NCBI GenBank assembly: GCA_012401045.1
Contig: GCA_012401045.1_4704.1
From: a phage
DNA: 64,000 nucleotides
Reading direction: 5' to 3' (one strand)
Shown here: positions 1-64,000 of the stretch, piece after piece
Layout of the letters: each line of letters starts with the position of its first letter
Position numbering within the stretch: the stretch's first letter is position 1
Program-made: the position numbers and the translations under genes
Notes under the pieces: model-generated
Told to the model about the DNA's origin: nothing
The model's input: the letters and a program-made list of their open reading frames with translations, nothing else
Database searches by the model: none

Positions 1-1674
1 GTAACGCATTGCCCAGCCGGTTTGTTCCCAGCTACCAGACAGAACACGATCGATGATTTCGTGACGAGCGACAACACGCTGAGACATCGTCATATCGGTA
101 CGGTCGAAGCTGTCTTCCCAAGCTTCTACGGTATCCGGGTTAGTGATGTTCATCATGTACAGATCGTCCATATCACGAATATCGTGACGGTGACCATCCT
201 GGTGGTTGTAGTGACCCAGCGGGATACGGTTACCGGTAGCGTAGACCAGCGGTTGGCCGTATTGATATTTCTTGCTGAAGCAACCCAGGGTAACATCATC
301 GAACGCACGGAAGAGGGCTTTGTAACCTTCGGAGATTTCACGGACTTCACCTTCAACTTTGCCCGTATAGATCTTCTCAGCCGCCGGGATCATACGCAGC
401 AGCCAGCTGTACTCACCTTCTTCCGGTACGTCGATAGAAATCAGCAGAGACGGATACAGTACCTGTTGCAGGAACTTGTAAATCTGCTCGTTGGTTTGAG
501 TAGACAGATCCAGCGGTGCGGTAACTTCCGGATCCAGTACCATCGCCAGAGCACCCGGGTTATGCGGACCAATACCACGGGCAGCGTTGCTGATTAAAGA
601 CTGTGCCCACGCCATACCGCTGTTCAGCGTAGCGATGGTGCCAATCAGACCCAACACGAAAGTGTTCGGTGTGAACGCATCCAGCTCCAGCGGGTAAGCG
701 CTGGTCATCACGTAACGCGGCTGGTATTGTACAGTCGGCGGTACCGGATAACCGTTAACCAGAACAGGGCCTTGGTTGAAGGTCGGGTTCTGCGGGCTGT
801 AAGTCAGGTCAATGTAACCGGTGGTGGCGACCAGACGCTGTTGACTATCGTAATCGCTCATCGCTTGACGGATGCGGTTAGAGATAGTTACAGTGATGTC
901 AGAACGCACAGGGTTACCAACAATATCGCTGTCCTGCATACCGCTGGTGTTGTACTGAACGCTGCTGATTGGCTGATCGCTTGCCATCATGCCCAGGTTG
1001 AACTGCGGCAGACCCAGTTTATCACCGAGACGGATTTCGATCGCGGTTTGGATTGCGTTATCTGCAGCAGACAGCAGGGTGGTTGCCAGATGCGCAGATT
1101 CAGCGGTGATTTCATTGGTCACCACAGCCAGACCAGCGATACGAACAGTACCGTTAGACTTACCGCCAATAGCTGAGTACATTGCCGCCATGACTTCGTT
1201 GATGAACGTACCGTTCAGGTTATCAACCCAGGTACGCGGTACCAGAATGTTACCATGCGGACCTTGTTCTTCACGACGCGGCAGCGGAGCCAGACCAGCA
1301 ACCAGCGGAAGCACATAACCAAAGAAGTGGTTATGGTCACCAACTTTTGCACCACTCATAACGACCAGGGTCGGATACGGTACGCTGTACTGGTTCGGGT
1401 CAACCGCAACAAAGATGAAGTCGTTTTTGAACTGGGTATCTTCCAGATATTTCTCCATCAGACGACGGAGATTCAGTACCTGCTCGGAGCCAGTATTACG
1501 GCTAATACGACGGCTCAGTGTACGGTTGATCGTACGCATCGTATGAGTTACTTTAGGCTGGCCAGCAAAATCTGCAGCGGTTTCCAGCGCCTCATCAGCA
1601 CGTTGTGCGGTGCGGGTTTCAGCTGCACGAATTTCTACATTATCGTTACCGTTATTACGTACGTCTAAGCCCAT
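1..1674 (-). CDS. chmA: Candidate chimallin (phage-nucleus shell protein), N-terminal 558 aa; the C-terminus runs off the window start
   Basis: The minus-strand frame is open from ATG 1674..1672 (SD AGAGGAA 7 nt upstream) to base 1. It is missing from the ORF track because no stop lies in the window. It starts MGLDVRNNGNDNVEIRAAETRTAQRADEALE. Codon bias is extreme (CGT, CTG, GGT, ACC, AAC). A TATATTACC promoter lies upstream and phuZ is ~8 kb away. Identity is inferred from size, expression signals and context, not from a motif. Confidence 0.6.
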   Translation of the reverse strand, partial: MGLDVRNNGNDNVEIRAAETRTAQRADEALETAADFAGQPKVTHTMRTINRTLSRRISRNTGSEQVLNLRRLMEKYLEDTQFKNDFIFVAVDPNQYSVPYPTLVVMSGAKVGDHNHFFGYVLPLVAGLAPLPRREEQGPHGNILVPRTWVDNLNGTFINEVMAAMYSAIGGKSNGTVRIAGLAVVTNEITAESAHLATTLLSAADNAIQTAIEIRLGDKLGLPQFNLGMMASDQPISSVQYNTSGMQDSDIVGNPVRSDITVTISNRIRQAMSDYDSQQRLVATTGYIDLTYSPQNPTFNQGPVLVNGYPVPPTVQYQPRYVMTSAYPLELDAFTPNTFVLGLIGTIATLNSGMAWAQSLISNAARGIGPHNPGALAMVLDPEVTAPLDLSTQTNEQIYKFLQQVLYPSLLISIDVPEEGEYSWLLRMIPAAEKIYTGKVEGEVREISEGYKALFRAFDDVTLGCFSKKYQYGQPLVYATGNRIPLGHYNHQDGHRHDIRDMDDLYMMNITNPDTVEAWEDSFDRTDMTMSQRVVARHEIIDRVLSGSWEQTGWAMRY

Positions 1675-1741
1675 TTGGGATTCCTCTTTTCTTAAACTTT
1701 ATTAAATGACGTCATTGAATCAGCTTCTACTCGCTCATTCA

Positions 1742-1777
1742 CCTAGGTAATATAACCCTGAAATTTTTTTCAATATT
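1742..1777 (-). promoter_or_regulatory. Early-type promoter, copy 1
   Basis: The minus strand reads AATATTGAAAAAAATTTCAGGGTTATATTACCTAGG. The core TATATTACC (1754..1746) is 72 nt upstream of ATG 1674. It aligns position-for-position with the copies at 30706..30741 and 53410..53445. Confidence 0.7.
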
Positions 1778-1928
1778 GGTGTAACCACATTGAACGATAT
1801 AAACCCCTAGGCGAACGCTGCCGAGAAGCAACATTCTTTCTACATATAATCAGGATATGTCTGTAAACTTTTACTTCTCTTATTGAGAGTAAAGTCATAT
1901 CCGTTTACTACCTTCTTACGGAGTTCGT

Positions 1929-3023
1929 ATGTTTCGTGTTTTAAATAACCTCCCGCGAACATCATCGGGTGTGCAGCCCGTCCCTCAGAAAGACTATCTA
2001 ATACGCGAAGTTCAAAGAAACCTACAGACAATCCAGAACCACTATCAAGGTTTTACCTTCGCGGTTCAGAGCGATCACATCCTTGCGTTACTGCTCGCAC
2101 AGCTCCCTATGAGATACGACATCTCAGTACAAACTTACTACGATATGATTCTCGATCTTACTCCAGAATTGGGTAATCGTGTTAAGTTGACAACATCAAG
2201 ATACGCGGGTAAGTTATTCGACGGTGCTTTCTATCCGGGATTGCACGAAGCTATTATCGCAACCGGTGAAAGTCGTCTTATTTCACGTGACGTTCTTGAC
2301 AACTGGCGTAATTGGTCGCCGGTTAGAATCGTGACACACCCATACGCAAATCTTCGTTACATTCCTCTTCACCGAAAGCAGGTTGAAGAAGGACGAGGTT
2401 TTGCGGTCATTATGGTTGATGTACCTTTATTAGCACTACAGTATCGAATGTGGTCTTTGGTCATGGGTCATAACGTCGACGGTAAATGGGTGGTTAAAGA
2501 ACCGGTTACAAGCTTCCTTGCGAGTTTTCCGTTGGTCAACGCATTATATTCACACAACGATGTTGTTATACGCAATCGTTGTTTGTGGGTATCTCCGGCT
2601 AAGAATCCACTCAAATCACCAATTTACGTTAACGACCTTGATAACGTATTCAGCCAAGTCGTTCTGTCCGTACAGCATCATTTATTACGAAGAAGACGAA
2701 GCTACACCGATATGCTTAAACAGATACCGAGTTTATACGGGGATCAGTACCAAGCAACCCGAATGGGTTACACCGTCGATCTTCGACAAACCCGATGGGC
2801 AAGGGATCTGGGCTGTCTGTCGTTATGGCAACAACTCGTCACACTACAAAACGTATCTGAAAGCGTCGGGTTCAGCAGCCAGATCGATAACGACCTGTAC
2901 CGTGCTGCCGACCGTAGTCTAAAAGAAGGTAACTGGGAGTCCTCTCCGTTACCTGGCGATTTAAGACGTGAAGTTATCGCACAGGTTGCCGACCTCTTAA
3001 AAATTCTTCCCGCTGGTGCATAA
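1929..3023 (+). CDS. Hypothetical protein (364 aa)
   Basis: Long ORF with SD GGAG 6 nt before the ATG. No motif recognised. Confidence 0.75.
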   Translation: MFRVLNNLPRTSSGVQPVPQKDYLIREVQRNLQTIQNHYQGFTFAVQSDHILALLLAQLPMRYDISVQTYYDMILDLTPELGNRVKLTTSRYAGKLFDGAFYPGLHEAIIATGESRLISRDVLDNWRNWSPVRIVTHPYANLRYIPLHRKQVEEGRGFAVIMVDVPLLALQYRMWSLVMGHNVDGKWVVKEPVTSFLASFPLVNALYSHNDVVIRNRCLWVSPAKNPLKSPIYVNDLDNVFSQVVLSVQHHLLRRRRSYTDMLKQIPSLYGDQYQATRMGYTVDLRQTRWARDLGCLSLWQQLVTLQNVSESVGFSSQIDNDLYRAADRSLKEGNWESSPLPGDLRREVIAQVADLLKILPAGA

Positions 3024-3042
3024 TAACCTCCCTCCTCCCTTG

Positions 3043-3074
3043 CATCCTCCCAACCCGTAAGGGAAGGGAGGATG
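3043..3074. terminator. Stem-loop between convergent genes (bidirectional terminator candidate)
   Basis: CATCCTCCC (3043..3051) pairs with GGGAGGATG (3066..3074), embedded in a longer C-rich/G-rich inverted repeat. Confidence 0.6.
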
Positions 3075-3089
3075 GGGTGGTGGGTTATG

Positions 3090-5243
3090 TTACTCTGCGG
3101 TTTCTTGCTTCGGTAAATAACTTGCTGCGATGTCTTGGGCTAACAATGTATTGTTTTTATTCGAGATGAAAATACCATAACTTTCCATTAACGCGTAATA
3201 CGAACGCACGAGCGTAGAGATCAATCGACGAATATCCATACCTTGAATAAAGATATCAGGAAGCCCGGAGGCTTCGATCACCGGTAATGGTATCGTTAAG
3301 TTGCTTATCGTTTTCTTATCGTTACGTACAATCCAATCACGGAAACGTTGTTGTAACCCTTTATCCTCCCAGGAATCAATCCAATCGTTAAGAAGCGTTT
3401 TGTTCTTCGTCGCCAACGGCACACGAACCCCAACATAGGGTGGTTCAGGGCAATGGCCGTACGATTGAGCAAACACCTCTTCCCACATATCGTAAGACTG
3501 TTTCGTTACTGCAACATGCGGTTTCACTTTAACACGCGTTAAGAAATCAGGATCACCACGTTTCATAGACTCAACGATTTCGTTTTCTAACGAGATAATA
3601 TCGTCAAGAACCAATCGAATGCTGATCTTCTCGTTACGTAACAGCTTATCCATGATACCACACATCATGCGTTCAACACGTTTGACGATCATTTTTGGTG
3701 CTGACGCATCACGCATAACCGGACCTTTCAATTCCAGCTTCGGTGGATTGATAGGAACCCCCTCACGCATGGTCATGTAACCGTAATAGTTTTTACCCAT
3801 CGAGGTTAACGACAGAATCAAGAACATATATTCGTTCTTCATTTCCATCACGTACATATGCTCTTTCGCCACACCGATATTACCAGAACACATCGCCATC
3901 AGATGAACCGTAATCTGCGTAACCAGATAGATAAGCGTGTTTGCTAAGCGCGTCGAAACTGGATTGATCTCCATATTTCCAAATCGCCACTGAACCCACT
4001 CCTGGCAGGTAAACACCGTCGAGTCGGTATCAGACAACACACCCACTTCACGGATTGCTGATGGGAAAGCATAAACACCAGCCGGTTGGTTCTCGGTACG
4101 CCAGAACGCCATAATCAAATCAGCATAGCTTTGAATACGCTGTAGCATTAATTTTGTCGTTGCTGCAGTAAGACGATAACCAAGCTCATTTCCTTTTTCT
4201 AGCGCTACGTAAATCGCTTCCCCATTCAAGAACTCCGTACATTGTGCTGTAATCCAAGCGACCGTGTTGTTATCCATGGAAGCAATAATGGCTTTAGCCT
4301 CTTCCATCGTTTCAACAGGTTCGGATGCCAGCTCGCATAACGAATCAAGAAAATCTCGAACAAATTCAGGATTAAGCTCACGTAACGAGTACAGGTTATT
4401 GCTGTACATGTAGCAGGCACGTTCCAACGGTGTTAAACCAGTAATTAACTCCCGGATAGTCAGTTCTTTCTCTGGGTCGAAAGTATATCGATGCAAGCAT
4501 TTCGATACGTTAGCCCAAACCTCTTCCGGCGTAGGGTAATGTAGTTTGTATTTTACCATTACCTGTTCAATGGCTTTACGATCGCTGTTGCGGACAATAC
4601 TCACGATGTTTTCAATTGCGATATCACAATCGTAATAATGGAAATTGCCCGCAAGGAAGCGTTCGTTGTTCGCATTGGCTGAACCTGAAGCACAGCGACA
4701 CGTTGTCGTTAAACTTGGATGCGCAATTGGATTATAAAAAGGGTTAAACTTGGACGCCTGGGTTCCTGACAAACTGTTGTTATCTAACTTGGTGTTGGTT
4801 TGTCGTTTATCGTGTAACTCAGCTTCATCTTTACGTCCGTGTGCTTGCGCTATCGACATTTGTTTCTTTTGTTTCTTACGCAACTTACCGTTTTCAACCG
4901 CAAAGTCGCTTAGCACACTGGAACGTGTTTCACGTGGATAACAGTTAGCCCACACCGGCGTGATAATTAAATTATTTTCTTTAATATCATTGAAGTATTG
5001 GCTGAACTTGATGACTTCTTTTTCTCGATTTCCTTCGGTGCGCTGTGTTAATACAAGGCAGTCGGGATCAACCATCCCGTATTTTCCACCAGGACGAACC
5101 GTATCAAGGACAAACTGCAACGCTTCCTGCTGTGATATCCCACGCATGCGCATTAAGAACAGGGTATAATCCTGTACCGCTTCTTTGGTCATATCCAACG
5201 TACGGCCATATCCGTTTTCATCGTAAAAGAACGGATTTTCCAT
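3090..5243 (-). CDS. Large conserved-looking protein with PolB-like palm motifs (possible divergent family-B DNA polymerase catalytic fragment lacking an exonuclease domain)
   Basis: 717 aa with SD GGAGG before the ATG. GVLSDTDSTVF (DTDS at 4031..4020) resembles PolB motif C (YGDTDS). GKNYYGYMTMREG lies 78 aa later and resembles the KKRYA (KxY) motif at PolB-like spacing. Motifs A and B are not convincingly found. Confidence 0.4.
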   Translation of the reverse strand: MENPFFYDENGYGRTLDMTKEAVQDYTLFLMRMRGISQQEALQFVLDTVRPGGKYGMVDPDCLVLTQRTEGNREKEVIKFSQYFNDIKENNLIITPVWANCYPRETRSSVLSDFAVENGKLRKKQKKQMSIAQAHGRKDEAELHDKRQTNTKLDNNSLSGTQASKFNPFYNPIAHPSLTTTCRCASGSANANNERFLAGNFHYYDCDIAIENIVSIVRNSDRKAIEQVMVKYKLHYPTPEEVWANVSKCLHRYTFDPEKELTIRELITGLTPLERACYMYSNNLYSLRELNPEFVRDFLDSLCELASEPVETMEEAKAIIASMDNNTVAWITAQCTEFLNGEAIYVALEKGNELGYRLTAATTKLMLQRIQSYADLIMAFWRTENQPAGVYAFPSAIREVGVLSDTDSTVFTCQEWVQWRFGNMEINPVSTRLANTLIYLVTQITVHLMAMCSGNIGVAKEHMYVMEMKNEYMFLILSLTSMGKNYYGYMTMREGVPINPPKLELKGPVMRDASAPKMIVKRVERMMCGIMDKLLRNEKISIRLVLDDIISLENEIVESMKRGDPDFLTRVKVKPHVAVTKQSYDMWEEVFAQSYGHCPEPPYVGVRVPLATKNKTLLNDWIDSWEDKGLQQRFRDWIVRNDKKTISNLTIPLPVIEASGLPDIFIQGMDIRRLISTLVRSYYALMESYGIFISNKNNTLLAQDIAASYLPKQETAE

Positions 5244-5308
5244 AAATCCTCCAAAAGTTATTTAGTCTGTCTACATCATCTCGTATATCTGTTAAAAAAG
5301 AAGGACGG

Positions 5309-5346
5309 CATAAAAAAGAACCGATCCAGCCGAAGCCAGATCGGTT
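5309..5346 (-). terminator. Rho-independent terminator with UUCG loop, followed by TTTTTTATGCCGT
   Basis: AACCGATC (5319..5326) pairs with GATCGGTT (5339..5346). On the minus strand the hairpin is followed by CTTTTTTATGCCGT (TATG at 5312..5309). Confidence 0.75.
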
Positions 5347-5541
5347 AAAAAGGATAATAACTGACAGAAAGATATCGATGATGTTCGTGAAACAAGATCT
5401 TCTCTCGTGTACAATGATGCTAGATCAGAGGGAGGTTGTAACACGAGAGGTGGTCCGCCAAAGAAGGAATAAAAACACGAACCTATCTTATTTCACTGAT
5501 GGCACTAACCACTCAAAATATATAGTACCGTATGTAAAAGT

Positions 5542-5955
5542 TTACTGATTAATCAAGTCGTTAGCAACAATCTTGGTGTAACCTGCCTGATTAAGAATTT
5601 GATTAATTTTCGTCACGTCGGTCGCATCCTCAATAACGATGCTGGGTTTATAGATCAGCGTCTTGGTAACGACGATTGTACTCTCCTTAATCCAAGGAAT
5701 CCCTAGAATCACATACTCACCATCGGCTGTAATGACCTCGACGTAATTGTATTTCGTCGGATCGTTCGGTACACTAGACGGGAGCCGGGAATAAATCTGT
5801 TGGTGAATGGCGTCTACATCACGGCCGTTACGCACAGCCGTACGATAGTTGTACACGGCACTAATTTCTACTCCGTTGAAGTTAACCCCAAGTTCTGGGG
5901 CGTACACATCAAAACTCACAACAGAGCCAATCTTTTCTAAATCAGAAGCTGGCAT
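5542..5955 (-). CDS. Hypothetical protein (137 aa)
   Basis: Clean ORF with protein-like composition, followed by a long 3' UTR and a terminator. Confidence 0.7.
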   Translation of the reverse strand: MPASDLEKIGSVVSFDVYAPELGVNFNGVEISAVYNYRTAVRNGRDVDAIHQQIYSRLPSSVPNDPTKYNYVEVITADGEYVILGIPWIKESTIVVTKTLIYKPSIVIEDATDVTKINQILNQAGYTKIVANDLINQ

Positions 5956-5966
5956 AATAGCATCCT

Positions 5967-6365
5967 TTATTTAAAAATGTATTCATATCCGAAAGTCGTC
6001 GCTGACCAGACCCGGATAGATGATAGTGTTCCGCCACGATAAAACGTTTTTGTGAATTCCATATCCTGGACAACACGATAATAAACACGTCCGATAATAC
6101 GCACGATAAGGTTTCGTGATAACGATCTCTCCTCGCAGTATTCATCGATAAAGTCATCGTCGATATCCGATAAGACAACATCCGCAATTTCTTGCAGTAG
6201 ATTCCTCATCAGCATCTGCCTTCCTTCGGTACCCCACCCAGACAAACAGTAATCGTCTTCTGCCTGACTATAGATGTCGTTAACCGCCTGTTCGAGCAGT
6301 TGCTCAAGATAGTAGTCATCGCGTTTTATAACGTGGCGACGGCGCTCAGTGGCGTATTTTTCCAT
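5967..6365 (-). CDS. Hypothetical protein (start chosen at internal ATG, 132 aa)
   Basis: The track ORF is 5967..6488. Its N-terminal 41 aa overlap the upstream gene and look non-protein-like. MEKYATERRR starts at 6365. Confidence 0.55.
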   Translation of the reverse strand: MEKYATERRRHVIKRDDYYLEQLLEQAVNDIYSQAEDDYCLSGWGTEGRQMLMRNLLQEIADVVLSDIDDDFIDEYCEERSLSRNLIVRIIGRVYYRVVQDMEFTKTFYRGGTLSSIRVWSATTFGYEYIFK

Positions 6366-6814
6366 CCTGTGTTTCTCTTGTTCGGCGTATGTATTAACGA
6401 CGCCACAGTCTTTTCTGGATCGTCCCACAATGCACGACGAAAACTGGATACTACCATAACGGTAGGATAGATTTGTACAACCTCCCATCCGTAACGATGT
6501 GCGTTAGTCGTACGTCCGACATTGAACAGACATAGCTGATTTAAGAAACAGAGCTGCATCTTCGTAAACAACACCATGTCTTCACGTTTAACGTATCCGA
6601 GGATATATGCATTCTCGAACGCCTCGCGTGACAAGACGGGACGATTAAGATACCGTAACGCTAATACCAACAACGTTGTTATGCGCAACGGATCTTCTGG
6701 GTCATTCATGGTGCTCAGCTCTGCTTGTAACCAGTCAGGGATAGTAACCGTCAGACGATAGGTATCTGTTCCACGATCAACCACATTCAATGTTGAAAAA
6801 GGCAACATATCCAT
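6326..6814 (-). CDS. Hypothetical protein (162 aa)
   Basis: ATG 6814 is preceded by AGAAGGAAT (SD). It overlaps the upstream gene by 38 nt. Confidence 0.65.
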   Translation of the reverse strand: MDMLPFSTLNVVDRGTDTYRLTVTIPDWLQAELSTMNDPEDPLRITTLLVLALRYLNRPVLSREAFENAYILGYVKREDMVLFTKMQLCFLNQLCLFNVGRTTNAHRYGWEVVQIYPTVMVVSSFRRALWDDPEKTVASLIHTPNKRNTGWKNTPLSAVATL

Positions 6815-7271
6815 GAATTCCTTCTAGCTCGAGGTTGTTCTCGCCGGTCTTCGGTAATAACCCACTGGCCGTTAACATCTGTGTCATCGAGTAGTCAAAG
6901 CACGGGAATATCAGGTTAACGGTTTCCTGGATCGCGTCAACATAACTATAAATGGCTTCATAATACTCACCGTCATGATCTACGCTAACCAGTTCCTGAC
7001 ACAGTTCTTCGCTTATCATTTCATATACCGGCGGATACCACGATTGAAATGGTCGCTGCATACGTAACGACCAATACTCGTACGTCGTATACTGAAGCAC
7101 GTCGTAAGCCGATACGTTAATGCGGTCGAAGAAAGCATACTTGTCCATATGCTGATACAACATCGCCAGCACGGTTTCCAAGCACACCGATATCCGCACG
7201 CCGTCATCTTTCCCGTTAAGAAAATTAGGTTTCTGCCGATAACGCACAAATGCCGACGGCTTTGATTGCAT
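6777..7271 (-). CDS. Hypothetical protein (164 aa; start at internal ATG)
   Basis: MQSKPSAF starts at 7271 in a TAATG stop/start overlap with the upstream gene. The track's longer N-terminus overlaps that gene. Confidence 0.65.
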   Translation of the reverse strand: MQSKPSAFVRYRQKPNFLNGKDDGVRISVCLETVLAMLYQHMDKYAFFDRINVSAYDVLQYTTYEYWSLRMQRPFQSWYPPVYEMISEELCQELVSVDHDGEYYEAIYSYVDAIQETVNLIFPCFDYSMTQMLTASGLLPKTGENNLELEGIHGYVAFFNIECG

Positions 7272-7756
7272 TATTCCACCACCAACCATAACGTCATACT
7301 CGTATCTAACGTAAAATTGAAATGCCACCAATCTTCTACACGTGGAATCCACGTACGAAGGATTTGGTTAACTTCGCTTCGCATCACCGATAAACGACAA
7401 CGAAAATCGAACTTCTCATCGTGGCCGTAGTCTTCATGCATGAAAACTTCATCCAAAACGAACTCAAGTTGCATGTCGACATCACGGCCAGAGATATTCC
7501 GTTTGTACAGATACAGTTCAATCGTGTCGTAAAGCAACGTGTGAATATCATAATTTCCGTTCGGTGAGAAATAAGGTAATCGCTCATCGAGCATCGTAAA
7601 CAGATATTCGCTGTAGTTTAATAACGGGATGATGTACCGACGCCCTGTCTGTGGTGTGCGAATATGTATCGAAACCTGACTTGGGCGCGGAATAACCGAC
7701 GGCTTAGAATCGTCTCTCTGAAATTGCTCTAAAGATCGCAACAAAGGTGGCCGCAT
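7271..7756 (-). CDS. Hypothetical protein (161 aa; start at internal ATG)
   Basis: The N-terminal part of track ORF 7271..7954 overlaps better-looking coding sequence in another frame. ATG 7756 has GGAGAG 7 nt upstream. Confidence 0.5.
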   Translation of the reverse strand: MRPPLLRSLEQFQRDDSKPSVIPRPSQVSIHIRTPQTGRRYIIPLLNYSEYLFTMLDERLPYFSPNGNYDIHTLLYDTIELYLYKRNISGRDVDMQLEFVLDEVFMHEDYGHDEKFDFRCRLSVMRSEVNQILRTWIPRVEDWWHFNFTLDTSMTLWLVVE

Positions 7757-8135
7757 TGTAACTCTCCAACGCCCAATTGTAAGGCCCTTCCAACATGTGT
7801 TCCCATACGTGAATAAACTCACTACCGAAGACAGGCTCCAGCGCCATGGTGAGATTCGTAAGTTCTGACGCAGCCGCATGGTAAGCATCAACATGTCTTT
7901 CCATTGACGGATCGTCTTCATTGAAAATACGTTCTGTGTCGCCAGCCCGCTCAATAAGTTCGGTAATGAGATCTGTCCATGTCTCGTGACACGTCATCAT
8001 TTCCTGTTCTCGACTTAGTATGCCGATGTCTGCGTGGACGCTGGACTCGAACCGGTCTAAAAGGACCCGAAGAACGTGCACCTTGTCGATGTATTTCACC
8101 GTTATCCAGGAAAGCGGTTGCCACCGACTCAGCAT
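7704..8135 (-). CDS. Hypothetical acidic helical protein (start uncertain: ATG 8135 or GTG 8099)
   Basis: The C-terminal ~140 aa of track ORF 7704..8333 look like genuine protein (ITVKYIDKVHVLRVLLDRFESS...). The upstream 66 aa overlap the good part of 7951..8928. Confidence 0.5.
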   Translation of the reverse strand: MLSRWQPLSWITVKYIDKVHVLRVLLDRFESSVHADIGILSREQEMMTCHETWTDLITELIERAGDTERIFNEDDPSMERHVDAYHAAASELTNLTMALEPVFGSEFIHVWEHMLEGPYNWALESYNAATFVAIFRAISERRF

Positions 8136-8928
8136 CCATCCGGTACTCGGGAACCCCAAACTCATATAGTACGGGTTGCACCGGACCGAAGACGGAGCGA
8201 CGTTGTTTAAATCGCTCCTTAAGGGCAAGGCCTTGTTTAATATAAACGGGTTCATTGGCGAGTTGTTCCGCTTTTCGTTTTGCGTGAGCCAATCGAAGTT
8301 CTTCCAATTGCCCAAGCCATTCAAATTGTTCATCTGTTAGCTCCTGGGGACGTTCAACAATCGCGCCAGACGGGCAGATATTGATCGTAATGTTAATTGA
8401 CGGCATCGCCATCACTCGAGGATTACTATTACGTACGCGGACAACATGTTCGGTTGCTGATTTACGATCGACGCAATACTCTGTTTCTTGGAACTCAAAT
8501 GCTTTTAACGGCGTTGGTTTTGTTTGACGTTTAGGAACGCGGCCAAGATCAACAATATAGGCATAATCGCACACACGTTCTATTCCGTAAATACGGTTAT
8601 CCGACCAGTTCTTACCAAACAGCTTGTTGTGATGATAAGACAAATATTCGGTTACCATACCCTGGACAACATCGAAATCTTCTCGAAATTCAGGTTGGTA
8701 CCAAATCGGGCCGAGAATATCTGCGAACGATTCATGACGATATCGAGGATCATGTCGAGTCCAGGTCATTCTCTGGTTAAGATCGAAATCCACCAACAAC
8801 TCGGTTAATTGCAATTTTTCCTTCGGAGAAAGCTGGCGTTGATGATGCAAACTCAGACAATCGATAAGCGGTAATGAAACCCACGATGCTAATGTGTACA
8901 AATCGATCCTGGCTAATCTCTTGGTCAT
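7951..8928 (-). CDS. Hypothetical protein (325 aa as tracked; the last ~45 aa are an Arg-rich tail of doubtful reality)
   Basis: The sequence is protein-like up to ...ATAFLDNGEIH (~8089). After that comes RQGARSSGPFRPVRVQRPRRHRHTKSRTG, which overlaps the next gene's frame. Confidence 0.6.
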   Translation of the reverse strand: MTKRLARIDLYTLASWVSLPLIDCLSLHHQRQLSPKEKLQLTELLVDFDLNQRMTWTRHDPRYRHESFADILGPIWYQPEFREDFDVVQGMVTEYLSYHHNKLFGKNWSDNRIYGIERVCDYAYIVDLGRVPKRQTKPTPLKAFEFQETEYCVDRKSATEHVVRVRNSNPRVMAMPSINITINICPSGAIVERPQELTDEQFEWLGQLEELRLAHAKRKAEQLANEPVYIKQGLALKERFKQRRSVFGPVQPVLYEFGVPEYRMDAESVATAFLDNGEIHRQGARSSGPFRPVRVQRPRRHRHTKSRTGNDDVSRDMDRSHYRTY

Positions 8929-8986
8929 ACTCTTTTCCTAAGTCCCCATTGTTTATACACACGATATCTGGGAATAGTTAAAATAT

Positions 8987-8994
8987 ACGGCGTA
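8987..8994 (-). promoter_or_regulatory. TACGCCGTATAT motif upstream of gene 7951..8928
   Basis: The minus strand reads TTTTACGCCGTATATTTTAAC. The same 12-mer TACGCCGTATAT recurs at 31554..31565 (octamer core at 31558..31565). Confidence 0.35.
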
Positions 8995-9019
8995 AAACGA
9001 AGCAGGAGAGTTTCTGACG

Positions 9020-9340
9020 TCATTTTCTCCCTCTTCGAATACTACCGATACCTCTTTCGTCTAAGACGTCCCAGGCACGCTTTATTTCATCCTCCGTTGC
9101 TCTGGTATCTGGAGGGACAACCATAACACAGTCGTGGAACGGCCAATGTGTAGGTCTGGGGTTAGCGAACAAATCATCCCATTCAAATGTCCATTCTTTC
9201 TTTGAGCGATTGTAGTAGAGTGTAAGGTACGTGTTGGTATACGCCGGATAACCGCGCATAACTTCAATATCCTTACGATCTTGCCGTTCCTGATTCCAAT
9301 CGTTAAACCGCTTTCTTATTTTCTCCCACCACTTTCCCAT
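9020..9340 (-). CDS. Hypothetical protein (106 aa)
   Basis: SD AGGAG lies before the ATG. No motif recognised. Confidence 0.7.
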   Translation of the reverse strand: MGKWWEKIRKRFNDWNQERQDRKDIEVMRGYPAYTNTYLTLYYNRSKKEWTFEWDDLFANPRPTHWPFHDCVMVVPPDTRATEDEIKRAWDVLDERGIGSIRRGRK

Positions 9341-9352
9341 GCTTTCTCCTAC

Positions 9353-9384
9353 ACGGCATAAAAGCCTGCCCCGAAGGACAGGCT
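9353..9384 (-). terminator. Terminator with UUCG loop, followed by TTTTATGCCGT
   Basis: The minus strand reads AGCCTGTCCTTCGGGGCAGGCT TTTATGCCGT. TATG (9360..9357) is 18 nt before ATG 9340. Confidence 0.75.
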
Positions 9385-9393
9385 CGATAGAAC

Positions 9394-9594
9394 TTAACGA
9401 CCATCCAATTTCAATGAAGGATGGTTGACGATATGTGCGTGTTTTGCTGGGTCATATAGCTGATATGGAAAATAGCCATGCCATTGACGGCCTTGGCATT
9501 TCGTACACAGGAACTGACCAACACCTTGTCGATTCTCGTAAGCGAGTTCGGTACTATCAACATGACCGCAACGTTCGCAGATAAACAGCGACAT
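9394..9594 (-). CDS. Small zinc-ribbon protein (66 aa)
   Basis: Two CxxC pairs: CERCGH ... CTKCQG. Confidence 0.65.
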   Translation of the reverse strand: MSLFICERCGHVDSTELAYENRQGVGQFLCTKCQGRQWHGYFPYQLYDPAKHAHIVNHPSLKLDGR

Positions 9595-9631
9595 AGCGCA
9601 TCCCCATTCACTTGAACCTTTTGGTTCGGCA

Positions 9632-10612
9632 TTAGAAAAGCAAGAAACCGCTATTCTTCGCTTCCGCTACAGTTTCGTCACCAACTTTCGGTGCCTGTTG
9701 ACGCGCGTTACGATGTTCGATGTAACGTTTCGCTTCGTCAGCGATTTGTTTGATAATACCCCCTAAACGATCGGTACTTAAAACAAACGACGTCGCTTCA
9801 CGAATTGGGCTGCTTTCAGGCACAAAACCATCGCAGCTGTAAATAGCGCTAACGCCCATGACTTTTGTCGCGTCTTTCGGATAAAGCGTACAGAAAGCAA
9901 TCGGGCTATCGTTCTCTTTCGTCCAATCGTATCCCATGAACGTATTCAGTTCGGTGATCGTTGGTTCCAAACCGGTAACACGTGGATGGTTTAAGAAGTT
10001 TTCCAGGTCGGCGCTGTCAAGACGACGGTTCTCGCCAGAAAACAGAACACAAAGCTGGCTAATAACAACCTGCACGTCCAGGTTGACATCCTGCTCCGAT
10101 TTCCCATTTTCGCCATTCATGTGATAGCTAACAATCACTGGACGTTTCAACCCTTCTGCAGCCGCCATCAGTCCTTTGAAGGTGCGATCGGCGTTGATCG
10201 TTTGACGCTCATCATCGAACGAGGCAACGATGCAACACACCACACGTTCACCACGTTCCAGCAGGTTAGCAACCAACGCAGGACCTGCAACAGAACCTGA
10301 ACCACCGCTCAGACTAAAGACCACGATATTAAATTTACCTGGCGTATGCTTATTCAGAATACCCGGGATTTGTGAACAGATCAGTTCAGCGTTCTCATCA
10401 CGCTTCTTACCAGAACCGTCTAACTCACGACCGGCTGCATCTTTAAAGATGTAAATATGATCGTCACCCAGTGTGCTATCGCGTAGGTTAGCGCGGCTGG
10501 TATCGACATACGTCATGCTGTGTAATCCTTTCGCGACTTCGCCTTCAAATGCTGAGCCGATTTCGCCACCACAACCACCGACAGCCCAAATATGTACTTG
10601 GTTCTCTTGCAT
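9632..10612 (-). CDS. phuZ: PhuZ-type phage tubulin
   Basis: 326 aa. The N-terminal AVGGCGGEIG is like the tubulin T1 loop. VVFSLSGGSGSVAGP is like the tubulin signature GGGTGSG. Overall layout and the C-terminal tail match PhuZ as I remember it from 201phi2-1. SD AGGAG. Confidence 0.8.
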   Translation of the reverse strand: MQENQVHIWAVGGCGGEIGSAFEGEVAKGLHSMTYVDTSRANLRDSTLGDDHIYIFKDAAGRELDGSGKKRDENAELICSQIPGILNKHTPGKFNIVVFSLSGGSGSVAGPALVANLLERGERVVCCIVASFDDERQTINADRTFKGLMAAAEGLKRPVIVSYHMNGENGKSEQDVNLDVQVVISQLCVLFSGENRRLDSADLENFLNHPRVTGLEPTITELNTFMGYDWTKENDSPIAFCTLYPKDATKVMGVSAIYSCDGFVPESSPIREATSFVLSTDRLGGIIKQIADEAKRYIEHRNARQQAPKVGDETVAEAKNSGFLLF

Positions 10613-10622
10613 GTGAACTCCT

Positions 10623-10634
10623 AACTTAATATGT
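10623..10634 (+). promoter_or_regulatory. AACTTAATATGT promoter-like motif
   Basis: An exact 12-mer is shared with 14622..14633 on the minus strand. In both cases TATG lies 41-44 nt upstream of the start codon. Confidence 0.5.
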
Positions 10635-10676
10635 ATTTAACGTACAATGAATCTTTCTTTGCTAAAGGGGTGACCC

Positions 10677-11519
10677 ATGGGTGCTATTGACTACAGTGTA
10701 GATCGTATCTGTCGTACAATACCGGCAGATATCCTACAGTATTGCTATATCGATCGTTACGACTGGCGTAATCGCTATCCTCGTTCCGTAGAAGACATCA
10801 TTACCGATTGGGTAATCCGTAAACGGGTTATCGGCGACATCGATATCTACGGGGGACTACAAACCGTTATTCCCCTTGATGATGCAGGTGTCACAATCGA
10901 AGAAGTCACCATTAACTGTTATGTTTTCCACATTCCGTTGGAAGCCACACAGGGACGTTATATCACGTCCGCATTATCCATTATTTCAGGGAGCGTGAAC
11001 AACTACGGAATAAACTATAACGGGCAATGGGGCGCTTTCAACCAAACCCAATTTCAACGTCAGCTTTGTGGGTGGAACCCCGCAAGCAACACGTTACAGC
11101 AAGGGATGAACGCGTTCGGTCCCATGAACGTTCTTAGTACAGCCAACGTTGATATCATCGCCCCTAACACCATCATGGTGAACAACGTCACGCCTGTACA
11201 ATTTCCCCTGAGCCTACGCTGTTTCCTTGCCCACGATCCGGAACTTACCAACCTCAGCATGGAGGTTTGGAACGACTTCTACAAACTCTGTTTATACGCC
11301 ACGCAAAGTGACATCTACAACAGAACCGTTATCCGTCTCGATAGAGGTGTTACAGCACAAGGACAAGAAGTCGGTGCATTCAAGGAATACATCGATCGCT
11401 TTGCTGATGCTGAAAACACATATCAGGAATTCCTGAACGAAACGTGGGCAGGCGTTGCTGCCTGGAACGATCCGCAAACTAAACGTCGCGCCATTCGACT
11501 ACAAACCGGTTACTTCTGA
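10677..11519 (+). CDS. Hypothetical protein (280 aa)
   Basis: Clean ORF preceded by AAAGGGG. No motif recognised. Confidence 0.75.
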   Translation: MGAIDYSVDRICRTIPADILQYCYIDRYDWRNRYPRSVEDIITDWVIRKRVIGDIDIYGGLQTVIPLDDAGVTIEEVTINCYVFHIPLEATQGRYITSALSIISGSVNNYGINYNGQWGAFNQTQFQRQLCGWNPASNTLQQGMNAFGPMNVLSTANVDIIAPNTIMVNNVTPVQFPLSLRCFLAHDPELTNLSMEVWNDFYKLCLYATQSDIYNRTVIRLDRGVTAQGQEVGAFKEYIDRFADAENTYQEFLNETWAGVAAWNDPQTKRRAIRLQTGYF

Positions 11520-12046
11520 TTAACGACAGCTTCCTCCCTCGGTGTTTTCGAGGGAGGTATTTGCCGTTTAAACACTTTCAGCACGTTCGCAAATTCAGCG
11601 GCAATAATACAGGCCGAGGTTGATAGCTTATTACTGAAAATGAGATCGTCCGGTAAACAATCGAACTGAATACCGTATTGCGTCTTTGTCTCATCAACGA
11701 TCAATGACGGTGTCGATCTTGTCTTCGCGATGTCGGTGATATACAAACGTAGAAATAATTCACCGTCTTCGCTATCCATAAAACGATAGGCGTTACCAGA
11801 AAACGCAACACATGGCGTAACGATAAATTGAACACGATCGTCGGTCGGATGGATATTTAACCAACGTTCGATATCATTACTACTCACATTTCGCATATTT
11901 ACTACGGTAAAAGCAAATAGCGTATCGTGATGTTTGGAATAATGCAGCACGTACGCCGCACCTTTCTTTTTGTGAATCCCTTCAATGTATTCTATTGTCG
12001 TATAGCCGGATTTATATAGCTTTACTTGCGGTTTATCACTCATCAT
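11510..12046 (-). CDS. Hypothetical protein (178 aa; start at ATGA overlap)
   Basis: MMSDKPQV starts at 12046 and overlaps the TGA of the upstream gene. The track's longer N-terminus lies inside that gene. Confidence 0.65.
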   Translation of the reverse strand: MMSDKPQVKLYKSGYTTIEYIEGIHKKKGAAYVLHYSKHHDTLFAFTVVNMRNVSSNDIERWLNIHPTDDRVQFIVTPCVAFSGNAYRFMDSEDGELFLRLYITDIAKTRSTPSLIVDETKTQYGIQFDCLPDDLIFSNKLSTSACIIAAEFANVLKVFKRQIPPSKTPREEAVVNQK

Positions 12047-12342
12047 AACAACCCTTCCCGTTTCATCGCGGCACGCATACTTGCGTAAAGCGCATTCTTC
12101 ATTGCACCCGGACGCAACGGATAACAAATCTCATATCGACGTCCTTGTTTTACAGCAATTTTCCTTCCATTCAGAAACAACGTGCCATTATCCAGCAACA
12201 ACTCACCTTGTAGTACCATGAGTCCTGCTTTAACATGACGTCCTTCTTCTTTCGTTAAGACCTTATAGCCGTGTTTATCCAATAACCACAATTCGTAGAT
12301 ACCATGCGCAGCCTTCGGCATTACTTTCTTCTTCGTCGTCAT
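12043..12342 (-). CDS. Hypothetical protein (99 aa)
   Basis: ORF with protein-like composition in an operon-like array. Confidence 0.65.
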   Translation of the reverse strand: MTTKKKVMPKAAHGIYELWLLDKHGYKVLTKEEGRHVKAGLMVLQGELLLDNGTLFLNGRKIAVKQGRRYEICYPLRPGAMKNALYASMRAAMKREGLL

Positions 12343-12354
12343 GGAAGATCCTCC

Positions 12355-12729
12355 TTAAACTCCTTGTCGGATCATCACCAACCGGAGCATGTTGTATTCC
12401 AATGTAGCGCTTTCTAATTCGAATTCATATCGATACCAGAAATTCGGCTCTAATTGACCTACAACACATTTACGAACATCTGTCTGCACCTTCCTCGACA
12501 ACACCTGTAACAGTTGTGTTATCTCCGGCTTGAAGTAATGCGCCAAACCTAACTGATCAGAATAAAACAGGCCACAATCAAAGATGGCCTGTAAAATAAC
12601 ATATTCAACCATCAGGTGACGCGCATCGGGGTCAGGGAATGGCGAACGTAAAGCGAGATCTAACACATCGACGATTGGGCCGACATAAATGGCGGCACGG
12701 TACTCACGAATAACACTGATGTTATCCAT
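12355..12729 (-). CDS. Hypothetical protein (124 aa)
   Basis: ORF in the same array. Confidence 0.65.
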   Translation of the reverse strand: MDNISVIREYRAAIYVGPIVDVLDLALRSPFPDPDARHLMVEYVILQAIFDCGLFYSDQLGLAHYFKPEITQLLQVLSRKVQTDVRKCVVGQLEPNFWYRYEFELESATLEYNMLRLVMIRQGV

Positions 12730-12742
12730 GATAACCTATTCG

Positions 12743-13567
12743 TTAACTGTCGCTTTCTGACGTATCGACGTAGTTGAAAATACGATCCCGTAAACACTCG
12801 TAACGAGGCAACGCGCTAAGAATGATCATCTTCAACTGCATCGCGATCGATACACGTTCTTCATCCGATGCATCGTCTCCCCATTTACCCGGCTTAACCT
12901 GAATGGGTTCGTGCGGATCCTGCGGGAATATAAAGCTTAACAACAGATAATCCGTGCGGAACTCCCACACTTCTCGACCGTCGTTATCGGTTTCCTTACG
13001 CAACGTGAAGAGTTGACGTTCGGTGGTTGGATCCAACATCAGCGGTCGGCCACGAACAATCTCCAGTTTACGTGGGCTGACGAACGTCGTACGTTCAGGA
13101 AGGTATTTTTCAACATCATCCGTATCCAACAAGAACAAAATGATGTCGTCGAAATACTTCGGTGCGTACGTGTGTATCGGTTCACCGTCGCTATACGAAG
13201 AGATCTCTTGAAGTATTGGTGTCTTACACGAAAAGTTCTGGCATGAGCCGCGGGTGATCGGTAAGGTGGTCCATTGATGTTCTGTAGACAATTCAACAGG
13301 CACTAACGGATAGTCATCAATGAAAACCACACACGTTGTACTAATGGGTATTCTTCCATCATTACCGGGTTCAAAAACCAAACGTATCTTACCGGTAATC
13401 AACGCCATCTCATCTGGCATTAAATGGCTTGCTGAACGGGCAAGTCTGAAACCGGCCGCCTGTTTATAAGGTTCGGGTTTATAGCCACGGACAATAAGAG
13501 AGACATCCGCAAGTTCAACGCTCACGAACGCATCTTTGGTGTCTTCATTGTTCGTCGTTAACGTCAT
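12743..13567 (-). CDS. Hypothetical protein (274 aa)
   Basis: Long ORF; no motif recognised. Confidence 0.75.
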   Translation of the reverse strand: MTLTTNNEDTKDAFVSVELADVSLIVRGYKPEPYKQAAGFRLARSASHLMPDEMALITGKIRLVFEPGNDGRIPISTTCVVFIDDYPLVPVELSTEHQWTTLPITRGSCQNFSCKTPILQEISSYSDGEPIHTYAPKYFDDIILFLLDTDDVEKYLPERTTFVSPRKLEIVRGRPLMLDPTTERQLFTLRKETDNDGREVWEFRTDYLLLSFIFPQDPHEPIQVKPGKWGDDASDEERVSIAMQLKMIILSALPRYECLRDRIFNYVDTSESDS

Positions 13568-14582
13568 TGTTCATTTTCTCCATTGCAACGAATCGTTCAA
13601 GCTCGCGTAATAAACGCTCTTTTAACGCAGGATCAACTTCCGGAGCATGTTTATCGCGATACCATTCGGTCCCGTTGTATTGCAGGCTAACATGCCATGT
13701 TCCTAACGGGCTTTCCTCTGCAGCGGCGATGAAATTCTTAACGCCGGTTTTGGTAGGATACTCCATGATAGGAATAGCCTGCTTCAGATCCATTACGGTA
13801 AGATCCTGGAAGTTATAATCCAGGAGCGTTAATGCACGTTTGTCGCGTAACAGTAACCCGCAATCCAAGATAGTGAAATCGATACCCCAAAATTGTAGCT
13901 TACCGCCCGTACTGATAGGAATATGACCGCGATAAACCGCGAGATAAATCTCACCTTTATCGGTTTCTTTATTGTATCCTGCGATGAATGCTGCGGTAAT
14001 TAACGGCTGATCGCCTTTCGCAAAGAAAACAGGATGCGTACGATAAAGCCAATCATTACGGATTAAATCGGATACCTGACCTAAACGTGCCGTGGGCACC
14101 ATTGTCGATCCTAAGTCACTATTACTAACTTCGAATTGGTAATATTCAAACAGAACACCGTCGACTTCTTCTTTAGCGTATGGTTCACGATCCGGATTAG
14201 CGAGTATATAACGCAACTTATTATCGATTTCGGCTACGCGTTCCTCATGGGTATCCATAAGGCTAGTGACGACGAAAGCAGCCAGATTACGTACGCTAAG
14301 GAACACGTCGTCTTTCTCCTGGTCGCTTAGTCCTTCTTCATCTGCTAGCGTTGTCCAATGCAGTGGTCCCTCCACCATTTTCAACCATTTGTCTTCACGC
14401 TCTGGGTAAACAAAGGGCTTGTGTACAGGAACGCTGGTATGCTGCACACGCAATAGTAACGAACAAGGGGATTGCATTATCGACTCCCATGGCACTATAC
14501 CACTCGTGACAGCGATGACGTGACGATTAAGAACAAGAGAAGCTGAATAAGTAATGTTATCTAATCCTGGTAATTGATCCAT
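13545..14582 (-). CDS. Hypothetical protein (345 aa)
   Basis: Long ORF; first gene downstream of the 308-nt AT-rich intergenic region. Confidence 0.75.
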   Translation of the reverse strand: MDQLPGLDNITYSASLVLNRHVIAVTSGIVPWESIMQSPCSLLLRVQHTSVPVHKPFVYPEREDKWLKMVEGPLHWTTLADEEGLSDQEKDDVFLSVRNLAAFVVTSLMDTHEERVAEIDNKLRYILANPDREPYAKEEVDGVLFEYYQFEVSNSDLGSTMVPTARLGQVSDLIRNDWLYRTHPVFFAKGDQPLITAAFIAGYNKETDKGEIYLAVYRGHIPISTGGKLQFWGIDFTILDCGLLLRDKRALTLLDYNFQDLTVMDLKQAIPIMEYPTKTGVKNFIAAAEESPLGTWHVSLQYNGTEWYRDKHAPEVDPALKERLLRELERFVAMEKMNNDVNDEQ

Positions 14583-14621
14583 GATAGAAATCCTTAGTAT
14601 GTTTGATATGTTGTTTAATTA

Positions 14622-14633
14622 ACATATTAAGTT
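14622..14633 (-). promoter_or_regulatory. AACTTAATATGT promoter-like motif (minus-strand copy)
   Basis: The reverse complement of ACATATTAAGTT is identical to 10623..10634. TATG lies 41 nt upstream of ATG 14582. Confidence 0.5.
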
Positions 14634-14837
14634 TAAAAGAGGTTATGTTTTACGTATTGTTAATAACGTATTCTTATCTCTATTAAGTTATGTTCTATCT
14701 AAAGATAGTAAACAGATATAATGCTCCCCACCTCCCCATTCTCCCAAGTAATACTGGCCTACCGGCTCTCTCCTTTTTAAGGGAGAGAGTAAGCATTCAG
14801 TATTGCTCAAATGAATAAGCAAAACAGTATAAACTTA

Positions 14838-14861
14838 CCGTCTCGAGTTATCTCGAGACGG
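14838..14861 (-). terminator. Perfect 10-bp stem-loop after gene 14891..15244
   Basis: CCGTCTCGAG ttat CTCGAGACGG. The minus-strand downstream tract is GTAAGTTTATACTGTTTTG. TACGCCGT overlaps the 5' arm on the minus strand (14865..14858). Confidence 0.5.
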
Positions 14862-14890
14862 CGTAGTAGTATCTGTTTATCTCTTTTATG

Positions 14891-15244
14891 CTAACAGCCT
14901 ATTTCTGCATGAACCTTTAACGATTCGAATACATCTTGCTTCTTTATCATCGTCTTGTATAAACGTGATTGAGCAATGATCTTTATCCATTGTTGTGGAT
15001 CGCGTAAATTCACATTTTCAAAACGGGGTGGGGTATTATCTCCGTCGAGTCGGATATACCCTAAGAGCAATCCTTCATGGTCTCCTCGACGGATTTCGAT
15101 ATGCGGTTTGAGGAAGACATGATTGTCTGGTGGATACCAGCTTACGGTGTAGTAATGGTTTCCTGAAACAACGAATTCGTGAACGGCTTTTGTCTCATCG
15201 TCAATGACCGCATTTACGCTGGGAATCATTAATTTTTGAAGCAT
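14891..15244 (-). CDS. Hypothetical protein (117 aa)
   Basis: ORF with GGAGG 10 nt upstream. An alternative start at 15229 gives a TAATG overlap. Confidence 0.65.
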   Translation of the reverse strand: MLQKLMIPSVNAVIDDETKAVHEFVVSGNHYYTVSWYPPDNHVFLKPHIEIRRGDHEGLLLGYIRLDGDNTPPRFENVNLRDPQQWIKIIAQSRLYKTMIKKQDVFESLKVHAEIGC

Positions 15245-15828
15245 GGGACATAAACCTCCATCAACATCGCATAAAGCGCACCAAGCCCATGCAGGACTTG
15301 GTTAGGTGCAAAGGTCGGAGTGTAGCATACTTGTTCGGTTGGTGCTTGTTGACGTAAGTCTAACGGATCTCCGTTGATAAGCATCTGCAGGAGATCAGCA
15401 TCATCTTGCAATGTGTCTTCATCGATATACGCATCAACACAAAGCAGTCGGTGTAACTGTTCTGGTTTAATTGAAATACCTACAACCATGCAGTTGTTGT
15501 AGGTGGCGTTGTCCAGAAAGAAGTGAATGACGCCCGCTTGAGGATCGCCACCGTAGTGGAGCCAACGCGTAAAACCAGCCGACATCATCCATAGCGGGTT
15601 GTGTTGTAACGCACTGACGACGCGGGTCTCGAAATCCAAACCAAACTTCTGGAAGATTGCGCCCATCTGGAAACGATCTTCATCGAGACGGTAACGGAAT
15701 ATACAGGCATCCGATCCCGTTGAGTTATCATACACCGAAAGATACCCACGATGGATTTCCACGGTAACATTGTTGTCGTCAAGCGTGGCGCTCGCAACGC
15801 CGTTAGAAAAGGTTGGAACAAAGCTCAT
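15229..15828 (-). CDS. Hypothetical protein (199 aa)
   Basis: ATGA overlap with the upstream gene at 15825..15828. Confidence 0.7.
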   Translation of the reverse strand: MSFVPTFSNGVASATLDDNNVTVEIHRGYLSVYDNSTGSDACIFRYRLDEDRFQMGAIFQKFGLDFETRVVSALQHNPLWMMSAGFTRWLHYGGDPQAGVIHFFLDNATYNNCMVVGISIKPEQLHRLLCVDAYIDEDTLQDDADLLQMLINGDPLDLRQQAPTEQVCYTPTFAPNQVLHGLGALYAMLMEVYVPCFKN

Positions 15829-16376
15829 CTTGTAATCCTTAATTTACCTGAATGAATTATCGTTGATGGGTCCACGACGCGACCGTATTTCGCGTTACGT
15901 AATACACGATGCCCAAAGAAGTCAGCGGTTTCCAAAACAACCGTGTAACAACCCAGCTGATGTTGATGTCCCCAAAACCGTTCAATGGGAATCCAGCAGG
16001 GCGACATGCCTTTGTGTCGCCAATCCGTAACACAGCCGAATTCAGCAAACTGTTCAGTAAACCACTCGTCAATGTCGGTATCCGTAAAGAGAAACACGTG
16101 GTTTTTAACCAGATAAGCGAACCCAGGATAAAAAAGCTGAGGGTCATCTGGGTCACGGAGATAAACACGAAGTTTGTCTAGCGTACCCTCGACAACGATT
16201 GTATCGGGTAATCCTGGCGGCGTGAACCGAAGTTGGAAGTTATCCTCGTTTGCCGAGGCGTTAACCAAATACCCCAGTTGAAGGGGTCGATGCAATTCGA
16301 AAAGGTTAAACGTTAATGCATATTCGATATACTCTAATCCTATATTCATGTCTGACCTATGTGGTATGGACGGCAT
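15825..16376 (-). CDS. Hypothetical protein (183 aa)
   Basis: ORF whose SD (GGAAGG) lies in the 3' arm of hairpin 16379..16413. Confidence 0.7.
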   Translation of the reverse strand: MPSIPHRSDMNIGLEYIEYALTFNLFELHRPLQLGYLVNASANEDNFQLRFTPPGLPDTIVVEGTLDKLRVYLRDPDDPQLFYPGFAYLVKNHVFLFTDTDIDEWFTEQFAEFGCVTDWRHKGMSPCWIPIERFWGHQHQLGCYTVVLETADFFGHRVLRNAKYGRVVDPSTIIHSGKLRITR

Positions 16377-16378
16377 TG

Positions 16379-16413
16379 CATTGCCTTCCGCGAGTGTAAT
16401 CAGGAAGGTAATG
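16379..16413 (-). promoter_or_regulatory. 11-bp hairpin sequestering the SD of gene 15825..16376
   Basis: The minus strand reads CATTACCTTCC-N13-GGAAGGCAATG, then CA, then ATG. The stem has one G.U pair. Confidence 0.4.
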
Positions 16414-16481
16414 TAGGTTTATTTTAATCTCCATTTCGCGATGATATGACAGTCTTTATTACGTTTACCATCTGAGGGAGC

Positions 16482-17726
16482 ATGCTCATGTCTTCTATTT
16501 TACAGGTGTTTAATGCGCATGCGGAAGGCATTGACATCGACGAGTATTTTGTTAATCAGGTTATCCGTTACGCGACACGCTTCCGTACGCAAGACCAAGA
16601 ACACATGCGTTTTTTCGGTGGGGTTCTGTTAGGTGTACAGAAAATCCGATTCACAACAAGACATAACGATACATGGTTTTCAGACGTCTTGATGATGGAT
16701 GAAGAAAGCTTACGACGCGATTTGAGTAAACTACCCTTCTACAATACGCAGACCAACCGTGTTGCCTCAAACGCCTTTAACCTAAGTTGCTGTTGGTTGC
16801 TTTATGCGATCTTCCACAGCAAACAAATCAAAAAAGAAAAGGTTCGTGAAGCCGGGATGCTTGCAGCAATGCAAGTCCTCCATTATAAATTCATTTGCGG
16901 TCTGGTAGCACGACGTTATCCTTATAACGCCGATCCGGCTATCGCCATTAAGGCGTACGATGAGTTAACCCTCAAATCAGGCATCAAGCGCATGAATAGC
17001 TGGAATGAGTACATCGACGAACGCTGTAACGCCATCATTGCGCGCAATAGCACGCATTTCAGTCGCTGGTCAACCCTGGAACCAGATAGTGTCGCCGAAC
17101 GTTTTGTGCGTGATGTGAATACCGGAATCCGTAAGGTTATCAACCGTATCACCGATACGTACTATGCGATGTATGAAGAGGGTAAGAAGATAGGCACGTC
17201 CTCTCAAACTGTAGAATTAGACGACGGCCTCGCTGTTCGCGATATCAAACGCAACGAAACCACTTATCGTCAATATCTGTTCGAAATCGCTTATGACCGA
17301 ACAAGTTTCGTTAAACGTGAACTCATGGTCGTCATCCTCGACGTGCATCATACTACCAATCTTTTATCCCTTGAGCGAGCGTTAAGCTATATCAGCGCTA
17401 ACGTAGAACGACCGACAAGAGACGGAAAACAGGTCTCTCAGATGTTGCGGCTTGTAATGGAGCATGCTATCGAGTATATCATCTTGAATAAGGTCGATAT
17501 GCGCGATCTTACGTTCTTATTCTACATGCGTAACGTGTACACGTCCAACCGTACCAGCAACCCGAAACTGTTAGAACTGCGTAAACTTGGCTCTGAAGTC
17601 ATTAAGAAAGCAACCAACGCGAGAAACGACGCTGAAGCTGCAGCGACACGTACCGGTGTCTTTCTGTATATCCTGCTTCGTGTGTTTAGCCGTAACTATT
17701 ACGTTCGACGTGCGATGTCACGTTAA
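16482..17726 (+). CDS. Hypothetical protein (414 aa; start may be the second ATG at 16488)
   Basis: GAGGGAG lies upstream and spacing favours ATG 16488. No motif recognised. Confidence 0.75.
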   Translation: MLMSSILQVFNAHAEGIDIDEYFVNQVIRYATRFRTQDQEHMRFFGGVLLGVQKIRFTTRHNDTWFSDVLMMDEESLRRDLSKLPFYNTQTNRVASNAFNLSCCWLLYAIFHSKQIKKEKVREAGMLAAMQVLHYKFICGLVARRYPYNADPAIAIKAYDELTLKSGIKRMNSWNEYIDERCNAIIARNSTHFSRWSTLEPDSVAERFVRDVNTGIRKVINRITDTYYAMYEEGKKIGTSSQTVELDDGLAVRDIKRNETTYRQYLFEIAYDRTSFVKRELMVVILDVHHTTNLLSLERALSYISANVERPTRDGKQVSQMLRLVMEHAIEYIILNKVDMRDLTFLFYMRNVYTSNRTSNPKLLELRKLGSEVIKKATNARNDAEAAATRTGVFLYILLRVFSRNYYVRRAMSR

Positions 17727-17744
17727 CAATGTAACGGTAAAACT

Positions 17745-17876
17745 TTACTGACGTTGGTTATTATTTGAAGCATAGGGCTTCACCCAGGAGTACCATCCCT
17801 TTAAGTCGTTTATCCTCTCCTGGTTAACTGTCGTTCTCTCACAGTGCTCGACAGACCAAAAATGCTCAGGCCTCAT
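17745..17876 (-). CDS. Possible small protein (43 aa)
   Basis: An internal ATG of track ORF 17745..18011 is preceded by AGAGGAGG. The longer version overlaps gene 17920..18228. Confidence 0.3.
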   Translation of the reverse strand: MRPEHFWSVEHCERTTVNQERINDLKGWYSWVKPYASNNNQRQ

Positions 17877-17919
17877 AGCCTCCTCTGGGAATGGAACCCA
17901 GAGGAGGACTATGTTTGCC

Positions 17920-18228
17920 TTAAAATTCAACGCGACCTTTTGTCGTAAACAATACACCTCTTTGCCAACAGAAAAGATCCTCCGATTGAGCGCAAACACG
18001 AATACCCGCATCGAATAGATGTTTTGTTCTAGCGCTTAAACAATCAGGATCTTCTACATACAACAGAAGACGTTGGCATTTATTTTGAATGCGTTCGACA
18101 AGGATGTTCTTATCGCTTAAAATAAAATGCGCGTTATCTGTTAAGTTATCGTCGGTTTCCAGCTGCTTGACAAGTTTGATTAAAATACGTAATTGCTCAA
18201 GTGTGTCATGATCAAGTGAATCACCCAT
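17920..18228 (-). CDS. Hypothetical protein (102 aa; start at MGDSLDHD)
   Basis: GAGGT lies 7 nt upstream of ATG 18228. Confidence 0.6.
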   Translation of the reverse strand: MGDSLDHDTLEQLRILIKLVKQLETDDNLTDNAHFILSDKNILVERIQNKCQRLLLYVEDPDCLSARTKHLFDAGIRVCAQSEDLFCWQRGVLFTTKGRVEF

Positions 18229-18275
18229 GGCGTACCTCAACGTTATACGTCGTTTGTATTATAATACGCTATCGT

Positions 18276-18299
18276 CTCCCCGCCAGTATTAACGGGGAG
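18276..18299 (-). terminator. Stem-loop after terL
   Basis: CTCCCCG (18276..18282) pairs with CGGGGAG (18293..18299). There is no clear U tract. Confidence 0.4.
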
Positions 18300-18313
18300 T
18301 CTGCAGACTACTC

Positions 18314-20545
18314 TTAGAAAAAACCGCCCGGGCGGTATTGACCCATCGTCATCCACGCATTACGAGAAATATTCCGTTCATTCGAAGAGCGGCTTATTTG
18401 ACGATAAGTATTCGCTCGTTCCTCCCTTGCTTTCGTGATCATCGCATCAATAGAAACAGCCGCTGAATCCTCCCCACGTATTTTTCCTTTATACGTAAGA
18501 AGCTCTGCCTCCAATCGATCCAAGATAAGGCCGTTGGTTTCGGTCTTAAGCAACTCATAGATTTCAGCAACGCGTTGACGTAGCTTCGCCTGCTGTTGGT
18601 TAAGATACGCTTCATACGGATCGATTTCACCCGTTACAGATGCTGGTAAACGACTCATGACTTTAAGTGGATCGATACCGTAATGGATCTGTTTCTTAGC
18701 ACGCTTGATGAACCACATCGCTAACATCCATGCGAACGTCATGTCATCGTGCATTCCATCCTGGTGATCGACACGCCCATCTTTGATAACCAATCCGAGG
18801 ATCTCGGAACACAGCATCTTGTCACGTAACTGCCCGCGGGTTTCTACAATACCTTCCATCAAGATGTCGGAATACAACTCCATACGTTTGCGCGCATCCG
18901 TTGTGAAGCCTAAATGCCGTTTACGTTGAGCATACCAACTTTCATCACGCATGCTCAATGGTAATTTCAGGTCTTCGAACATCGCTGGATTATCAGCATG
19001 CCTGTCTACAATCGTGTTGTATACGCGTTTGAACACGTCGATGCCCGCTTGCCGCAAGAACTCTTCAATTGCGTCTAACAGCATGATTGCACTGCTTTTA
19101 CGTTCAGGAATCAACGTAACGTTCTTAAAACGCATCATGAAGTTGGCCATCCAACGAGCAAAAGAAAGCAGACTCAGTTTATTAAAACGTCCTGTCGCAA
19201 CAACTTCTGCTGTTTCTACATCCACCATCACCAAACCGATAGCGTCACGACCTATTGCATCGCTGGTGTCTAAACCAGCAACCACCTTATTGTTCTGCAT
19301 GTATGTCTCGATTTTACCTCGAGGTATATACCAGTTAATGCAGTAGCCTTCAGGTGAGATCTCGATATGGTCGATTTCACGTTGTCCCGCCATGATCATC
19401 TCAACCATCTCAGCGGTTAACGGGCTTTCTGCTGAACCGTTGGTCCAGATGTTCATGTAGTCGCGGTCTTTCTGAAGTTTATCACCTTCCGTTTCGTTCA
19501 TGGTTTTTGCTAACCATTCATCACTGAAGCCCAGCTGAGCGTGGTTCCATTGTGCCCCGATCCTGACGGTTGCTTTGCTGAGCTCGCACGGCACGTTGTT
19601 CAATACCGTCTGATGCAGATGCTTTTCATTACGGCAGTCAAAGAAACTTTCAGAGAACGGCGCTGAACGCATGAAAACTTCATAAGCCCATTTGCCTTCG
19701 CGTTTATCCAATTCACCTGCTGTTGTCGTATAGATGATACTCGTCAGGTCGCCGTTGCTTAATGCTTCATCGCGTGCCGCACCCATCGCACCGATACCAG
19801 CAGGAACAATGATTTCGATGTATTTCGTAAACGCGGTTTCGTCGCTATGAAATAGCGGGGTTGTTAGACCACGGCCGATGTTTGTTGCTTGTTTCTTATC
19901 CGAACGTGGAATCTTTACCGATAACTTGTTCTTGAAACGTGTGTAGGTTACGTTCTCTTTGTTCGATGAATCACGGCTATCCAGCGTCCAGAGATACGCA
20001 GGCAGCAGATCACGTATACTACGCACATCTTCTACTGTTTTCGTACGGGCATCACCGTCTTTTGTTAACTGAATAACCTCGGTGTTTCGACTACGAACAT
20101 AGGTTAGATAGCAGAACAATCCTAACATGGTCATGGATTTACCCGTCTGACGTATCTGTATCTGATACCAGTTCGTTCGGGTAAATATTCCCCAGAGCAT
20201 CGGAATGTTACCGCGGTTAGCACGGAATGAAATTTTGTTATCACCCGCTTTAGCCGGAACACGCATCACTTCACGGAAGAAGTACCATGGATTAAGATAG
20301 CATTCCGCACTGATCATCTGAATCTGTTCTGACGTCAAATTCGGTGCGTGGGGATCAACACCAATCAATCTTGGGTTTAATAACGCCATGAAAAACGCAG
20401 AGTTCCGGACACCGAATTCACGACGATATAAGATCGCTAAATCACGCCAACTTGTGTTTGTTGTTTCCCAGTGTGGAACAGCCTGAGGAAAATAATCCCA
20501 ATCTTCCTCAAACAAGATGATTTTCTTCGGATCGACAATCGACAT
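18314..20545 (-). CDS. terL: Terminase large subunit
   Basis: 743 aa. Motifs are Walker A-like QIRQTGKS, Walker B-like LFHSDE, and C-terminal nuclease-type acidic motifs AGLDTSDAIG and DHQDGMHDD. SD GGAGGAG. Confidence 0.85.
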   Translation of the reverse strand: MSIVDPKKIILFEEDWDYFPQAVPHWETTNTSWRDLAILYRREFGVRNSAFFMALLNPRLIGVDPHAPNLTSEQIQMISAECYLNPWYFFREVMRVPAKAGDNKISFRANRGNIPMLWGIFTRTNWYQIQIRQTGKSMTMLGLFCYLTYVRSRNTEVIQLTKDGDARTKTVEDVRSIRDLLPAYLWTLDSRDSSNKENVTYTRFKNKLSVKIPRSDKKQATNIGRGLTTPLFHSDETAFTKYIEIIVPAGIGAMGAARDEALSNGDLTSIIYTTTAGELDKREGKWAYEVFMRSAPFSESFFDCRNEKHLHQTVLNNVPCELSKATVRIGAQWNHAQLGFSDEWLAKTMNETEGDKLQKDRDYMNIWTNGSAESPLTAEMVEMIMAGQREIDHIEISPEGYCINWYIPRGKIETYMQNNKVVAGLDTSDAIGRDAIGLVMVDVETAEVVATGRFNKLSLLSFARWMANFMMRFKNVTLIPERKSSAIMLLDAIEEFLRQAGIDVFKRVYNTIVDRHADNPAMFEDLKLPLSMRDESWYAQRKRHLGFTTDARKRMELYSDILMEGIVETRGQLRDKMLCSEILGLVIKDGRVDHQDGMHDDMTFAWMLAMWFIKRAKKQIHYGIDPLKVMSRLPASVTGEIDPYEAYLNQQQAKLRQRVAEIYELLKTETNGLILDRLEAELLTYKGKIRGEDSAAVSIDAMITKAREERANTYRQISRSSNERNISRNAWMTMGQYRPGGFF

Positions 20546-20557
20546 ATAAACTCCTCC

Positions 20558-20584
20558 GATGGAGGGTGCCGAGCACCCTCCATC
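20558..20584 (-). promoter_or_regulatory. 12-bp perfect hairpin abutting the terL SD
   Basis: GATGGAGGGTGC cga GCACCCTCCATC. On the minus strand it is followed directly by GGAGGAGTTTATATG (terL start). There is no U tract. Confidence 0.45.
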
Positions 20585-20595
20585 GTTGTATTACC

Positions 20596-22335
20596 TTATG
20601 CGACTTTACTAATAACGACTGCTGTGATACCGAGATGTAGGTCGACGCCATTCTGTACTTTAATCCAGCGGATATACAGGTTAGCGTTATCCTGTCCCGT
20701 ACCACCTGGGACGTTATTGTTCCTATTCCATTGCGAGATTTCGAAACGTTTCTGCACGTTAGGACCAACCATGATTTCAAAGTGGGTCGGTTCTGGTGCT
20801 TTCGATTCCGTTTTCTCAAGATAGAGCGGATGTGTCGCGTAGTAAAGTTGGTTCAACCATTCACCCAGATCTGAGTGTTTGTTCGTCAAGTCAACATACG
20901 CGTTACCAGCAACATCGTAAGTAAACAACGCTTTCGTGTTACGACCGTACACATCCGTTGTCGTCGGCGTTGTTTGCGAGCTGAACGTTACTGTCCAGTA
21001 ATCACCGGATGTTGCCGAACCTGCTTGCAATAGCGTCATTCGAATAGTCTGCGTATGACGTACGCGTTTGTAAACGGTAGGATCGACTTCATCTAACCAG
21101 ATGTTGTACGCAAATTCCTGAGGTTGTCCGTATTTCTTCGGATTAAACTCAGGGCTGTTCAGTGCCAATTGTACTTTATCGGTTACGTTGTAGTAACGTT
21201 CACGGTCGACGTTGTACAACCAGAACACCAGCTCGTATCCCACAGCATCAGATACCCATTGCGGATAGCAGAACAGTTTAACACTGTAAGCCCCTTTCGC
21301 TTCTTTAGAAACGACGGTATAAGGCACACTGATGTGTTTCACCGCTCCTGGTAACGCGTAGGATGTGTCCTCATCGTCGTCCAGGTAGTAGTGTAACGCC
21401 AGCGGATGTTTGCTGTTGATGACCTGGGACGTGAAGACGTTAAGGCCGTCCAACACAACCTTGTTACCAGTAACCGGCCAATGTTTAATGGAACCATCAC
21501 TGTAAGTGACTTCAGCCTGAAGGTCGACGGAATCCAGGTTGACGTTGATCGGTAACTCAAGCAGTTTGGTATCGCTGCTGCTCAGCCACGTTGATTTCAG
21601 TCGTACCCCGTCTTCCAGAATATATTTAATACCCTGGTCTGGGGTGCGTACATAGTCAGTGATACGAACGATCATGCGTTTCATGGATAGCGGCTGCGGA
21701 CCGTCACCATAACCTACTACCATCACCTGCTCAAAATCTTCGACAGGCTTAATGCAGTAACCTTCACGAGGTGCCCAGATAGCTTTATTCGTTCCGTCTT
21801 TGTAAGCGATAAGCTGACACGGAATGAAATCGCTGATCTTATTCCCGCTGTTGTCATACATCGCACTGATGATTTCGCCTTTGGCGCTGATATCAGAACC
21901 GCGGAACACTGCGATACGTCGAATATCCGAGCCATGCAGATGGAAACGACGATCGATGTTCATTGTAGCAGGGATCGTGTTCGTATTAATCAATACACGC
22001 CATGTATCGTACGACCACGTCGGGTCAATACCTTCAAAGGTTGTCGTCCCATCGCCCTGACCATCGAACGGAGCAGACAGCTGACCGATAAGTTTAAGGG
22101 TACTTAGTTTTGTGCGATCGTCTACGGCGATAACACGGTACACCGCATTCGTATCCCAGTCTTCAACTTTATCGTCCACGTTGGGGACGTAAAGTTTCCA
22201 GTCTTCTTCAACGCCATTATAGATCTCTTTATACGCATAGGTGGTATAGCGTCTGTCGAGATCCTGAATAGCGAGTTTATCCGGATGCTGTTGTGCATAA
22301 AGCACCGGATTGGTAATCTCTCTTCCCATTATCAC
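20596..22335 (-). CDS. Large hypothetical protein, probably virion/tail-associated (context only)
   Basis: 579 aa with beta-rich composition and an ATGA overlap with the upstream gene. It lies between terL and the sheath gene. Confidence 0.7.
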   Translation of the reverse strand: MIMGREITNPVLYAQQHPDKLAIQDLDRRYTTYAYKEIYNGVEEDWKLYVPNVDDKVEDWDTNAVYRVIAVDDRTKLSTLKLIGQLSAPFDGQGDGTTTFEGIDPTWSYDTWRVLINTNTIPATMNIDRRFHLHGSDIRRIAVFRGSDISAKGEIISAMYDNSGNKISDFIPCQLIAYKDGTNKAIWAPREGYCIKPVEDFEQVMVVGYGDGPQPLSMKRMIVRITDYVRTPDQGIKYILEDGVRLKSTWLSSSDTKLLELPINVNLDSVDLQAEVTYSDGSIKHWPVTGNKVVLDGLNVFTSQVINSKHPLALHYYLDDDEDTSYALPGAVKHISVPYTVVSKEAKGAYSVKLFCYPQWVSDAVGYELVFWLYNVDRERYYNVTDKVQLALNSPEFNPKKYGQPQEFAYNIWLDEVDPTVYKRVRHTQTIRMTLLQAGSATSGDYWTVTFSSQTTPTTTDVYGRNTKALFTYDVAGNAYVDLTNKHSDLGEWLNQLYYATHPLYLEKTESKAPEPTHFEIMVGPNVQKRFEISQWNRNNNVPGGTGQDNANLYIRWIKVQNGVDLHLGITAVVISKVA

Positions 22336-24926
22336 TCACCTTTGATTGTGTAAAACTTCGTGAAGTCCACGCGATCTTTCAAGAACTCACGACTGACGCG
22401 TTCTAAGAACCGCAGTTGTTTAACCGTAACTTCAAGCGGCGTCCAACTGTCGTGTGGATGAATAGAGACCATCCGCCAATCGTAATTACGTAACGCAGGA
22501 TCGTAGTCATAGAACCATTTATACGGCTCCATGAAATCCATCAACTTAACGTCCTGCATATCAGGATCGGGATCGATAACACCGTTGATAAGATCGTACG
22601 TTACCGCCATCAGCGTTGGACTGATCAGCTGATATTTGTTTTCGATTGTGACCGGCGTATCGTACTTCACGCGAGGGAAATACAACGACATATAGTCTTC
22701 AACGCGTTTGTCGGTTTCAAGACTCTTATCGCGTAGGTAATACGTGTCTGTATTAACCAGACCACGGATGGGGGCAATAACACGGTAGATCGCATAAGGC
22801 ACCCCATCGTTGACTTTGATGTCGGCAGGGTATTGCGTGTCCTCTGCGGTAACCACTTCGCTACGATCGTAAATACGTCCACCAACCACAATACGAACAA
22901 CATGGTCGTCACGAACATTAAACACGTCGTCGTAAGAAAGCTGATTATGCATCGTCCAACCGGTATCGTAAACGGTTTCACCGGTTAAGTCCGTACGTGG
23001 AAAACCAGTACATCTCACGGTAACCGTGTGCGTGTTCCCTTCACTGAAATACCGTTTCGCGTTGATCATGATCGTTGGCCATTTTACGATATAATCGATA
23101 TCGCGTACCAAGCTGTAGCTTTTGGTTGCTCGCTCGTCACCTAACCATACTTCGATTTGACCAGGTTCGAAAGGCAGCGGATATTCAACATCAATACCCG
23201 TCGTAACATCCAACCATACGGTGTGGTTACGATGTTGTATTGTGGTCTTATACGCTAAGAAGTAGGTGTCGAACAATACTAAACCGGTTTGCTTTCTTCC
23301 ATCCAACGACCATTTTATTACCCCGTTCTCTTCCGTTACCACAGAAGCATCGTCGGTAACATCCTTCCATGTGTTCGCGACAGGTTGTCCGTTACGAAGA
23401 TTTACGCTATAACAGCGGTAACTCGCCCATTCACGGATTGGGACGTCGGCAACACCCATCACGTAATCAAGCGTTCTCCCACCAACACCCGATCGACCCT
23501 CAACATAGGACGTGGTTTCATATTGCGGATAAAAATGTCGGCCTGCCGGATGTTGCGTGATACCCAATAATAGACCGTCACTGTCGTACTCAAAGAACGT
23601 CGCATTTGCACGTAAACCCCATGGTACTTCAGCGGTAGGGGTACCCATATCGTCAGTAACGCGTTGTGGACTATCTGCAACCAGTTTTGCCATCGCGTTA
23701 TACCCGTAAGCGGAGGTCACCATGTCGATCGTGATATTGCTTTCCTTATTACGCATGATGCGTGTATAATCACTGGCTTCAAGCGTGCGTGCAAAGAACT
23801 CGGGTATATTAGCGTTCTGTTCTAACATCGCACCGACGATGATGTCGTCTGGAAGTTTATACAATTCGTGGATGCGGTTATGTTCAAAGGTTAACTGCGT
23901 TTTCAAACCGCTATCACGGACAACCACTTCCAGGGTTAAATCACGAAGCGATTCTGCTCCATCAACCCGTTCAACGAAGTAGCTGACATAATCAACAGGA
24001 ATCCCGTAATCACGATGTGTGAGCATGCGGATACTATTTTCCTGGTTGGTGTGGTAATAACGTCCTTTTCCGTTAGGCCCTTTCACGTAGATATCAACGT
24101 CATCACGATACCGGATTTTAGTATCCGCTTCATCTTTCGGCGGATGAATAAGATACTTCACTTTTTTGTCCAGATCGCTGTTGTACGTTTTAAGATCTTC
24201 TACACGGAAGCTGTACCGATGAACAACGGTACCATCATAGACGACCTGAATGCTATCACCGATCTTAAAACTTGACGGTGGAATGTCTTCAACCGCTTCA
24301 CCATTGATACTGCAGTGCGTCCAGCCGATACCGGTTTCCTGAATCTTTTTACGCCAGGCGTATAGCTGACGCTGCCACTGTAGAACCTGTGTCGAGCTGG
24401 TTACAATCCCCCCAAGGACATGCACTTCACGCCCCGTCGGTTTCGTGTATGACGGATAGCCTTCTGCGAAGTCGGCGTTGAGATAGGTGCGCCAGTAATA
24501 ATCACCAACGCCAAGGTCAGCGATATTCGGTTGGTCGAGCACACAGACCAGCATCGTTTCGTTTTCCAGATTACCCGTCCACGTTAATGTCAACGGGAAT
24601 TCTTTACCGTCCTCGGTATAGATATTGTAATACGATCCCTTCACCTCACAGAACTTGCTGAGTTCTCGCCACCACAACCGACCCGCCCCGACATTAAAAT
24701 CCTCCCCCATATGTCGTCCAATAACAAACACATGGAACGTATTGGTATCATCAGGAAGATTGAATGTACGATGCCAAGCCGTAAAGTTTTTTACTGCGCC
24801 GGTCTTTCCGGTAATACGACGCATCTTGATACGATGCTGGTTGTCCATTAATGGACGGCAGTTCACATTCAGCGCAGCATGATTTATCAAGTATTGCGCT
24901 GTAGGATTAGAAGCGTTCAACACCAC
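22332..24926 (-). CDS. Large hypothetical protein, probably virion/tail-associated (context only)
   Basis: 864 aa. The GTG start at 24926 is preceded by GGAGG 7 nt upstream. Confidence 0.7.
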   Translation of the reverse strand: MVLNASNPTAQYLINHAALNVNCRPLMDNQHRIKMRRITGKTGAVKNFTAWHRTFNLPDDTNTFHVFVIGRHMGEDFNVGAGRLWWRELSKFCEVKGSYYNIYTEDGKEFPLTLTWTGNLENETMLVCVLDQPNIADLGVGDYYWRTYLNADFAEGYPSYTKPTGREVHVLGGIVTSSTQVLQWQRQLYAWRKKIQETGIGWTHCSINGEAVEDIPPSSFKIGDSIQVVYDGTVVHRYSFRVEDLKTYNSDLDKKVKYLIHPPKDEADTKIRYRDDVDIYVKGPNGKGRYYHTNQENSIRMLTHRDYGIPVDYVSYFVERVDGAESLRDLTLEVVVRDSGLKTQLTFEHNRIHELYKLPDDIIVGAMLEQNANIPEFFARTLEASDYTRIMRNKESNITIDMVTSAYGYNAMAKLVADSPQRVTDDMGTPTAEVPWGLRANATFFEYDSDGLLLGITQHPAGRHFYPQYETTSYVEGRSGVGGRTLDYVMGVADVPIREWASYRCYSVNLRNGQPVANTWKDVTDDASVVTEENGVIKWSLDGRKQTGLVLFDTYFLAYKTTIQHRNHTVWLDVTTGIDVEYPLPFEPGQIEVWLGDERATKSYSLVRDIDYIVKWPTIMINAKRYFSEGNTHTVTVRCTGFPRTDLTGETVYDTGWTMHNQLSYDDVFNVRDDHVVRIVVGGRIYDRSEVVTAEDTQYPADIKVNDGVPYAIYRVIAPIRGLVNTDTYYLRDKSLETDKRVEDYMSLYFPRVKYDTPVTIENKYQLISPTLMAVTYDLINGVIDPDPDMQDVKLMDFMEPYKWFYDYDPALRNYDWRMVSIHPHDSWTPLEVTVKQLRFLERVSREFLKDRVDFTKFYTIKGE

Positions 24927-25854
24927 GGCATGCCTCCAGGAGGTATTTCATGTTGGCTTGGAAATCATTGACGTCACGCGCCATACGACGCTGATCCGCC
25001 ATGAGACGAGCCAACACGGTATCACGGTAACCACGATCGTGGTCAGCAGCAGAGCATAAAAGAATAAATGTTGGTGGATGCTCTAAAGCAATCCCAGCAA
25101 CTTCTTTACTATAACCCCCAACCCAGCTGTAAGCGGTGATTTCAAACAACAACGCTTGGGTTAACGTGTTCAAACGGGGACTAATATTACTTTCTTTTAA
25201 TGCTGTTACGAAAGCTGCCATGTTAGGGATATAACCCAGGTTTTCGGTTACGATACCGATGCTCGCAAAATCGTAACGAAGCGTTGTCTGGATGGTGCGC
25301 ACCATAGTTAGTCTTTCATTATTTGTAAGGCTATCTTTAAACAGGCAAAGATAATACCATGCTGTTATGATGGCAACATCACGACGTTGTTGAAGGTCCA
25401 GCCCTAAACGTTGTGTGATTTGTCCGCTAATCCAATCACAAAAGACACGCATCGGGATAGGGCCAAGACGTTCAAAAGGACGTGTGCCCAAGGATTCCCA
25501 TCCTACCTGAAGATACGCACGTGATTGAAGAAAGTTATATTCACGTTCGTTAACAACGGTAGTACGCGATCCTGGGCGTGAAGTATCTGTTGGGGTGCGC
25601 GCGTAAGCGCGTTGGTCGATAACAACGCGCTGTCCGTCCATCACTGTTTTAATGACCAACGGATGACCAAAAGAAGGGATATCGTCCAACGTATTTTTGT
25701 TGCCGATGACTTCGAGAACGGGAGTGTTTACGCCACTTTCTTCACCGGGTGCACTTAACAATCCGCCGACGTAAGCAACTTCGATAGCGGTTCGGATACG
25801 GTCAATGCCTTTTAGTTTTGTTCCAACAGTTGTGTCGTAAGGAGAGATGAACAT
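24907..25854 (-). CDS. Hypothetical protein, probably virion-associated (context only)
   Basis: 315 aa. TATGCCGT lies 20 nt upstream of the ATG. Confidence 0.7.
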   Translation of the reverse strand: MFISPYDTTVGTKLKGIDRIRTAIEVAYVGGLLSAPGEESGVNTPVLEVIGNKNTLDDIPSFGHPLVIKTVMDGQRVVIDQRAYARTPTDTSRPGSRTTVVNEREYNFLQSRAYLQVGWESLGTRPFERLGPIPMRVFCDWISGQITQRLGLDLQQRRDVAIITAWYYLCLFKDSLTNNERLTMVRTIQTTLRYDFASIGIVTENLGYIPNMAAFVTALKESNISPRLNTLTQALLFEITAYSWVGGYSKEVAGIALEHPPTFILLCSAADHDRGYRDTVLARLMADQRRMARDVNDFQANMKYLLEACRGVERF

Positions 25855-25870
25855 ATGTAATTCCTTTATT

Positions 25871-25878
25871 ACGGCATA
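25871..25878 (-). promoter_or_regulatory. TATGCCGT motif upstream of 24907..25854
   Basis: The minus strand reads CTTATATGCCGTAATAAAGGAATTACATATG. Confidence 0.4.
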
Positions 25879-25960
25879 TAAGAAAACGGGTTAAGCACAC
25901 AGATTTACGCATAATTGTAATATTTTACGTTATGCCTATGACATTGTGTCACGTGTGCAA

Positions 25961-25968
25961 TTATGTCA
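25961..25968 (+). promoter_or_regulatory. TTATGTCA motif upstream of the sheath gene
   Basis: GCAATTATGTCATAC lies 30 nt before ATG 25998. The same octamer is on the minus strand at 30044..30037. A TTATGCCT variant is at 25930..25937. Confidence 0.4.
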
Positions 25969-25997
25969 TACAATTTCCTTAAATTAAGGAGAGTTCC

Positions 25998-28070
25998 ATG
26001 AGGCTTAAGAATAGCACGCCTCGCGCGATTTTTACGGGCTTTAAAGAGGGTCTTACCACGGATCCGGTTACAGCCCCAGAGATCACGCCCATTCACCTCC
26101 CGTATGTTTTCATTCAGGGTGGTCGTGGTAAAGAGGACACCTTGCTGTTAACAGGGGACGCCCTGTCTACAGTCTACGGTGAAGATATGCTGAACTACCG
26201 CAGTAAGTACGCTTCTCCAGCAACACTGATTGCTCGCCAGGCGGCTTCTACAGGTAGCGCGATCTTCACAAAACGTTTGGTTGCGCCGGATGCAACGGCA
26301 GCACGCATCCGTATCGGTGTTGAAGTGGTCGCCGATAAACTGGTCGTTTACCAGCGTAACGCTGACGGGTCCTTTATGAAGGACACCGACGGCAACAAAA
26401 TCCCTGACGGCGATAAAACCGTTGACGGGGTGAAAATGCGTTGGATTGTTAACCACGACAAAGATGCCGTAGCGCCTAACGCCTTCGGTAAAGATGAAGT
26501 GGTTATCGGACAAATGACCGCAGCTGATGGTACCCAGAGCAACTACTATCCTATTCTGGATGGAATGGTGAGCTGGCGTGGTGCCGAAGGGGACAACATC
26601 GGCTTACGTCTGGAAGCACCGACCGCGCTGAGCAGCAACCCTACCCGTACCGATATCATCGAACGTATCGGTGCTTTCCTGTACCGCATTCAGTTCGTGG
26701 AACGTAAGTCTTCACGAACTGCGCCGACGGTCATTCGTACGATCAGCGGTATGGAACAAGAAACCTTCGCGTTGCAGGAAGGTGTTATCCAGCCTGATGA
26801 CGAAACCGATCTGTCCTTCGGTAAAGTGGTCGTTGATGCCTACGAGTATAATGAAACGGGTAACACCCCGATCTTTGCTCCGATGGATCAGATGCATCTT
26901 TATCAGAAGAACATCGATGAAGTCGTCAAGAAGCTGTACGAATCTGAAAGCAAAGTTAACAAAGATCTGTTAACCGACGTTGAATTCGTCGAAGGTCAGA
27001 TGAACATCTTCACCGGTGTCGATTACAACGGCATCCCGTATCAAACCATCGAAGTTCTCGATGCGGATCAGGGCGGCGTCATCTTTGATGGTACCAGCAC
27101 CTTCTACGCAATTGATGGTAGCGACGGTGACGTCGACTGGGATACCTTCGACGCGTTAGCGAAACAGCAGTTCGAATCGTTCGGCAGAATGGGCGAAGAT
27201 CTGGAAGACATGGCTTTCTATCCGTTCTCCATCGTGTATGACATTGGTTACAAAGTCGACACGAAGAAAGCGATGGCAAACGTCTTGTCTCTGCGTCCGG
27301 ATGTCATGATCATTGCGTCAACCCATACCTGGAAGGGTGTGGAACTGAATGTCGATGAAGAAAGCTCCATGGGCGCGATGCTGCGTAACTACTATCGTCT
27401 GCATCCAGAAAGCGTGCTTTACAATACCCCGGCTTGCCGTGCTGCGGTATTCATGCAATACGGTGAAAGCATCGAAGCGCCAAGCCTGGGTAAAGTTCCG
27501 TTGACGCTGGAAGTTGCTAATAAACTTGCAACTTACATGGGTGCTTCGGATGGTGTTATCCGCGGTACCCGCATCGATAACAACCCCGGTAACGTTGTCA
27601 CAACGATGCGTAAAATCAACAAGACGTATCGTAACGCAACGGTCCGCGATCGTGATTGGGAAAACGGCTTGAACTATGTTCAGACCTACAACCGTAATTC
27701 CAACTTCTTCCCGGCTTGGGGCACGATCTACAATAACGACCGTTCGGTATGGCGTTCGTTGATCAACGTGATCATCGGTTGCGATCTGACTCGCGTGTGC
27801 TATCGTCTCTGGGCAGAAACCACCGGTACTACAGGAATGGATGAAACCCTGTTCCTGAAACTGATGGGCGAACGCTTCCTGGAATACACCACGGGCCGTT
27901 ACAACGACCATGTGACTGTTAAGGGACGTTTCTACCTGGATAAAGAAGACGGTTACAACGGCTTCAGCTATCACGGCGATATCAGCCTGATCGGCGATCC
28001 AGGCATGACCGTGGGTACGTTTACCATCACCGGGCTGCGTCGTAACACCGAAGCAGCAGAAGCGGCGTAA
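25998..28070 (+). CDS. Tail sheath protein (inferred)
   Basis: 690 aa with strong codon bias and SD AAGGAGAG. A 296-aa ORF follows 15 nt later. Size and order match phiKZ gp29/gp30 as I remember them. No diagnostic motif recognised. Confidence 0.55.
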   Translation: MRLKNSTPRAIFTGFKEGLTTDPVTAPEITPIHLPYVFIQGGRGKEDTLLLTGDALSTVYGEDMLNYRSKYASPATLIARQAASTGSAIFTKRLVAPDATAARIRIGVEVVADKLVVYQRNADGSFMKDTDGNKIPDGDKTVDGVKMRWIVNHDKDAVAPNAFGKDEVVIGQMTAADGTQSNYYPILDGMVSWRGAEGDNIGLRLEAPTALSSNPTRTDIIERIGAFLYRIQFVERKSSRTAPTVIRTISGMEQETFALQEGVIQPDDETDLSFGKVVVDAYEYNETGNTPIFAPMDQMHLYQKNIDEVVKKLYESESKVNKDLLTDVEFVEGQMNIFTGVDYNGIPYQTIEVLDADQGGVIFDGTSTFYAIDGSDGDVDWDTFDALAKQQFESFGRMGEDLEDMAFYPFSIVYDIGYKVDTKKAMANVLSLRPDVMIIASTHTWKGVELNVDEESSMGAMLRNYYRLHPESVLYNTPACRAAVFMQYGESIEAPSLGKVPLTLEVANKLATYMGASDGVIRGTRIDNNPGNVVTTMRKINKTYRNATVRDRDWENGLNYVQTYNRNSNFFPAWGTIYNNDRSVWRSLINVIIGCDLTRVCYRLWAETTGTTGMDETLFLKLMGERFLEYTTGRYNDHVTVKGRFYLDKEDGYNGFSYHGDISLIGDPGMTVGTFTITGLRRNTEAAEAA

Positions 28071-28085
28071 TGAGAGGAGTCCATA

Positions 28086-28976
28086 ATGCGTCCTGATAAT
28101 ACCCTACTCGGTGAACAGGGTGTTGGTGCTCTTAGCAACGCGGCTATGGTCGATATTCGTGCAGGTGCCCAAAACGGGTACATCAGCAATATCGGTACGT
28201 ACGTTGCTAACGCCAACTACATTCCGAACCAAATGTTCTGTCTCCTGCTGGAGGCACCACGTGGTTTCAACTATCTACCTAACCCGGATGTACAGATTGG
28301 TTATCTGAAGGCGTTGGTAGAAGAAGTTGCGCATTCGATTACCGGTCTGCAACGCGGATTGGAAGTTGAATTCGTTAGCGTCCCGGTTTCTGGTTCCGGT
28401 GAAATCCAGGAAGAAGTCTCTGACGTTAAACGTCCTCGCTCTAACCCGACTTTCGGGATCTATGAGAAAGAAGGTCGTTCCGTTAGTTACTTCCTGGAAC
28501 AATGGATCACGTATCTGTTGATGGATCCGGATGCCAAATACCCGATGTTGTCGTCTATCGTATCCACTGGTGGTCCAACCGACCTGCTGGCGGATTATCG
28601 TAGCGCAACAATGCTGTTCGTTGAGCCAGACCGCCAACACAAAAAAGTGGTTAACGCCTGGCTGTGCACGAACATGATGCCTCACGGTACCGGTGACTGG
28701 ACATCACGTCGTAACAAGAACGATGCGCCAAACGTGGTAGAATTGAGCATTCAGTTCACAGCGTTAACACAGACCAACTACGGCGTGCGTGCTTTTGCAC
28801 AACGTCTGCTGGATAAGATGAACCTGCTCAAAGTGAACCCGGATTTCCGTCCGGCTTATCTGAGCGACATCGATCCGGCTGTGGCAGCGCAGAAGGTTGG
28901 CTACACCTTCGACTTTGATAACAACGATACCTTTGAGGTACCGAATACTTATCAAAACGTAACACCTCGCGTGTAA
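28086..28976 (+). CDS. Tail tube protein (inferred)
   Basis: 296 aa with strong codon bias and SD GAGGAG, immediately downstream of the putative sheath gene. Confidence 0.5.
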   Translation: MRPDNTLLGEQGVGALSNAAMVDIRAGAQNGYISNIGTYVANANYIPNQMFCLLLEAPRGFNYLPNPDVQIGYLKALVEEVAHSITGLQRGLEVEFVSVPVSGSGEIQEEVSDVKRPRSNPTFGIYEKEGRSVSYFLEQWITYLLMDPDAKYPMLSSIVSTGGPTDLLADYRSATMLFVEPDRQHKKVVNAWLCTNMMPHGTGDWTSRRNKNDAPNVVELSIQFTALTQTNYGVRAFAQRLLDKMNLLKVNPDFRPAYLSDIDPAVAAQKVGYTFDFDNNDTFEVPNTYQNVTPRV

Positions 28977-29002
28977 CGTAAAAAAAAAAGCATATTAACC
29001 TC

Positions 29003-29039
29003 CCTTCCTTCCCCGGCCTTGACGGCTAGGGAAGGAAGG
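29003..29039. terminator. Bidirectional terminator
   Basis: CCTTCCTTCCC (29003..29013) pairs with GGGAAGGAAGG (29029..29039). It is flanked by a run of A residues upstream and TTTATGGTTTATTTA downstream. Confidence 0.8.
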
Positions 29040-29051
29040 TTTATGGTTTAT

Positions 29052-29591
29052 TTACTGTTTGTTCGTGGCTTCACGAATGAAAATGACATCAGGATATTCT
29101 TGAGATTCAATGAATTCAGGATTACGATAACGACGAATATGACGCATCGTTGTACAAGCAAGTTTGTAAAGATGTTCCTCCTCACGTTGTGTTAATAACA
29201 TCAGTTGCGCGTCTGGAATCACGAATGGGAGTCTTTCATTCACGTATTCCCGAAGGTCATCGAGATCATCGTGATGAATGCCCTCTGAGAGCTTATATAA
29301 CGCTTCCAGCAATTCTAATCCACCGAACTGGTAACTTCCTATTGTCGTCTTAAACAATGCGCCAGAACGCGTGGTGGATGCTCTATCGGCGACATCGTAT
29401 TGTTCTAACATATATCCGTAGACCATGCTACGTCGATCCAGTGTATCCGTAACGAGATTACGCCACCGTTCCAGTCTTTCGAGCGCTTTGTCGATAGAGT
29501 AAACGATCATGCCATGTTCATCCAACTCTTCCGCAATACCCAATAGTTCATTGTTGTTAGGTTTTGCTGCACCGATAAGAAAAACACTCAT
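29052..29591 (-). CDS. Hypothetical protein (179 aa)
   Basis: Clean ORF with a stop/start overlap with the upstream gene at 29591. Confidence 0.7.
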   Translation of the reverse strand: MSVFLIGAAKPNNNELLGIAEELDEHGMIVYSIDKALERLERWRNLVTDTLDRRSMVYGYMLEQYDVADRASTTRSGALFKTTIGSYQFGGLELLEALYKLSEGIHHDDLDDLREYVNERLPFVIPDAQLMLLTQREEEHLYKLACTTMRHIRRYRNPEFIESQEYPDVIFIREATNKQ

Positions 29592-30004
29592 TACTCAAAC
29601 TCCTTATTCCAAAACTCGATTAATGAATCGAGCTGTTCCTTACTGGTTATCTCACCTCCCCTAACAAAATGAAATCGTTCTTGAATGGCGATCTTTTCAA
29701 GGATATCGGTAAGCAAATGACGGTGACAGAAATTTCCTGCAGGACAATAACACCCTAACACCACAACCGGATGGGAGAATAAAGCCAACCATTCCGGTGT
29801 ATGATCAACAAAGCTTTTGCGCATAAGCGCGTAGTAGCCTGTGGTATATTCATCCTCGGTTAACGTTTTTGATTTGATTCCTGTAACAAGTTCCCATGAA
29901 GGTGCGAAGAGTGGGTTACCTGTTTTCACCGTCGTGTCCAGTAGGAACGCTCGTGTGTCTGAAAGCCAACGATATTTGGCTAATTGAAGGGTGTATAAAA
30001 ACAC
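29591..30004 (-). CDS. DUF488/DUF4326-like protein
   Basis: 137 aa with a GTG start. LFAPSWELV...TEDEY...VVVLGCYCPAGNFCHRHLL matches the remembered DUF488 pattern (APS.eL ... LlC.E....CHR.l). Confidence 0.45.
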   Translation of the reverse strand: MFLYTLQLAKYRWLSDTRAFLLDTTVKTGNPLFAPSWELVTGIKSKTLTEDEYTTGYYALMRKSFVDHTPEWLALFSHPVVVLGCYCPAGNFCHRHLLTDILEKIAIQERFHFVRGGEITSKEQLDSLIEFWNKEFE

Positions 30005-30036
30005 AGCGCTAACCCCAAAGGATAAAAATAAAACCT

Positions 30037-30077
30037 TGACATAACCACCACCGCAACCCCATACAGGGCTACGGTGG
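30037..30077 (-). terminator. Terminator after the 159-aa gene, followed by TTATGTCA
   Basis: CCACCG (30048..30053) pairs with CGGTGG (30072..30077), with an inner CCC/GGG stem. The minus-strand downstream tract is TGGTTATGTCAAGGTTTTATTTTTA. Confidence 0.55.
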
Positions 30078-30107
30078 GGTCATACAGAGAGACGTGTTAA
30101 GTTACAA

Positions 30108-30587
30108 TCAGTCTTTCAGCAGCTCAGCTGCATACGCACTGATGTTGTCGCGAATATGCTTAACCTGAGTTGTTGGGAAAGATTTCTTATACGCGGTGGT
30201 CAGGCGTCCGTAAACCTGTTTCTTCTCGTTAGAGCCGAAACCAACTTCAGCGCTACGTTGAACCGTTGCGGACACAACGTCTTTGCCCAGCGGCAGGGTT
30301 ACAGAAACAACGTCAACCTGCTTGTTATCCGCCATGAACTGCGCGCCAACGCGACCTACCGCCAGACCATGAGCCAGACCGATATCGGTGGTCAGTTTCT
30401 GTGCTTTTTCCAGGATTTCTTTTTCTTCCGGCGTTACCAGAGTACCCAGGAAATCACTGCCTAACTTCTGGCTACCAGATTCGTCCAGTTTAATACCAGC
30501 GGCGATTTTATCAGAAAGAGCCTGAACTTCCGGACGTACGTTAGAAGTGGTTTCAGTCGCTACGGTGGTTTCTACAGCTTCAGACAT
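30108..30587 (-). CDS. Highly expressed early-type protein of unknown function (159 aa, acidic N-terminus)
   Basis: Strong codon bias like the shell gene. It is a monocistronic unit bounded by TATATTACC promoter copy 2 and a terminator. No motif recognised. Confidence 0.8.
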   Translation of the reverse strand: MSEAVETTVATETTSNVRPEVQALSDKIAAGIKLDESGSQKLGSDFLGTLVTPEEKEILEKAQKLTTDIGLAHGLAVGRVGAQFMADNKQVDVVSVTLPLGKDVVSATVQRSAEVGFGSNEKKQVYGRLTTAYKKSFPTTQVKHIRDNISAYAAELLKD

Positions 30588-30705
30588 GTTAATACTCCAA
30601 TTAGTTTTTTCGATCGATCAAAAGGATAAAATCAGAAGATTCTTTCTTCATAGGGAAAACACAAGTCGGTTAAGGTTTACTTCTTAAACTCCTTGCGTTC
30701 TATCA

Positions 30706-30741
30706 GTTAGGTAATATAGACCTCAACTTTTTTCCAATAAT
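30706..30741 (-). promoter_or_regulatory. Early-type promoter, copy 2
   Basis: The minus strand reads ATTATTGGAAAAAAGTTGAGGTCTATATTACCTAAC. The core (30718..30710) is 123 nt upstream of ATG 30587. The upstream half overlaps the stop of gene 30723..31523. Confidence 0.7.
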
Positions 30742-31523
30742 GCTGCAACGTTCCGCGCGAAACGAATTACCTTGTAATTGCGGGTCTGTTTGATATCTTC
30801 TTCCCCATCACTGTCACCTTCAGACGGATCTTCCCACATGAAGTCTTGTTCGTCCGCTTTCTGTAAGTAGCGGTATAACTGCACCATGCTGCGTGCGGTC
30901 GGAGAGATAGCGCGAAGCTCATCCAATTCTTCATCCGTGAGCAGAACATGCGGTGAACGCAGTGGTTCCATTGTTGTATTACACAACAGACGAATCAGCA
31001 GATCGACGCACGGAATAACCGAACCTGGTGAGGCGATTTCTGGGTGTAATGTATAACCCCAATATACGGTGTTAAAATACGTCAAAACAGCAGGTAGTGA
31101 CGGATGTTCCATCGCACGGCCAATTTGCTGTCTTACGATAGATGCACGATCGTTCAATACATCGAAAGTAATCTGCTGCGGTTCCATAACCGCAAGTGAA
31201 ATACCGTATGCGTCAGCCACACCCAGGATTTCATGAAGGGCCGAACGTTCTTCTTCGGTGGATATTGTCCCGATTGCCTTACGCCCTGCAAGGTCAATCA
31301 GCATCGGTGAAACAGCTTCTTTAACCGCATTAAAAGAAGCCTGGTAAGCGTGTTTGTGAATATACAGTGTCCACGCTAATGCGCGCTCAGCCGCATGAAG
31401 CAGATCGACATAAGACAGTTCTTGATGGCATGGGCCATACACACTCACAGCAAGCTTGGTGGCTTTCTCAGAGGCTTGCATAATAACATCTGGTGATTTA
31501 GGCATATCGCGTTCTTCTTGCAT
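30723..31523 (-). CDS. Hypothetical protein (266 aa)
   Basis: Clean ORF with an acidic C-terminal region. No motif recognised. Confidence 0.75.
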   Translation of the reverse strand: MQEERDMPKSPDVIMQASEKATKLAVSVYGPCHQELSYVDLLHAAERALAWTLYIHKHAYQASFNAVKEAVSPMLIDLAGRKAIGTISTEEERSALHEILGVADAYGISLAVMEPQQITFDVLNDRASIVRQQIGRAMEHPSLPAVLTYFNTVYWGYTLHPEIASPGSVIPCVDLLIRLLCNTTMEPLRSPHVLLTDEELDELRAISPTARSMVQLYRYLQKADEQDFMWEDPSEGDSDGEEDIKQTRNYKVIRFARNVAALLEKS

Positions 31524-31557
31524 CTTTTAAATTCCTACTTAACAATAAAGTTCATAT

Positions 31558-31565
31558 ACGGCGTA
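31558..31565 (-). promoter_or_regulatory. TACGCCGTATAT motif 35 nt upstream of ATG 31523
   Basis: The minus strand reads CATACGCCGTATATGAAC. The 12-mer is shared with 8983..8994 (octamer core at 8987..8994). Confidence 0.35.
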
Positions 31566-31611
31566 TGTATCCGTAGAATAATGGGTTCTGGTAAGATCTT
31601 ACATCAAAATG

Positions 31612-31653
31612 ACGGCATAAAAAGTACCTCCTTACCCATGTGGGTAAGGAGGT
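31612..31653 (-). terminator. 13-bp terminator, followed by TTTTTATGCCGT
   Basis: ACCTCCTTACCCA tg TGGGTAAGGAGGT (31626..31653). On the minus strand this is followed by ACTTTTTATGCCGT (TATG at 31619..31616). Confidence 0.8.
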
Positions 31654-31805
31654 TCGTCCATCACGACGAAAGGACGTTATGTGACGCGGTGTCCATAACG
31701 GCCCTGGTAGCAGGCATCAAAGATAACAAAAAGGATGTAAGTTGAGCTAAACCACCTAAATACGGTAACGATTACTTCCGTACACAATATAACGCAACAT
31801 CTTTT

Positions 31806-32615
31806 TTACCAATGATTAAAGCTGCCCGCTTTAACGACATCACAACGTAGGTGGTTACGTAACTGATCCAGGAAGACAACCGGACTGTCGCCAGACAACA
31901 TAGCCAGCGCGTGTTGGCCACCGGAACGAACAACAAGCTCATCGACCATTGGTGCTGTAATCGGGAGATCATACGCATCCATGATTGCTTTGGCTTCCTG
32001 TTCTACGTCTTTCTGGAACCCTTCCATCGTCGGAGAGTCATATTTGGTTGCAAACTCGATCCCAGGCAAGTTAACGTAATCGTAAGTCATGACACGGGTC
32101 ATAACACGACGGCGCTCACGTTGCCAGATCTGAGGATCGGTTAACGCGCGAACCGAAAAACACACGTTCACCAACGGCGTTTCAAAATCTTTACGTAATG
32201 GATCACCGTACGGCCCGCAAGGAATAACATCCCCCATCACCATCACGACAGGACGACCACGACGATCGCGTCCCGCTTCTTCTAACCAAATCTTAGAAAA
32301 GCAATGGCTTACCTTCGTTTCTTCGATTCGTAACGCTCGCTGCAAAAAGCTGGTTGCATCCTGACCGATCTCTGGTTTAGGGTGACCGTATTCACCTTTC
32401 AACGAACGATTGCGTGCGTTTGTTTGCAGTAAGCTGTTTTCCAGAAACAGCGGTTTCGAACGCTCAAGTTCGTAATATTCTTCGGTATTGTTAAAACAGT
32501 TAAATCCGCCGATAACACAGGTGTAGGCACCGTCAGCATTAGGACGGATAATACCTTTCTTATTCACACCAAGATAACTGGTGCAAACAAGATTACTAAT
32601 TGGTGGTTGCATCAT
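31806..32615 (-). CDS. Prohead (head-maturation) serine protease, T4 gp21 / phiKZ gp175 type
   Basis: LKGEYGHPKP aligns with T4 gp21 LGELNHPPR (catalytic His). CGPYGDPL aligns with HGPGDKL. CFSVRAL aligns with VSSRGL (catalytic Ser). 269 aa. Confidence 0.75.
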   Translation of the reverse strand: MMQPPISNLVCTSYLGVNKKGIIRPNADGAYTCVIGGFNCFNNTEEYYELERSKPLFLENSLLQTNARNRSLKGEYGHPKPEIGQDATSFLQRALRIEETKVSHCFSKIWLEEAGRDRRGRPVVMVMGDVIPCGPYGDPLRKDFETPLVNVCFSVRALTDPQIWQRERRRVMTRVMTYDYVNLPGIEFATKYDSPTMEGFQKDVEQEAKAIMDAYDLPITAPMVDELVVRSGGQHALAMLSGDSPVVFLDQLRNHLRCDVVKAGSFNHW

Positions 32616-32693
32616 AACCCCTTTATAAGCAACTGAATGAAAAAAGCGTTACATTCCCGCTTTTACGTCAGAAGGTGACGCGTAAGCGTTATA

Positions 32694-33425
32694 TCACCAT
32701 TCATACGATCCGGCGCACTGATGCCCCAACAGTACCAACGCGTCGTCTTTGGCAGCTAGGTATTTCTCTAACGTTATCCGTGAAACAGACACATTAGAGA
32801 AATCCATCACACCTAAGCGATGATCGTAATGGTTAATTTGCATCCGGTAATAACCTTTCTTTACCACCAGAAACTCGCCTTGACGCAACCATAGCGGAAC
32901 GTTATCAACCTCCGCATGGATATAAAACACCGGACATTCTGTCGTAACGGAGTTTTCCTTCCCATCGCTATCTGTAATCTTCCCTTTGGGAACAGCCGCG
33001 ATAAAACATTCTCCGATACGCTCGGTTTGATACCCGTTTGGATAGCGCGGATCGTGAAATAACCAGTGCTCATCGCTAATATCAACATCGGATAATAACG
33101 TACGATGTGGACGTAAGGCGATATCAAACGGAACACGATAAATAACGTACCCGCCTAACCAATGGGCTAAGTGACCGCCAGAAAAATACTGCTTGATTGC
33201 GGTACTGTAACCGTATATACAACCCATCAAACTGCTGGACACACAGATCCTTGGAAACGACCCGTCTTCCATACGCAAGGTACGTTGAGGGATACGTGGC
33301 ATCATCGTTTTCAGTTCGGTATCGGTGCTAATATGCAATAAACCGAAAGGAAGCGTTTTGCTCGGCACCCACGCACAACGTTCCATAATCGCTCTTGGGA
33401 CAATAGTCTCGATAGACGATAACAT
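32694..33425 (-). CDS. Hypothetical protein (243 aa)
   Basis: Clean ORF in the head-gene array. Confidence 0.7.
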   Translation of the reverse strand: MLSSIETIVPRAIMERCAWVPSKTLPFGLLHISTDTELKTMMPRIPQRTLRMEDGSFPRICVSSSLMGCIYGYSTAIKQYFSGGHLAHWLGGYVIYRVPFDIALRPHRTLLSDVDISDEHWLFHDPRYPNGYQTERIGECFIAAVPKGKITDSDGKENSVTTECPVFYIHAEVDNVPLWLRQGEFLVVKKGYYRMQINHYDHRLGVMDFSNVSVSRITLEKYLAAKDDALVLLGHQCAGSYEW

Positions 33426-33426
33426 A

Positions 33427-34137
33427 TCACCCCCTCAGAATCGCTTCTGTTTCGCTGATCGTATCCGCAGGATAAACCAAACTACTATCGATTGCGTTAT
33501 TCACGTAACCACCCATTAAGTTGGTGATGGTGTTTGTACCACTATCGATAATGTTTCGTAATCCGATATCGATGGCTTTTAACGTGCTGCGTTCCTCATC
33601 CGAAAGCAAACGCCATGCTCGACGACGATCGTTGGGGTCACGTGTGGTGATAGAAGCCAGAACAGAATAGATGCTGCTATCCGCATTCAGTTTAACGCCT
33701 GCCAATTTCGCTGACGTGTAGAGCAGCTGATATTTTTCTTTCTCAGTGTACCACCATGGCACTTTACCGAGCGTATAGATCTCGTTATACATCAGCCATG
33801 GGAAAGAGTTTCGCATCACGACATCGGTTGACACCAACACCGTGTCACCGGGAAGAAACACAAACTCATAAAACGGCTGGCCATCCATGGTAATTTCACG
33901 GATGTCAGACGGGTCGATATGGAGCTGGGTCAATGCGTGGCTGACACCATACTGACCATCGGGAAGAATAATCGGGCAGCACGCACAAACCCGGTTCTCA
34001 CTCCCGATGATAGATAAACCCAATCCCTCGTAACGGACGGGTGTCAGAATCGAACACCCGCCACGAGTAACAACAGATTTATCTTCTTGTATGTCCCAGT
34101 CCGCAAGCACCGCAGCACCGTTGCGGACAAGCGCCAT
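33427..34137 (-). CDS. Hypothetical protein (236 aa)
   Basis: Clean ORF, tightly packed. Confidence 0.7.
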   Translation of the reverse strand: MALVRNGAAVLADWDIQEDKSVVTRGGCSILTPVRYEGLGLSIIGSENRVCACCPIILPDGQYGVSHALTQLHIDPSDIREITMDGQPFYEFVFLPGDTVLVSTDVVMRNSFPWLMYNEIYTLGKVPWWYTEKEKYQLLYTSAKLAGVKLNADSSIYSVLASITTRDPNDRRRAWRLLSDEERSTLKAIDIGLRNIIDSGTNTITNLMGGYVNNAIDSSLVYPADTISETEAILRG

Positions 34138-35661
34138 TTACACCTCGCTAATCTGGATAACGTAAAGCTGCTGGGCCACGTAATCGGTGGTCAGATGCAT
34201 CGTTGCGATGGTCGCTGCTTCGAACACCGTGAGTTCAGGACGTTCACGCATAATCAAATCGATCTCATCGATGAGACGGTTAACGCCTTGAGCGTCTTCG
34301 TGATGCATGGTTTTCACGTACAGCGTACGGAAATACTGCTGGAAGTTAGCTACGTCGGTATCGGTAAGGGTAGCAACTTCACCACGTACGATTTCCATAA
34401 CCTTCTTACGGGTATCTTCATCGAGGTCCACTGTAATCAGGTCAGCAAATACGCCCTGCAATGCCAACGCGTATGCACGTAAGCGGTTTGCGGCCTGCTG
34501 ACTGGCTTTCATGTTGATGTAGTTACGGTAATGCTGCATGAAGCCTGCACCGTTAGCCAACAGCTCATCTTTACTGATGAGTTCACGTTCTAACAGGACA
34601 GCTGCGGTCAGTGCTTCCGGCGAACCACCTTCTTGCAGATAACCCATGTAGACATCTGCGTTAACGAAAATCGTCATCGTTGACGCATCTTCAGCACGTT
34701 GAATCTGAGAAGCCGACGGTGCAGAAAGAATCAGCTCACCACGCTCCATACGCAGGATACGATCACGACCGACGCGGGCCATCCCGTTGATCGCCGCAGC
34801 GCGAGCTTGTTGCATTTTAGCGCGGTAGTTTTCAAGCATCATGTCGTTGCCGTCCTGGATATCTTCCAGCAGGTTAACGGCCCACATATAGCAGAGGAAT
34901 GCAGGAGTTGCCGCAGCGCGGGAACCGTGGAATGCAACGTTATCGCTATCCGGATATGTAATCAGATAAGCGGTGTTGTTCGAAGAAGGAGCGGAACCAC
35001 GGAAGAAATAGTTGTAGATGTCTTCCAGTGCCTGATCGCTCATCCCTTCCGTTGCTTGCTGTACAAAACGATCCAGGTTTTCATTACCGGTATACAGCAA
35101 CGTACGCAGCTTATCGCCGGTGATAAACGCAAGCTTTTCGGTTGGGGTGAAATCGTTATTAATCGAAATCAAGCCATTGAGATCGTAATCGCTAACTAAG
35201 GCCTGGTATTCTTCGGAGTTATAAAACTCAGGGTAGTAACTCAGACTTACTGTCGGGATCAGTTTCGGTGCCAGGATGATCGAATCGATGCGTTTTTCCA
35301 GTTCCGGGTACAGTGCACGGCATTTCGGCAGGATGGTATTACGCGCCAACTCTTTGGCATACACCACTTTTTCCACCACGTCTTGAACTGCGGTCTGTAA
35401 AACTTCATCGTGGATATAAACCTCGCGTTCGCTGGCAGGTGCTACAGCGCCATCTTCGGTTTCATCAAGTGTTTCAGCAACAACCATACGTTCAGCACTA
35501 AGCTGCACCAACGCATCTGCGTCTTCCGGTGGCTGGTTCCAATGCATGGTTTCACAAACCGCGGCTAACGGCGTGCCCGGAATGGCTGCGACGATTTGAT
35601 TACGTTTGATAAACCCTTCGACAATGGGCTCAACAGCATAGACGGTTTTATTGGTGATCAT
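34138..35661 (-). CDS. Abundant hypothetical protein, probably virion/head-associated (context and codon bias)
   Basis: 507 aa with strong codon bias, lying between the protease and the RNAP genes. Confidence 0.7.
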   Translation of the reverse strand: MITNKTVYAVEPIVEGFIKRNQIVAAIPGTPLAAVCETMHWNQPPEDADALVQLSAERMVVAETLDETEDGAVAPASEREVYIHDEVLQTAVQDVVEKVVYAKELARNTILPKCRALYPELEKRIDSIILAPKLIPTVSLSYYPEFYNSEEYQALVSDYDLNGLISINNDFTPTEKLAFITGDKLRTLLYTGNENLDRFVQQATEGMSDQALEDIYNYFFRGSAPSSNNTAYLITYPDSDNVAFHGSRAAATPAFLCYMWAVNLLEDIQDGNDMMLENYRAKMQQARAAAINGMARVGRDRILRMERGELILSAPSASQIQRAEDASTMTIFVNADVYMGYLQEGGSPEALTAAVLLERELISKDELLANGAGFMQHYRNYINMKASQQAANRLRAYALALQGVFADLITVDLDEDTRKKVMEIVRGEVATLTDTDVANFQQYFRTLYVKTMHHEDAQGVNRLIDEIDLIMRERPELTVFEAATIATMHLTTDYVAQQLYVIQISEV

Positions 35662-35894
35662 TACTGCGCTCCCTCCAACGCATTACTACCTACGGGTTCT
35701 TTGGTTTCCAGACGGCTGTTTAAGCGCGCAGCAACCGCATCTTCCAATCCCAACGGCATAACCTTTTTGTTCACGTCAGGATCGGCGGCATCATTACCAA
35801 CGGTTTGACGTACGACCTCAGCAACCAACGTTACCGCGTTCGTCAGCGCAACAAAGCTCGCTGCCCGAGCCGTGTTAAGTTGTTCTTGGTTCAT
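35661..35894 (-). CDS. Hypothetical small protein (77 aa)
   Basis: TAATG overlap with the downstream gene. Ala-rich. Confidence 0.6.
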   Translation of the reverse strand: MNQEQLNTARAASFVALTNAVTLVAEVVRQTVGNDAADPDVNKKVMPLGLEDAVAARLNSRLETKEPVGSNALEGAQ

Positions 35895-35969
35895 TCACTT
35901 TTCCTTTTAATGTCAGAGCATCGCATTCTTGACGTACGTCAAGAAGGTACTGCGTTCAGCGAAATAAAC

Positions 35970-35995
35970 GAGCAGGGGCATGAAGCCCCCTGCTC
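35970..35995 (-). terminator. Terminator directly after the RNAP beta fragment
   Basis: GAGCAGGGG (35970..35978) pairs with CCCCTGCTC (35987..35995). The minus-strand downstream tract is GTTTATTTCGC. Confidence 0.65.
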
Positions 35996-38900
35996 TTATT
36001 TAGCGTCGTTAAAGTAAATATCAACAGCTCGTTCCGTTGCGTAGAGGAGACCAAGATTCACAGTCCCAACCACTTCCGGTGAACCGATGATACGGTTAGC
36101 GATACTGGTGCCACTGAAGATAGCATCAAGGGTGTGCCCGTCTTCGGTTTTGTTCACACCATGACCCACGGAAGAGACAACGGATTTCGCTTGAGCTGCG
36201 AAGGTACCTTTATCGCCCATCCCCGCACCAAGGTCGTAACGCATGAAAATACGGATTGCGATCTGGTTCTCGCCTAACGGATTACCGTCTATTCTCACGT
36301 TACTGTTATTGATACGCCCCGTAGCTGCTTCGTTGAGTTTCAGTTCCTTAACGCGTTTAGCTCGCGCTTTATCTGCATCACCGACGAGCGCCGCCATGGT
36401 TTCACTCATATCCTCAATCTGAGCGCGGTACAACACATCGATCTGTACAACTTCACCATGAACGTCAGCACGTGGGTTATACTGACTCATACGACGTAAT
36501 GCTTCAACGGCTTCCTGACTCTCATCACTCAGATCGGTCGCAATCGGTTCTTCCAGTGTTGCAAGGATCGTTCGTGGTTCAACATGATCGCCGATTTTCA
36601 CGAGACCACGAATGTTGAGATGGGCGTCAACGATGAGCGTACGGCTCTTAATCGATGGTGTTACGAGACGATCGGCAAGATTGTCGAAGATATACGAACT
36701 GTCCTCGTGAGTCTCTGGAATATCCAGAATACCGACAAGAGACAGAACACCTGCGCGCCAAACAACCTGACCTGGGTTCCACCAATCGCGTTTAAAATAA
36801 AGACGATGGAAGACCACCACATCCTGATCCTTAACGCGATCCCCGACTTTATAATCGGTAATAAGATCGTGAGGATAATACTTACCTGGTCCTTTCCCGA
36901 TTATCGTGCCGAGTTGGAAAACCTCTTCTCCTAACTCTGGATCGTCGTATTGTATCGTAAGCGCAGTTTTGGTGACCTTCTTAACAACACCATCGCCTTG
37001 GGCAGCTGCTGCGAAGAGCTTACCAACACGATGCGCGATAACGGTCTCACCGCCGGTGCGCCACGGTTGTACATCGTAACCCTCAGCGGCAATCATGCGG
37101 TTGTGTTGGATCCCGACGAAGACCAGACGTTTTCCATCATCACGGTCTACGGCTGGAACAGCTAACGCCGACGTACTCATTACCGATGAGATACCGTCTG
37201 TCTTTTCATCGAATGGTCGTGTTTCACCATACACCGACACGATATTAGCATTAGGTGCAAGGTAAGCTGAGATACCCACATCCCCACTATCTTTCGTACC
37301 CTCTGACACAATACCAACATCGGACTTGTCGTATTCACGATCACGTGCGCGTCGAAGCGATGTCTTTGAACGACCCCCGATACCGGTCATCGTTGCTTCT
37401 TCACCCTGCTTGATATCCAGCATCGGGTTGGTTTCATCGATCACGATGGACGCGCTGTCGTCGAGAATTTGGTTCCAGACGCTTACCGGACTGATTGAGA
37501 TTTTCTGGCGATTTCCTTGACTGCTGTTCTCATTCTGACGAATAGCGCCAACCAGATCCTTATACACCAATTCAGCGAACTTATCGTACGTTTTAAAACG
37601 TTGGTAGTTCACATCGTTGGTGTTAGGTGCCCAGTCATCCAGAAGCAGTTCAACAGCACGCAGTAACAACATGGCGAAATCGGTAGGTTCTCCCATGTTC
37701 TGTAGCAACGTACGGCTTACCGGATCAACGAAAAGACGCTCCATGAGTTCAAGTTCGCGTAAATGGCGAACCTTAAGTCCAGCACCATCAACAACGTTAA
37801 AATAGATATCTCGATTGTCGAAAGCACCGCGAGCGTAACCGATGTAGTTACGGTATTCGTTAAACCCACCCAGCAACAACGTCGTCATGCGATCGTCTTT
37901 ACTGAAGATCAAACTTTCGTCATCAAAGCTCACCGCGAATTCATCGGGTGCTAATCCCATACGAGAACCGCGAGGTACCGTACGATAGTTCGCTTTAAGA
38001 TGTTCTAATAACGGGGTAAGTCCACCCAGATAACTTAGAACGACACCAACCGGAATACGTACACCCATGAATTCAAGATCGGCGGCTTCGATCGGCATCT
38101 TAGCCGCATTGATACCGAAGAAATCAGGGAACGTCCCTACAGGTGTTGGTGTTTGTCCTGACTGACAGATATAGAGCTGATTGCGTTTATCGATTGCTAA
38201 GAATTCACCCAGCGTGTTACGCGCAAACGTCAGGAGCCCTTCGGCTAACTGTTCGTTGAACCGATCTTCCCCGATGAACTCCGGCAATGTCTTTGTATCG
38301 AGACGTATATCCCAATCAGCAAATTGGATTTGGGTATAGTTGCGTGCAAGCACAGCGAAGTAATACGGGACTTTGACGGCCGGATCAAAGACGTTACCAC
38401 GTTTTAACGTGGTTAAGGGTGAGGACTTATCGTAATACATCGCTGTAAGTTGGCGTGTTAACCAACGACCGGCGTTATTAACGACACGCTCTGAACGTTT
38501 AACAAACACCTTACCGTAGGCGGTACTCAACGCAACTTCGGATGATGATACCTTTCTAATAGGTTTATCAACACGTTGTTTACGCATCCGGTATTTGATG
38601 CCGTTAACGACATAAATGCCGTCCTTACGAACCTTCGGCAACATCACCGGGAACGTGGTTGGGACACCGCCTACAGGGGCCAGTTTAATCGTGATAACTT
38701 GATAATCCCCCATCACGTCAACAACATCTTCAACTTTATATCCCGTGACAGGGTAACCTGCCTGTTGTACGGCAACAACAGCGGCTGCGATGTCCTTTTG
38801 CATCACGTGTTCAACGTAATGTTTATCCCACACCGCAAGCGTCGATTTACATAGGCTCTTATCGACGATAACATCCGCTTCCGGCATAACCTTTGCTGGC

Positions 38901-40342
38901 GCTAATTTCGCGGCTTTTGGTTTAACTTCAACATACTCAGCAAGTGTTAATCCAGAACCGTCGGGTGCTTCGATTTCATGGATGGCGTCGGCATTACGCA
39001 TCGCTGCTTTATATTGGACACCGCTTAACTGACCCGCATCCGCCAGATCGCTCGCGCGCACCAACACCGCATCCGATAACGACTGAATATATTCACCGTG
39101 TGTTTTTGGTAACGTTGCCGCGTCAAAGACATCAACCTTTTCTTCTTCGGTATCGTCGGTAACGACCTCGAAGAGATCGTCGGTAATGTCCTGATCTTCA
39201 TCGGGTTGGAAATCCGGCTGTACTTCTACCCCGGGTACTTCACGGACATCTTCGAACGAGCGTTCTACAATGGCGTTCCACGCATCAGCGTCATCGTCTT
39301 CATCCGACCCACCAACCAACTCCGCTTCTAACTCATCGGGATCAAGAACAGTGGCCAGATCCTCACCGTTAGGAAGCACGACGTCGCGATCATCGTACTC
39401 TGCATCCGGGCTGTCCGCAAGAATATCTCGCTCTTGACGAAGAACCTGTTCCTCTTCTTGTTTCTGTTCTTCTTCATTCGCGCTCTGCGACCATAGACGT
39501 GTTACCGCCATCATCCAACGACGCTGGAAGGTTTCGAGTGTCGTTTTATCGAGTTCTTCCCCTTCCTTTACAAGCCCGGTACGCCATTCTTCCAACAGGC
39601 CGAGATTCAGCGTAAAGAAGTACACGCCGTCTGTAAATACAACGTTAAGCTTATCCAGCGTGGCTCTGTCTAACGAAGCCATCGTGCTGTTCTCACGATC
39701 GGTTCCCAGCCAGCGGAAGAAGTCAAAGAACGACAGCTCCTCCGGCGTAGCGAAATTCATGAGGTTGTTACGGGTCGGTGCCTGTTGCGTGGTACGCATC
39801 AACGAAATCTTCGGCAATGTTGACGGTATACGGAACAACAGAAAGTGTTGGCGATCGCTTTGCTGCGCGATTTCGTTGGCTTTCGACCAAATTGTTTTAC
39901 GTACGTTGAACCATTCATCATACCAACGGGTGAGCGTTGGACGATAGATGTACATGTGGTTAAGATGTGCGTAGTTAGCAACGATCTGAGCGTTGATGTT
40001 TTTCTCCACCGTACTTAGATCGGTAACCAAACGAAAACGACGATGTGACGCACGATAATCCAATTTCGCTCGTGGGAGCTGGAATCGCTGATCACGTCGA
40101 GGTGCACCCTGTTTGGTTGCGAGATCATCAGCAAACGAAATCCATAGTTGAGCACTTTCTTTACTCAACATGTATTCGTTTTCTGGAGGACCTATCAATG
40201 AAGGATCCGTTGCGGTGTAATGATAGACAGCATAACGTGGCAGCTGCAATAGCTGCACTAAACGTAATCTCGGTGACAATAGCTCTTGGTAGCGTCTGAC
40301 GCCAAACTGTCGGTAGTAATCAAGGTATTTAAGTTTTGCCAT
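35996..40342 (-). CDS. Multisubunit RNAP beta-subunit fragment (large N-terminal/major part), probably of the virion RNAP
   Basis: 1448 aa. MTGIGGRS...SEGTKDSGDVGISAYLAPNANI resembles beta ALGPGGL...ETPEGPNIGLI. GIQHNRMIAA resembles NMQRQA. MGDKGTFAAQAKSVVSSV...EDGHTLDAIF resembles GDKxAGRHGNKGVxS...EDGTPVDIVLNP (GDKG at 36217..36206). The protein ends before a GEMEVWA-type region. Confidence 0.8.
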   Translation of the reverse strand: MAKLKYLDYYRQFGVRRYQELLSPRLRLVQLLQLPRYAVYHYTATDPSLIGPPENEYMLSKESAQLWISFADDLATKQGAPRRDQRFQLPRAKLDYRASHRRFRLVTDLSTVEKNINAQIVANYAHLNHMYIYRPTLTRWYDEWFNVRKTIWSKANEIAQQSDRQHFLLFRIPSTLPKISLMRTTQQAPTRNNLMNFATPEELSFFDFFRWLGTDRENSTMASLDRATLDKLNVVFTDGVYFFTLNLGLLEEWRTGLVKEGEELDKTTLETFQRRWMMAVTRLWSQSANEEEQKQEEEQVLRQERDILADSPDAEYDDRDVVLPNGEDLATVLDPDELEAELVGGSDEDDDADAWNAIVERSFEDVREVPGVEVQPDFQPDEDQDITDDLFEVVTDDTEEEKVDVFDAATLPKTHGEYIQSLSDAVLVRASDLADAGQLSGVQYKAAMRNADAIHEIEAPDGSGLTLAEYVEVKPKAAKLAPAKVMPEADVIVDKSLCKSTLAVWDKHYVEHVMQKDIAAAVVAVQQAGYPVTGYKVEDVVDVMGDYQVITIKLAPVGGVPTTFPVMLPKVRKDGIYVVNGIKYRMRKQRVDKPIRKVSSSEVALSTAYGKVFVKRSERVVNNAGRWLTRQLTAMYYDKSSPLTTLKRGNVFDPAVKVPYYFAVLARNYTQIQFADWDIRLDTKTLPEFIGEDRFNEQLAEGLLTFARNTLGEFLAIDKRNQLYICQSGQTPTPVGTFPDFFGINAAKMPIEAADLEFMGVRIPVGVVLSYLGGLTPLLEHLKANYRTVPRGSRMGLAPDEFAVSFDDESLIFSKDDRMTTLLLGGFNEYRNYIGYARGAFDNRDIYFNVVDGAGLKVRHLRELELMERLFVDPVSRTLLQNMGEPTDFAMLLLRAVELLLDDWAPNTNDVNYQRFKTYDKFAELVYKDLVGAIRQNENSSQGNRQKISISPVSVWNQILDDSASIVIDETNPMLDIKQGEEATMTGIGGRSKTSLRRARDREYDKSDVGIVSEGTKDSGDVGISAYLAPNANIVSVYGETRPFDEKTDGISSVMSTSALAVPAVDRDDGKRLVFVGIQHNRMIAAEGYDVQPWRTGGETVIAHRVGKLFAAAAQGDGVVKKVTKTALTIQYDDPELGEEVFQLGTIIGKGPGKYYPHDLITDYKVGDRVKDQDVVVFHRLYFKRDWWNPGQVVWRAGVLSLVGILDIPETHEDSSYIFDNLADRLVTPSIKSRTLIVDAHLNIRGLVKIGDHVEPRTILATLEEPIATDLSDESQEAVEALRRMSQYNPRADVHGEVVQIDVLYRAQIEDMSETMAALVGDADKARAKRVKELKLNEAATGRINNSNVRIDGNPLGENQIAIRIFMRYDLGAGMGDKGTFAAQAKSVVSSVGHGVNKTEDGHTLDAIFSGTSIANRIIGSPEVVGTVNLGLLYATERAVDIYFNDAK

Positions 40343-40345
40343 GGG

Positions 40346-41992
40346 TTAGGCTCCACGAGGTCCCGTTAAGTTGCGTAATAGGAACGCAACCGTATCGTAA
40401 CCAATATCGATGTTGAATTTATTTTTACCACTTACCCAGAAAGCTCGCTTCTTGTGCGAGTTGGTAATTTCGTCAATAGCTTCCATGGAATAAAGAACGT
40501 TAACCGAGACCGTATCACCATCAAAGTCCCCACCAAGTCCGGCGAGGTATGGCGCAGGGACAATAGTCGTTTCTACGAACGAAGCATTAGGTAACCAGTC
40601 GGGGTATTCCCATGCGATAAATCGTTCATCCGTTATTGGTTCCCAGTTACTATCCAGTTCGGTTTTCGGTTTTGCGGCGACGGTTGTACGTGCGTAACAG
40701 GTTAACGGGATAACGGATTGCATACCTGATACCGGATAACGTGTTACCATCGCAGCCAGGTTATTCCAGTACTTATATCCGGCAATATAGATAAGCTCGG
40801 TGTAAGTAATGGGGTGAACATCCGCGCCAGGTTTATTCAACATCTCCGGGGGTAATTCACTCATGCCACGGAATAACCGAAACGAATCGTTGTTCACATA
40901 GACGAGGCAAAGATATCGTCCATTGACCATGATAGGCTCGTTACGCACGCCAGGATCGCTTAAGGTGTTCAGTAAACGTTCTATTCCGTCCCATGTTGTA
41001 AAGTCATCGATGGTGTCTGGATCAAGCGTGACGCGCTCACGTTCCATCGTTTCGGTATCAGTAAGTTCAACTTCTGTAACATCACGGACAAATATTTCCT
41101 GCAAAATACCGGTACGTAACGCATGTTGCGTTACTGGGAGAGCGGCTTTACTCATCTGGTATAACCCTAACTGAACCGCGGTACAGGAAGGCTGGTTAGG
41201 CGACCCTAATACCTCCGTTGTGGGGTTAATTGCCGAAATAACGTTACGGGTTGAGTTCCAAACGCGACGTGAACCAAACTTACCTTGGAAGATCCCTTTC
41301 TTACCCTGGAACATATCCAACAGTAAAGCGTAGATATCGTTGAATGTTCTCTGTAAGCTCCAGCGCTGGCCGTCGTAAACGGGATCGGAATAATCTTTTA
41401 ATCCATCAGGGACGGTGTTAGAAATTGCAAGGAAACGACGATACAACTCCGTGATTTCTTGCTCGCTTTCATACCCACCTTCTTTTACTTCTATTTCACG
41501 TAAGCCTGCAGGCAATACCAGTAAGTGACGGGTCATCGCTTTGAACATGTTCTCTTCGACAACTTTAATTCGTAGCTCTCGTTGAGCTGAACCCGTTGAA
41601 ACGAACTTGATATCCGCGACGTGTTGTGCAAAGAACCCGTATCCTGTTTGTCCTGTTAATGCATCAGACGCAACGAAGTCGCGTTGTTCGGGATCCCACC
41701 GAGCGTACGCCTTCCCCGACATGATATCGCCATAGAGGTGTTTTAATCGAATGAGACGGTCGTAAATGACAGGATGCAGGATTTCAACCTTGCATTCAAT
41801 CACCGCAAATCGACGGTCTCGATCTTCACTACCCGCACTACCAAAGATGGTGTAAGAATAGAAACCATCATCGTGGAAATTACCGGTGCTTGGGTCACGA
41901 ATGCTCATGCTCGTGATCTTGGGGAGAAAACGTAACTGCTGTTTATCGAGGTGTAAAATACTAATATTAAACGGCTCTCTGACTTTAGCCAT
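40346..41992 (-). CDS. Multisubunit RNAP beta' N-terminal fragment (contains the catalytic DFDGD loop)
   Basis: LAGLGGDFDGDTVSVNVL has DFDGD at 40528..40514, 55 aa before the stop. The start is chosen at MAKVREPF (ATG 41992, with AAGAGGAG upstream) rather than the track start at 42034. Confidence 0.8.
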   Translation of the reverse strand: MAKVREPFNISILHLDKQQLRFLPKITSMSIRDPSTGNFHDDGFYSYTIFGSAGSEDRDRRFAVIECKVEILHPVIYDRLIRLKHLYGDIMSGKAYARWDPEQRDFVASDALTGQTGYGFFAQHVADIKFVSTGSAQRELRIKVVEENMFKAMTRHLLVLPAGLREIEVKEGGYESEQEITELYRRFLAISNTVPDGLKDYSDPVYDGQRWSLQRTFNDIYALLLDMFQGKKGIFQGKFGSRRVWNSTRNVISAINPTTEVLGSPNQPSCTAVQLGLYQMSKAALPVTQHALRTGILQEIFVRDVTEVELTDTETMERERVTLDPDTIDDFTTWDGIERLLNTLSDPGVRNEPIMVNGRYLCLVYVNNDSFRLFRGMSELPPEMLNKPGADVHPITYTELIYIAGYKYWNNLAAMVTRYPVSGMQSVIPLTCYARTTVAAKPKTELDSNWEPITDERFIAWEYPDWLPNASFVETTIVPAPYLAGLGGDFDGDTVSVNVLYSMEAIDEITNSHKKRAFWVSGKNKFNIDIGYDTVAFLLRNLTGPRGA

Positions 41993-42237
41993 GGAGACAC
42001 TCCTCTTTACCACCACCGGCTGCGGCGGTATCATCTGAACACACGAGAGACGTAATGGGTGATGGCGTCACCCATCGCTTCCTTGCTTGAGGCGAGGAAG
42101 TTATTAGGTTACGTACCTGCCTGATTTTATCAGGTGGGCGATGTGTGAAGTTACGCTTCAACATTATCAATGCCGAAGGTAAACTTCGTGCATCACGTTC
42201 CAACGTAACATGGGAACGTATCGAACTGGAGGTATAC

Positions 42238-45200
42238 ATGGTAGATAAAACCCGTGTTGAGGGTGATGATAATTGGGACAACTGGGATGAAGACTTCTCC
42301 CTGGATCTCGATTTTAACGAACCCAAAGACGATCGTAAACCGATAACACGCTTTGCGATAGGAGCGGTTAAAGGTGCTGCTGAGGATCTTACTTCCTACG
42401 AAAGAATGAAGGAGATCGCCAGAAACGCATTGCCTAAGGGCTACAGCGACGGTATGGATCTTATTGATTCCGCCGTCGGATCCACGAAGGAACTATACAA
42501 TGAAGCCGTTCGTGACGTTCTTCCTAAGGTCCAAAGCTCAAAACGGTTAGCCGCACAACTGACCAAGAAATACCGTGCGAGCATGCCCGATTTCTCGAAG
42601 AAAATTCTTGAGCAATGGGAGCGAGAAGCCAAGGAAGAAGACGAACGTAAACAAGCTGAAGAAACCCTTCGTCAACGCATGGCGAGCGCGGGGGACGATG
42701 AGATCGCCCGCAAGGTTGCCGAGGCATTAGGCGAATCAGCAAACCAAAGCGCGGATCAGTTCGCTGAACAGCAAGCGAAAGAGAGTATCCGTGACGATAT
42801 CGCTGACAAACGGTACGCTGTAACCAACAAACAAATGAGTGCGATGCAAGAAGGCGTCGCCAAGATGGTTGGTTTCAACAATGAATTCGCTGCACGCTAC
42901 ATGCGTAAAAGCCTGGAACTGAAATATCGTTCCTTAGCGATTCAACGTGCAAGTTTTGATCAGCATAAAAAGTTAGCCGAAGTCTATATCGGTTTATTAC
43001 AAAACATCCAGAAGAATACGGCTTTACCTGATGCGGCTAAAGCAAAAATGTCGGAAGAATTCCGCCGTAGCGCGTACCAACGTTTCTTTGGTAATGCGTT
43101 AGATGCGATGAGTTCTTTCGAGAACCGTTTCTTTGCCGATGTTAAGAAAAACCTTGCCACCAACGCATTAGGTGCTTTAAAAGGCGTCGTGTCTGGCGCA
43201 AACGATGCGTTATACGGTTTAAACGAAGCACGTGACTCGATATCCATGATGGATGGGATGGGGTCAGATGGCGATATTAAGGAAATGCAAGGAAAGATGT
43301 TGGGTCAGTTCATTGGCTCAACTGTCGCACCATGGATGGCTAATAAAGGCAGGATGGCGTTACGCGATTTAGCAAAACGTCACCCCAATGCTAAATTCGC
43401 TAGCGCGTTAAAAGCCGTGGATCAAGGTGGTGAGGCTGCCGCTTACACAACGCGTAATCTCGGTAAACTGCTCCAGGAAGATATTCGTAAGAACGAATTC
43501 AATCTTAGCGATCCGTTTTACAAGCAATTGTTACGCGGTGCAGGGCGTTGGGCGTTCAACATGGACAGCGGACGTAACTTCCGCGTGATGAACGACACCG
43601 CTGAAACACTGGCAGAGCAAACATCTTTCGACGGTTTAACCTACCGCAGCATCAACGAGGTTATTCCAGGCTTTCTTGCACGCATTCTGAAAAGCAGTGA
43701 AGGCATCCGCACCGGAAACAGCGATCCTGACTACGAGGTCTATGACGGCATCAGCGGGCAATTCGTGTCTCAGCGCACGCGTGAGCAAAGCGTCAACGAC
43801 ACGCTGTTTAACAAACGTTCATTTGGTTATTACGCCAGCCGTTTCAACGAGGTTATCTCGGTCATCGATCCCGATAAGCAATTATCGGAAAAAGCCAGGA
43901 AGGCACTGGCTAAACAGTTGGCACGAGATAGCGACGCGAACATCGCATTCGACCCGGCTCGTTTTACGGATGAAAGCAACTTCGATCGTAGTATCGACCG
44001 TGACGCTATTAAGGAACTTTCCACGTACTTTCGTGACCGTTACGGTATTCGTGACGATATCAACGATAAGGGGGAACGTCATCAGGTCATTGGAAACCGC
44101 GGGCAATATTACACGGAACGTAACCGAGCCGATCTTCGTTACGGTAATCTGAAATCTTTACAACCGGATATCCAGCGTAACCTTAACCTGCTGAAACGTA
44201 CTGGTGACGTCCAATATCTGGAACGGATCGGGATTGTAACGAGAAATAGCGACGGAAGTTACTCGGTTAATCACGATAGGTATTTCTCTGAAATCGATCG
44301 GTACATCGACCGGCCGGAGTACGCTGACCGCGGCGATGTTAATACGCGATTAACCGCTCAGGAAACAAGAGCGCTGGCGCTGGGTTATCGTGACGCAAAA
44401 CCATCAGCTGGTGACGTCCAAAATGTCGGCCTGCCGAACATCGGTCGTAAGGCTGCTGGAACAGTAACCGTTGATGAAAACATCGGCTACGATAAATGGT
44501 GGAACGACACAGGTGTTATCACCACATCGCTTGAAGAACAGAATCGAGCGTGGCAAGAGCTTTATCTCGAGGCGTTGTCCGAAGCATCCGAACAACGTGT
44601 TGAAATGCTTGCGCTGCTGAAAGCCATTTCTGAGAAAGACTGGTCTAATAACGTTTCGCTGGATGGTGAAGATGTACCTGAAGGTACAGCACCCATTTCA
44701 TTTATCGATCGTGCCAAACAAAAACTCGGCGGACGCAACCTGTTTAAAGGCGGCCGCAATCTCCTCTGGAAAGGAATTAAAAATACCGCACGTTTAGGTG
44801 TTAAAGGCGCACGCTGGGGTGCAGAACGCACGTTGGGTAGTTTGGTAAATTCTGGCCGACGCATTATCAATTTCAACCGCTTCGTGTTCGGCGCATTATC
44901 CAAGGTTGATCAGGTTCCGTTTGACATTTACGTTAAAGGGGAATCCCAACCACGCATATTGGTTGCTAAACTTCGTCAGGGGTTATACTTCGATGAAGCG
45001 ACAGGAAAAGCCGTAAAACGGATGAAGGATATCAAAGGCCCACTCGTTGATGCGGATGGAAACATCGTAATCAGCAACGAGGATATCGAGAAAGGGTTGG
45101 TCACTCGCGCTGGTCGTGCCTTTGAGAATTCAGGACTTAAAGCATGGGCACGTGAAGGTCTTAATGGAATAACGACGGCATTAAGTCTCCCACGGATGTT

Positions 45201-48200
45201 AAAACGCGGTGCGGTTGAGATCTACAAACAGCTTGACAAAACACCCGACGTTTACGTCAAGGGAGAATCAACGCCTCGTCTGTTGTCCATGGTGTTAGCA
45301 GCGGGTGGGTATTTCCGTCGCTCGGATGGACAAGTCATCAAAAATCTTGAAGACATCGATGGTGATGTTGTTGATGCACAAGGTAACGTCGTACTTACGC
45401 TTGCCGACATGCAGAAAGGACTTGTCGATAAATACGGTAAAGCGATTCGTCGTTTAAAAGAAAAGCTCATCAACTTCGGTGTAAAAGCTTTTACGTTACC
45501 GTTAACGTTGCTACGTAAGACAAAGGACATCCTTAAAGCCCTTCCAGGTAAAACCGTTAACGGTCTACGGCGGATGGGATTAAATTTCCAATCACCTGAC
45601 GCGTTACTGGTGGGAACAACGTCGAGCATGGTAGATCGCCTCGATGCTATTTACCAGCTTCTTGACCAGCGTATGCCGGGAGGTGATAAGGATTACCGCG
45701 ATTGGAATGGCGATGGTGTTCGAGAAGGATCGTTGGAAGACCTGAAACGTAAGCGTGAAGCCAAGGAAAACGGTAAGGATGACATCGGCAAAGATTCCAA
45801 TAAAGGAGAAGAAAAGGAGAAGAAACGAGGGTTACTCGGAAGCCTTTTCGATATGCTCGGTGATACCGCAATAGGTAAACGTCTCATGGCGAGTCCGCTT
45901 GGAAAAATTCTGGGTGGTCTTGGGGCGGTGTTAAGCGGCGGTGCGTCGTTAACTGGGTTGTTGGGCAAAGGTCTCATTAGAGGAACCGGCGCGCTGGTCA
46001 AGGGAGGACTAAGTGCGGCAGGATGGTTAGGACGTGGTGCGTTAATGGCGGGTGGGGCCGCGTTGAACGCCGTTGGTGGGTTATCGGGATTAGGTGCATT
46101 CCTCATCTCACCTGTTGGGCTTGCTATCGCTGGCGGTGCGTTGGCTGCTTATGCTGGATGGAAGATCTATCAGCATTTCGCCGAGAAGCCTGACCCGATG
46201 CAGAAGCTCCGTCTTATTGCATACGGTGCAAAAGGGGACGATAAAGACTTCAATAAGAAGCTGCTTGCGACAGAAACATACCTCACCGACCATGTGGTTA
46301 TGACCGGGGATACCATCGGATTCGATCCGAAAGCCGACTCGGAAAAGATTCTCGAAATCTGGGAATTGTCTCTGGAAGATTCCGACCGAATGAACGAATG
46401 GAAACGCTGGTATCTGCATCGTTTTATTCCTGTTTTCGCTCGCGCGTACAAACTCTGGAAAGAGCATATGCCGGACGAGAAGAAATACATGGAAATGGAT
46501 AAATATCCGAACGGTGAGAACAAAGTGAAATGGTCGGAAGCGTTTATCTGGCCTTCCGATAGTCCTGATGGTCCGTATTACGTCGAAGCTAACCCGTTGG
46601 GTTCTTCTGGTGCGACGCGTTATATTGCTGGTCAAGACGTCAAAACCTTGATGCTGAAACAACTCGAAGCCATCAAGAAAGAGTACCAGAATCAGATTAA
46701 GCAATACACTCATGATGAGGCTATTGCTGATTGGTCACGGATGTCTGACACACAACGTAAATCCGTTGCGCCTAACGCATTACGTGGTCAGAAAGCGTCA
46801 TTACGTTTTAACGATAAACGTTACAACAGCGCTGGTGCTAAAGGACGACAGAAACTGGATGCAACCGCGGTTATTGAAAGCGTAGACCGCCGTGGTAGGA
46901 AATGGGTTGCCGGTGGATACATCGATGAACTCACCAGTCTTCGTGTTCGTGCGTACGGTATTAAGGTTCCGTTGTTAAGTCAGATAAAAGTGCTGATGGA
47001 ACTTGAAGACGCTGTAGAACCTGGCGTTGTCGCTGAAGGTAAAGGTGTTAAATACGGTGGCGATCTTGTCGCGCTCTACAAGAAATTCGCGACGAAGTTC
47101 GGAAGAGACGTTAACAGCAAGCATGATCAGGATATCTGGTTTGCTTGGATGAACAACCGTTTCCTGCCCGTCTTTTTAACCTATTACCAACAAGTTAGCG
47201 ACATGGGCGGTCAAGGACTTCTGTCCGACGTGGTACAGAACCTGAAAGACAGCCAACGCTGGGAAATCGGTGAAGCACTTGTCGCAACGCAATACCGTGA
47301 TGAGAAAGGTACACTGCAGCCTGTATGGTCCTGGAATAGTTGTGGTTTCTCCGGTACTGAAGCTAACACCACCAGCAGTTCAACAAAGAGCCAACTCGAT
47401 CTGTTAAAAGAATATGCGGATAAAGAGAAGGTTCGTGAGAAGAACGCGGAAGCATCGCAAGAGGATACCGATAAATTATCGAAGATCCAAGAGCTGATGA
47501 TGAAGCAGGCTGGGTACGAGAAGAAAGACGGTGTCTGGCAGAAGAAATCTCGCATTACCGGCGGGATGAGTAACTCCGAAGCGAATTACAACCCCAATAG
47601 GAATAAGGTCGGTGAAAGCAGCTTTACGGCTTCGGCTACTTCCAATGCGGGATTAGGGTCAACCGGCGATCTTACCGGATTGCCTAACATGGGCTTACAG
47701 AAACCTGCAATGGGACCAGGTCCTGAAGCTGGACGTCGTGCGCTTGTTAAATCCGCTGTAAAACGCGGCATTACCGATCCGATGGAAATGGCGATGTTCC
47801 TTGCGAACATCGAACATGAATCGGGGAACTACACTCACGTACGTGAGGGGAACTATAAGACACCAGAGCGTCTTAAACAGGTCTTCCCTTACAAATTCCG
47901 TGATGTGCAGGATGCCGCACAGACGATCAGCATGGGTCCGGAAGTGGTATTCGAACGTGTGTATGGTAATCGTAAAGATCTCGGAAACACACAGAAAGGA
48001 GACGGGGCGAAGTATTTAGGACGTGGCTTCATTCAGGTTACCGGTAAAGCTAACTACGCTCGTCTGTCCAAGACCTTGAATAAGGATCTTGTCAGCGATC
48101 CGACCTACCTGGAAACGCCGGAAGGTGCAGCGGAAGGTAGTGTCGCATGGTGGCTCAACCGAGGTAACGTATTACGCGATCCCGCAAAACGGGGTGACGT

Positions 48201-48903
48201 ACGCCAAGTTCGTTATCTAGTTAACGGTGGCTATAACGGATTACGTGATGTTGAACAACGTTCTGCATATTGGATTCAGGCAGCTAAGAATGGCACCCTG
48301 AAGAAAATGATGGACGAGTTATCAGGGTCAACATCAGACGATCAAGCTGAAGGACCGACCACTGCCGAACAGGTGAAGAACGAAGCAGCACAAGAGGCAA
48401 ACGGAACACCTGCTGTAAGCAACGATCCGCAAGCCCCAGTATCTTCTACCACCCCTGAAGCTAAACCGTCTGCGGCTGCCGGGACGGCCCCAGCACCTGG
48501 GGAAGCATCACCAACGCCTGGAAGTTTCGAAACAGCAAAAGCCGCGGCAGGACAACCGACATCAACTCCAGCACCTAGCGATTTGCCGTCAAACCCAGGC
48601 GCAAATCGAGGGATATCGGTTCCGAATACACCTGCACAGGTTGCGCAGTCTGCGACACAAACGTCGGCTGCAAGTGAGAACTTCTACGGTAGCGCAGGTG
48701 AAATTCTCCGACAGCAGCTGACCACACAGCAGAACATCGAGAAGAACACCGGTAGAACGAATGAACTTATTTCGGAATTAATCCAAGCCGTTAAGGGTTC
48801 TTCTATCGGTAAGGGTTCTGCAAGTCCTTCTCAACAACAGACGATGTCACTACCTAATCGTCCGCAAGGAATCTCTCCAACACGGACAAGGTACGCACAG
48901 TAG
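42238..48903 (+). CDS. Giant tape-measure-like virion protein with a C-terminal muramidase domain (phiKZ gp181-like by context)
   Basis: ~2221 aa from ATG 42238 (GGAGG 5 nt upstream). The track's GTG start at 42145 lacks an SD. Features are coiled-coil-like regions, an internal 68-aa duplication, a Gly-rich hydrophobic segment, a GH19-type domain and a P/A/T/S-rich tail. Confidence 0.8.
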   Translation: MVDKTRVEGDDNWDNWDEDFSLDLDFNEPKDDRKPITRFAIGAVKGAAEDLTSYERMKEIARNALPKGYSDGMDLIDSAVGSTKELYNEAVRDVLPKVQSSKRLAAQLTKKYRASMPDFSKKILEQWEREAKEEDERKQAEETLRQRMASAGDDEIARKVAEALGESANQSADQFAEQQAKESIRDDIADKRYAVTNKQMSAMQEGVAKMVGFNNEFAARYMRKSLELKYRSLAIQRASFDQHKKLAEVYIGLLQNIQKNTALPDAAKAKMSEEFRRSAYQRFFGNALDAMSSFENRFFADVKKNLATNALGALKGVVSGANDALYGLNEARDSISMMDGMGSDGDIKEMQGKMLGQFIGSTVAPWMANKGRMALRDLAKRHPNAKFASALKAVDQGGEAAAYTTRNLGKLLQEDIRKNEFNLSDPFYKQLLRGAGRWAFNMDSGRNFRVMNDTAETLAEQTSFDGLTYRSINEVIPGFLARILKSSEGIRTGNSDPDYEVYDGISGQFVSQRTREQSVNDTLFNKRSFGYYASRFNEVISVIDPDKQLSEKARKALAKQLARDSDANIAFDPARFTDESNFDRSIDRDAIKELSTYFRDRYGIRDDINDKGERHQVIGNRGQYYTERNRADLRYGNLKSLQPDIQRNLNLLKRTGDVQYLERIGIVTRNSDGSYSVNHDRYFSEIDRYIDRPEYADRGDVNTRLTAQETRALALGYRDAKPSAGDVQNVGLPNIGRKAAGTVTVDENIGYDKWWNDTGVITTSLEEQNRAWQELYLEALSEASEQRVEMLALLKAISEKDWSNNVSLDGEDVPEGTAPISFIDRAKQKLGGRNLFKGGRNLLWKGIKNTARLGVKGARWGAERTLGSLVNSGRRIINFNRFVFGALSKVDQVPFDIYVKGESQPRILVAKLRQGLYFDEATGKAVKRMKDIKGPLVDADGNIVISNEDIEKGLVTRAGRAFENSGLKAWAREGLNGITTALSLPRMLKRGAVEIYKQLDKTPDVYVKGESTPRLLSMVLAAGGYFRRSDGQVIKNLEDIDGDVVDAQGNVVLTLADMQKGLVDKYGKAIRRLKEKLINFGVKAFTLPLTLLRKTKDILKALPGKTVNGLRRMGLNFQSPDALLVGTTSSMVDRLDAIYQLLDQRMPGGDKDYRDWNGDGVREGSLEDLKRKREAKENGKDDIGKDSNKGEEKEKKRGLLGSLFDMLGDTAIGKRLMASPLGKILGGLGAVLSGGASLTGLLGKGLIRGTGALVKGGLSAAGWLGRGALMAGGAALNAVGGLSGLGAFLISPVGLAIAGGALAAYAGWKIYQHFAEKPDPMQKLRLIAYGAKGDDKDFNKKLLATETYLTDHVVMTGDTIGFDPKADSEKILEIWELSLEDSDRMNEWKRWYLHRFIPVFARAYKLWKEHMPDEKKYMEMDKYPNGENKVKWSEAFIWPSDSPDGPYYVEANPLGSSGATRYIAGQDVKTLMLKQLEAIKKEYQNQIKQYTHDEAIADWSRMSDTQRKSVAPNALRGQKASLRFNDKRYNSAGAKGRQKLDATAVIESVDRRGRKWVAGGYIDELTSLRVRAYGIKVPLLSQIKVLMELEDAVEPGVVAEGKGVKYGGDLVALYKKFATKFGRDVNSKHDQDIWFAWMNNRFLPVFLTYYQQVSDMGGQGLLSDVVQNLKDSQRWEIGEALVATQYRDEKGTLQPVWSWNSCGFSGTEANTTSSSTKSQLDLLKEYADKEKVREKNAEASQEDTDKLSKIQELMMKQAGYEKKDGVWQKKSRITGGMSNSEANYNPNRNKVGESSFTASATSNAGLGSTGDLTGLPNMGLQKPAMGPGPEAGRRALVKSAVKRGITDPMEMAMFLANIEHESGNYTHVREGNYKTPERLKQVFPYKFRDVQDAAQTISMGPEVVFERVYGNRKDLGNTQKGDGAKYLGRGFIQVTGKANYARLSKTLNKDLVSDPTYLETPEGAAEGSVAWWLNRGNVLRDPAKRGDVRQVRYLVNGGYNGLRDVEQRSAYWIQAAKNGTLKKMMDELSGSTSDDQAEGPTTAEQVKNEAAQEANGTPAVSNDPQAPVSSTTPEAKPSAAAGTAPAPGEASPTPGSFETAKAAAGQPTSTPAPSDLPSNPGANRGISVPNTPAQVAQSATQTSAASENFYGSAGEILRQQLTTQQNIEKNTGRTNELISELIQAVKGSSIGKGSASPSQQQTMSLPNRPQGISPTRTRYAQ
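44923..45450 (+). repeat. Internal protein-level duplication (two 68-aa units, 108 codons apart)
   Basis: DIYVKGESQPRILV...GPLVDADGNIVISNEDIEKGLVTRAGRA (44923..45126) matches DVYVKGESTPRLLS...GDVVDAQGNVVLTLADMQKGLVDKYGKA (45247..45450). Confidence 0.8.
45828..46172 (+). other. Glycine-zipper-like hydrophobic segment of the giant protein
   Basis: GLLGSLFDMLG...GGLGAVLSGGASLTGLLGKGL...GGAALNAVGGLSGLGAFLISPVGLAIAGGALAAYAGW. Confidence 0.6.
47740..48300 (+). other. GH19 (chitinase-like) lysozyme domain of the giant protein
   Basis: MFLANIEHESGNY (EHESG at 47812..47826) ... LGNTQKGDGAKYLGRGFIQVTGKANY ... AWWLN. Confidence 0.7.
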
Positions 48904-48913
48904 TCATTAGTTA

Positions 48914-48934
48914 AGGGCGGGAATCTCCCGCCCT
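48914..48934 (+). terminator. 9-bp stem-loop between the giant gene and the next gene (weak terminator or attenuator)
   Basis: AGGGCGGGA atc TCCCGCCCT, followed by CTTCTT. Confidence 0.45.
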
Positions 48935-48952
48935 CTTCTTGAGGAATGTTAC

Positions 48953-51094
48953 ATGGGTATTCTTGTTCAAAACGCCCTAATCACCAAACAAGCGTTTTTA
49001 TTACCAGGCGATAGCAGCACTCTGAGCGCCGACATGATTAAAGCGAGACATACACCGTATTCCTACGATAACGTCGATGATACCACCTTAGGTGGGAACT
49101 GGGTGCTTAACCCGCCGCCGCAATATACAAAATTTGCCGACATCAAAGAACGCCGACGTGCGGTTATGCCGGGATCAACGGGCATGGGTCGAGGCTATAG
49201 TGAAAGCATTAACAGCTTTAAAGAGGTCGTTACATTACGATTCGGTAAACCTCGCTTTACAGGCGCAAGTATCTTCTTTACTGATTTCTACGATGCGGAT
49301 GTTGCCGTAACGGTTAAAACCGGTCGCGATCCCGGTATTCTTTATTACGCAGCCAAAGCGTATACCACCGTTCTTTCTTACCTCACACCTCTACCCTACT
49401 TGTATATGGTTGGACGTATCGGTCGATATTTCCTGGGTAAGCCTACCAGTCAATATTACTATCAAGTACCAACCATGCACGTGTATTGGGCGTCTTTCCA
49501 AACACTGGTAAACCAAACAGCGATAAACATGGGTCTTATCGCCGGTGCCGGTAAAGATAAAGGCTATGTGGAAGAAGGGGGTACCGTACTCCACCAATAT
49601 TCAATCGGTGGTCAGAACGTTGAAGAATTCATCAACTACGCCTCTAAGACGCTACCGGGGATTTATAAGAAAGGTGGTGGGATCGATATCTACCAGATCG
49701 CAACACGACGTCAGCGCATACAGAACGCATGGGTACGTCGTATTCAATCCATGATGGAAAACGATTACTCGTCTTACGAGGAGTTCTGGAACGATCTTGA
49801 TAAACGACTTGATAGCGGAGCATTTCCATCGGATGTAACCGGCCGTACGTTAACGCAGTATCTCGCCGACACGCAGAAGTCTGCTGTTTACAGTGCGACA
49901 GCTGGTGATAATAAACAAACGATGGACGACCTTTTATTCGGAAGGGCCTCATACACCAACAAGGACGCTGATGCCAACTTCAATGTCTCTGCAGTCACCT
50001 CCGACGGCGGTACGTCAACACAAAGTCAGGGTACAACAGCCAATGTCGGTAATTCGACATCAGGGACAACGCAAGCTTCAACAGCAGCATCGACGGCTGG
50101 AGGTGCGAACGTACAGAGCAAAGGAATCGGGCAAACGAACGCAGCCGAAGAAGCTACATTTCTTGATCTGATGGATGCTGAACTGGCTGACGGTGCCCAG
50201 TTTATCAGTTTTCGAGTCGATTCTGTCACCAGTGTAACCGAAACGTTTTCAAACAGCGCTTCAGAAAGTTCTATTGCACAGACGATGAATAGCCGTGCAC
50301 AAGCGAACATCGAACGTCGTTTCACCCTTTCCGGTGGTAATACAGGTTGGGCTGTACTAGACGAAGCAATCAAAGCCGGTTCCGATCTCGTCAACGGTGC
50401 TATTTCCGGGATGGGTCTGGATGGTATTTTTGGGGCCTTCATGGGTTCCGGCTTCGCTGACATTCCGAAATTCTATTCTGGATCGTCAGTAAGTCTACCG
50501 CGCGCCGATCTGACGATGGAATTGCGTTCCTGGAGTGGGGATCGTTGGTCGATCTTTACGAACCTCATGGTGCCTCTTTTAGCTATCCTTGCAGGTGGTT
50601 TACCTCAGGCTACCGGTAAATCGTCCTACGGGATGCCGTTCATGTGTGAATGTTATATCCCTGGTAAAGTCCAGATTAAAATGGGTCTTATCGACAACAT
50701 CACTGTGACGCGTCACGTTGGAAACGTGCCATCAACACGTGAGCGGTTACCGTTGGGTATCGATGTCAGCTTCAGCGTTTATGACCTGTCGTCCATCGTC
50801 GCCATGCCGATCACAACGACGGCCGCATCGATCGCAAAATTGGATCCTCGTGGCTTCTTAAGTGATCTTCTTGCTGACGATACCCCACTCAACAACTATC
50901 TTGCTGTATTATCAGCATTGACGCTTACGGAACAAGTTTACATGATTCCTGATTTAAGTCGTCGCATGCATAAAACCATGGCTGATATCGATAGTTTCTG
51001 GAGCAAAGGTAATTTTGCTAGCTGGTTGTCTGACACCATGCCTGGCAGGATAGCATCAGGGCTGTTATGGAAACGTACAGAACGTCCGTTCTGA
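48953..51094 (+). CDS. Large hypothetical virion-type protein (713 aa)
   Basis: SD GAGGAA. It has an S/T/G/Q-rich low-complexity linker and follows the tape-measure-like gene. Confidence 0.75.
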   Translation: MGILVQNALITKQAFLLPGDSSTLSADMIKARHTPYSYDNVDDTTLGGNWVLNPPPQYTKFADIKERRRAVMPGSTGMGRGYSESINSFKEVVTLRFGKPRFTGASIFFTDFYDADVAVTVKTGRDPGILYYAAKAYTTVLSYLTPLPYLYMVGRIGRYFLGKPTSQYYYQVPTMHVYWASFQTLVNQTAINMGLIAGAGKDKGYVEEGGTVLHQYSIGGQNVEEFINYASKTLPGIYKKGGGIDIYQIATRRQRIQNAWVRRIQSMMENDYSSYEEFWNDLDKRLDSGAFPSDVTGRTLTQYLADTQKSAVYSATAGDNKQTMDDLLFGRASYTNKDADANFNVSAVTSDGGTSTQSQGTTANVGNSTSGTTQASTAASTAGGANVQSKGIGQTNAAEEATFLDLMDAELADGAQFISFRVDSVTSVTETFSNSASESSIAQTMNSRAQANIERRFTLSGGNTGWAVLDEAIKAGSDLVNGAISGMGLDGIFGAFMGSGFADIPKFYSGSSVSLPRADLTMELRSWSGDRWSIFTNLMVPLLAILAGGLPQATGKSSYGMPFMCECYIPGKVQIKMGLIDNITVTRHVGNVPSTRERLPLGIDVSFSVYDLSSIVAMPITTTAASIAKLDPRGFLSDLLADDTPLNNYLAVLSALTLTEQVYMIPDLSRRMHKTMADIDSFWSKGNFASWLSDTMPGRIASGLLWKRTERPF

Positions 51095-51107
51095 TATTCA
51101 CCGCATA

Positions 51108-51145
51108 AACCCCTCTCCCTTCCCTGATGGGTTGGGAGAGGGGTT
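51108..51145. terminator. 12-bp bidirectional terminator between convergent genes
   Basis: AACCCCTCTCCC (51108..51119) pairs with GGGAGAGGGGTT (51134..51145). Confidence 0.75.
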
Positions 51146-51148
51146 ATG

Positions 51149-52216
51149 TTAACCCAACGTCACCGTCGGTAAATCAGGATAAAGTTTCTTCAAGCCTGCC
51201 ATCGTGGTGGCAGTTGTATAATTCTTACCCATCGCAGCAAGAGATGCGTATTTCCTACTGCGGGAGAAAAGAGAATAGAACCCACTGGATGTTTCCATCC
51301 ACATCGTGAGGAGTTCTGCATCATTACCGTGATAGTTCGTTTTACTCCATCCTGGTTTAAACGCATCAGCAAAATCAATTAAACGCGATGCTTCAGCGTC
51401 GTATTCTTTAAGGGTAATATACGATGGGATACGGTAGTTACGAAACAATAACGTAATGAGTTCAGGGACAACGCTACGGGCACGTTCAGCAGTAATAAGT
51501 TCGGTGATAACGGCAGCTGTACGGAAATCGCCGTTAAGGCCAACGCTGCTTAACGATTCCGCTAAAGTGGTTGCCATCGCCACTTTATCCTCCGCTGATC
51601 CAGAGTCATACAGACTACGTACGTCGATATAGTTGCCCGCTAATGCGGCTTGACGAATCAACGATGTGACAACCGTCCGGTTCGTCTTATAGTCGTTGTA
51701 GCTGAATTCGGTTCGCGTTTTCCCTTGATCGTCGAGATACCGATCAACAATCGTCGACAGTTTATAATACTCGTCGCCAGACATCAGACTATCGAGAAGC
51801 TTAACGTTTCCATCTTTATCAATAAGCTTCCCTAACGCACCATTGGATTGCTGGTTAATGGTACTGTAAATCTGGTCTTTTACTTGCGATAGAATGTTAT
51901 CGGTTGACGATATATTCAGGCCAGTAACATCTTTGATCTTATTCATCAACGCGTTTTCATTCAGGGAGATTTTGCCTCCGCTGATATCGATGAAAGAATT
52001 AAGATCGCTTATGGAAATCAGGTTTCCTGTTAACGCCGATAATGTACTATTGATACTGTTCGTAATACTGCTGCGAAAACTGGTTAACGCATCCGCCGCT
52101 GAAACAGCGGTACCGCTAACCGCTTTAAGGAGCGTATCACGCCCTGTCGAAAAATCGCTGGTGATGGTTTTGATCTTGGACGTATCTATACTCGGCAGTT
52201 TGTCGTAAAGACTCAT
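51149..52216 (-). CDS. Hypothetical protein (355 aa; start at MSLYDKLPS)
   Basis: AGGAGG lies 6 nt upstream of ATG 52216. The track's extra 17 aa (MWVGFMPYFFFLF...) fall in the U-rich leader. Confidence 0.7.
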   Translation of the reverse strand: MSLYDKLPSIDTSKIKTITSDFSTGRDTLLKAVSGTAVSAADALTSFRSSITNSINSTLSALTGNLISISDLNSFIDISGGKISLNENALMNKIKDVTGLNISSTDNILSQVKDQIYSTINQQSNGALGKLIDKDGNVKLLDSLMSGDEYYKLSTIVDRYLDDQGKTRTEFSYNDYKTNRTVVTSLIRQAALAGNYIDVRSLYDSGSAEDKVAMATTLAESLSSVGLNGDFRTAAVITELITAERARSVVPELITLLFRNYRIPSYITLKEYDAEASRLIDFADAFKPGWSKTNYHGNDAELLTMWMETSSGFYSLFSRSRKYASLAAMGKNYTTATTMAGLKKLYPDLPTVTLG

Positions 52217-52245
52217 CACGTCCTCCTGAAAAAGAAAAAAGAAAT

Positions 52246-52282
52246 ACGGCATAAAGCCTACCCACACAATGGTGGGTAGGCT
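52246..52282 (-). terminator. 11-bp terminator, followed by TTTATGCCGT
   Basis: AGCCTACCCAC (52255..52265) pairs with GTGGGTAGGCT (52272..52282). The minus strand continues TTTATGCCGTATTTCTTTTTTC, and TATG (52253..52250) is ~35 nt before ATG 52216. Confidence 0.8.
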
Positions 52283-52298
52283 AAGATCAACATCGATG

Positions 52299-52811
52299 TT
52301 AAACTTCTTCGTTTTCTGAACCTAATGATTCAGCATCTGGATCGTCAACAGGAATGGTTGCATCAAAATACCGTTTCGTATGCGTGGTTGTATATCCTAC
52401 GCTATCTGTGATGGAAATCGTAAACGTGACTTCCCTTGCACGGATTAAGCGTAGTTTATTCATGAAGTTACGGAACGGCATCGATCCCCGATTCAACTCC
52501 TTAATGACGTTTCCCCGAATACTGGAAATGTCTTTATTCGTTTTATCAGGGTGTCGTTTCTTCACATCACGCATATGTCGGGTAATATACGAATTGAGCT
52601 GATTTGCGCCGATCCCTCTCTCCGTATAAATCTGCAACAGGAACTCCGTAAGGAAATCCTGTCTACCCGTAGGCGTCCAGAAATTGTTACCGTGATTGTA
52701 GTTAGTCGCTCGTCCTCGATTGCTTTGAGGATTTTCATCATCGCTTTCATCACGACGCTTAAGCGGATTAATGCGTGCGCGGAAAGAGACTTCATTATAT
52801 TTATTTGTCAT
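52299..52811 (-). CDS. Hypothetical basic protein (170 aa; start at MTNKYNEV)
   Basis: ATGA overlap with the upstream gene at 52808..52811. Second gene of the promoter-copy-3 unit. Confidence 0.65.
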   Translation of the reverse strand: MTNKYNEVSFRARINPLKRRDESDDENPQSNRGRATNYNHGNNFWTPTGRQDFLTEFLLQIYTERGIGANQLNSYITRHMRDVKKRHPDKTNKDISSIRGNVIKELNRGSMPFRNFMNKLRLIRAREVTFTISITDSVGYTTTHTKRYFDATIPVDDPDAESLGSENEEV

Positions 52812-53323
52812 AATACACCAGTGTACTGACTGAGTGCGAAGGTTAGGAGTTCGCAACAGTCTCTCGCTAGTTTCCTTGTTTTGCGTAATCCATAAGCCGC
52901 ATCCAAATCGTCACGTTCCGCCAGCGCGTCTAACCACGTCGCAAGTATGCGTCCATACTCGATAACGTCACGCATGAGAACGTCGAACCGGATAACACGA
53001 CCATCGGCATCAGCAAGCCAACGATTGAACGTGATTTGTGGTGCTAGTATTGCATATGTTCTCTCCTCTAATGCGATTATGTTTATGTTGCCTTCGTTAT
53101 CGAACGCTTGATGCCAACGGCGAAGGTCAAGCATCAACGACTCAGCGTCCATATACCACAACGGTAAATACGTTTTACGTGCAACGCGTATATCGTAGAT
53201 GTTGTGAACCCAGGACGTTGTTTTGTAAAGCAACAAGAGTTCGTTTAACCGTTGCCTATCATCTTGAAACGTCTTCCTTTTATAACGTTGGAACGCACGC
53301 CTCAAGAAAAAGCGATGTAACAT
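52808..53323 (-). CDS. Hypothetical protein (171 aa), first gene of an early-type unit
   Basis: ATG 53323 lies 91 nt downstream of the promoter copy 3 core. Confidence 0.7.
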   Translation of the reverse strand: MLHRFFLRRAFQRYKRKTFQDDRQRLNELLLLYKTTSWVHNIYDIRVARKTYLPLWYMDAESLMLDLRRWHQAFDNEGNINIIALEERTYAILAPQITFNRWLADADGRVIRFDVLMRDVIEYGRILATWLDALAERDDLDAAYGLRKTRKLARDCCELLTFALSQYTGVL

Positions 53324-53409
53324 GGCATCACCTATGTATCATTCTTGCAGGCATCAATGAAGCCATCACAAGAAGGTAACGTTATACGTCGCCTTCATGA
53401 CTGTCATCA

Positions 53410-53445
53410 TGAAGGTAATATAGTCCTGTTATTTTTTTCAATACG
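53410..53445 (-). promoter_or_regulatory. Early-type promoter, copy 3
   Basis: The minus strand reads CGTATTGAAAAAAATAACAGGACTATATTACCTTCA, with the core at 53422..53414. Confidence 0.7.
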
Positions 53446-53456
53446 GAGAATGTAAA

Positions 53457-54086
53457 ATGAGCGAATATGGTGTTGCCCCCGTAGATGATGAACCGCAAGA
53501 AGCACCTGATAAATTCGAGGTCCGTCTTGACGAAACCCGTAATATCCGCCAACGATTTATTCAACGCCTTGAAATGCTGTTAGATAGCGAATTCAAAGAT
53601 TTCGAGCTTAATCCTGGCGCTGATAACAAAGCCATCGTCGACGTCGAAAACGTCGACCGAATAGGTAAGCTGTTGTTGAAATCGTTGGGCGATAACGACA
53701 AAGTCGACTTAACGTTGAAACGTATCAGTGCCGACCAGGCCATGAATGACAGCGCACTGAAAACAGCACAAGCCCTAACCGAAACCATGCTGCGCCGCTT
53801 AGGTCAGATGGATCAACATCCTCTCGCAGCAGGGGCTGTTTATGAAGGCGAAGTCGTGAAGCCAGTCACGCCTGAAGAACGTGATCGTCGACTTGGTTTT
53901 GCGTCATTGGAAGAGTTCGATAGCAAGGAGTTCTCACCAGGCGTTCTCATCCAGGGACGTGTCGAAGAAACCAGCGATGCTTTCTATGCTAGAATGGCTC
54001 AACTGACGGCGTCGGTTCGTGAGGAGGTATCTCAGAAGATGGCTGCAGATCATCAGTCTTCGGAGGCGTCACACGAGGAGGAATAA
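53457..54086 (+). CDS. Hypothetical acidic protein (209 aa)
   Basis: SD GGAGAA. The 3' end overlaps the convergent gene 53989..54777 by 98 nt. Confidence 0.7.
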   Translation: MSEYGVAPVDDEPQEAPDKFEVRLDETRNIRQRFIQRLEMLLDSEFKDFELNPGADNKAIVDVENVDRIGKLLLKSLGDNDKVDLTLKRISADQAMNDSALKTAQALTETMLRRLGQMDQHPLAAGAVYEGEVVKPVTPEERDRRLGFASLEEFDSKEFSPGVLIQGRVEETSDAFYARMAQLTASVREEVSQKMAADHQSSEASHEEE

Positions 54087-54777
54087 AATAACTGAACCAT
54101 TTTATTCCAAAGAACCGCATGAACATCACAGGCGCGTTAGAAAGTTCGATTGCTTCGTAAAGTTTGTCATAAGCCAGATCGGAATCAGGGATGGTTTCAC
54201 TGATTCGTCTGGCTACAACCAATACGTTACAAATCGGATTGTCTTCTAACAGCATCTGATTGGGGAGGTGCCAGCGTTTGAAATCGTAAAAGAACATCGC
54301 ATTATACGTCTTACGGATTTCTGACGGATGCAGTGTGGCCGGATGACGGTAAATAATCTCAACGCTATCTTGCGCGCCGAGGTATTGCTGGATGCCTTCT
54401 TTTAACGCAATTGCAGCATCTCCCACAAATTCAAACGGGTACGTATTCACATGAACCGAAAAATCCGGTGCGGCAATCCCTGTCAAGCGGTCTTTCATGT
54501 AGTCCGCAACCACGTAACATAATCGCCACATCAACTCCGTCGGAATACATTTATCAAGAATGGTTTCATCGATATTTGCCAACGCACCCTTAAACTCTTC
54601 GTAAGTGTAAGTAACACCCGCCTGCTTTTCCGGCTCCAGGTTATAGGGTCGGTAATGCCATTTCTTCCCCCACTTTCTGATAGCCTCAGGATCCAACGTT
54701 GTTGCTACCGCCATTTCGATATCAAGCAGCGCCTCGAGTTCTACGTACACCGTCACTAACGCCGCATTTCCAGTCAT
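53989..54777 (-). CDS. Hypothetical protein (262 aa)
   Basis: ATGA overlap with the upstream gene. The Pro-rich C-terminal 30 aa lie in the convergent overlap. Confidence 0.7.
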   Translation of the reverse strand: MTGNAALVTVYVELEALLDIEMAVATTLDPEAIRKWGKKWHYRPYNLEPEKQAGVTYTYEEFKGALANIDETILDKCIPTELMWRLCYVVADYMKDRLTGIAAPDFSVHVNTYPFEFVGDAAIALKEGIQQYLGAQDSVEIIYRHPATLHPSEIRKTYNAMFFYDFKRWHLPNQMLLEDNPICNVLVVARRISETIPDSDLAYDKLYEAIELSNAPVMFMRFFGIKWFSYFIPPRVTPPKTDDLQPSSEIPPHEPTPSVEPF

Positions 54778-55481
54778 CGTTGCTCTCCAGCTTCACCGGT
54801 TAACATCTGCATATCGGGAGACGTTTTAATTTTCTTCTCGTACTCTTTTGTTTGTTTGAATACCAACTCACCGATTTCTTCCAATTCTTCAACGGTGACG
54901 GTATGCAAATAAAGCAACGGAATAATCCAGGTATTCGCACGAAGCATATCCCGAATATCATCAACGGTGGGTAATTCCGTAAAGAACTGTTCGTCTACCG
55001 CGAATAAATCCCGGGCGATACCATCCACCAGTTTATGATTGCTTTCATGGATCCATGCAAAACTTCCAGCAAGATGATCGATAAGCATATCGATGTCATC
55101 GACCGTTGAGAACACTGTACGCCGAACGTGCGTTGTGAGGTCCATCGTAAAACCCATTAACGAAGGGGTTTCCTCAGAACGGAGTTCACGCCAAAGACGG
55201 ATCATGTTTTCAGGGATAAACAAATCATGGATGAACGTCACACTGAATTTCGTAACCCAGTCACGAATTGTTGCACCTTTGGAATATTGTTGCGGTGGGG
55301 AATACAAATACACCCAACGTTTTGTGTACGCGATAACTTCCTTTCGCATCGCCGCATCTAAAACAAGCACGTAACGATCGGAAGCAAGCTCTTCTAATAA
55401 AAGCTCGAACGCAGTATCACTCTCTGGGGAGAACGATCGTTTTATTTCTGCGATACGTCGTGATAACCGACCACGTAACAT
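54774..55481 (-). CDS. Hypothetical protein (235 aa)
   Basis: Clean ORF in the array. Confidence 0.7.
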   Translation of the reverse strand: MLRGRLSRRIAEIKRSFSPESDTAFELLLEELASDRYVLVLDAAMRKEVIAYTKRWVYLYSPPQQYSKGATIRDWVTKFSVTFIHDLFIPENMIRLWRELRSEETPSLMGFTMDLTTHVRRTVFSTVDDIDMLIDHLAGSFAWIHESNHKLVDGIARDLFAVDEQFFTELPTVDDIRDMLRANTWIIPLLYLHTVTVEELEEIGELVFKQTKEYEKKIKTSPDMQMLTGEAGEQR

Positions 55482-55483
55482 AA

Positions 55484-56158
55484 TTAGCCCTCATCAAGGT
55501 TATTCTGGAGATGCATCGCGGTGAGGATAACGCCAACCGCCGAAACCGATTTTGCCTTGCTGTCTTCAGGGAGCTGCTCCAAGCTTACGGTACCTGTTTC
55601 TAACAGCATGCGGTTCATTGCGTTGAACTTCTTATCGTCACCACCACGAGCCTGCATCAGCTCTCGGTTCACGTTCGGCATCGACCGTCCTAACGTCGCT
55701 TGCATTTCCGGCTGGCTCCAAGTGGAACCTTTACTATCACCCGTCGGCTGATTGGTGAGCTGGTCCTTGGTGTTGTTGTTTTTCGGAATCGAAATTTTAG
55801 CACTCAACGTTTCGGCTTGTCGGCGGTTTGGAATCAGGTACAATCTGGTTGGGCGGTCACGAAGCACCAATTGCCCTGTTTTCTGGTCGGTGAGATAAAT
55901 GCGTTGGAAGAAAGGGAAACCGTATTTCTTACCGACTTCCAACGCACGTTTTATCGTCACCTCGTTTTTGTTCATGTTGGGTACCCAGATGGGTAGAATC
56001 TCTTTCTTATCCCGACATAAACGCATATAGGCATCAAACGTCTCATCATCGATTTCAGCAAAACGTTTTTTGTAAATAGCGTAAGTCGGGCTCGATTCAC
56101 CCACCAGGTCTTTGATATACCCAAGAATGAATTTTTCTGCTGCAGCGCGGTTGGACAT
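55484..56158 (-). CDS. Hypothetical protein (224 aa)
   Basis: Clean ORF; no motif recognised. Confidence 0.7.
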   Translation of the reverse strand: MSNRAAAEKFILGYIKDLVGESSPTYAIYKKRFAEIDDETFDAYMRLCRDKKEILPIWVPNMNKNEVTIKRALEVGKKYGFPFFQRIYLTDQKTGQLVLRDRPTRLYLIPNRRQAETLSAKISIPKNNNTKDQLTNQPTGDSKGSTWSQPEMQATLGRSMPNVNRELMQARGGDDKKFNAMNRMLLETGTVSLEQLPEDSKAKSVSAVGVILTAMHLQNNLDEG

Positions 56159-56167
56159 AAACGTCTC

Positions 56168-56509
56168 CTATTGTCGTGTCTGTTGCGGAAATACCCGAAA
56201 CACCTGGACAATGATGTTCTTGTCCTCGCGGTTGGCGATGTCGATCATGTGTTTTGTTCCAGGACTTTTGAAATCCCAGAACGCAATTAAATGCGTAATG
56301 ACATCGCCCATCCACTCATTGCGTCTGAATCCAGCACCTTTACGATAAGGACCATCCCAATCGGCAGGAAACGTGGTGTATTTAAACCCGTAATCCTTCG
56401 CGTAGCGGCGCACATGCAAATCAGCGCCTGAATGCGCACCGCCAGCAATGAGATGAACTTTGTCGTGAGGAAGGTTGTGTAACATCTGGTTCATACGCTT
56501 TTCGAACAA
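56168..56509 (-). CDS. SLOG/DUF2493 (YspA-like) domain protein; the true N-terminus probably lies upstream of the tracked TTG start
   Basis: HLIAGGAHSGADLHVRRYA...FPADWDGPYRKGAGFRRNEWM...IAFWDFKSPGTKHMIDIA matches the DUF2493 pattern. The in-frame upstream codons encode RVGVSGSRYWDDYP, which looks like the family's first strand plus GSR motif. No ATG, GTG or TTG precedes them. Confidence 0.6.
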   Translation of the reverse strand: MFEKRMNQMLHNLPHDKVHLIAGGAHSGADLHVRRYAKDYGFKYTTFPADWDGPYRKGAGFRRNEWMGDVITHLIAFWDFKSPGTKHMIDIANREDKNIIVQVFRVFPQQTRQ

Positions 56510-56562
56510 GGGATAATCATCCCAGTAGCGTGATCCCGATACCCCTACACGATAGGGTTCGC

Positions 56563-56883
56563 TTATCTTCCACCGCGCAATGACTTTACGTTGCGTGCGA
56601 TAAAGGGTGCAACGTAATCACGGAAATTATGGATCCATCCTTTAATGGGTTGGTTGTCTAGTAAGCACTCACGTACCGAAAACGTACTTACTTCTAATAC
56701 ACCAAACTGTAGTCGCCAATAGCGATTGATTTCAGCTTGGGTATGTTCTAATGTCATGTACTCAGGAACACGAGCCAATAGGTCGTGTTTAAATTGCTCA
56801 GCAATCGCTGGTTGATGTGACGCAATTGTCTGCGTGATAACATCAATCAGTTCATGTGCATGCTTGATAGCAGGTGCGGTCAT
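56563..56883 (-). CDS. Hypothetical protein (106 aa)
   Basis: Clean ORF directly upstream of the SLOG gene. Confidence 0.65.
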   Translation of the reverse strand: MTAPAIKHAHELIDVITQTIASHQPAIAEQFKHDLLARVPEYMTLEHTQAEINRYWRLQFGVLEVSTFSVRECLLDNQPIKGWIHNFRDYVAPFIARNVKSLRGGR

Positions 56884-56895
56884 TTATTTAGCCTT

Positions 56896-58386
56896 TTATT
56901 TTTTACTCGGACGATTCAATGCGGGTACCGGGTTCTTTGGTTGCTTTGTCTTTTCATCCATCCAGTACGGGAAGTACTCACCAGTACGCATACGCAATAA
57001 GTCCATTGTGGACAGGAACGGCAGCGGGTTAGGATCGTCCAGATACGTCCAGTAACCACGCGTGTTTAACAATACATCCCAATCGAAACCTTTTGCTTTA
57101 AGATCGTCGTACAGTTCCTGTGGGGTGCAATACAGCTGTGGGTTTTCGTAAACCTCTTGACGCCAGAGATTATGCATTTGACACAGCTCCGACGTAATTT
57201 CCAGAGCACGCTGTAAATACTCATCCTCTTCGCAGAGTGAACGAATGGTCGTACGCTGCAACGCAACATCCGGATAAATATCCAAATATACCGTTGAAGC
57301 ACCATCAGCTGACTTACCACCTGACGCATGCATACCCCAACCACGCATCCAATCTTTATCACGCAGGTAGTGGTATTCCGTTAATGATGGTTTAACCCCT
57401 TCGCTCTGACTAACCACAATCGGGAACGGTAAGCCGGTGGGTCCGTTTTTAGCGCGCATGTTAAAGACTTGAATCAACTGCAGATCGGTATCCCCGATAA
57501 GGTTGTCACCAGGCCCACGCGGATAAAGGACGCGTTTATCCGCGTTCTGAAGAATCGTCAGTTTATCGATTTTCCAGAGGTTATTCGTATAAAACGTGAA
57601 GCGTTCCGGGACGTTCTTAAACTTCTCATCGCCCTTAAACCCTTTCAGTTTTCGTACCGGTTGCTGTCCCGGCATACCACCAACGTTTACACCGTCACCA
57701 AGGTGGGCGGTCATGGTAATGTAGATACCCGCCGACGCTGTGAGTACTGGCATCTGTGATAGAATCTGGCTTTTCGCAGCTGCTGAACGCATCGCTTCAG
57801 CATTCAGTTTTGCGCCACCCGCGGTTTCTTTATCGAACAGTGCATCAACGGCATCGATTGGTAATCCAGAGAAACTGTCGATGAGTACAACGGTCGGCAA
57901 CCACCAGGTATAGTTCTCACCATGTTTATTAATAAACGGAACGGCTTTGCGTTGAGATTTATCTTTGACCTTATCGTCACGGAATTTCTTAATCGCATCA
58001 AACCAAATGTTACCGCTCATCTGAACAGCATCGGTGATAAACACACGTTCTTCTTCGAAAAGATCAACACCTGCGATATTAGACATGTTCATCGCAAGCG
58101 TTAAGATACGTGTTGTCGTTAACGACATTTCGGTGTCGTAAACGCTACTATTGCTGTTTGCGTAACGATCGATAACGCGTAACAAGCGAAACATTATGAA
58201 CGTGGTTTTGTTCATGTTGCCGCGAGCGCCTGCGCCCTCAACAAGCATCATGCCGCCGTTACAAATGCTTTCACCGTGTTTACCGATATAGTACCGACCG
58301 CCAGATGTGGGAATATCCATTAAGCAACCAATGTTGAGATTAAAACGCATCTCTTCACCGGGAGAAAGGTACTTATTAAGATTCAT
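56896..58386 (-). CDS. RecA-superfamily ATPase (UvsX/RecA-like recombinase candidate)
   Basis: 496 aa. LVEGAGARGNMNKTTF is a deviant P-loop, VVLIDSFSGL is Walker B-like, and ITMTAHL follows. No stronger signature recognised. Confidence 0.5.
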   Translation of the reverse strand: MNLNKYLSPGEEMRFNLNIGCLMDIPTSGGRYYIGKHGESICNGGMMLVEGAGARGNMNKTTFIMFRLLRVIDRYANSNSSVYDTEMSLTTTRILTLAMNMSNIAGVDLFEEERVFITDAVQMSGNIWFDAIKKFRDDKVKDKSQRKAVPFINKHGENYTWWLPTVVLIDSFSGLPIDAVDALFDKETAGGAKLNAEAMRSAAAKSQILSQMPVLTASAGIYITMTAHLGDGVNVGGMPGQQPVRKLKGFKGDEKFKNVPERFTFYTNNLWKIDKLTILQNADKRVLYPRGPGDNLIGDTDLQLIQVFNMRAKNGPTGLPFPIVVSQSEGVKPSLTEYHYLRDKDWMRGWGMHASGGKSADGASTVYLDIYPDVALQRTTIRSLCEEDEYLQRALEITSELCQMHNLWRQEVYENPQLYCTPQELYDDLKAKGFDWDVLLNTRGYWTYLDDPNPLPFLSTMDLLRMRTGEYFPYWMDEKTKQPKNPVPALNRPSKK

Positions 58387-58484
58387 TGGGTAAAGACTCC
58401 TTCGATTCTTCGACTAATTCTTAGTGTTCAGAGAATAACTATTTTTAGTTAAGACTGACAACCGCTATTTCCACGAGGACAATC

Positions 58485-59327
58485 ATGCATAAATTTACCA
58501 TTCCTGAAGACCCGATTACACTGCAGACCCTTTGGGATTCACATCGTGCTTTATCAATGGAAGGCTTTGCGCAAGACTTCGCTTCACTTACCGCAGTAAC
58601 GAATCTTCGCAGTATGTTTACCAACGGTAAGAAGTTTGTTACCGATTGGCTTAAGAAACGTGATGTGACGGTTTATCCTAAAGTTTTCGATGACCTCGAT
58701 ACGATTTTTAGCAACAACGCTTACAGCGATCTCATTGGGTATCGTGCTTTTATTCCGAATGGTTTAAATGCGCCGATGTCAGATTATGTTGTTGCTTTAA
58801 CTCAGAGCCTGGATAGCGTGATTGGCACCATCCTACCTGATTTGGATAAGTTGACCGTAACGTGCGCTAAAGCCGTCAACGACGTTAACTTCCGTCGTAG
58901 TAGTGGTATGGCTCAAACGCTACCTAAAAACGATCCAGAGAACGTTCTAGAGACGTTACGTGCGATGTTCAAACAAGGGACGGTAACACAGACCACTGTA
59001 GGCCGTGCATATAAGAACGAAGATGATATTCGTCAGATCGGAAAAGATCTGGATGCTTCCCGTATCCGTGCGCTTGACGTTAATCCTAAAGACGTGAAGA
59101 AGGCAATCGAACGTTTCATGGAGGTAGCTGACCGTTTAACCGAAATCCTGGTTCAAGACTACAATGAAGGTGCGGTGAGCAACGCGATGATTCGCGATAT
59201 TAGTGACGCTATCTACCAAACAGCCAAGCAGGCTGAACTGTATGCGTTTCTCGTGAACGCTTTGGCTGAGGCGATCATCGCATATAACGACACTTGGGAC
59301 GCCGTTAAAAAGAACGCGAAAAAATAA
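58485..59327 (+). CDS. Hypothetical protein (280 aa)
   Basis: SD GAGGA; clean ORF. Confidence 0.7.
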   Translation: MHKFTIPEDPITLQTLWDSHRALSMEGFAQDFASLTAVTNLRSMFTNGKKFVTDWLKKRDVTVYPKVFDDLDTIFSNNAYSDLIGYRAFIPNGLNAPMSDYVVALTQSLDSVIGTILPDLDKLTVTCAKAVNDVNFRRSSGMAQTLPKNDPENVLETLRAMFKQGTVTQTTVGRAYKNEDDIRQIGKDLDASRIRALDVNPKDVKKAIERFMEVADRLTEILVQDYNEGAVSNAMIRDISDAIYQTAKQAELYAFLVNALAEAIIAYNDTWDAVKKNAKK

Positions 59328-59335
59328 CATAATAA

Positions 59336-59371
59336 CCCACCCTACTACCCCGTTAAGGGCGGTAGGGTGGG
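59336..59371. terminator. 10-bp stem-loop between convergent genes
   Basis: CCCACCCTAC (59336..59345) pairs with GTAGGGTGGG (59362..59371), with an inner CCC/GGG stem. Confidence 0.7.
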
Positions 59372-59378
59372 ATAAGGT

Positions 59379-59810
59379 TTATTTGCCGTATAGTTGTACC
59401 ACTCGTTGTGTCGTAGGAACGCAGACTCTTACCAGAAGCTTTTTAATCTCCTGACGAATCGTTGCTTTATCATCATAATAAAGCCATGGTGGAACGCGTT
59501 GCATTATGCACTGCACGGCTTCATCGTAGTTCGTCGTCCCATTAAGTAACGTCTCACTATCCAGATCTTTCCATGCAGTAATACCAAGTCGCGCAGCAAA
59601 CATCAACGCTGAAACCGACTCAGCTATCTCCAATCGCTCATTCATATCCGCAAGACCTTTTAGCATGATGTAATTATCATCATGCTGATGTAAGGTGCCA
59701 TACAAACTTCCGAAGAGAAGTATACGTTTAGCTTTTGCGGTTAAGAGGAACGACAGGAGAGCGTATTTCAACGGTTGTTTCTCACGTTCTACCTGTTCGA
59801 CCATCACCAT
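59379..59810 (-). CDS. Hypothetical protein (143 aa)
   Basis: Clean ORF 3 nt after the RNase H gene stop. Confidence 0.65.
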   Translation of the reverse strand: MVMVEQVEREKQPLKYALLSFLLTAKAKRILLFGSLYGTLHQHDDNYIMLKGLADMNERLEIAESVSALMFAARLGITAWKDLDSETLLNGTTNYDEAVQCIMQRVPPWLYYDDKATIRQEIKKLLVRVCVPTTQRVVQLYGK

Positions 59811-59813
59811 TGA

Positions 59814-61340
59814 TTACTCCAACACATAACGTGGGTTACTGTATATGTTAGCCCATATACCAACGTCGTCCCCCGATTCAATAATCACGGCGAAACGAAA
59901 CGCAATATCAGATTCACGATAAGTTACCGCGTACGCTTTCGTTTCTGGCGATGCTAAATAGCTCAAGTTCAGACGTTGAGGTAGGTCTAACCCCAAGGAC
60001 ATGGTACAAGACGTAACGCCCTGCTTATCAGGGTTCAGTCTGTAATTCACATCCACCTTCAGGCTTTTCGTAACCTGCGTAATCTCACTATGCACTTTGG
60101 TCACCGTTTTGCCTTTCTTATCCTTTTCTGTTTCGAAAAGAACATCGGTAATTTCGGTTACAACCAGACGCGGTGTGGATTCGCGGTTAGCATCCAGCCA
60201 TTCATCCAGTAACGTCTTTAAGAAGTTCAAGGAATCAATCGCGCGCCAAGCAAGGTTAGGTGGATTACACGCTTCCATTAGAATGGCTGTGTTGGATCCA
60301 CCTAGCGGAAGATGCACGCTCTTACCGAGGCCCGTAGGACGCATCGTAAGATCGCACTCGCCCTCAAGAATATCGCGATGATATTGGCGATGATGAAGGT
60401 TATCTGTGTATGCGATATACACTGACTCCGTTGTCCCATGCTCTAATACCCGAGATGCATGCGTACGCATAATCTCAACAGCATCATCCGGCTTGCTTAA
60501 ATAGATAACACTGTACGCACTATCGCTAATCCTTTTCCCTAACTCAAGACGTCCCTTGTTGTCTTTATCGGTGTTACCACCGAAATAGATGTAGCGGCCA
60601 TCTTTCGCACGCTCTTGCTGCTGGTTGGTGGTAAAGTAGCAGCGTGAGAACGTAAAGAACGGGCTTATTTCCGGTTCGGGACTCCAATATCCCTTAGCCG
60701 GAAGTTCGCGGCGTATTTGGGTTCTTACAGCCCAGTCCTGGTTTTGTGACAGATATGTTCCACGCGTTGCCAACATATCCGCACGTTCGTTACCAACATT
60801 GCCCTCATGTCCAGGAACGTAGCGCAGCGAAATATCGATAGCGTCGCGCTTCGCATCCCTTATCGCACTATCGAGTTTCCGCCACCGTTCCGCATTCATT
60901 AACGGTTTATTGTCGGATTTAACCCAGTTGTTCTCTCGCCAGTTAGCGAGATGGTTGGTGGCACCTACAACAACATATTGGCTGTCCGACAACAGCTGGA
61001 TCCGTTTTGCCCCCTTTGCTTTTCCAAGTTCAATCGCACGTATTGCAGCATCCAACTCAGCCTGATTGTTCGTTACGTTGAAACCCAAAGCCTCTAACTC
61101 ATCCACGTATTCCTTGGGTTCGACCAGCACAGCGTCTTTAGGAAAGTCGAGTTTAGGGTCAACATAACCGTATTGCGTTGGTTTGGGCTTCCCACTTTTT
61201 GAGGGTTCCAAGGTGCCTTTTATTTCTTTCACCATATCGTAGGTGTAGCCGTGCACGCCGTAGCCACCATACCCACTCGATGTTGGACGGGATCCTCCAT
61301 CGCAGTAGAAAACGGCACCGAGCTCAGTATTTCCTGCCAT
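59814..61340 (-). CDS. RNase HI domain fused to a ~300-aa C-terminal domain of unknown function
   Basis: FYCDGGSR, TNNQAELDAAIRAIE, LLSDSQYVV and VPGHEGNVGNERADMLA match the RNase HI D-E-D-(H)-D pattern. The start is chosen at MAGNTELG (GAGG 8 nt upstream); the track start is 61352. Confidence 0.8.
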   Translation of the reverse strand: MAGNTELGAVFYCDGGSRPTSSGYGGYGVHGYTYDMVKEIKGTLEPSKSGKPKPTQYGYVDPKLDFPKDAVLVEPKEYVDELEALGFNVTNNQAELDAAIRAIELGKAKGAKRIQLLSDSQYVVVGATNHLANWRENNWVKSDNKPLMNAERWRKLDSAIRDAKRDAIDISLRYVPGHEGNVGNERADMLATRGTYLSQNQDWAVRTQIRRELPAKGYWSPEPEISPFFTFSRCYFTTNQQQERAKDGRYIYFGGNTDKDNKGRLELGKRISDSAYSVIYLSKPDDAVEIMRTHASRVLEHGTTESVYIAYTDNLHHRQYHRDILEGECDLTMRPTGLGKSVHLPLGGSNTAILMEACNPPNLAWRAIDSLNFLKTLLDEWLDANRESTPRLVVTEITDVLFETEKDKKGKTVTKVHSEITQVTKSLKVDVNYRLNPDKQGVTSCTMSLGLDLPQRLNLSYLASPETKAYAVTYRESDIAFRFAVIIESGDDVGIWANIYSNPRYVLE

Positions 61341-61390
61341 TGTAAACCTCATTAATCATTGTCCGTATGATAGCCCAAAGTTGTACGGTA

Positions 61391-61942
61391 TTACCGATTA
61401 CCATCGGTTGACGTTGGTTGATCGCGATTGACTTTCATTGACCGCAGTTTTCCGCCGTTAATGACGCATTGATTGCGTTGTTTGGCGGAGGTCAGACTAT
61501 TACAGACGTAATAGGTATCGATAAAACGTTCAACGCGTTCTTGAAACTCCCTCTCGTCAACTTTCTCTTTTTCAAAAGTTCGTAACGCTCGATCAACCTC
61601 ACCCTGGAGAATCCGATTCTGTTCAATCATACTGTCGATTAAACGGCCTCGTACTTCGTTCGATGTGTAGAGTTGATGAATCAGTTCTCGGTTGGTGTCT
61701 CGCGCATAACGCAATGTTGCATTTTCCTGACGTAAACTAGTCACGTCAGCCATCAAGGTAATGATTTTTTCGCCAGCAAATAACGTCACGATACCCAATA
61801 CGATGAAAAAGCCCGTAACCAAGAATATCGAGGACTGTCGAGCTCCATCTCGACGAAAACGTGAAGGCGGTCGCTTACTTCGCCGAAACAACTCGCGAAG
61901 AAAAGGGAAAAGCCAGGGCAACGCCTTGAGTGTAGTAAGCAT
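61391..61942 (-). CDS. Single-pass membrane protein with a coiled-coil ectodomain (183 aa; start at MLTTLKALPW)
   Basis: A basic N-terminus is followed by SSIFLVTGFFIVLGIVTLFAG (TM helix) and then heptad-like sequence. AAGGA lies 8 nt upstream of ATG 61942. The track's longer N-terminus overlaps the divergent gene. Confidence 0.6.
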   Translation of the reverse strand: MLTTLKALPWLFPFLRELFRRSKRPPSRFRRDGARQSSIFLVTGFFIVLGIVTLFAGEKIITLMADVTSLRQENATLRYARDTNRELIHQLYTSNEVRGRLIDSMIEQNRILQGEVDRALRTFEKEKVDEREFQERVERFIDTYYVCNSLTSAKQRNQCVINGGKLRSMKVNRDQPTSTDGNR

Positions 61943-61996
61943 GCGTGTGTCCTTGATAGTATGAAATTTCCAATACAACTTAACCGAGGACGTCGA

Positions 61997-63337
61997 ATGA
62001 TTAGTATTTTTGGTTTTTATACGTACAAAGGGTACGCTAATAACCACCCAAAAACCACGGCGAAATTCGGTGAGTTCAGTCAGCACAGTGCTACGTTCAG
62101 TCGCGAAATCGGCATCTATACCAACACGGCGTACGCACGTACGACCTTATTAGTGTTGAATGCCGAAAACGAAGCTGGTGAAGCACAAACGCTGAATGAC
62201 GACACCGCAGGCCGCATTCTTCAGGTTGGTCAATGGTTGCTGGAAAAAGCCGCATCGGGCGAAATCCAGGACGACAGAGACCAGGTTATCGACTACCTAA
62301 AAGACGACTTCACAACGTATTTGGATTCTATCGACATCCCAACACCCACCACCGATGGCACAGTCTATCTACCGGCGTGGATCAGTTTCAAGATAACAGC
62401 CACCGGCGATGTTGTCAAGATTTGGTTGTCTGATAGCGTATTCCAAAGTCAATATCCAAAATACGAATATGAAGTCGTTCCCCCTGTTCCTAAGGATCAG
62501 TTAGATACCTTCTTCGAAGATCTGGCAACATTGAAGGAACTGGTTGACAGTCGAAGCAGCGAGAAACTGACCGAAGAAATCAACGAGGTGCGCGACCAAT
62601 TCCCAGACACACAATTGTGGACGAAAACCTATAAAGCGTACGATTACACCGACGATTCGAAATACATTAATACCGATTGGACGGTGATTATCTACGGTGC
62701 AGCAGGTAACAATATTGATAATATCAAGGAGTTCCTGCAAAACTGGATTCTTAGCAATAGCACACACGGACGTCCAGACTGGGAAATCGTTCTGCCGGAT
62801 CTTTTTATTCCGACGGAACACATCTTCATCCCGATCTGGAACCGCCACAGTGCTCCAGAAATGACCAATCAGGCACGTATCTATAGTCCTATCTTCGATG
62901 ATTCGTTGATGGATACCTACCTGAAAAACTTTGCTGATGGTTACGGCGAAACCGCCGAAGTCCGTAAGTCGCTTCAAGCGGTGCCGACGTTGTGGCGCTC
63001 GATCGGTTTCTTAAGTGTCGGTAACTCACGTAACCGAGACGGTAAACTTAAGTTCTACGATCGTTGGCCACAATACGCGCTCATCAGCACAACCAGTATC
63101 GACATTAACCGTATCGACGATGCGACACGTGAATTCATCACGTTCACTTACGAAATGCTGAAACTGGCGGAATCGCTCACTGAAGACGACCCAGTACCGT
63201 TGGGTTATAGTCGTGTTACACGTGGTAGCAATAGCTTCTTAGCGAAAAGCCACAACGATGTTCAGTATCTCTTCTTAACAAAAGAAGCGTTCCTGAAGAA
63301 AATGCCGGATGATGCCGACACGCCTGTTGGAGGTTGA
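61997..63337 (+). CDS. Hypothetical protein (446 aa; start at MISIFGFY)
   Basis: GAGGA lies 7 nt upstream of ATG 61997. The track start at 61961 has no SD. Confidence 0.7.
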   Translation: MISIFGFYTYKGYANNHPKTTAKFGEFSQHSATFSREIGIYTNTAYARTTLLVLNAENEAGEAQTLNDDTAGRILQVGQWLLEKAASGEIQDDRDQVIDYLKDDFTTYLDSIDIPTPTTDGTVYLPAWISFKITATGDVVKIWLSDSVFQSQYPKYEYEVVPPVPKDQLDTFFEDLATLKELVDSRSSEKLTEEINEVRDQFPDTQLWTKTYKAYDYTDDSKYINTDWTVIIYGAAGNNIDNIKEFLQNWILSNSTHGRPDWEIVLPDLFIPTEHIFIPIWNRHSAPEMTNQARIYSPIFDDSLMDTYLKNFADGYGETAEVRKSLQAVPTLWRSIGFLSVGNSRNRDGKLKFYDRWPQYALISTTSIDINRIDDATREFITFTYEMLKLAESLTEDDPVPLGYSRVTRGSNSFLAKSHNDVQYLFLTKEAFLKKMPDDADTPVGG

Positions 63338-63966
63338 TTATGGCTGTAACACGCATGACGCCGAGTCCCGGTGCGGTCGGGGTATTCACAGTATCAGCGC
63401 CGTTTTCCGTTGGTGCGTCAACGCTATATACCGTTACAGCGTTGCGAAGATTCAGCGAAGTCATCGGTAGTGGAATCGATCTATTTACGGAACTGTACGA
63501 ACCGTTATCAATAGACAAATCCACTTTCGAAGCGCATCTCGAAGCGAATGCTTATCTCGTCACGTTGCAACCGGATTACGGTGCACCCGTACTGGTACCT
63601 GATACGTATATCACGTCGTACCCAAAGAACGATTCCTTGCGGTATCGTCGCATTATTCTGGGTATCGATTTCGGGCCTCTTCCTCCCGGTCTTGACCTTT
63701 CGTATTTAACAACGATATTGAAAGGTAAGGCTAGTGATATTCTTGGTGTCGAACCTGAAGTTAAAACGATGGAAATCACTCTCGATGATACCGTTACTCA
63801 GGAACAACATCAGATAAACGAAGCCCGTCGTCAGGCTGCGATAAAAGAGCGAGATACCATATACGCACGTTGTGAAACGCAAGAGAAGCAGATAACGGCT
63901 TTACTTGCAACCCAAAAGCAACTTATCAAATTGCTTCAAGACGCCGGTATCAATCCGACACCTTAA
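63334..63966 (+). CDS. Hypothetical protein (210 aa) with a C-terminal coiled-coil-like region
   Basis: ATGA overlap with the upstream gene. The first arm of a C-rich terminator-type hairpin follows, cut by the window end. Confidence 0.7.
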   Translation: MIMAVTRMTPSPGAVGVFTVSAPFSVGASTLYTVTALRRFSEVIGSGIDLFTELYEPLSIDKSTFEAHLEANAYLVTLQPDYGAPVLVPDTYITSYPKNDSLRYRRIILGIDFGPLPPGLDLSYLTTILKGKASDILGVEPEVKTMEITLDDTVTQEQHQINEARRQAAIKERDTIYARCETQEKQITALLATQKQLIKLLQDAGINPTP

Positions 63967-64000
63967 CATATTCCCTCCTCCTTCCCCGATGGGTTGGAGG

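Follow-up and report, generated by a model that had tools for sequence, protein, structure and literature searches.

An edge-truncated reading frame in a phage contig matches the chimallin of phage Goslar

What does the first stretch of this phage DNA encode? The mechanical ORF list of the window (the whole 64,000-nucleotide stretch that was analyzed) holds only short ORFs between positions 1 and 1674, four on the plus strand (22..597, 727..1176, 989..1318, and 1255..1668) and one on the minus strand (153..356), as a preliminary description made from the letters alone had named them. That description had also pointed to an unlisted minus-strand frame, open from an ATG at 1674 to base 1, as the best candidate for the gene of chimallin (ChmA), the main protein of the phage-nucleus shell. 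Translation confirms the frame, which consists of 558 stop-free codons running off the window edge and is missing only from a list that leaves out ORFs extending past an end. As for the five short ORFs, none matches a PHROG family, and we set these opposite-strand or nested frames aside as shadow ORFs of the codon-biased chmA.

Identity of the open frame and its genome context

A phmmer search of the PDB with the 558-residue translation returned 7sqt_A, "Chimallin" (E = 0, 1257 bits), with residues 1-558 of the query aligned to residues 4-561 of the chain. This entry is Goslar gp189 (YP_009820873.1, 631 aa; PDB 7SQT, 7SQU, and 7SQV), a designation used in the preliminary description that agrees with the numbering in the literature, the RefSeq locus tag being HOV27_gp246. 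The two proteins share 552 of 558 residues, i.e., 6 substitutions over the entire translation (98.9% identity). Residues 1-80 are the same as in Goslar ChmA and the alignment of the core is gap-free, the N-terminal tail and N-terminal segment (NTS) being present and followed by the two-domain core. Weaker but significant PDB matches are to PhuN of phiPA3 (8fne, 2.7e-15) and to a second chimallin sequence (7sqq, 2.5e-8). Profile searches name the same family: the match to Pfam PF25677 (Chimallin_Phikzvirus) spans residues 20-517 and reaches 73 bits, where the gathering threshold is 27, and a match to PHROG 4795 ("nuclear shell protein") spans residues 18-558 at 1.3e-44. It is by these profiles that 201phi2-1 gp105, phiKZ gp54, and phiPA3 gp53/PhuN belong to the same family, at very low sequence identity. 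We take PHIKZ054 (gp54) to be the phiKZ chimallin, an equation made in the preliminary description that does not come from the phiKZ paper cited below. The founder of the family, 201phi2-1 gp105, is only 19.3% identical overall to Goslar ChmA (PMC9365700).

The surroundings of the gene are those of Chimalliviridae. The window is collinear with positions 171225-237273 of Goslar at ~97.5% nucleotide identity, and chmA has the same position and orientation as in Goslar, between an RNA polymerase (RNAP) subunit gene and the divergent gene that precedes the DNA polymerase gene. The phage tubulin gene phuZ, annotated "tubulin PhuZ" in Goslar, lies on the same strand, 7,957 nt away from the chmA start codon, which bears out the earlier estimate of ~8 kb. 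Its product matches PDB entry 9pm9, "Tubulin/FtsZ GTPase domain-containing protein" (E = 4e-220), as well as PHIKZ039 (the PhuZ of phiKZ, 3zbp; 7.8e-29) and the PhuZ of 201phi2-1 (3j5v; 6.6e-15), while its Pfam Tubulin score of 29.9 bits is slightly below the cut-off of 33. The window also holds a divergent family B DNA polymerase (682 bits against the profile) and split multisubunit RNAP genes, with the DFDGD motif in a beta-prime-like ORF. The beta-prime allele in the window is intron-less, whereas the Goslar RNAP gene has a 2,044-nt intron (213798/211753). Scans of the whole window with Rfam, at gathering thresholds, and for tRNAs gave no matches. The features discussed here are listed in Table 1.

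Table 1. Positions of chmA, its upstream elements, and phuZ in the window
Feature	Position	Strand	Basis or remark
chmA (almost certainly chimallin, main protein of the phage-nucleus shell); codons 1-558, with 631 expected at full length	1..1674	-	Open frame; PDB, Pfam, and PHROG matches; collinearity with Goslar
Shine-Dalgarno AGAGGA	1682..1687	-	8 nt before ATG 1674; read from sequence
Putative 5' leader, motif to ATG	1675..1745	-	Includes AATGACGTCATT, a perfect palindrome of 12 nt (1716..1705)
Promoter-like element ATTGAAAAAAA-TTTCAGGGT-TATATTACC-T	1745..1774	-	Consensus match; core TATATTACC at 1754..1746
Intergenic region, chmA to divergent gene 1929..3023	1675..1928		254 nt; conservation
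phuZ (phage tubulin)	9632..10612	-	PDB matches; Goslar annotation

The window starts 222 nt inside chmA, cutting off the final 73 codons (residues 559-631) and the stop. We therefore turn to relatives of the locus, found in three IMG/VR contigs and six ENA/Logan/NCBI contigs, none identical to the window. Complete E. coli genomes and the GTDB species genomes yielded no match, and the exact product of the gene next to chmA is indexed in 46 blocks of the public collection. A 631-aa protein occupies the chmA position in all nine (Goslar plus eight more), a length within the ~600-650 aa that the preliminary description had expected, and the C-terminal 73 residues are near-identical among them, with a few substitutions at most. 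From these relatives, the window's own genome probably encodes an intact ChmA C terminus.

Codon usage sets the frame apart. Among the 53 ORFs that are 100 aa or longer and do not overlap, chmA has the lowest Nc (34.7) and the highest fraction of CGT, CTG, GGT, ACC, AAC, and ATC within their codon families (0.768, with the runner-up at 0.661), so that the preliminary claim of the strongest codon-optimization signature in the window stands. Its wording that the frame uses "almost only" these codons fits CGT (31/33), CTG (40/47), and AAC (28/33) and is overstated for GGT (30/40), ATC (22/33), and ACC (24/42).

Size and codon bias alone would suit any highly expressed structural gene, and the tail sheath ORF at 25998..28067 is itself markedly biased (Nc 41.0). 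The frame might on such grounds encode another abundant structural protein, such as the major capsid or tail sheath protein, or else a chimallin paralogue with no role in the shell. The chance of this is vanishingly small, and the PDB, PF25677, and PHROG 4795 matches refute it: the best matches are exclusively to chimallin/PhuN, Pfam and PHROG both name chimallin, and the major head protein and tail sheath of Goslar are annotated at other places. Against a paralogue, every Goslar-type locus examined has a single Chimallin-family gene, at the chmA position. The preliminary description had named three findings that would speak against its proposal, namely, no similarity to chimallins, a best match to capsid or sheath, and an unsuitable full length; none of these was found, and the search against chimallins was positive. 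Another concern is the window edge, since residues 559-631 with the C-terminal segments CTS1 and CTS2, tails required for self-assembly in vitro (PMC9365700), lie beyond it, where chmA could be truncated, frameshifted, or fused and so no longer specify a functional full-length ChmA. This is very improbable in view of the 631-aa length in all nine relatives, the few differences in their C-terminal ends, the clear purifying selection on the 558 visible codons (see below), and the essentiality of ChmA, which has been reported from CRISPRi-ART knock-down (PMC10541120). The sequence matches thus indicate that positions 1..1674 almost certainly encode, on the minus strand, residues 1-558 of the 631-residue ChmA of a previously unsampled close relative of Goslar (Goslarvirus, Chimalliviridae). 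The protein itself is already known, as this is an allele of Goslar ChmA.

Allelic variation in chmA

When compared with the Goslar nuclear shell protein gene (171003..172898), chmA shows 98.5% nucleotide identity, with 20 nucleotide and 6 amino acid differences. The codon changes are synonymous in 13 cases and non-synonymous in six, the latter producing R81Q, D84N, A167S, A177V, Y455F, and L474Q. D84N is unique to the window (0/9 relatives), and an exact 40-mer spanning its codon was absent from JGI metagenomes. The gene is under strong purifying selection, with third positions of the minus-strand frame holding 107 of the 136 segregating sites in 10 Goslar-type genomes and variable codons being far more often synonymous-only (97) than amino-acid-changing (24).

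The amino-acid-changing codons are unevenly distributed along the Goslar-type alleles. They outnumber synonymous-only codons in residues 76-90 (6 vs. 1), the patch in which D84N falls, and in residues 436-445 (5 vs. 3), while the core between these two patches has 4 amino-acid-changing and 76 synonymous-only codons. That chimallin has hypervariable patches, possibly under diversifying selection, seems to us improbable, and we judge in the same way the separate idea that the near-invariant 254-nt region upstream of the gene, with its 12-nt palindrome, contains a regulatory element beyond a simple promoter. If the patches were real, selection on them could be exerted by host factors recognizing the shell or by partners that associate with it and co-evolve.

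The promoter-like motif and the upstream region

The chmA promoter-like element matches the Goslar-wide consensus TTTCASGGYTATATTACYT perfectly and has an A-tract in front of it. Its core, TATATTACC, occurs five times in the window, against 0.44 expected, always on the minus strand. Three copies (1754, 30718, and 53422) are intergenic and share a common extended element; this 29-mer has three matches in the window, where 0 or, by a second estimate, 0.05 would be expected. The remaining two are without the extended element and apparently lie inside ORFs. The motif of the preliminary description is confirmed upstream of chmA. In the Goslar genome, a scan of all 237 kb allowing up to three mismatches found 12 copies against 0.25 expected by chance. 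All are minus-strand copies that lie on the coding strand, with an ORF beginning 29-209 nt downstream of each.

Between the motif and the start codon, the claimed 72-nt spacing is borne out when the count runs from 1746, the final base of the motif, through 1675; the leader itself is putative. This putative leader is invariant in the 10 Goslar-type genomes, and its predicted RNA fold is not significant (MFE -17.1 kcal/mol, z = -1.6; 12 of 200 shuffled sequences fold equally well). The good Shine-Dalgarno sequence noted previously is present and invariant as well (10/10 genomes). Over the 236 nt that can be aligned upstream of Goslar chmA, a single base differs, outside the motif, leader, and Shine-Dalgarno sequence, all of which are identical. 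More broadly, the 254-nt upstream region varies much less than the coding DNA on either side. It has 4 segregating sites, compared with 107 in the 558 third positions of chmA (Fisher p = 1.4e-14), and the divergent gene on its other side has 78 in 1095 nt (10 Goslar-type genomes). Because the entire intergenic region is conserved, phylogenetic footprinting is unable to single out the motif.

What kind of element is this? RNAP-encoding jumbo phages have a conserved AT-rich motif of ~10 nt near position -10 of their early genes, thought to be recognized by the virion RNAP (PMC7598289). In phiKZ, the early promoter motif lies upstream of 32 transcription starts, and PHIKZ054 has this motif at its primary start (PMC8244752). 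The Goslar motif resembles the early promoters of phiKZ and AR9 in having an AT-rich core of ~10 nt, in being strand-specific, and in lying upstream of operons. In its sequence, TTTCAsGGyTATATTACyT, it is unlike those of phiKZ and AR9 and specific to Goslar-type phages, and it is an A-tract that precedes the chmA copy, compared with a T-rich element upstream of -19 in phiKZ. A loosened form, TTGRAAAAA-N11-TATATTAC, gave only single, apparently chance matches in unrelated contigs when searched against IMG/VR, and a full-text literature search for TATATTAC returned irrelevant papers only. By analogy with these phages, the TATATTACC family would most likely be an early promoter of the virion RNAP.

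A different role for TATATTACC, which would bear on expression only, is unlikely but has a real chance of being correct. The candidates are a middle or late promoter of the non-virion RNAP, a host sigma-70 promoter, and a site bound by a regulator. In favor of a role other than early are the small number of strong copies per Goslar genome, only 12, and the second, middle-type promoter that phiKZ PHIKZ054 has in addition (PMC8244752), and the perfect 12-nt palindrome AATGACGTCATT in the leader could bind a protein. On the other hand, all 12 Goslar copies are upstream of ORFs on the coding strand, and their AT-rich ~10-nt shape fits the early promoters of RNAP-encoding jumbo phages, the phiKZ late consensus being only TATG and its middle promoters having a weak AT-rich motif at -24 (PMC7598289). 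Against a sigma-70 promoter, a promoter/terminator scan of 1..3100 found three sigma-70-like promoter sites where 4.1 were expected, none of them in the intergenic region upstream of chmA. With only 12 strong copies in 237 kb, compared with 32 phiKZ starts, the Goslar motif may be confined to some of the early promoters, or it may belong to another promoter class.

Published function of ChmA and significance

Goslar gp189 is the protein of a cryo-EM shell structure, its shell and lattice having been studied by cryo-ET as well (PMC9365700), and GFP-ChmA (gp189) has been imaged in infected Escherichia coli, where Goslar forms a phage nucleus (PMC9891218). The Goslar and 201phi2-1 orthologues have a two-domain core, in which an alpha/beta domain at the N-terminal side is followed by a GNAT-like domain at the C-terminal side. 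Their tetramers self-assemble as a flexible square lattice, in which the NTS joins protomers within a tetramer while CTS1 and CTS2 join tetramers to each other (PMC9365700). The Goslar and 201phi2-1 proteins share this two-domain fold and tail-mediated lattice (r.m.s.d. of 1.8 Å), but the CTS2 of Goslar is shorter and its contacts differ (PMC9365700). Published work on these two phages describes a shell that surrounds replicating phage DNA and excludes host nucleases, with pores of ~1.4 nm allowing metabolite exchange and possibly mRNA exit. The two systems differ in their tubulin arrays, PhuZ forming a vortex in Goslar, whose host is E. coli, in contrast to the bipolar spindle of the Pseudomonas phages (PMC9891218).

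Judging from its Goslar orthologue, the ChmA of the window would form the shell around phage DNA in infected cells. The virion RNAP, injected with the DNA, would drive chmA very early in infection, from a transcription start at or slightly downstream of the TATATTACC element. E. coli-optimized codons and a good Shine-Dalgarno sequence would then allow host ribosomes in the cytoplasm to translate it at a very high level.

As a discovery, this carries little weight, since Goslar ChmA is among the two best-characterized phage-nucleus shell proteins. Its value is in calibration: a shell protein was picked from raw sequence by size, codon optimization, promoter motif, and proximity to phuZ. Three by-products are modestly useful, namely, a promoter-like consensus now defined for phages of the Goslar type, a first look at ChmA allelic variation in ten genomes, and a natural intron-less RNAP allele. 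The last fixes the boundaries of the group I intron that splits the DFDGD catalytic motif of the RNAP in Goslar and shows that the annotated CDS of Goslar gp205 is without its second exon.

Chimallin gene at the window edge

The minus strand is open from an ATG at 1674 to base 1, as the preliminary description had claimed: translation gives 558 sense codons before the frame, chmA, runs off the window edge. This long frame is absent from the mechanical ORF list because edge-truncated ORFs go unlisted, and the list holds for the same stretch exactly the five short ORFs named earlier, none of which matches any PHROG family. The minus-strand frame is the frame under selection. Among ten Goslar-type genomes (the window and nine relatives, including Escherichia phage vB_EcoM_Goslar), third positions of this frame account for 107 of the stretch's 136 segregating sites, and 97 codons vary synonymously only vs. 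24 that vary in amino acid.

As for the identity of the product, it had been proposed to be chimallin (ChmA), the major shell protein of the phage nucleus. The suggested protein comparison was run with phmmer, Pfam, and PHROG, and all point to the chimallin family. Against all PDB chains, phmmer matched the ORF to 7sqt_A “Chimallin” (E = 0, 1257 bits), query residues 1-558 aligning without gaps with chain residues 4-561, with further significant but weaker matches to phiPA3 PhuN (2.7e-15) and a second PDB chimallin sequence, 7sqq (2.5e-8). The ORF scores 73 bits against Pfam PF25677 “Phikzvirus chimallin family” (cut-off 27) and matches PHROG 4795 “nuclear shell protein” at 1.3e-44. In the phage collection, the sole DNA match of window positions 1-3000 is Goslar (98.5% identity), whose counterpart is annotated “nuclear shell protein” (HOV27_gp246 / YP_009820873.1, 171003..172898 on the minus strand, 631 aa) and is the Goslar gp189 of the literature (PMC9365700). 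The two genes differ by 20 nucleotides (13 synonymous and 6 non-synonymous codon changes), and the proteins by six residues: R81Q, D84N, A167S, A177V, Y455F, and L474Q. On these comparisons, the ORF is a chimallin family member and nearly the same protein as Goslar ChmA. Every feature of the family that is testable within the window was found, the C-terminal tails falling outside it. The gene is nothing new in kind and is already known.

The strongest translational-optimization signature in the window had been attributed to chmA, and this is borne out. In a set of 53 non-overlapping ORFs (≥100 aa), it ranks lowest in effective number of codons (Nc 34.7) and highest in its share of CGT, CTG, GGT, ACC, AAC, and ATC (0.768, the next being 0.661). 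That it uses “almost only” these codons holds for Arg, Leu, and Asn (CGT 31/33, CTG 40/47, AAC 28/33) but is overstated for Gly, Ile, and Thr (GGT 30/40, ATC 22/33, ACC 24/42). The good Shine-Dalgarno sequence claimed for the gene is likewise present. The ORF ranking second in codon bias (Nc 35.6, preferred-codon fraction 0.661) encodes 159 aa (PHROG 9746, function unknown; Goslar gp214), and 121 nt upstream of it is a promoter-like element of the A-tract subclass that chmA also has. It may encode another early protein made at a very high level.

Coordinates of features in the window
Feature	Position	Strand	Details
chmA	1..1674	-	codons 1-558 of expected 631
Short ORFs in chmA stretch	22..597, 727..1176, 989..1318, 1255..1668	+	mechanical ORF list
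Short ORF in chmA stretch	153..356	-	mechanical ORF list
Intergenic region	1675..1928		254 nt
Shine-Dalgarno	1687..1682	-	AGAGGA, 8 nt 5' of chmA ATG
Palindrome in putative leader	1716..1705		AATGACGTCATT, 12 nt
Motif of chmA	1754..1746	-	TATATTACC
Promoter-like elements	1745..1774, 30709..30738, 53413..53442	-	
Gene divergent from chmA	1929..3023		364 aa, PHROG 3938
Divergent family B DNA polymerase	3090..5243		682 bits
phuZ	9632..10612	-	7,957 nt from chmA
ORF with second-strongest codon bias	30108..30587	-	159 aa
RNA polymerase beta-prime-like ORF	40346..42034	-	562 aa, uninterrupted

Upstream region and promoter-like motif

The conserved promoter-like motif described upstream of chmA, with the core TATATTACC, has five copies in the window, all on the minus strand, vs. 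0.44 expected. Three of the five are intergenic (at 1754, 30718, and 53422) and have in common ATTGaAAAAAa-N4-AGG-N2-TATATTACC (three matches vs. 0 expected), while the remaining two are without the upstream element, one of them also without an ORF within 300 nt downstream. Upstream of chmA and of two small ORFs in the window, the element belongs to a promoter-like subclass with a ATTGAAAAAAA A-tract on its 5' side. When the complete Goslar genome was searched with the broader consensus TTTCASGGYTATATTACYT, usually followed by nnnTGA, 12 matches were found at up to three mismatches vs. 0.25 in shuffles, every one on the main coding strand and 29-209 nt 5' of an ORF; the copy in front of chmA has no mismatch. 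The “72-nt leader” given in the preliminary description is counted from the final base of the motif to the ATG, but as a transcript leader it is putative. It contains a perfect palindrome, and RNA folding in silico gave no significant structure (z = -1.6).

In the preliminary description, PHIKZ054 (gp54) is equated with the phiKZ chimallin. An early motif is located at the primary start of PHIKZ054 (PMC8244752). In RNA polymerase (RNAP)-encoding jumbo phages, early promoters are described as phage-specific, conserved AT-rich motifs of ~10 nt near -10 of early genes, which the virion RNAP injected by the phage presumably recognizes (PMC7598289). The Goslar-type TTTCASGGYTATATTACYT family fits this description. 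No sigma-70-like site was found in the chmA upstream region. That the chmA element is a promoter of a class other than the early virion-RNAP one seems unlikely by this analogy.

The intergenic region between chmA and its divergent neighbor has 4 segregating sites among the ten genomes, vs. 107 in the 558 third codon positions of chmA (p = 1.4e-14). Judged by this variation, this putative regulatory region is nearly invariant.

Genomic context and an intron-less RNA polymerase allele

Apart from one large gap, the window aligns collinearly over its entire length with Goslar 171225..237273 (97.3-97.6% identity), ending 34 bp before the end of the 237307-bp Goslar record. phuZ lies on the same strand as chmA at the ~8 kb previously noted; its product matches in PDB the tubulin/FtsZ-like protein 9pm9 (E = 4e-220) and phiKZ PhuZ (PHIKZ039; 7.8e-29). 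Terminase, tail sheath, and RNA polymerase subunit genes are found farther along. Collinearity and gene content therefore identify the window as a piece of a Goslar-type genome (Goslarvirus, Chimalliviridae), a fourth or later one that is absent from the collections searched.

The single large gap corresponds to a 2,044-nt group I intron in Goslar (NC_048170, 213797..211754; core matching Rfam RF00028 at 67.7 bits), which splits exactly the RNAP beta-prime catalytic motif. The last base of the 5' exon is T and that of the intron is G; the intron's ORF, gp206 (491 aa), is described as “similar to phiKZ ORF179.” The whole window has no Rfam matches, and its RNAP beta-prime-like ORF reads ...GLGGDFDGDTVS..., with the universal catalytic motif GGDFDGD (codons 40528..40514). 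Spliced in silico, the Goslar gene encodes 562 aa, two of which differ from the window ORF. The window phage thus represents a naturally occurring allele without the intron, and the second exon is missing from gp205 as annotated in Goslar (502 aa).

Outside the window, immediately downstream of chmA, lies a gene that the Goslar record labels an RNA polymerase subunit gene; an Intron_gpI feature and an HNH endonuclease gene come after it. This RNA polymerase subunit gene (loci L007-L012, at about 2.1-3.8 kb) varies among relatives, being uninterrupted in some (434 or 449 aa) and in others consisting of 423 aa plus a 336-aa HNH_3 ORF or a 46-aa remnant. Such a pattern hints at a second insertion of a mobile intron or homing endonuclease, one that only part of these genomes carry.

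Relatives, allelic variation and the shell

The nine relatives are Goslar, two further IMG/VR contigs, and six contigs from ENA, Logan, and NCBI, found via the exact product of chmA's neighboring gene; none of these six is identical to the window. That 364-aa product is indexed in 46 blocks of a public assembly collection, including ~239 kb contigs from ENA metagenomes and NCBI GCA_958338305.1. Phages of the Goslar type are well represented in public data.

Amino-acid variation in ChmA is clustered (permutation p = 0.0024, ten alleles). Residues 76-90 include six variable residues and one synonymous-only codon, and residues 436-445 five and three, vs. four variable residues and 76 synonymous-only codons in residues 91-435. 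The patches occur as haplotype blocks, so there are few independent events. D84N is found only in the window.

Base 1 of the window, Goslar 171225, is 222 nt inside chmA, and residues 559-631 are therefore cut off. The predicted size of ~600-650 aa agrees with the chimallin-family gene at this position in all nine relatives (631 aa), while the window itself ends at residue 558. The last 73 residues differ among these relatives by a few substitutions at most. The cut-off part includes CTS1 and CTS2 (residues 590-611 and 622-631 in 201phi2-1 numbering), which tie chimallin tetramers together and are needed for in vitro self-assembly (PMC9365700).

Goslar forms a phage nucleus, and GFP-ChmA (gp189), diffuse in uninfected cells, has been imaged in Goslar-infected E. 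coli (PMC9891218); the GFP experiment suggested earlier thus already exists for the orthologue. A Cas13-based knock-down study describes ChmA as essential (PMC10541120). The mechanism proposed here rests on experiments with the nearly identical Goslar protein and 201phi2-1 gp105. ChmA would have a two-domain core, N-terminal alpha/beta and GNAT-like C-terminal, with extended tails, as described for the 201phi2-1 chimallin, on which the Goslar protomer superposes with an r.m.s.d. of 1.8 Å (PMC9365700). Its N-terminal segment would dock on a neighbor inside one tetramer, while CTS1 and CTS2 would extend into adjacent tetramers, giving a flexible square lattice that would close around replicating phage DNA and whose ~1.4 nm pores would keep out folded proteins such as nucleases (PMC9365700).

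Follow-up and report, generated by a model that had tools for sequence, protein, structure and literature searches.

Early promoters read by virion RNA polymerases have been known as a kind since 2014, and those of phiKZ are reportedly read by its virion RNA polymerase, as Ceyssens et al. are said to have described in that year. In the phiKZ group, early promoters are AT-rich, highly conserved elements of about 10 nt that are centered near −10 (PMC7598289), and the description of the phiKZ early promoters was refined in PMC8244752 and PMC10914365. In phiKZ and phiR1-37, transcription begins 6 nt past the element, and the AR9 counterpart of this motif reads AAATATATATTAT-(6N)-G, with the G at +1; the AR9 early promoter is thereby likewise extended and AT-rich near −10, with a G six bases downstream (PMC5312081). 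It is also read by an injected multisubunit polymerase, although AR9 differs from Escherichia phage vB_EcoM_Goslar (hereafter Goslar) in forming no nucleus, in its uracil-containing DNA, and in a different motif sequence that possesses neither an AG nor an A-tract module. Predicted early-promoter consensus sequences for N1M2, OBP, and 201phi2-1, together with TATATTAC for phiKZ, have been tabulated (PMC7058600, Table 2); the three motifs were obtained computationally, by motif discovery upstream of open reading frames (ORFs), and comprise about 31 sites per genome (PMC7058600). The N1M2 consensus, TBYAWWWWWTTTCARRYAKATATTATYWAAGTGWA, and the similar OBP motif already contain an upstream tract (..AWWWWWTTTCARRYAKATATTAT..TG), as does the 201phi2-1 consensus (PMC7058600). 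In the literature searched, we found no description or map of Goslar promoters, and the Goslar studies there used knock-downs and RNA-seq. Whereas the phiKZ start sites were mapped, the Goslar start sites given below are predictions from sequence.

Here, we analyzed a 64,000-nt stretch of phage DNA (the window), the first 8 kb of which is 98.3% identical to Goslar, a chimallivirus, that is, a nucleus-forming jumbo phage. The chimallin of the window is 98.9% identical to the Goslar nuclear shell protein, and the Goslar annotation covering the window includes genes for RNA polymerase beta subunits, among them gp196, the virion-polymerase subunit of Goslar that was tagged in PMC10541120. From the beginning of Goslar gp204, the tail-fibre/lysozyme gene, to gp203 (window ~44193–48953), the offset of window against Goslar coordinates shifts by 2048 nt, indicating that the window phage does not have about 2 kb that Goslar has inside or beside gp204. 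Two Goslar-like metagenome genomes were also identified, IMGVR_UViG_3300011560_000001 (237.5 kb, ~95% identical) and IMGVR_UViG_3300045988_173921 (183 kb, 96–98% identical). As the window matched no public genome exactly, it derives from a further isolate of this clade.

The initial annotation of the window described a promoter-like element in three ungapped minus-strand copies, and their sequences were found exactly at 1777..1742, 30741..30706, and 53445..53410. The consensus as written, TATTGRAAAAAA-N4-AGG-N2-TATATTACCT, is 31 nt long rather than the 32 nt claimed, and the distances to the start codons (at 1674, 30587, and 53323) are 71, 122, and 90 nt rather than 72–123 nt. The pattern matches three times in the 64-kb window, still only three times when up to three mismatches are allowed, and 0.00 times in 100 dinucleotide-preserving shuffles. 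An ungapped comparison anchored on the first T of TATATTAC, which is exact in all three copies, revealed that the copies are alike only from about −24 to +16; the sequences flanking them are unrelated, so that they represent a conserved signal rather than duplicated segments, and a recent duplication as their origin is ruled out. Three bases past the element lies a conserved TGA (TATATTACCT-N3-TGA) that had been overlooked and that includes the predicted start site. According to the Goslar annotation and the ORFs of the window, copies 1, 2, and 3 sit upstream of chimallin (chmA), gp214, and gp200, respectively. The features are as follows, where the starts were placed by the rule that initiation occurs 6 nt past TATATTAC.

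1745..1775, minus strand: copy 1, predicted early promoter of chmA
1754..1747, minus strand: core TATATTAC of copy 1, at −14 to −7
1740, minus strand: predicted chmA start, the G of the conserved TGA, 6 nt past TATATTAC
1..1674, minus strand: chimallin (nuclear shell protein, chmA), N-terminal 558 codons, truncated by the window edge
30709..30739, minus strand: copy 2, predicted early promoter upstream of gp214
30718..30711, minus strand: core TATATTAC of copy 2
30704, minus strand: predicted start of gp214 to gp216, with a leader of 117 nt
30108..30587, minus strand: gp214, 159 aa, followed by gp215 (DUF488-N3a) and gp216
53413..53443, minus strand: copy 3, predicted early promoter upstream of gp200
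53422..53415, minus strand: core TATATTAC of copy 3
53408, minus strand: predicted start of gp200 to gp202, with a leader of 85 nt
52808..53323, minus strand: gp200, 171 aa, the gene behind copy 3
16401..16415, minus strand: candidate fourth, weaker promoter, TACATTACCTTCCTG, with core and start-site motif only

Relative to its predicted start, copy 1 extends from −35 to −5 and is composed of TATTG (−35 to −31), A7 (−30 to −24), TTTC (−23 to −20), and AGG (−19 to −17), followed by the core. Comparison with phiKZ revealed 42 occurrences of TATATTAC in that genome. About 24–27 of these immediately precede genes on the coding strand and share a conserved context of about 40 nt that ends in TG six bases downstream, in agreement with the statement in the initial annotation that this is the core of the phiKZ early promoters. 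A weight matrix trained on 24 phiKZ early promoters only scored copy 1 at 30.5 bits, the best value in the window, copy 3 at 22.2 bits, and copy 2 at 18.5 bits, compared with 0.1 bits for the next site in the window and 13.6 bits for the best of 20 shuffled windows. Being built from phiKZ alone, the matrix is an independent test of membership, and it places the three copies at the top of the window; their proposed promoter-like nature is supported.

The resemblance is closest at the chimallin gene. The phiKZ chimallin promoter (P054), aatgAAAAAAAtttGAGattTATATTACtaaatTGaat, matches copy 1, attgAAAAAAAtttCAGGgtTATATTACctaggTGaat, at 32 of the 41 compared positions with the same spacing, and the two have in common TATATTAC, the TG six bases downstream, a T-rich patch, and (G/C)AG, the phiKZ promoter carrying its A7-TTT-(G/C)AG block at the spacing seen in copy 1. 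In both phiKZ and Goslar, the promoter is followed by chmA and then by the gene for the non-virion polymerase beta-prime subunit, and the predicted chmA leader in the window is 66 nt, equal to that predicted for phiKZ. Among eight further chimalliviruses, the core and the TG were also found upstream of chimallin in seven (PhiPA3, RAY, Eowyn, RSL2, SA002, Noxifer, and Proteus phage 10), in the form TATAT(T/C)AC followed by N5-TG, LucasX being the sole divergent one. In six of these seven, a tract rich in A or A/T, followed by TTT/TTA and CA/AG, further precedes the core with unchanged spacing; this tract is A7 in PhiPA3 and RAY and A5 in Proteus phage 10 and Noxifer, and a scan of IMG/VR revealed the A-tract form in several uncultured jumbo phage contigs. 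Copy 1 also fits the N1M2 consensus except at one position (A-AAAAA-TTT-CAGG-GT-T-ATATTAC-CTAGG-TG-AA), the core ending in ATTAT in N1M2 and OBP and in ATTAC in the Goslar-type copies. The occurrence of corresponding upstream parts in the phiKZ chimallin promoter, in other chimalliviruses, and in the published consensus sequences refutes the earlier suggestion that TATTG-A7 and AGG are specific to this phage lineage. For copies 2 and 3, we also considered whether they are positional orthologs of the phiKZ A-tract promoters P031 and P185, which have similar neighborhoods; the downstream genes are non-homologous, and this assignment was rejected. The gp215 protein matches phiKZ gp151, and gp202 weakly matches phiKZ gp174, both of which are encoded elsewhere in the phiKZ genome.

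A family scan covered the whole Goslar genome, in which the complete 31-nt pattern has only three occurrences. When a single core mismatch was tolerated, a larger family emerged, with the consensus tttCACGrc-TAYATTACYT-N3-TGA. Up to three mismatches to TTCACGNNTAYATTACYTNNNTGA give twelve Goslar sites. All of these are located on the minus strand, each oriented like the gene that follows it; hits with four or five mismatches are as frequent as in shuffled sequence. The predicted start precedes the next annotated start codon by 25–152 nt at 11 of the 12 sites, and the twelfth, at Goslar 49732, lies inside an annotated 62-codon ORF, the next gene beginning 205 nt past its predicted start. The 12 predicted starts fall at Goslar positions 2553, 15053, 43252, 49718, 86691, 113783, 142786, 160777, 166055, 172964, 201930, and 226681, of which the final three correspond to window positions 1740, 30704, and 53408. 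The RefSeq annotation of this genome, which is about 92% coding, places ten sites wholly between genes; of the remaining two, one shares sequence with the final codons of gp213 and the other is the site in the 62-codon ORF. The genome-wide motif scan that had been proposed for this element thus returned 12 Goslar sites, 10 of them intergenic, and it also showed that the three copies are not the whole family; as they account for only 3 of the 12 sites, the initial interpretation was incomplete. The three copies, like the 12 Goslar sites as a whole, all carry the TG at the spacing expected of a start. What this comparison shows directly is that the copies belong to the sequence family, how its members are distributed over the genome, and that they are conserved across genera.

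Within the Goslar family, the three copies are the members with the TATTGRAAAAAA...AGG upstream half, while the others display TAAYnC...tttCACG. The sites without the A-tract differ between the two phages, reading TAAYCC..TTTCACGRC in Goslar and TTCAAAC..TTTAAACAG in phiKZ, and the Goslar core is longer (TAYATTACYT-N3-TGA). The family also differs in size: about 12 predicted promoters were identified in Goslar as opposed to the 28–32 reported for phiKZ, suggesting that weaker or different early promoters may exist. Goslar members precede chmA and gp247 (phiKZ gp055), gp175 (phiKZ gp068), and gp040-gp039 (phiKZ gp123), and phiKZ early promoters occur at the same three places, the gp055, gp068, and gp123 loci. 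In four Goslar-clade genomes that are 95–98% identical, the elements and their leaders are invariant, and the gp213 coding sequence beside copy 2 has many substitutions.

Two other routes to the family were less informative. A search for over-represented 8–12-mers of Goslar recovered no AT-rich promoter word, only codon-like words and a C/G-rich terminator hairpin, and a first matrix built from Goslar sites was over-fitted, recovering only its own seeds; the family was defined instead by the mismatch scan with its shuffles and by the phiKZ-trained matrix. The hairpin, CCCTCCTCCAACCCGTAAGGGAAGGAGGAG, is the most over-represented 10–12-mer of Goslar, with about nine copies. Two of these lie at or beside an annotated terminator or gene 3′ end, and the hairpin is therefore probably a terminator, resembling in type the conserved phiKZ terminator motif (PMC10914365).

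Based on these comparisons, we consider it very probable that the phage's own injected multisubunit virion RNA polymerase uses the three elements as early promoters; what we infer here is which polymerase reads them, where exactly transcription starts, and when gp214 and gp200 are expressed. The enzyme, which the capsid carries and which enters the cell together with the DNA, would recognize a layout in which TATATTAC occupies −14 to −7, AG(G) about −19 to −17, a T-rich patch about −23 to −21, and A7 −30 to −24, and would initiate at the conserved G six bases past TATATTAC, that is, at window positions 1740, 30704, and 53408. Right after injection, these promoters would switch on chimallin and the gene for a non-virion polymerase subunit that follows it, gp214–216, and gp200–202, in a phase of early transcription that would precede any phage protein synthesis and would not need the host polymerase. 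The three copies form an A-tract-bearing subclass of the 12-member Goslar family. The genes for the nucleus and the non-virion polymerase that lie behind family members are ones that the injected enzyme must express.

The spacing between TATATTAC and the start relies on the statement in PMC5312081 and on the agreement between predicted and reported phiKZ leaders: when applied to phiKZ, the rule gives leaders of mostly 27–52 nt, and the typical phiKZ leader is reported as 31–40 nt (PMC8244752). In Goslar, chmA RNA is present by 5 min post infection and is also made from the early vesicle under ChmA knock-down (PMC10541120). The sole published statement on the Goslar chmA start that we found, a figure legend of that report taken by itself, has the chmA 'TSS sequence' begin 91 nt upstream of the start codon, a point that falls within the A-tract, 25 nt upstream of our predicted chmA start, and that would conflict with the early-promoter model if it is a true chmA start. 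The same legend gives 91 nt for the next gene, where this is the whole intergenic gap, so that the figure may reflect a choice of display.

Three other explanations were weighed against the virion-polymerase reading. In the first, the upstream half, TATTG-A7...AGG, is a separate regulator site or a DNA-bending signal, and the copies form a regulon of their own within the early class. The 24 nt upstream of the core are 59% identical to the phiKZ A-tract promoters and 49% identical to the nine Goslar siblings, the three copies cluster with the phiKZ sites, and phiKZ, too, divides into A-tract and TTCAAAC...AAACAG groups, the former preceding chmA and the non-virion polymerase genes gp068 and gp121–123. 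However, the Goslar gp175 and gp040 promoters are intermediate, and the classes are therefore not sharply separated; furthermore, the genes behind copies 2 and 3 share no family with the genes behind phiKZ A-tract promoters, and the consensus sequences in print do not divide the family into separate motifs (PMC7058600). We regard such a separate module as possible but less likely than not.

In the second explanation, which we consider improbable, the elements are middle or late promoters of the non-virion phage polymerase, or dual-use sites read by both enzymes. Dual use has precedents, given that phiKZ chimallin is transcribed from a primary early start and also from a secondary one that displays a middle-promoter motif (PMC8244752) and that continuously expressed AR9 genes carry both promoter types (PMC7598289), and the strong codon optimization of gp214 and chimallin suggests sustained high expression. 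Such promoters look different, however: phiKZ late promoters consist of TATG at the start with no further upstream conservation (PMC7598289), and the middle promoters of only a weak AT-rich/TACT motif (PMC8244752), whereas the elements described here are a strongly conserved block of 31–40 nt that matches the early class. At the three predicted starts (AGGTGA, AACTGA, and TCATGA), TATG is absent, and about 30 nt upstream are strongly conserved. A separate middle promoter that overlaps the elements, like the one reported for phiKZ chimallin, may also exist.

In the third and by far the least credible explanation, the elements are host sigma-70 promoters read by E. coli RNA polymerase as infection begins, with TTGAAA as −35 and TATATT as −10, for although TTGAAA/TTGGAA and TATATT are each hexamer-like and the upstream A-tract recalls UP elements, the hexamers lie 13 bp apart instead of the required 16–18, a consensus scan calls none of the three elements, the other nine Goslar family members have no TTG at that position, the same motif occurs in phiKZ, whose infection needs no host polymerase (PMC7598289, PMC5312081), and Goslar's own virion polymerase accompanies the injected DNA inside a vesicle (PMC10541120). 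The likeness to sigma-70 promoters with UP elements is one of analogy only, in that an AT-rich −10-like hexamer is combined with an upstream A-tract, which could bend the DNA or contact the polymerase. To our knowledge, no sigma factor is known for the virion polymerase.

Under the preferred reading of the elements as virion-polymerase promoters, copies 2 and 3 would drive genes other than chimallin. The A-tract half of copy 2 overlaps the final codons and the stop codon of gp213, and the gene that follows, gp214, stands out in codon usage. Measured as the fraction of E. coli optimal codons across the 59 ORFs of the window, gp214 ranks first (0.764), above chimallin, which is second (0.733), and above tail sheath, in line with the claim that two of the three genes are the most codon-optimized in the window; gp200, with average usage, ranks 35 of 59. 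The gp214 protein gave no Pfam or PDB match and belongs only to PHROG families of unknown function (best phrog_9746), and it is probably very abundant. Its neighbor gp215 (window 29591–30004, minus strand), which has a Pfam DUF488-N3a match and is 44% identical to phiKZ gp151, is among the few well-conserved small genes common to the Goslar-type phage and phiKZ.

Copy 3 is located in a divergent intergenic region common to gp200 and gp199, and for gp200, too, neither Pfam nor PDB returned a match. The 3′ end of copy 3 and the predicted start belonging to it are both overlapped by a 9-bp inverted repeat, CCTTCATGA-N6-TCATGAAGG (53392–53415, minus strand). The 5′ arm of the repeat lies mostly upstream of +1, so that the repeat would act on DNA and not in the mRNA, and one relative displays an A-to-G change in the 3′ arm. 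The weaker site at 16401..16415 is situated between the divergent genes gp225 and gp224, 52 nt ahead of the gp225 start codon, and has a counterpart at Goslar position 187639. It possesses neither the A-tract/AGG nor the CACG upstream half, did not rank among the best hits of the phiKZ-trained matrix, and may represent an early promoter that is weak or subject to different regulation.

The leader of chmA contains a further feature. At +25 of the predicted leader (window 1716..1705, minus strand) lies a perfect 12-nt palindrome, AATGACGTCATT, and perfect palindromes of at least 12 nt were found in six of nine chimallivirus chimallin leaders, five of them at +19 to +29. The palindromes read TTCTTGATCAAGAA in phiKZ, TACTTGATCAAGTA in PhiPA3, and ACATTAGCTAATGT in RAY and Proteus phage 10, and that of SA002, AATTACCATGGTAATT, is located at +3. 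Each was significant against shuffles (P ≤ 0.02), and their sequence varies by lineage while their position is kept. Long palindromes are not general in early leaders, as the other Goslar and phiKZ early-promoter leaders do not have them. The chimallin-leader palindrome could serve as an operator bound by a dimeric protein or form a small hairpin in the RNA. For RNA structure, the three predicted leaders gave unremarkable z-scores of −1.3, −1.4, and −2.2.

These observations can be extended into a broader reading, which we put forward as speculative and on balance doubtful: two classes of chimallivirus early promoter may predate the split between phiKZ-like and Goslar-like phages, with the A-tract as a functional module and the chimallin-leader palindrome as a further control point. 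The class with A7 at −30 to −24 would have been kept before chimallin, and in phiKZ also before the non-virion polymerase genes, whereas the other class would have no tract. The A-tract might act as a bend or contact that raises output or as a site for a co-injected factor. If this is true, the A-tract would provide a second tier of control within 'early' transcription, and the perfect palindrome at +19 to +29 of the chimallin leader would tune the amount of nuclear shell protein.

The predicted Goslar-type promoters are a newly described example of an already known promoter type. They provide a sequence-level map of predicted early starts for Goslar-type phages, the main E. coli model of the phage nucleus and the early infection vesicle, and both the predicted starts and the predicted leaders of 66, 117, and 85 nt can be tested directly and can inform the design of guides, reporters, and engineered phages. 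The gp214 gene, which combines the top share of optimal codons with one of these predicted promoters, deserves attention. Finally, the chimallin proteins of phiKZ and Goslar are only about 20–25% identical and yet their promoters are nearly the same, which suggests that few features of the family are as well conserved as the sequence preference of the injected polymerase for its promoters.

Follow-up and report, generated by a model that had tools for sequence, protein, structure and literature searches.

The window analysed here, a phage DNA stretch of 64 kb in total, contains on its minus strand a 717-codon open reading frame (ORF) with an ATG start, the coordinates of which include the stop codon (Table 1). 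A Shine-Dalgarno sequence, GGAGGA, is located at 5247-5252, 3 nt upstream of the ATG. The ORF had been singled out in a sequence-only reading that left its strand unstated; it was recovered in the present analysis with all of the peptides quoted from it, namely GVLSDTDSTVF (aa 401-411), GKNYYGYMTMREG (aa 483-495) and FHYYDCDIA (aa 201-209). Comparison of the product with Pfam returned PF20286 ('Divergent Family B DNA polymerase') only. The match is full-length (aa 9-705 against positions 3-704 of a 705-position model), with an E value of 1.2e-204 and a score of 682 bits against a gathering threshold of 25.7 bits. PHROG 2927 ('DNA polymerase') was matched with E=1e-206.

Table 1. Features of the window, in order of position. 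Residue numbers refer to the 717-aa protein; AF2, AlphaFold2 model.
Feature	Position	Strand	Details
Chimallin (phage nuclear shell), 5' part	1-1674	minus	PF25677, E=2e-20; runs off the left window edge
DNAP-C gene	3090-5243	minus	717 aa + stop; orthologue of Goslar gp244 / phiKZ gp50
Thumb, aa ~517-717	3093-3695	minus	AF2 secondary structure; boundary approximate
KxY motif, K484-N-Y486	3786-3794	minus	Contacts primer terminus; K484 and Y486 invariant
Motif C, L403-S-D405-T-D407-S-T-V-F411	4011-4037	minus	Catalytic DTD beta-hairpin of the palm
'Palm insertion', aa 206-395, all-helical	4059-4628	minus	Between fingers/palm helix and motif C; overlaps the false motif A
Two long fingers helices, aa 110-161	4761-4916	minus	AF2 helices 110-134 and 138-161; end in motif B
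Motif B, K152-L-D-N-N156-S157-L-S159-G160 (PolB Kx3NSxYG)	4764-4790	minus	K152, N156 and G160 invariant
N-terminal helical segment, aa ~1-60	5064-5243	minus	AF2 helices 18-34 and 38-49; boundary approximate
Terminator-like hairpin, 12-bp stem + T run	5319-5346	minus	Between the upstream baseplate gene and DNAP-C
SH3-fold gene	5542-5955	minus	PF20287, E=1e-36; directly upstream of DNAP-C
PhuZ-like tubulin	9632-10612	minus	Pfam Tubulin, E=8e-7, 29.9 bits, below the gathering cut-off of 33
Rhc (RNase H-clamp)	59814-61352	minus	512-aa ORF with N-terminal RNase_H domain (PF00075, aa 91-198); Goslar gp190 orthologue

A search of 5.8 billion proteins yielded 112 homologues with lengths of 687-796 aa. 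All 112 carry PF20286, about 40% have a precomputed match to PF00136 (DNA_pol_B), and an exonuclease-sized fused N-terminal extension was found in none of them. Motif B is already reached at residue 152, so that there is indeed no room for an N-terminal 3'-5' exonuclease, as had been proposed.

Conservation was assessed in an alignment of 70 homologues that are 24-64% identical to the query. Invariant in this alignment are R122, K126 (both in the fingers helices), K152, N156, G160, T179, G199, R398, D405, T406, D407, S408, K469, E471, K484, Y486, E494, K506, G507 and P662. Four of these residues fall in the motif C core S404-D405-T406-D407-S408, which is flanked by short strands in the predicted structure, and the identification of GVLSDTDSTVF as PolB motif C is thus genuine. 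The KxY motif had been placed 78 aa further on, which is about right (79 residues from D405 to K484). Motif B had been described as weak; the motif was in fact overlooked, and its K152, N156 and G160 are invariant. A serine (S159) replaces the tyrosine of the PolB consensus, and KLDNNSLSG aligns with 'YKIvANSvYG' of poxvirus polymerase and 'KLLINSLAG' of RB69 polymerase. The motif and family matches of this ORF are far above chance.

A single-sequence phmmer search of the PDB with the 717-aa protein gave no matches. The profile built from the 70 sequences matched family B polymerases only. Profile positions 480-533 (aa ~484-537) align to residues 706-759 of RB69 gp43 (KRYALNVW.MEG...KLKIMGLE) with E=7e-6, so that K706-R-Y708 of RB69 is the counterpart of K484-N-Y486; this is the same alignment with RB69 as had been drawn from the bare sequence. 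A second stretch of the profile, positions 114-187, matches residues 626-696 of a poxvirus polymerase, in its fingers and motif B (E=3e-5), and weaker matches were obtained to Pol zeta, Pol delta, archaeal PolB and Pol alpha. 

Modelling of the isolated chain with AlphaFold2 on the basis of the alignment gave a confident structure (mean pLDDT 91.5, pTM 0.87), and the domain boundaries given here were taken from this model. The chain begins with two helices, followed by a beta-hairpin (aa 61-79), the two long helices of the fingers and a palm helix (aa 174-198). An all-helical block then leads to the DTD hairpin, and the palm strands that hold KxY (aa 472-506) are followed by the thumb. The block at aa 206-395 consists of helices only, with pLDDT >90, and fits the published descriptions of a palm insertion. 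In a Foldseek search of the PDB with this model, RB69 and T4 DNA polymerases accounted for all of the best 50 matches (lowest E=2.7e-4); the TM-scores are low, as would be anticipated when a chain has several domains and a large insertion. Both checks proposed in the sequence-only reading, one by PolB profile (run here as a profile-versus-PDB search) and one by structure prediction, thus pointed to PolB. The phiKZ cryo-EM chains, or any solved structure of the PF20286 family, were not found in the PDB copies searched. Overall, the 717-aa chain has motif C, motif B, KxY and a palm/fingers/thumb fold that is superposable on solved PolB structures, and it is devoid of motif A and of a fused N-terminal domain with 3'-5' exonuclease.

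DNA identity to Escherichia phage vB_EcoM_Goslar (Goslar) is 97.7%, and the window matches, in collinear order, the right-hand ~64 kb of that genome (roughly 171-235 kb). The protein is identical at 716 of 717 positions to Goslar gp244 (YP_009820875.1), which has the same length and the RefSeq name 'DNA polymerase'. The sole substitution, P599 here and Q in Goslar, involves two changes in one codon. When the gene was compared codon by codon with positions 12001-14154 of the Goslar comparison segment, 49 nucleotide differences were counted in 48 codons, 47 of them synonymous and one non-synonymous, indicating very strong purifying selection on the DNAP-C subunit. The order baseplate SH3 protein, DNAP-C, opposite-strand 364-aa ORF and chimallin is shared by Goslar and the window.

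The genome context is that of a nucleus-forming phiKZ-like phage, with chimallin, a PhuZ-like tubulin, phiKZ-type virion proteins and Rhc all found in the window; the chimallin gene confirms that the phage is nucleus-forming. The Goslar counterpart of the PhuZ-like gene is gp234, annotated as 'tubulin PhuZ'. Very large ORFs are present at 35996-40342 (minus), 42145-48903 (plus) and 18314-22335 (minus), with products of 1448, 2252, 743 and 579 aa. Pfam gave no match at E<=0.001 for the 1448- and 2252-aa products, nor at E<=0.01 for those of 743 and 579 aa; from their position, they are probably Goslar-type virion or tail proteins.

The hairpin upstream of DNAP-C coincides with a terminator annotated in Goslar. 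Given the strength of this hairpin, the baseplate SH3 gene and DNAP-C are probably transcribed separately. Sites found in a sigma-70 promoter scan were no more numerous than in shuffled controls, and the scan is uninformative because these phages use their own RNA polymerases. The Pfam name of the SH3 gene's family is 'SH3 fold domain associated with phage DNA polymerases', and a PF20287 gene adjoins DNAP-C even in relatives in which DNAP-C is only 25-32% identical. For the SH3-fold protein, Iyer et al. (2021; PMC7824862) raised the possibility that it serves as a subunit of the polymerase. The protein encoded here matches chains of virion cryo-EM models (11lx_V, E=1e-86; phiKZ PHIKZ049 in 9xqs, E=2e-14), and the papers on these models assign Goslar gp243 to the lower baseplate wedge and phiKZ gp49 to a hexagonal baseplate ring (HR1). 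A role as polymerase subunit was considered and rejected, the protein being built into the baseplate in these models. The family name therefore reflects gene neighbourhood and not function, and both the name and the 2021 suggestion look misleading.

The family itself is well documented. Iyer et al. (2021; PMC7824862) defined its clade as the 'divergent family B DNA polymerase', a hallmark of the phiKZ-like jumbo phages (their group 1), and drew attention to the DxD motif, to a long insert of helices ahead of palm strand 2 and to the absence of a fused 3'-5' exonuclease, a stand-alone exonuclease being encoded elsewhere. In that work the NCLDV/poxvirus polymerases were the closest relatives by profile comparison. 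Two preprints, not peer reviewed, have since added experimental data. The phiKZ polymerase was reconstituted and its structure determined by cryo-EM at 2.1 A as a 1:1 heterodimer (Basu et al., bioRxiv, 1 Oct 2026; PMC13648687). DNAP-N (gp82) comprises the N-terminal and exonuclease domains and, with motif A (D562), the beginning of the palm, and DNAP-C (gp50) comprises the remaining palm with motif C, in which D426 is the active-site equivalent, together with the fingers and thumb. The chain break falls inside a helical 'palm insertion' formed by DNAP-N 589-638 and DNAP-C 1-98 and 221-419. The complex has polymerase and exonuclease activity, and its closest structure is RB69 polymerase. Rhc, which combines RNase H with a clamp-derived monomeric domain, attaches to the thumb and to the duplex and is a strong stimulator of synthesis (PMC13648687). 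In Goslar, gp068 was identified as DNAP-N, gp244 as DNAP-C and gp190 as Rhc (Rani et al., bioRxiv, 2 Oct 2026; PMC13648698); the subunits were co-purified, the gp244 + gp068 complex was used in primer-extension assays, and knock-down of either polymerase subunit abolished DNA replication.

Family membership, motif conservation, the PolB fold, the lack of motif A and exonuclease, and the near-identity to gp244 were all established in the present analysis. We conclude, with a probability of about 95%, that this is the gene for DNAP-C of a Goslar-like nucleus-forming jumbo phage (Chimalliviridae), in which the family B replicative polymerase is split and DNAP-C forms its C-terminal subunit; no result obtained here speaks against this explanation. 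It bears out the main proposal of the sequence-only reading, a very divergent, exonuclease-less and possibly split replicative PolB of phiKZ-like phages, the split having since been demonstrated experimentally.

The protein might instead be a primase-polymerase that compensates for the lack of a recognisable primase in these phages, a possibility raised by Iyer et al. (2021; PMC7824862). Fold and motifs alike, however, are typical of an ordinary, elongating PolB, de novo initiation is without support, the reported assays being of primer extension (PMC13648687, PMC13648698), and the presence of an RNase H subunit points to RNA primers or R-loops that another enzyme has made. We regard this alternative as very unlikely.

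A further possibility is that the chain is a self-sufficient exonuclease-less PolB with a motif A of its own, FHYYDCDIA (D205/D207; window 4617-4643), which is how the motif had initially been assigned. The peptide is present, and the D205-D405 spacing of 200 aa resembles that of D411-D621 in RB69. In PolB, however, the motifs run A, B, C, and a motif A should not come after motif B (aa 152-160), as FHYYDCDIA does. D205 and D207 also lie outside the columns that are at least 80% conserved, the family consensus there being GNRHYxxPxxxxxNI, and in the AF2 model the peptide does not end a beta-strand but opens the all-helical insertion. A cryptic motif A was sought in aa 1-150 of the alignment: no invariant Asp or Glu is present upstream of the fingers, and the best acidic candidates, at positions 17, 59 and 72, are mixed D/N columns. 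Motif A is absent from the 717-aa chain, which is a PolB fragment and not a complete PolB. This lack, found independently here, is explained by the published division into DNAP-N and DNAP-C: the enzyme is split just after motif A, which sits on the partner chain (phiKZ D562; PMC13648687). The corresponding motif, with DISSSYPN, is carried by Goslar gp068 ('...FVAD/LDISSSYPNG'). With the motif A aspartate on DNAP-N, DNAP-C alone would be unable to catalyse synthesis, and a self-sufficient enzyme is accordingly extremely improbable.

That the protein is a degenerate, non-catalytic polymerase homologue kept for a structural role, as its extreme divergence with no single-sequence PDB match and the missing motif A might suggest, can be practically dismissed, since the catalytic motifs that belong on the DNAP-C half are all invariant, purifying selection is strong, and gp244, knock-down of which stops Goslar DNA replication, was assayed for primer extension in complex with gp068 (PMC13648698).

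For the preferred assignment as DNAP-C, the partner subunits were sought in the window. Searches by tblastn with fragments of Goslar gp068 gave E>=0.35 at best in the 64 kb, and no exonuclease or PolB domain was detected in Pfam scans of 28 longer window ORFs. The separate exonuclease ORF that the sequence-only reading had proposed to look for was therefore not found within the window. In Goslar, DNAP-N (gp068) is encoded at 79,690-81,186 + 82,949-83,203 (NC_048170), about 90 kb from gp244 and outside the region to which the window corresponds, so that its absence from the window is expected. From the 97.7% identity to Goslar, the phage studied here would be predicted to encode a DNAP-N as well. 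An FDIETD peptide and a weak PF03104 match in Goslar gp068 support an exonuclease on a separate gene. 

Goslar gp068 is split within motif A by a self-splicing intron carrying an HNH/NUMOD1 homing endonuclease (gp069), and as a result the RefSeq CDS is truncated. Goslar has another annotated intron containing an HNH gene, beside the RNA polymerase beta gene (positions 18823-20233 of the Goslar comparison segment), just outside the window. 

Rhc, the third and transiently bound subunit that boosts polymerase activity (PMC13648687, PMC13648698), is encoded within the window. Its true start is probably the second Met of the ORF, which gives the published 508 aa.

The heterodimer, its activities and the role of Rhc are known from the literature and would extend to the 717-aa protein through its near-identity to gp244 and the phiKZ structure. 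In such a complex, DNAP-C would supply half of the palm (motif C with D405/D407 and KxY with K484/Y486), the fingers with motif B and the thumb. DNAP-N would donate the motif A aspartate, the N-terminal domain and the proofreading 3'-5' exonuclease, and DNAP-C would become catalytic only then. By comparison with phiKZ DNAP-C 1-98, the N-terminal segment (aa ~1-60) may belong to the palm insertion, through which DNAP-C would interlock with DNAP-N; together with aa 206-395 it would hold both chains in one PolB-like enzyme. The thumb (aa ~517-717) is predicted from the phiKZ/Goslar interface to bind duplex DNA and to dock the clamp domain of Rhc. Rhc, docked on the thumb and the emerging duplex, would raise DNA affinity, processivity and polymerase activity. 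Catalysis by the present protein would thus be expected only as a DNAP-N/DNAP-C complex stimulated by Rhc, as reported for phiKZ and for Goslar gp244 + gp068.

A further comparison, beyond Goslar gp244, is with phiKZ gp50, which shares PF20286, the arrangement of palm-insertion segments flanking the fingers and followed by motif C and thumb, a motif A on the partner chain and the Rhc accessory subunit. It has 731 aa against 717 aa here, and identity to the query among homologues of the family is only ~25-37%. The phiKZ DNAP-N has in addition a 'little finger' insertion reported only in some Pseudomonas phages (PMC13648687). RB69/T4 gp43, in contrast, is a single chain (903 aa in RB69) in which the N-terminal domain, exonuclease and motif A are fused, and it works with a ring-shaped sliding clamp. 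The 717-aa chain starts after motif A and has a ~190-aa helical insertion between motifs B and C, and its processivity would come from a monomeric clamp-derived subunit instead of a ring. The poxvirus polymerase (vaccinia E9 / mpox F8), the best profile match for the fingers and motif B, is also a single chain with a fused exonuclease, unlike DNAP-C.

The finding is not new: a dedicated Pfam family and a RefSeq annotation exist, and bioinformatic, structural, biochemical and genetic work has been published, some of it on Goslar gp244, from which the present protein is distinguished by one residue. A divergent polymerase of this kind was thus not a fresh idea, having been described by Iyer et al. 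(2021; PMC7824862) and in PF20286. As a discovery it matters little, and the window adds no new evidence on priming or on the role of the palm insertion. The value of the check is that motif C and KxY had been recognized correctly from raw sequence and that the motif A call has been corrected. The ~250-residue palm-insertion domain (aa ~1-60 + 206-395, completed by the DNAP-N C-terminus) is without a structural relative. Speculatively, and with the odds well against it, this domain may do more than join the two chains and be a chimallivirus-specific docking platform, the partners of which could be a divergent DnaB helicase, the phage RNA polymerase in a primer hand-off, or the nuclear import machinery. 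If true, such a platform would bear on how replication is primed in these phages without a primase.

Follow-up and report, generated by a model that had tools for sequence, protein, structure and literature searches.

Evidence for a long out-of-frame overlap between the gp198 and gp197 genes of a Goslar-like jumbo phage

Two neighboring genes on the minus strand of a jumbo phage, here named A and B, very probably represent independently initiated genes with a long out-of-frame overlap. They are located directly downstream of the PhuZ tubulin gene in the window, which is the whole 64,000-nt stretch of DNA analyzed in this study and derives from a close relative of the E. coli jumbo phage Goslar (98.5% nucleotide identity). 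The initial annotation had listed their open reading frames (ORFs), of 325 and 209 aa and both beginning with ATG, and had pointed to a switch of frame within apparently coding sequence. The ORFs were recovered as described (Table 1), and the switch was confirmed as real and conserved: the phase of variable sites and the conservation across lineages both moved from frame A to frame B. The overlap, previously given as 150-185 nt, was found to span 383 nt when the full ORFs are considered. Of the three explanations that had been offered, namely a genuine long overlap, a frameshift joining both ORFs into one protein, and an assembly indel, the first is supported by a layout that is kept in relatives, by conserved protein in both frames, and by an SD-ATG site for B in each lineage.

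Table 1. Features of the A/B locus, with positions given in the window
Feature	Position	Strand	Description	Basis
Gene A	7951..8928	minus	325 aa plus stop, ATG; orthologue of Goslar gp198	ORF list
Gene B, likeliest full form	7704..8333	minus	209 aa plus stop, ATG; longer version of Goslar gp197	
Gene C	7271..7756	minus	161 aa; orthologue of Goslar gp196; +1 frame of B	Goslar annotation, sequence
A/B out-of-frame overlap, full	7951..8333	minus	383 nt	
Gene A conserved core	8140..8928	minus	Residues 1-263, with the invariant Arg263 as the last; selection acts on frame A	Invariant alignment columns
Arg-rich C-terminal tail of gene A	7954..8088	minus	Codons 281-325; RQGARSSGPFRPVRVQRPRRHRH...	Translation
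Putative N-terminal extension (leader) of B	8154..8333	minus	Residues 1-60; overprinted on conserved A; not conserved as protein	
Conserved start of B fold	8001..8153	minus	Residues 61-111, three helices; within gene A, before the annotated gp197 start	
Predicted gene B SD, AGGAG	8341..8345	minus	7-nt spacer to ATG 8333	
Annotated gp197 start ATG	7998..8000	minus	98-aa product; Goslar_00197 equals window 8000..7704	Goslar record
Internal B start candidates	8097..8135	minus	ATG 8135..8133 (143 aa) and GTG 8099..8097 (131 aa)	
Low-variation island	8001..8181	minus	Eight Goslar-like genomes vary at 9 of its 181 nt	

Conservation of the two-frame layout

Three lineages were compared: the Goslar-like group, to which the window belongs, L006/L016, and L007. 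The latter two share the gene order of the window (DUF7484, PhuZ, a small ORF, A, B, ..., SH3DP, and DNA polymerase). A search for further lineages found Goslar alone in the phage collection and only close Goslar relatives in IMG/VR and the JGI metagenomes, and the contig of P0009 was too short for use. The gene A protein is 99.7% identical to Goslar_00198, and its homologues P0005 (85%), P0007 (32%), and P0008 (30%) are all syntenic, being encoded downstream of PhuZ.

An alignment of 1801 nt that included the window, Goslar, and four Logan contigs was gapless at 87-99% identity, and both ORFs were kept in eight distinct Goslar-like assemblies. The B ORF was intact in every Goslar-like sequence and began with the identical first ATG. 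At a protein identity of about 30%, the L006/L016 and L007 lineages (30-32% for gene A) also keep the two-frame layout, where the +1 frame is open over the end of A; their equivalent B ORFs encode 215 aa in L006 and 175 aa in L007. A and B were found as separate genes in all lineages compared. Relatives carry two such genes together with a conserved basic tail, with an extent of overlap and a start of B that differ from those assumed in the initial annotation. On short contigs, where nothing blocked the call, gene callers reported B products of 209 aa (P0011) and 215 aa (P0012), and elsewhere they truncated B or, in L002-L004, dropped it.

At its other end, gene B is overlapped by gene C over 53 nt (7756..7704), and the SD of gene C (GGAGAG) is located at 7767..7762. 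Searches of Pfam and PHROGs returned nothing significant for A, B, or C, and a scan for sigma-70 promoters and terminators detected no more sites than in shuffled sequence.

Selection across the overlap

Within the Goslar-like group, variable sites were found at the third positions of A down to 8182, at the third positions of B from 7992 downward, and at the third positions of C from 7703 downward. Among the three distant lineages, conservation switched from A-like to B-like at about 8165-8140, which places the hand-over of selection near 8150. Upstream of about 8175, A3 was the least conserved phase between lineages. In 12-codon windows summed over the three lineage pairs, identity at the B2/A3 phase rose from 7-9/36 (8237-8166) to 25-32/36 (8138-8049), where B3/A1 became the least conserved phase instead. 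With B2 the most and B3 the least conserved phase, the stretch 8138-8049 indicates protein-level purifying selection on a second frame inside the overlap. Similarly, BLOSUM sums for 8141-8087 were 44/70/39 in frame B vs 12/16/18 in frame A.

The low-variation island covers this hand-over. Third positions of B were variable at 6/61 sites in the island vs 29/42 in 7950-7827 (Fisher p = 4e-10), and third positions of A at 2/31 sites in 8181-8087 vs 36/89 upstream in 8446-8182 (p = 3e-4). A comparison of L006 with L016 gave A3 differences of 13/64 vs 121/228 (p = 2e-6), and in the region of the B leader all phases fell together, by ~1.5-fold in A1/B3 and 2.3-2.6-fold in A2/B1 and A3/B2. Islands of this kind are nearly universal at the gene starts of the operon, and one of them (7826-7757) contains no second ORF. 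They are therefore not specific to dual coding, and recombination mosaicism or constraints on initiation regions could contribute to them. The lack of B stop codons at about 22 variable sites is uninformative, because only 6% of the A-synonymous changes would create one. An RNA element was also considered as the source of the island and was rejected: ARAGORN predicted no tRNA despite a T-arm-like GGTTCGAGTCC at 8053-8043, Rfam matches were at chance level only, and the minimum free energy was ordinary (z = -0.74).

The two parts of B that lie inside gene A differ in character. Residues 61-111 were modeled by AF2 with a pLDDT of 76-89 and form one helical domain together with the rest of B. The best-conserved segment of the protein, WQPLSWITVKYIDKVHVLRVLLDRF, aligns with FQAISWMTMKYVKPVNIIRLLLDRF in L006 and WQPLCWVTVSYVNKLMVLRF in L007. 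The helical core was modeled confidently, and searches for a similar fold in BFVD and PDB gave no match (best E = 0.5 and 1.7, respectively). In the leader, B2/A3 identity between lineages was at chance (8/36), substitutions within the Goslar group were radical in the B frame, and AF2 modeled the segment as disordered with a pLDDT of about 30. The leader is a candidate for translation on the basis of its SD-ATG and open frame. Tryptic peptides that would mark it are NFDWLTQNEK, NNSPMNPFILNK, SDLNNVAPSSVR, and CNPYYMSLGFPSTGWMLSR, while WQPLSWITVK falls in the core of B upstream of the annotated gp197 start.

Initiation of gene B and alternative explanations

The initial annotation had found no well-placed start or SD for B, which held for the codons at 8135, 8099, and 8000, all with poor SDs, and did not hold for ATG 8333, which is preceded by AGGAG at a spacing of 7 nt. 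The context of this site, ccAGGAGctaacagATG, is identical across all Goslar-like sequences, and a frame-B stop codon (TAA, 8339..8337) lies between the AGGAG and the ATG. The duplex energy of the AGGAG is -6.6 kcal/mol, and the 51 annotated Goslar genes used for comparison have a median of -6.4. Analogous GGAGGA-8nt-ATG sites were found in L006 and L007 at -9.5 and -9.3 kcal/mol, and just 1.8% of the window's ATGs attain -9. The first B ATG of L007 is located at a different position of A than in the other lineages. In a simulated null that kept the A protein and its codon usage fixed, the chance of such an open SD-ATG was ~0.03 per lineage (0.029, 0.032, and 0.037) for a sample of three lineages, of which the window and L006 share their site by descent, and an open B frame by itself was just mildly unlikely (0.05, 0.35, and 0.24).

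From these observations we infer, with moderate confidence, that B initiates at ATG 8333 and not at an internal codon. The conserved B protein comprises at least 131-143 aa, and probably 209 aa.

Initiation of B at an internal ATG 8135 (143 aa) or GTG 8099 (131 aa), which would leave two overlapping genes with an overlap of 149-185 nt and an incidental SD-ATG at 8333, is an unlikely though credible alternative. It would account for the onset of protein conservation and of confident AF2 structure only at ~8150, and the low-variation island at 8181-8001 resembles those found around all other gene starts of the operon. Each lineage also has a start codon near the onset of the core, as ATG 8135 of the window corresponds to an ATG one codon earlier in L006 and a TTG one codon later in L007, with a further ATG ATG in L006 at the codons that correspond to 8105 and 8099. 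Yet the SDs of these candidates are poor or absent: those of ATG 8135 and GTG 8099 have energies of -5.1 and -3.1 kcal/mol, others +0.7 and -4.1 kcal/mol, and the weakest tenth of the 51 Goslar genes begins at -4.7. A start codon common to all lineages was not found at any position. The codons equivalent to 8135 and 8099 differ between lineages, and ATG 8135 is replaced by ACG in L005. Moreover, 8135 lies downstream of the point where the predicted fold and the conserved T-G/A residues set in, and an internal start gives no reason for an SD-ATG with an open frame in each of three lineages (~0.03 each).

A single protein produced by programmed frameshifting appears very improbable. As B is in the +1 frame of A, any fusion needs a +1 or -2 shift, and a +1 shift near 8150 would join about 260 residues of A to B in a product of ~405 aa, with the 325-aa product made alongside. 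The junction of such a fusion would read ...QPVLYEFGVPSTGWMLSR. The weakness of the internal B start candidates would fit a fusion, as would the passage of the selected frame from A to B at a single place, about 8150, where CCC followed by G (8151..8148) would allow a proline tRNA to re-pair in the +1 frame. However, this is the only +1-compatible codon near the hand-over, and it is out of phase in both L006 (GAC CCG CAC) and L007 (TAC CCA AAC). X XXY YYZ heptamers are absent, the lineages have no rare codon or stop codon in common at about 8150 that could act as a pause site, and the RNA fold of 7990-8190 is ordinary (z = -0.74), with no Rfam match. In all lineages the B frame is headed by its own SD-ATG, and a fused homologue was found in none of them, nor among 1.84 billion representatives in an exhaustive protein search.

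A sequencing or assembly indel, or a recent pseudogenizing frameshift that split one ancestral gene, is next to impossible: nothing but the frame switch itself suggests it, and against it stand the same register without a gap in eight distinct Goslar-like assemblies at 87-99% identity, the layout shared by three contigs of two lineages whose protein identity is about 30%, third-position substitution patterns of purifying selection on both sides of the switch, and the gene A of L007, which ends cleanly at 280 aa as B goes on in the other frame.

If A and B are two overlapping genes, gene A would be translated from its own start, with a conserved part that ends at ~8140, and gene B would be translated independently in the +1 frame, likeliest from ATG 8333 through the AGGAG inside A. 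The first ~60 residues of B would then form an unconstrained and probably disordered leader over conserved A, followed by the conserved helical fold from ~8150. From that point selection acts mainly on frame B, and frame A runs on to its next stop, which produces an Arg-rich tail whose length differs between relatives.

The gene A tail, annotation of gp197, and comparison with known systems

As the initial annotation had described, frame A runs for 45 further codons past ...DNGEIH as an Arg-rich tail. This tail is frame A read over the N-terminal helices of gene B, which reads ITVKYIDKVHVLRVLLDRFESS... over the same bases. It is predicted to be disordered by AF2, whose model of the whole gene A protein was too poor for use (pLDDT 48), and the tryptic peptide SSGPFRPVR falls within it. 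The length of gene A varies among relatives (280, 321, 325, 334, and 342 aa). For example, gene A of L007 (280 aa) lacks the Arg-rich tail, L006 (334 aa) and L016 (342 aa) have a shorter one with the common motif RPVRxQR, and gene A of L010 ends four codons early through a change of CGA to TGA at 7962. These lengths provide a small natural series in which a shift of the stop codon extends one protein across the frame of another.

The last ~16 codons of the tail evolve freely, and the proximal part, through RPVRVQRPRRHRH, may perhaps have gained a function. A tentative extension of this idea, on which some doubt is warranted, is that both halves of the overlap are functional as a case of reciprocal overprinting. 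B would be a protein of 209 aa with a disordered leader born inside the conserved part of A, and the proximal tail of A (RPVRxQRxRR, found in the Goslar and L006 lineages but not in L007) would be a functional module of recent origin, e.g., a nucleic-acid-binding or localization signal in this nucleus-forming phage, that arose when A lost its stop and was read through over the N-terminal helices of B. The three lineages would then represent successive steps, and they would catch successive stages in the birth of new protein sequence.

The reference annotation cuts gp197 short, giving it 98 aa and a non-conserved start: the ATG ATG at this site is ACA CTG in L002-L004, the first ATG is ACG in L010, and the AGGA motif abuts the ATG directly (-4.3 kcal/mol). 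The deposited product lacks its best-conserved helices, so that cloning, tagging, knock-down, or structure work from the record uses a truncated protein. No paper naming Goslar gp197 or gp198 was found in the literature. The gp numbers in some papers apparently do not follow the locus tags of this Goslar record. More generally, overlaps above about 60 nt in dsDNA phages are usually taken as annotation errors and suppressed by gene callers, to which A/B is a well-supported counter-example.

Programmed +1 frameshifting is known from E. coli prfB and from the capsid and tail genes of Listeria phage PSA. The A/B locus resembles these systems in that the upstream ORF continues in the +1 frame into a well-conserved protein and a short tail closes the zero-frame product. 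In contrast to them, it lacks a conserved shift codon, an in-frame stop or hungry codon at the site, a stimulatory SD-like element 3 nt ahead of a shift codon, and a fused homologue, and its +1 frame has an SD-ATG of its own.

Overprinted genes of phages and viruses include phiX174 B within A and E within D, and lambda Rz1 within Rz. As in the phiX174 and lambda cases, two proteins would be read from the same DNA in different frames, and a predicted ribosome-binding site for the inner or downstream gene lies within its partner. At any given position selection is dominated by one of the frames, and the product of the other shows poor conservation there and is probably disordered. Synonymous variation in the A/B overlap is low too, although similar islands are seen at gene starts that have no second ORF (7826-7757). 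Unlike the fully nested genes of the phiX174 type, A and B form a terminal overlap of neighbors, and they reside in a 237-kb dsDNA genome without obvious pressure to save space. In a further departure from these examples, the dominant frame changes midway, from A in 8333-8150 to B in 8150-7951, so that each gene carries a free-riding extension over the conserved part of the other.

Parallels are also found in the Goslar operon itself, where short overlaps occur between gp197 and gp196 (53 nt), gp195 and gp194 (32 nt), and gp194 and gp193 (40 nt). As with A and B, each gene begins, SD included, within the 3' end of the gene before it, and the frame is always a different one. Unlike its neighbors, the A/B overlap has about ten times their length, and part of the protein sequence that it encodes is conserved in the downstream gene.

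Gene layout and its conservation

The region is on the minus strand, with a PhuZ-like tubulin gene three genes upstream of it, and positions 7400-9100 had a sole match in the phage collection, Escherichia phage vB_EcoM_Goslar (MK327938), over their full length with an identity of 98.5%. Goslar is a nucleus-forming jumbo phage. Both open reading frames of the initial annotation, 7951..8928 (gene A, gp198-like) and 7704..8333 (gene B, gp197-like), were present as described, and they overlap by 383 nt (8333..7951). Gene B is in the +1 frame of A, and the gp196-like gene (frame C) is in the +1 frame of B. Neither A nor B was matched in Pfam or PHROGs, the structure model of A was unreliable, and no mention of gp197 or gp198 was found in the literature. 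In two Goslar papers, gp196 denotes a virion RNA polymerase subunit, while Goslar_00196 of MK327938 is a 161-aa hypothetical protein; literature gp numbers therefore seem not to follow the MK327938 locus tags.

Annotated genes, gene A lengths, and first ATGs of the gene B frame in the window and in related contigs (SD, Shine-Dalgarno)
Feature	Position	Strand	Length	SD, spacing, start	SD energy (kcal/mol)	Remark
PhuZ-like tubulin gene (Goslar_00201)	9632..10612					
gp198, Goslar annotation	8928..7951	minus	325 aa			
gp197, Goslar annotation	8000..7704	minus	98 aa			
gp196, Goslar annotation	7756..7271	minus	161 aa			
Gene A, most Goslar-like phages			325 aa			
Gene A, L010 (Goslar-like)			321 aa			
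Gene A, L006			334 aa			
Gene A, L016			342 aa			
Gene A, L007			280 aa			Stop at equivalent of ~8086; tail absent
Gene B start, window	8333			AGGAG, 7 nt, ATG	-6.6	
Gene B start, L006				GGAGGA, 8 nt, ATG	-9.5	Gene A position as in window
Gene B start, L007				GGAGGA, 8 nt, ATG	-9.3	Gene A position differs from window

Homologues of gene A in the same gene order were found in two distant lineages, as P0007 (334 aa, 32% identity) in contig L006 and P0008 (280 aa, 30%) in L007, and L016 also belongs to the L006 lineage. In each of these three contigs, the gp198 homologue is crossed at its 3' end by an open +1 frame that continues into the gp197 homologue. The same A and B frames were kept in three further Goslar-like contigs (L009, L010, and L015). 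The comparison of orthologous loci, as had been proposed, showed A and B to be separate and unfused in the relatives.

Throughout the run from gp198 to gp193, each start sits 19-53 nt within the preceding gene. The start call of the gp195 homologue (window 7271..7352 and the Goslar gp195/gp196 boundary; 5640..6152 in L002) differs, giving 170 aa in the Goslar-like contigs L002-L005 versus 164 aa in Goslar, and other start calls of the operon may likewise require checking. Within a gp199-like ORF (9020..9340, minus strand; PHROG 5903, no assigned function), L005 lacks 189 nt at window 9096..9284, and its homologue was called as 65 aa versus 106 aa, which suggests that a large in-frame loss is tolerated in this gene.

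Coding constraint across the overlap

The dominant frame switches part-way through the overlap. Within the Goslar group, variable sites lay at A third positions between 8446 and 8182 and at B third positions between 7992 and 7827, with just nine, A-silent and B-silent in equal shares, at 8181-8001. The alignment of the three lineages had no gaps from ~8237 to 8000, and identities in 12-codon windows were added up for all three pairings of lineages. Identity at A3/B2 (third position of A, second of B) was at chance (7-9/36) down to ~8166, as coding in frame A would predict, and from 8138 to 8049 A3/B2 was the most conserved position (25-32/36) and A1/B3 the least, the signature expected of coding in frame B. 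BLOSUM62 sums over 8141-8087 were 44, 70, and 39 for frame B versus 12, 16, and 18 for frame A. The phase switch and these sums place the hand-over of constraint at ~8150, far upstream of the annotated gp197 start; the frame switch noted initially is thus real, but lies somewhat upstream of its original placement.

Frame A does run 45 codons past ...DNGEIH as an Arg-rich tail, which is its product while crossing the conserved helices of B (...WQPLSWITVKYIDKVHVLRVLLDRFESS... in frame B over the same bases); for example, LLDRF of B (CTT TTA GAC CGG TTC) gives P-F-R-P-V in frame A. The differing lengths among relatives show that the 3' end of gene A is evolutionarily labile. B third positions varied freely (7 of 16) over the final 16 codons of A (8000-7951), where frame A is therefore unconstrained. 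At 8086-8001 they were variable at 3 of 29 (p = 0.02 versus 8000-7951), RPVRxQR is common to the window and L006, and 16 tail codons are identical in L006 and L016, which suggests that the proximal tail may be under its own selection. However, equally strong low-variation islands occur at almost all gene starts of the operon, one of them (7826-7757) lacking a second ORF, and B third-position variability between L006 and L016 was not lowered over the whole tail (12/43 versus 40/110, p = 0.35).

Divergence between window 3951..12928 and L002 (87% identical) was very uneven, with islands of 0-5 differences per 90 nt versus 15-30 elsewhere (examples are 10680-10500, 9000-8900, 7826-7704, 6414-6325, 5994-5875, and 5233-5144). 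Islands were found at nearly every gene start of the operon (PhuZ, gp198, gp196, gp193, gp192, and gp191) and run back for ~70 nt into the gene upstream. They may result from constraint on initiation regions or promoters, or from conserved linkers for inter-module recombination. Ahead of the gp196 start, 70 nt of gene B (7757..7826, minus strand) were near-invariant in eight Goslar-like genomes, with B third positions variable at 2/23 versus 29/42 just upstream. A second ORF was rejected as the cause, because in Goslar and L002-L004 frame C is interrupted by a TAG (7840..7838).

Initiation of gene B

The annotated gp197 start, ATG ATG (8000/7997), reads ACA CTG in L002-L004, where gene callers omitted gene B entirely, and its first ATG is ACG in L010. 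An AlphaFold2 model of the 209-aa B ORF had a pLDDT of ~30 at residues 1-58 and 76-94 at residues 61-180, and helices 62-70, 76-81, and 84-100 precede the annotated Met112. Given these helices, the non-conserved start, and the hand-over at ~8150, the deposited gp197 is N-terminally truncated. No significant fold match was found for the B core, a predicted helical bundle.

Two internal candidates with weak ribosome-binding sites adjoin this core, ATG 8135 (SD energy -5.1 kcal/mol) and GTG 8099 (-3.1), and neither start codon is conserved, ATG 8135 being ACG in L005. Among 51 annotated Goslar genes within a 50-kb stretch, 49 start with ATG, and the median SD duplex energy is -6.4. In all three lineages, the B ORF has a strong SD ahead of its first ATG, and just 1.8% of ATGs throughout the window reach an energy of -9. 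In a null simulation that kept each lineage's A protein sequence and codon usage fixed, a +1-frame ATG with no stop before the B core and with an SD of at least the observed strength arose at frequencies of 0.029, 0.032, and 0.037, for a joint probability of ~1e-3 when the window and L006 are counted once, or ~3e-5 with all three independent. Gene callers on short contigs gave the same long forms (P0011, 209 aa; P0012, 215 aa). Together, these observations favor initiation at ATG 8333, which we regard as fairly probable. Against it, the leader of ~60 residues has no protein-level conservation, we infer its translation, and the open frame by itself is no more than mildly improbable (0.05, 0.35, and 0.24).

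Alternatives and interpretation

The conserved layout, the selection on frame B, and the SD-ATG of B bear out a long overlap, one of three options considered initially. Nothing supports a second, a programmed frameshift linking A to B. A heptamer scan found none, and of the codons at the hand-over, the only one compatible with a +1 shift (CCC G at 8151) does not keep this phase in L006 or L007. The RNA structure was unremarkable, with no match in Rfam, and an exhaustive HMMER search of 1.84 billion proteins with an artificial A+B fusion found no fused homologue, as none of its five matches spanned the junction. Moreover, frameshifting would not account for the SD-ATGs of frame B. The third, an assembly indel, is contradicted by the layout kept in L006, L007, and L016 and by a 1801-nt alignment of the window, Goslar, and L002-L005 (four contigs from unrelated sequencing runs, 87-96% identity) with zero gaps.

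Within the overlap, GGTTCGAGTCC (8043..8053, minus strand) closely resembles the tRNA T-arm consensus; this is probably chance, because ARAGORN predicted no tRNA in the whole window and Rfam gave nothing at 8043..8053.

A and B are thus very probably two genes, with neither an indel nor a programmed frameshift, and the comparative evidence points to a real, conserved long out-of-frame overlap of independently translated genes. In practical terms, the Goslar annotation is corrected, and an instance is documented of a type of overlap that gene callers suppress. The overlap adds a case to a known phenomenon and involves no new mechanism.
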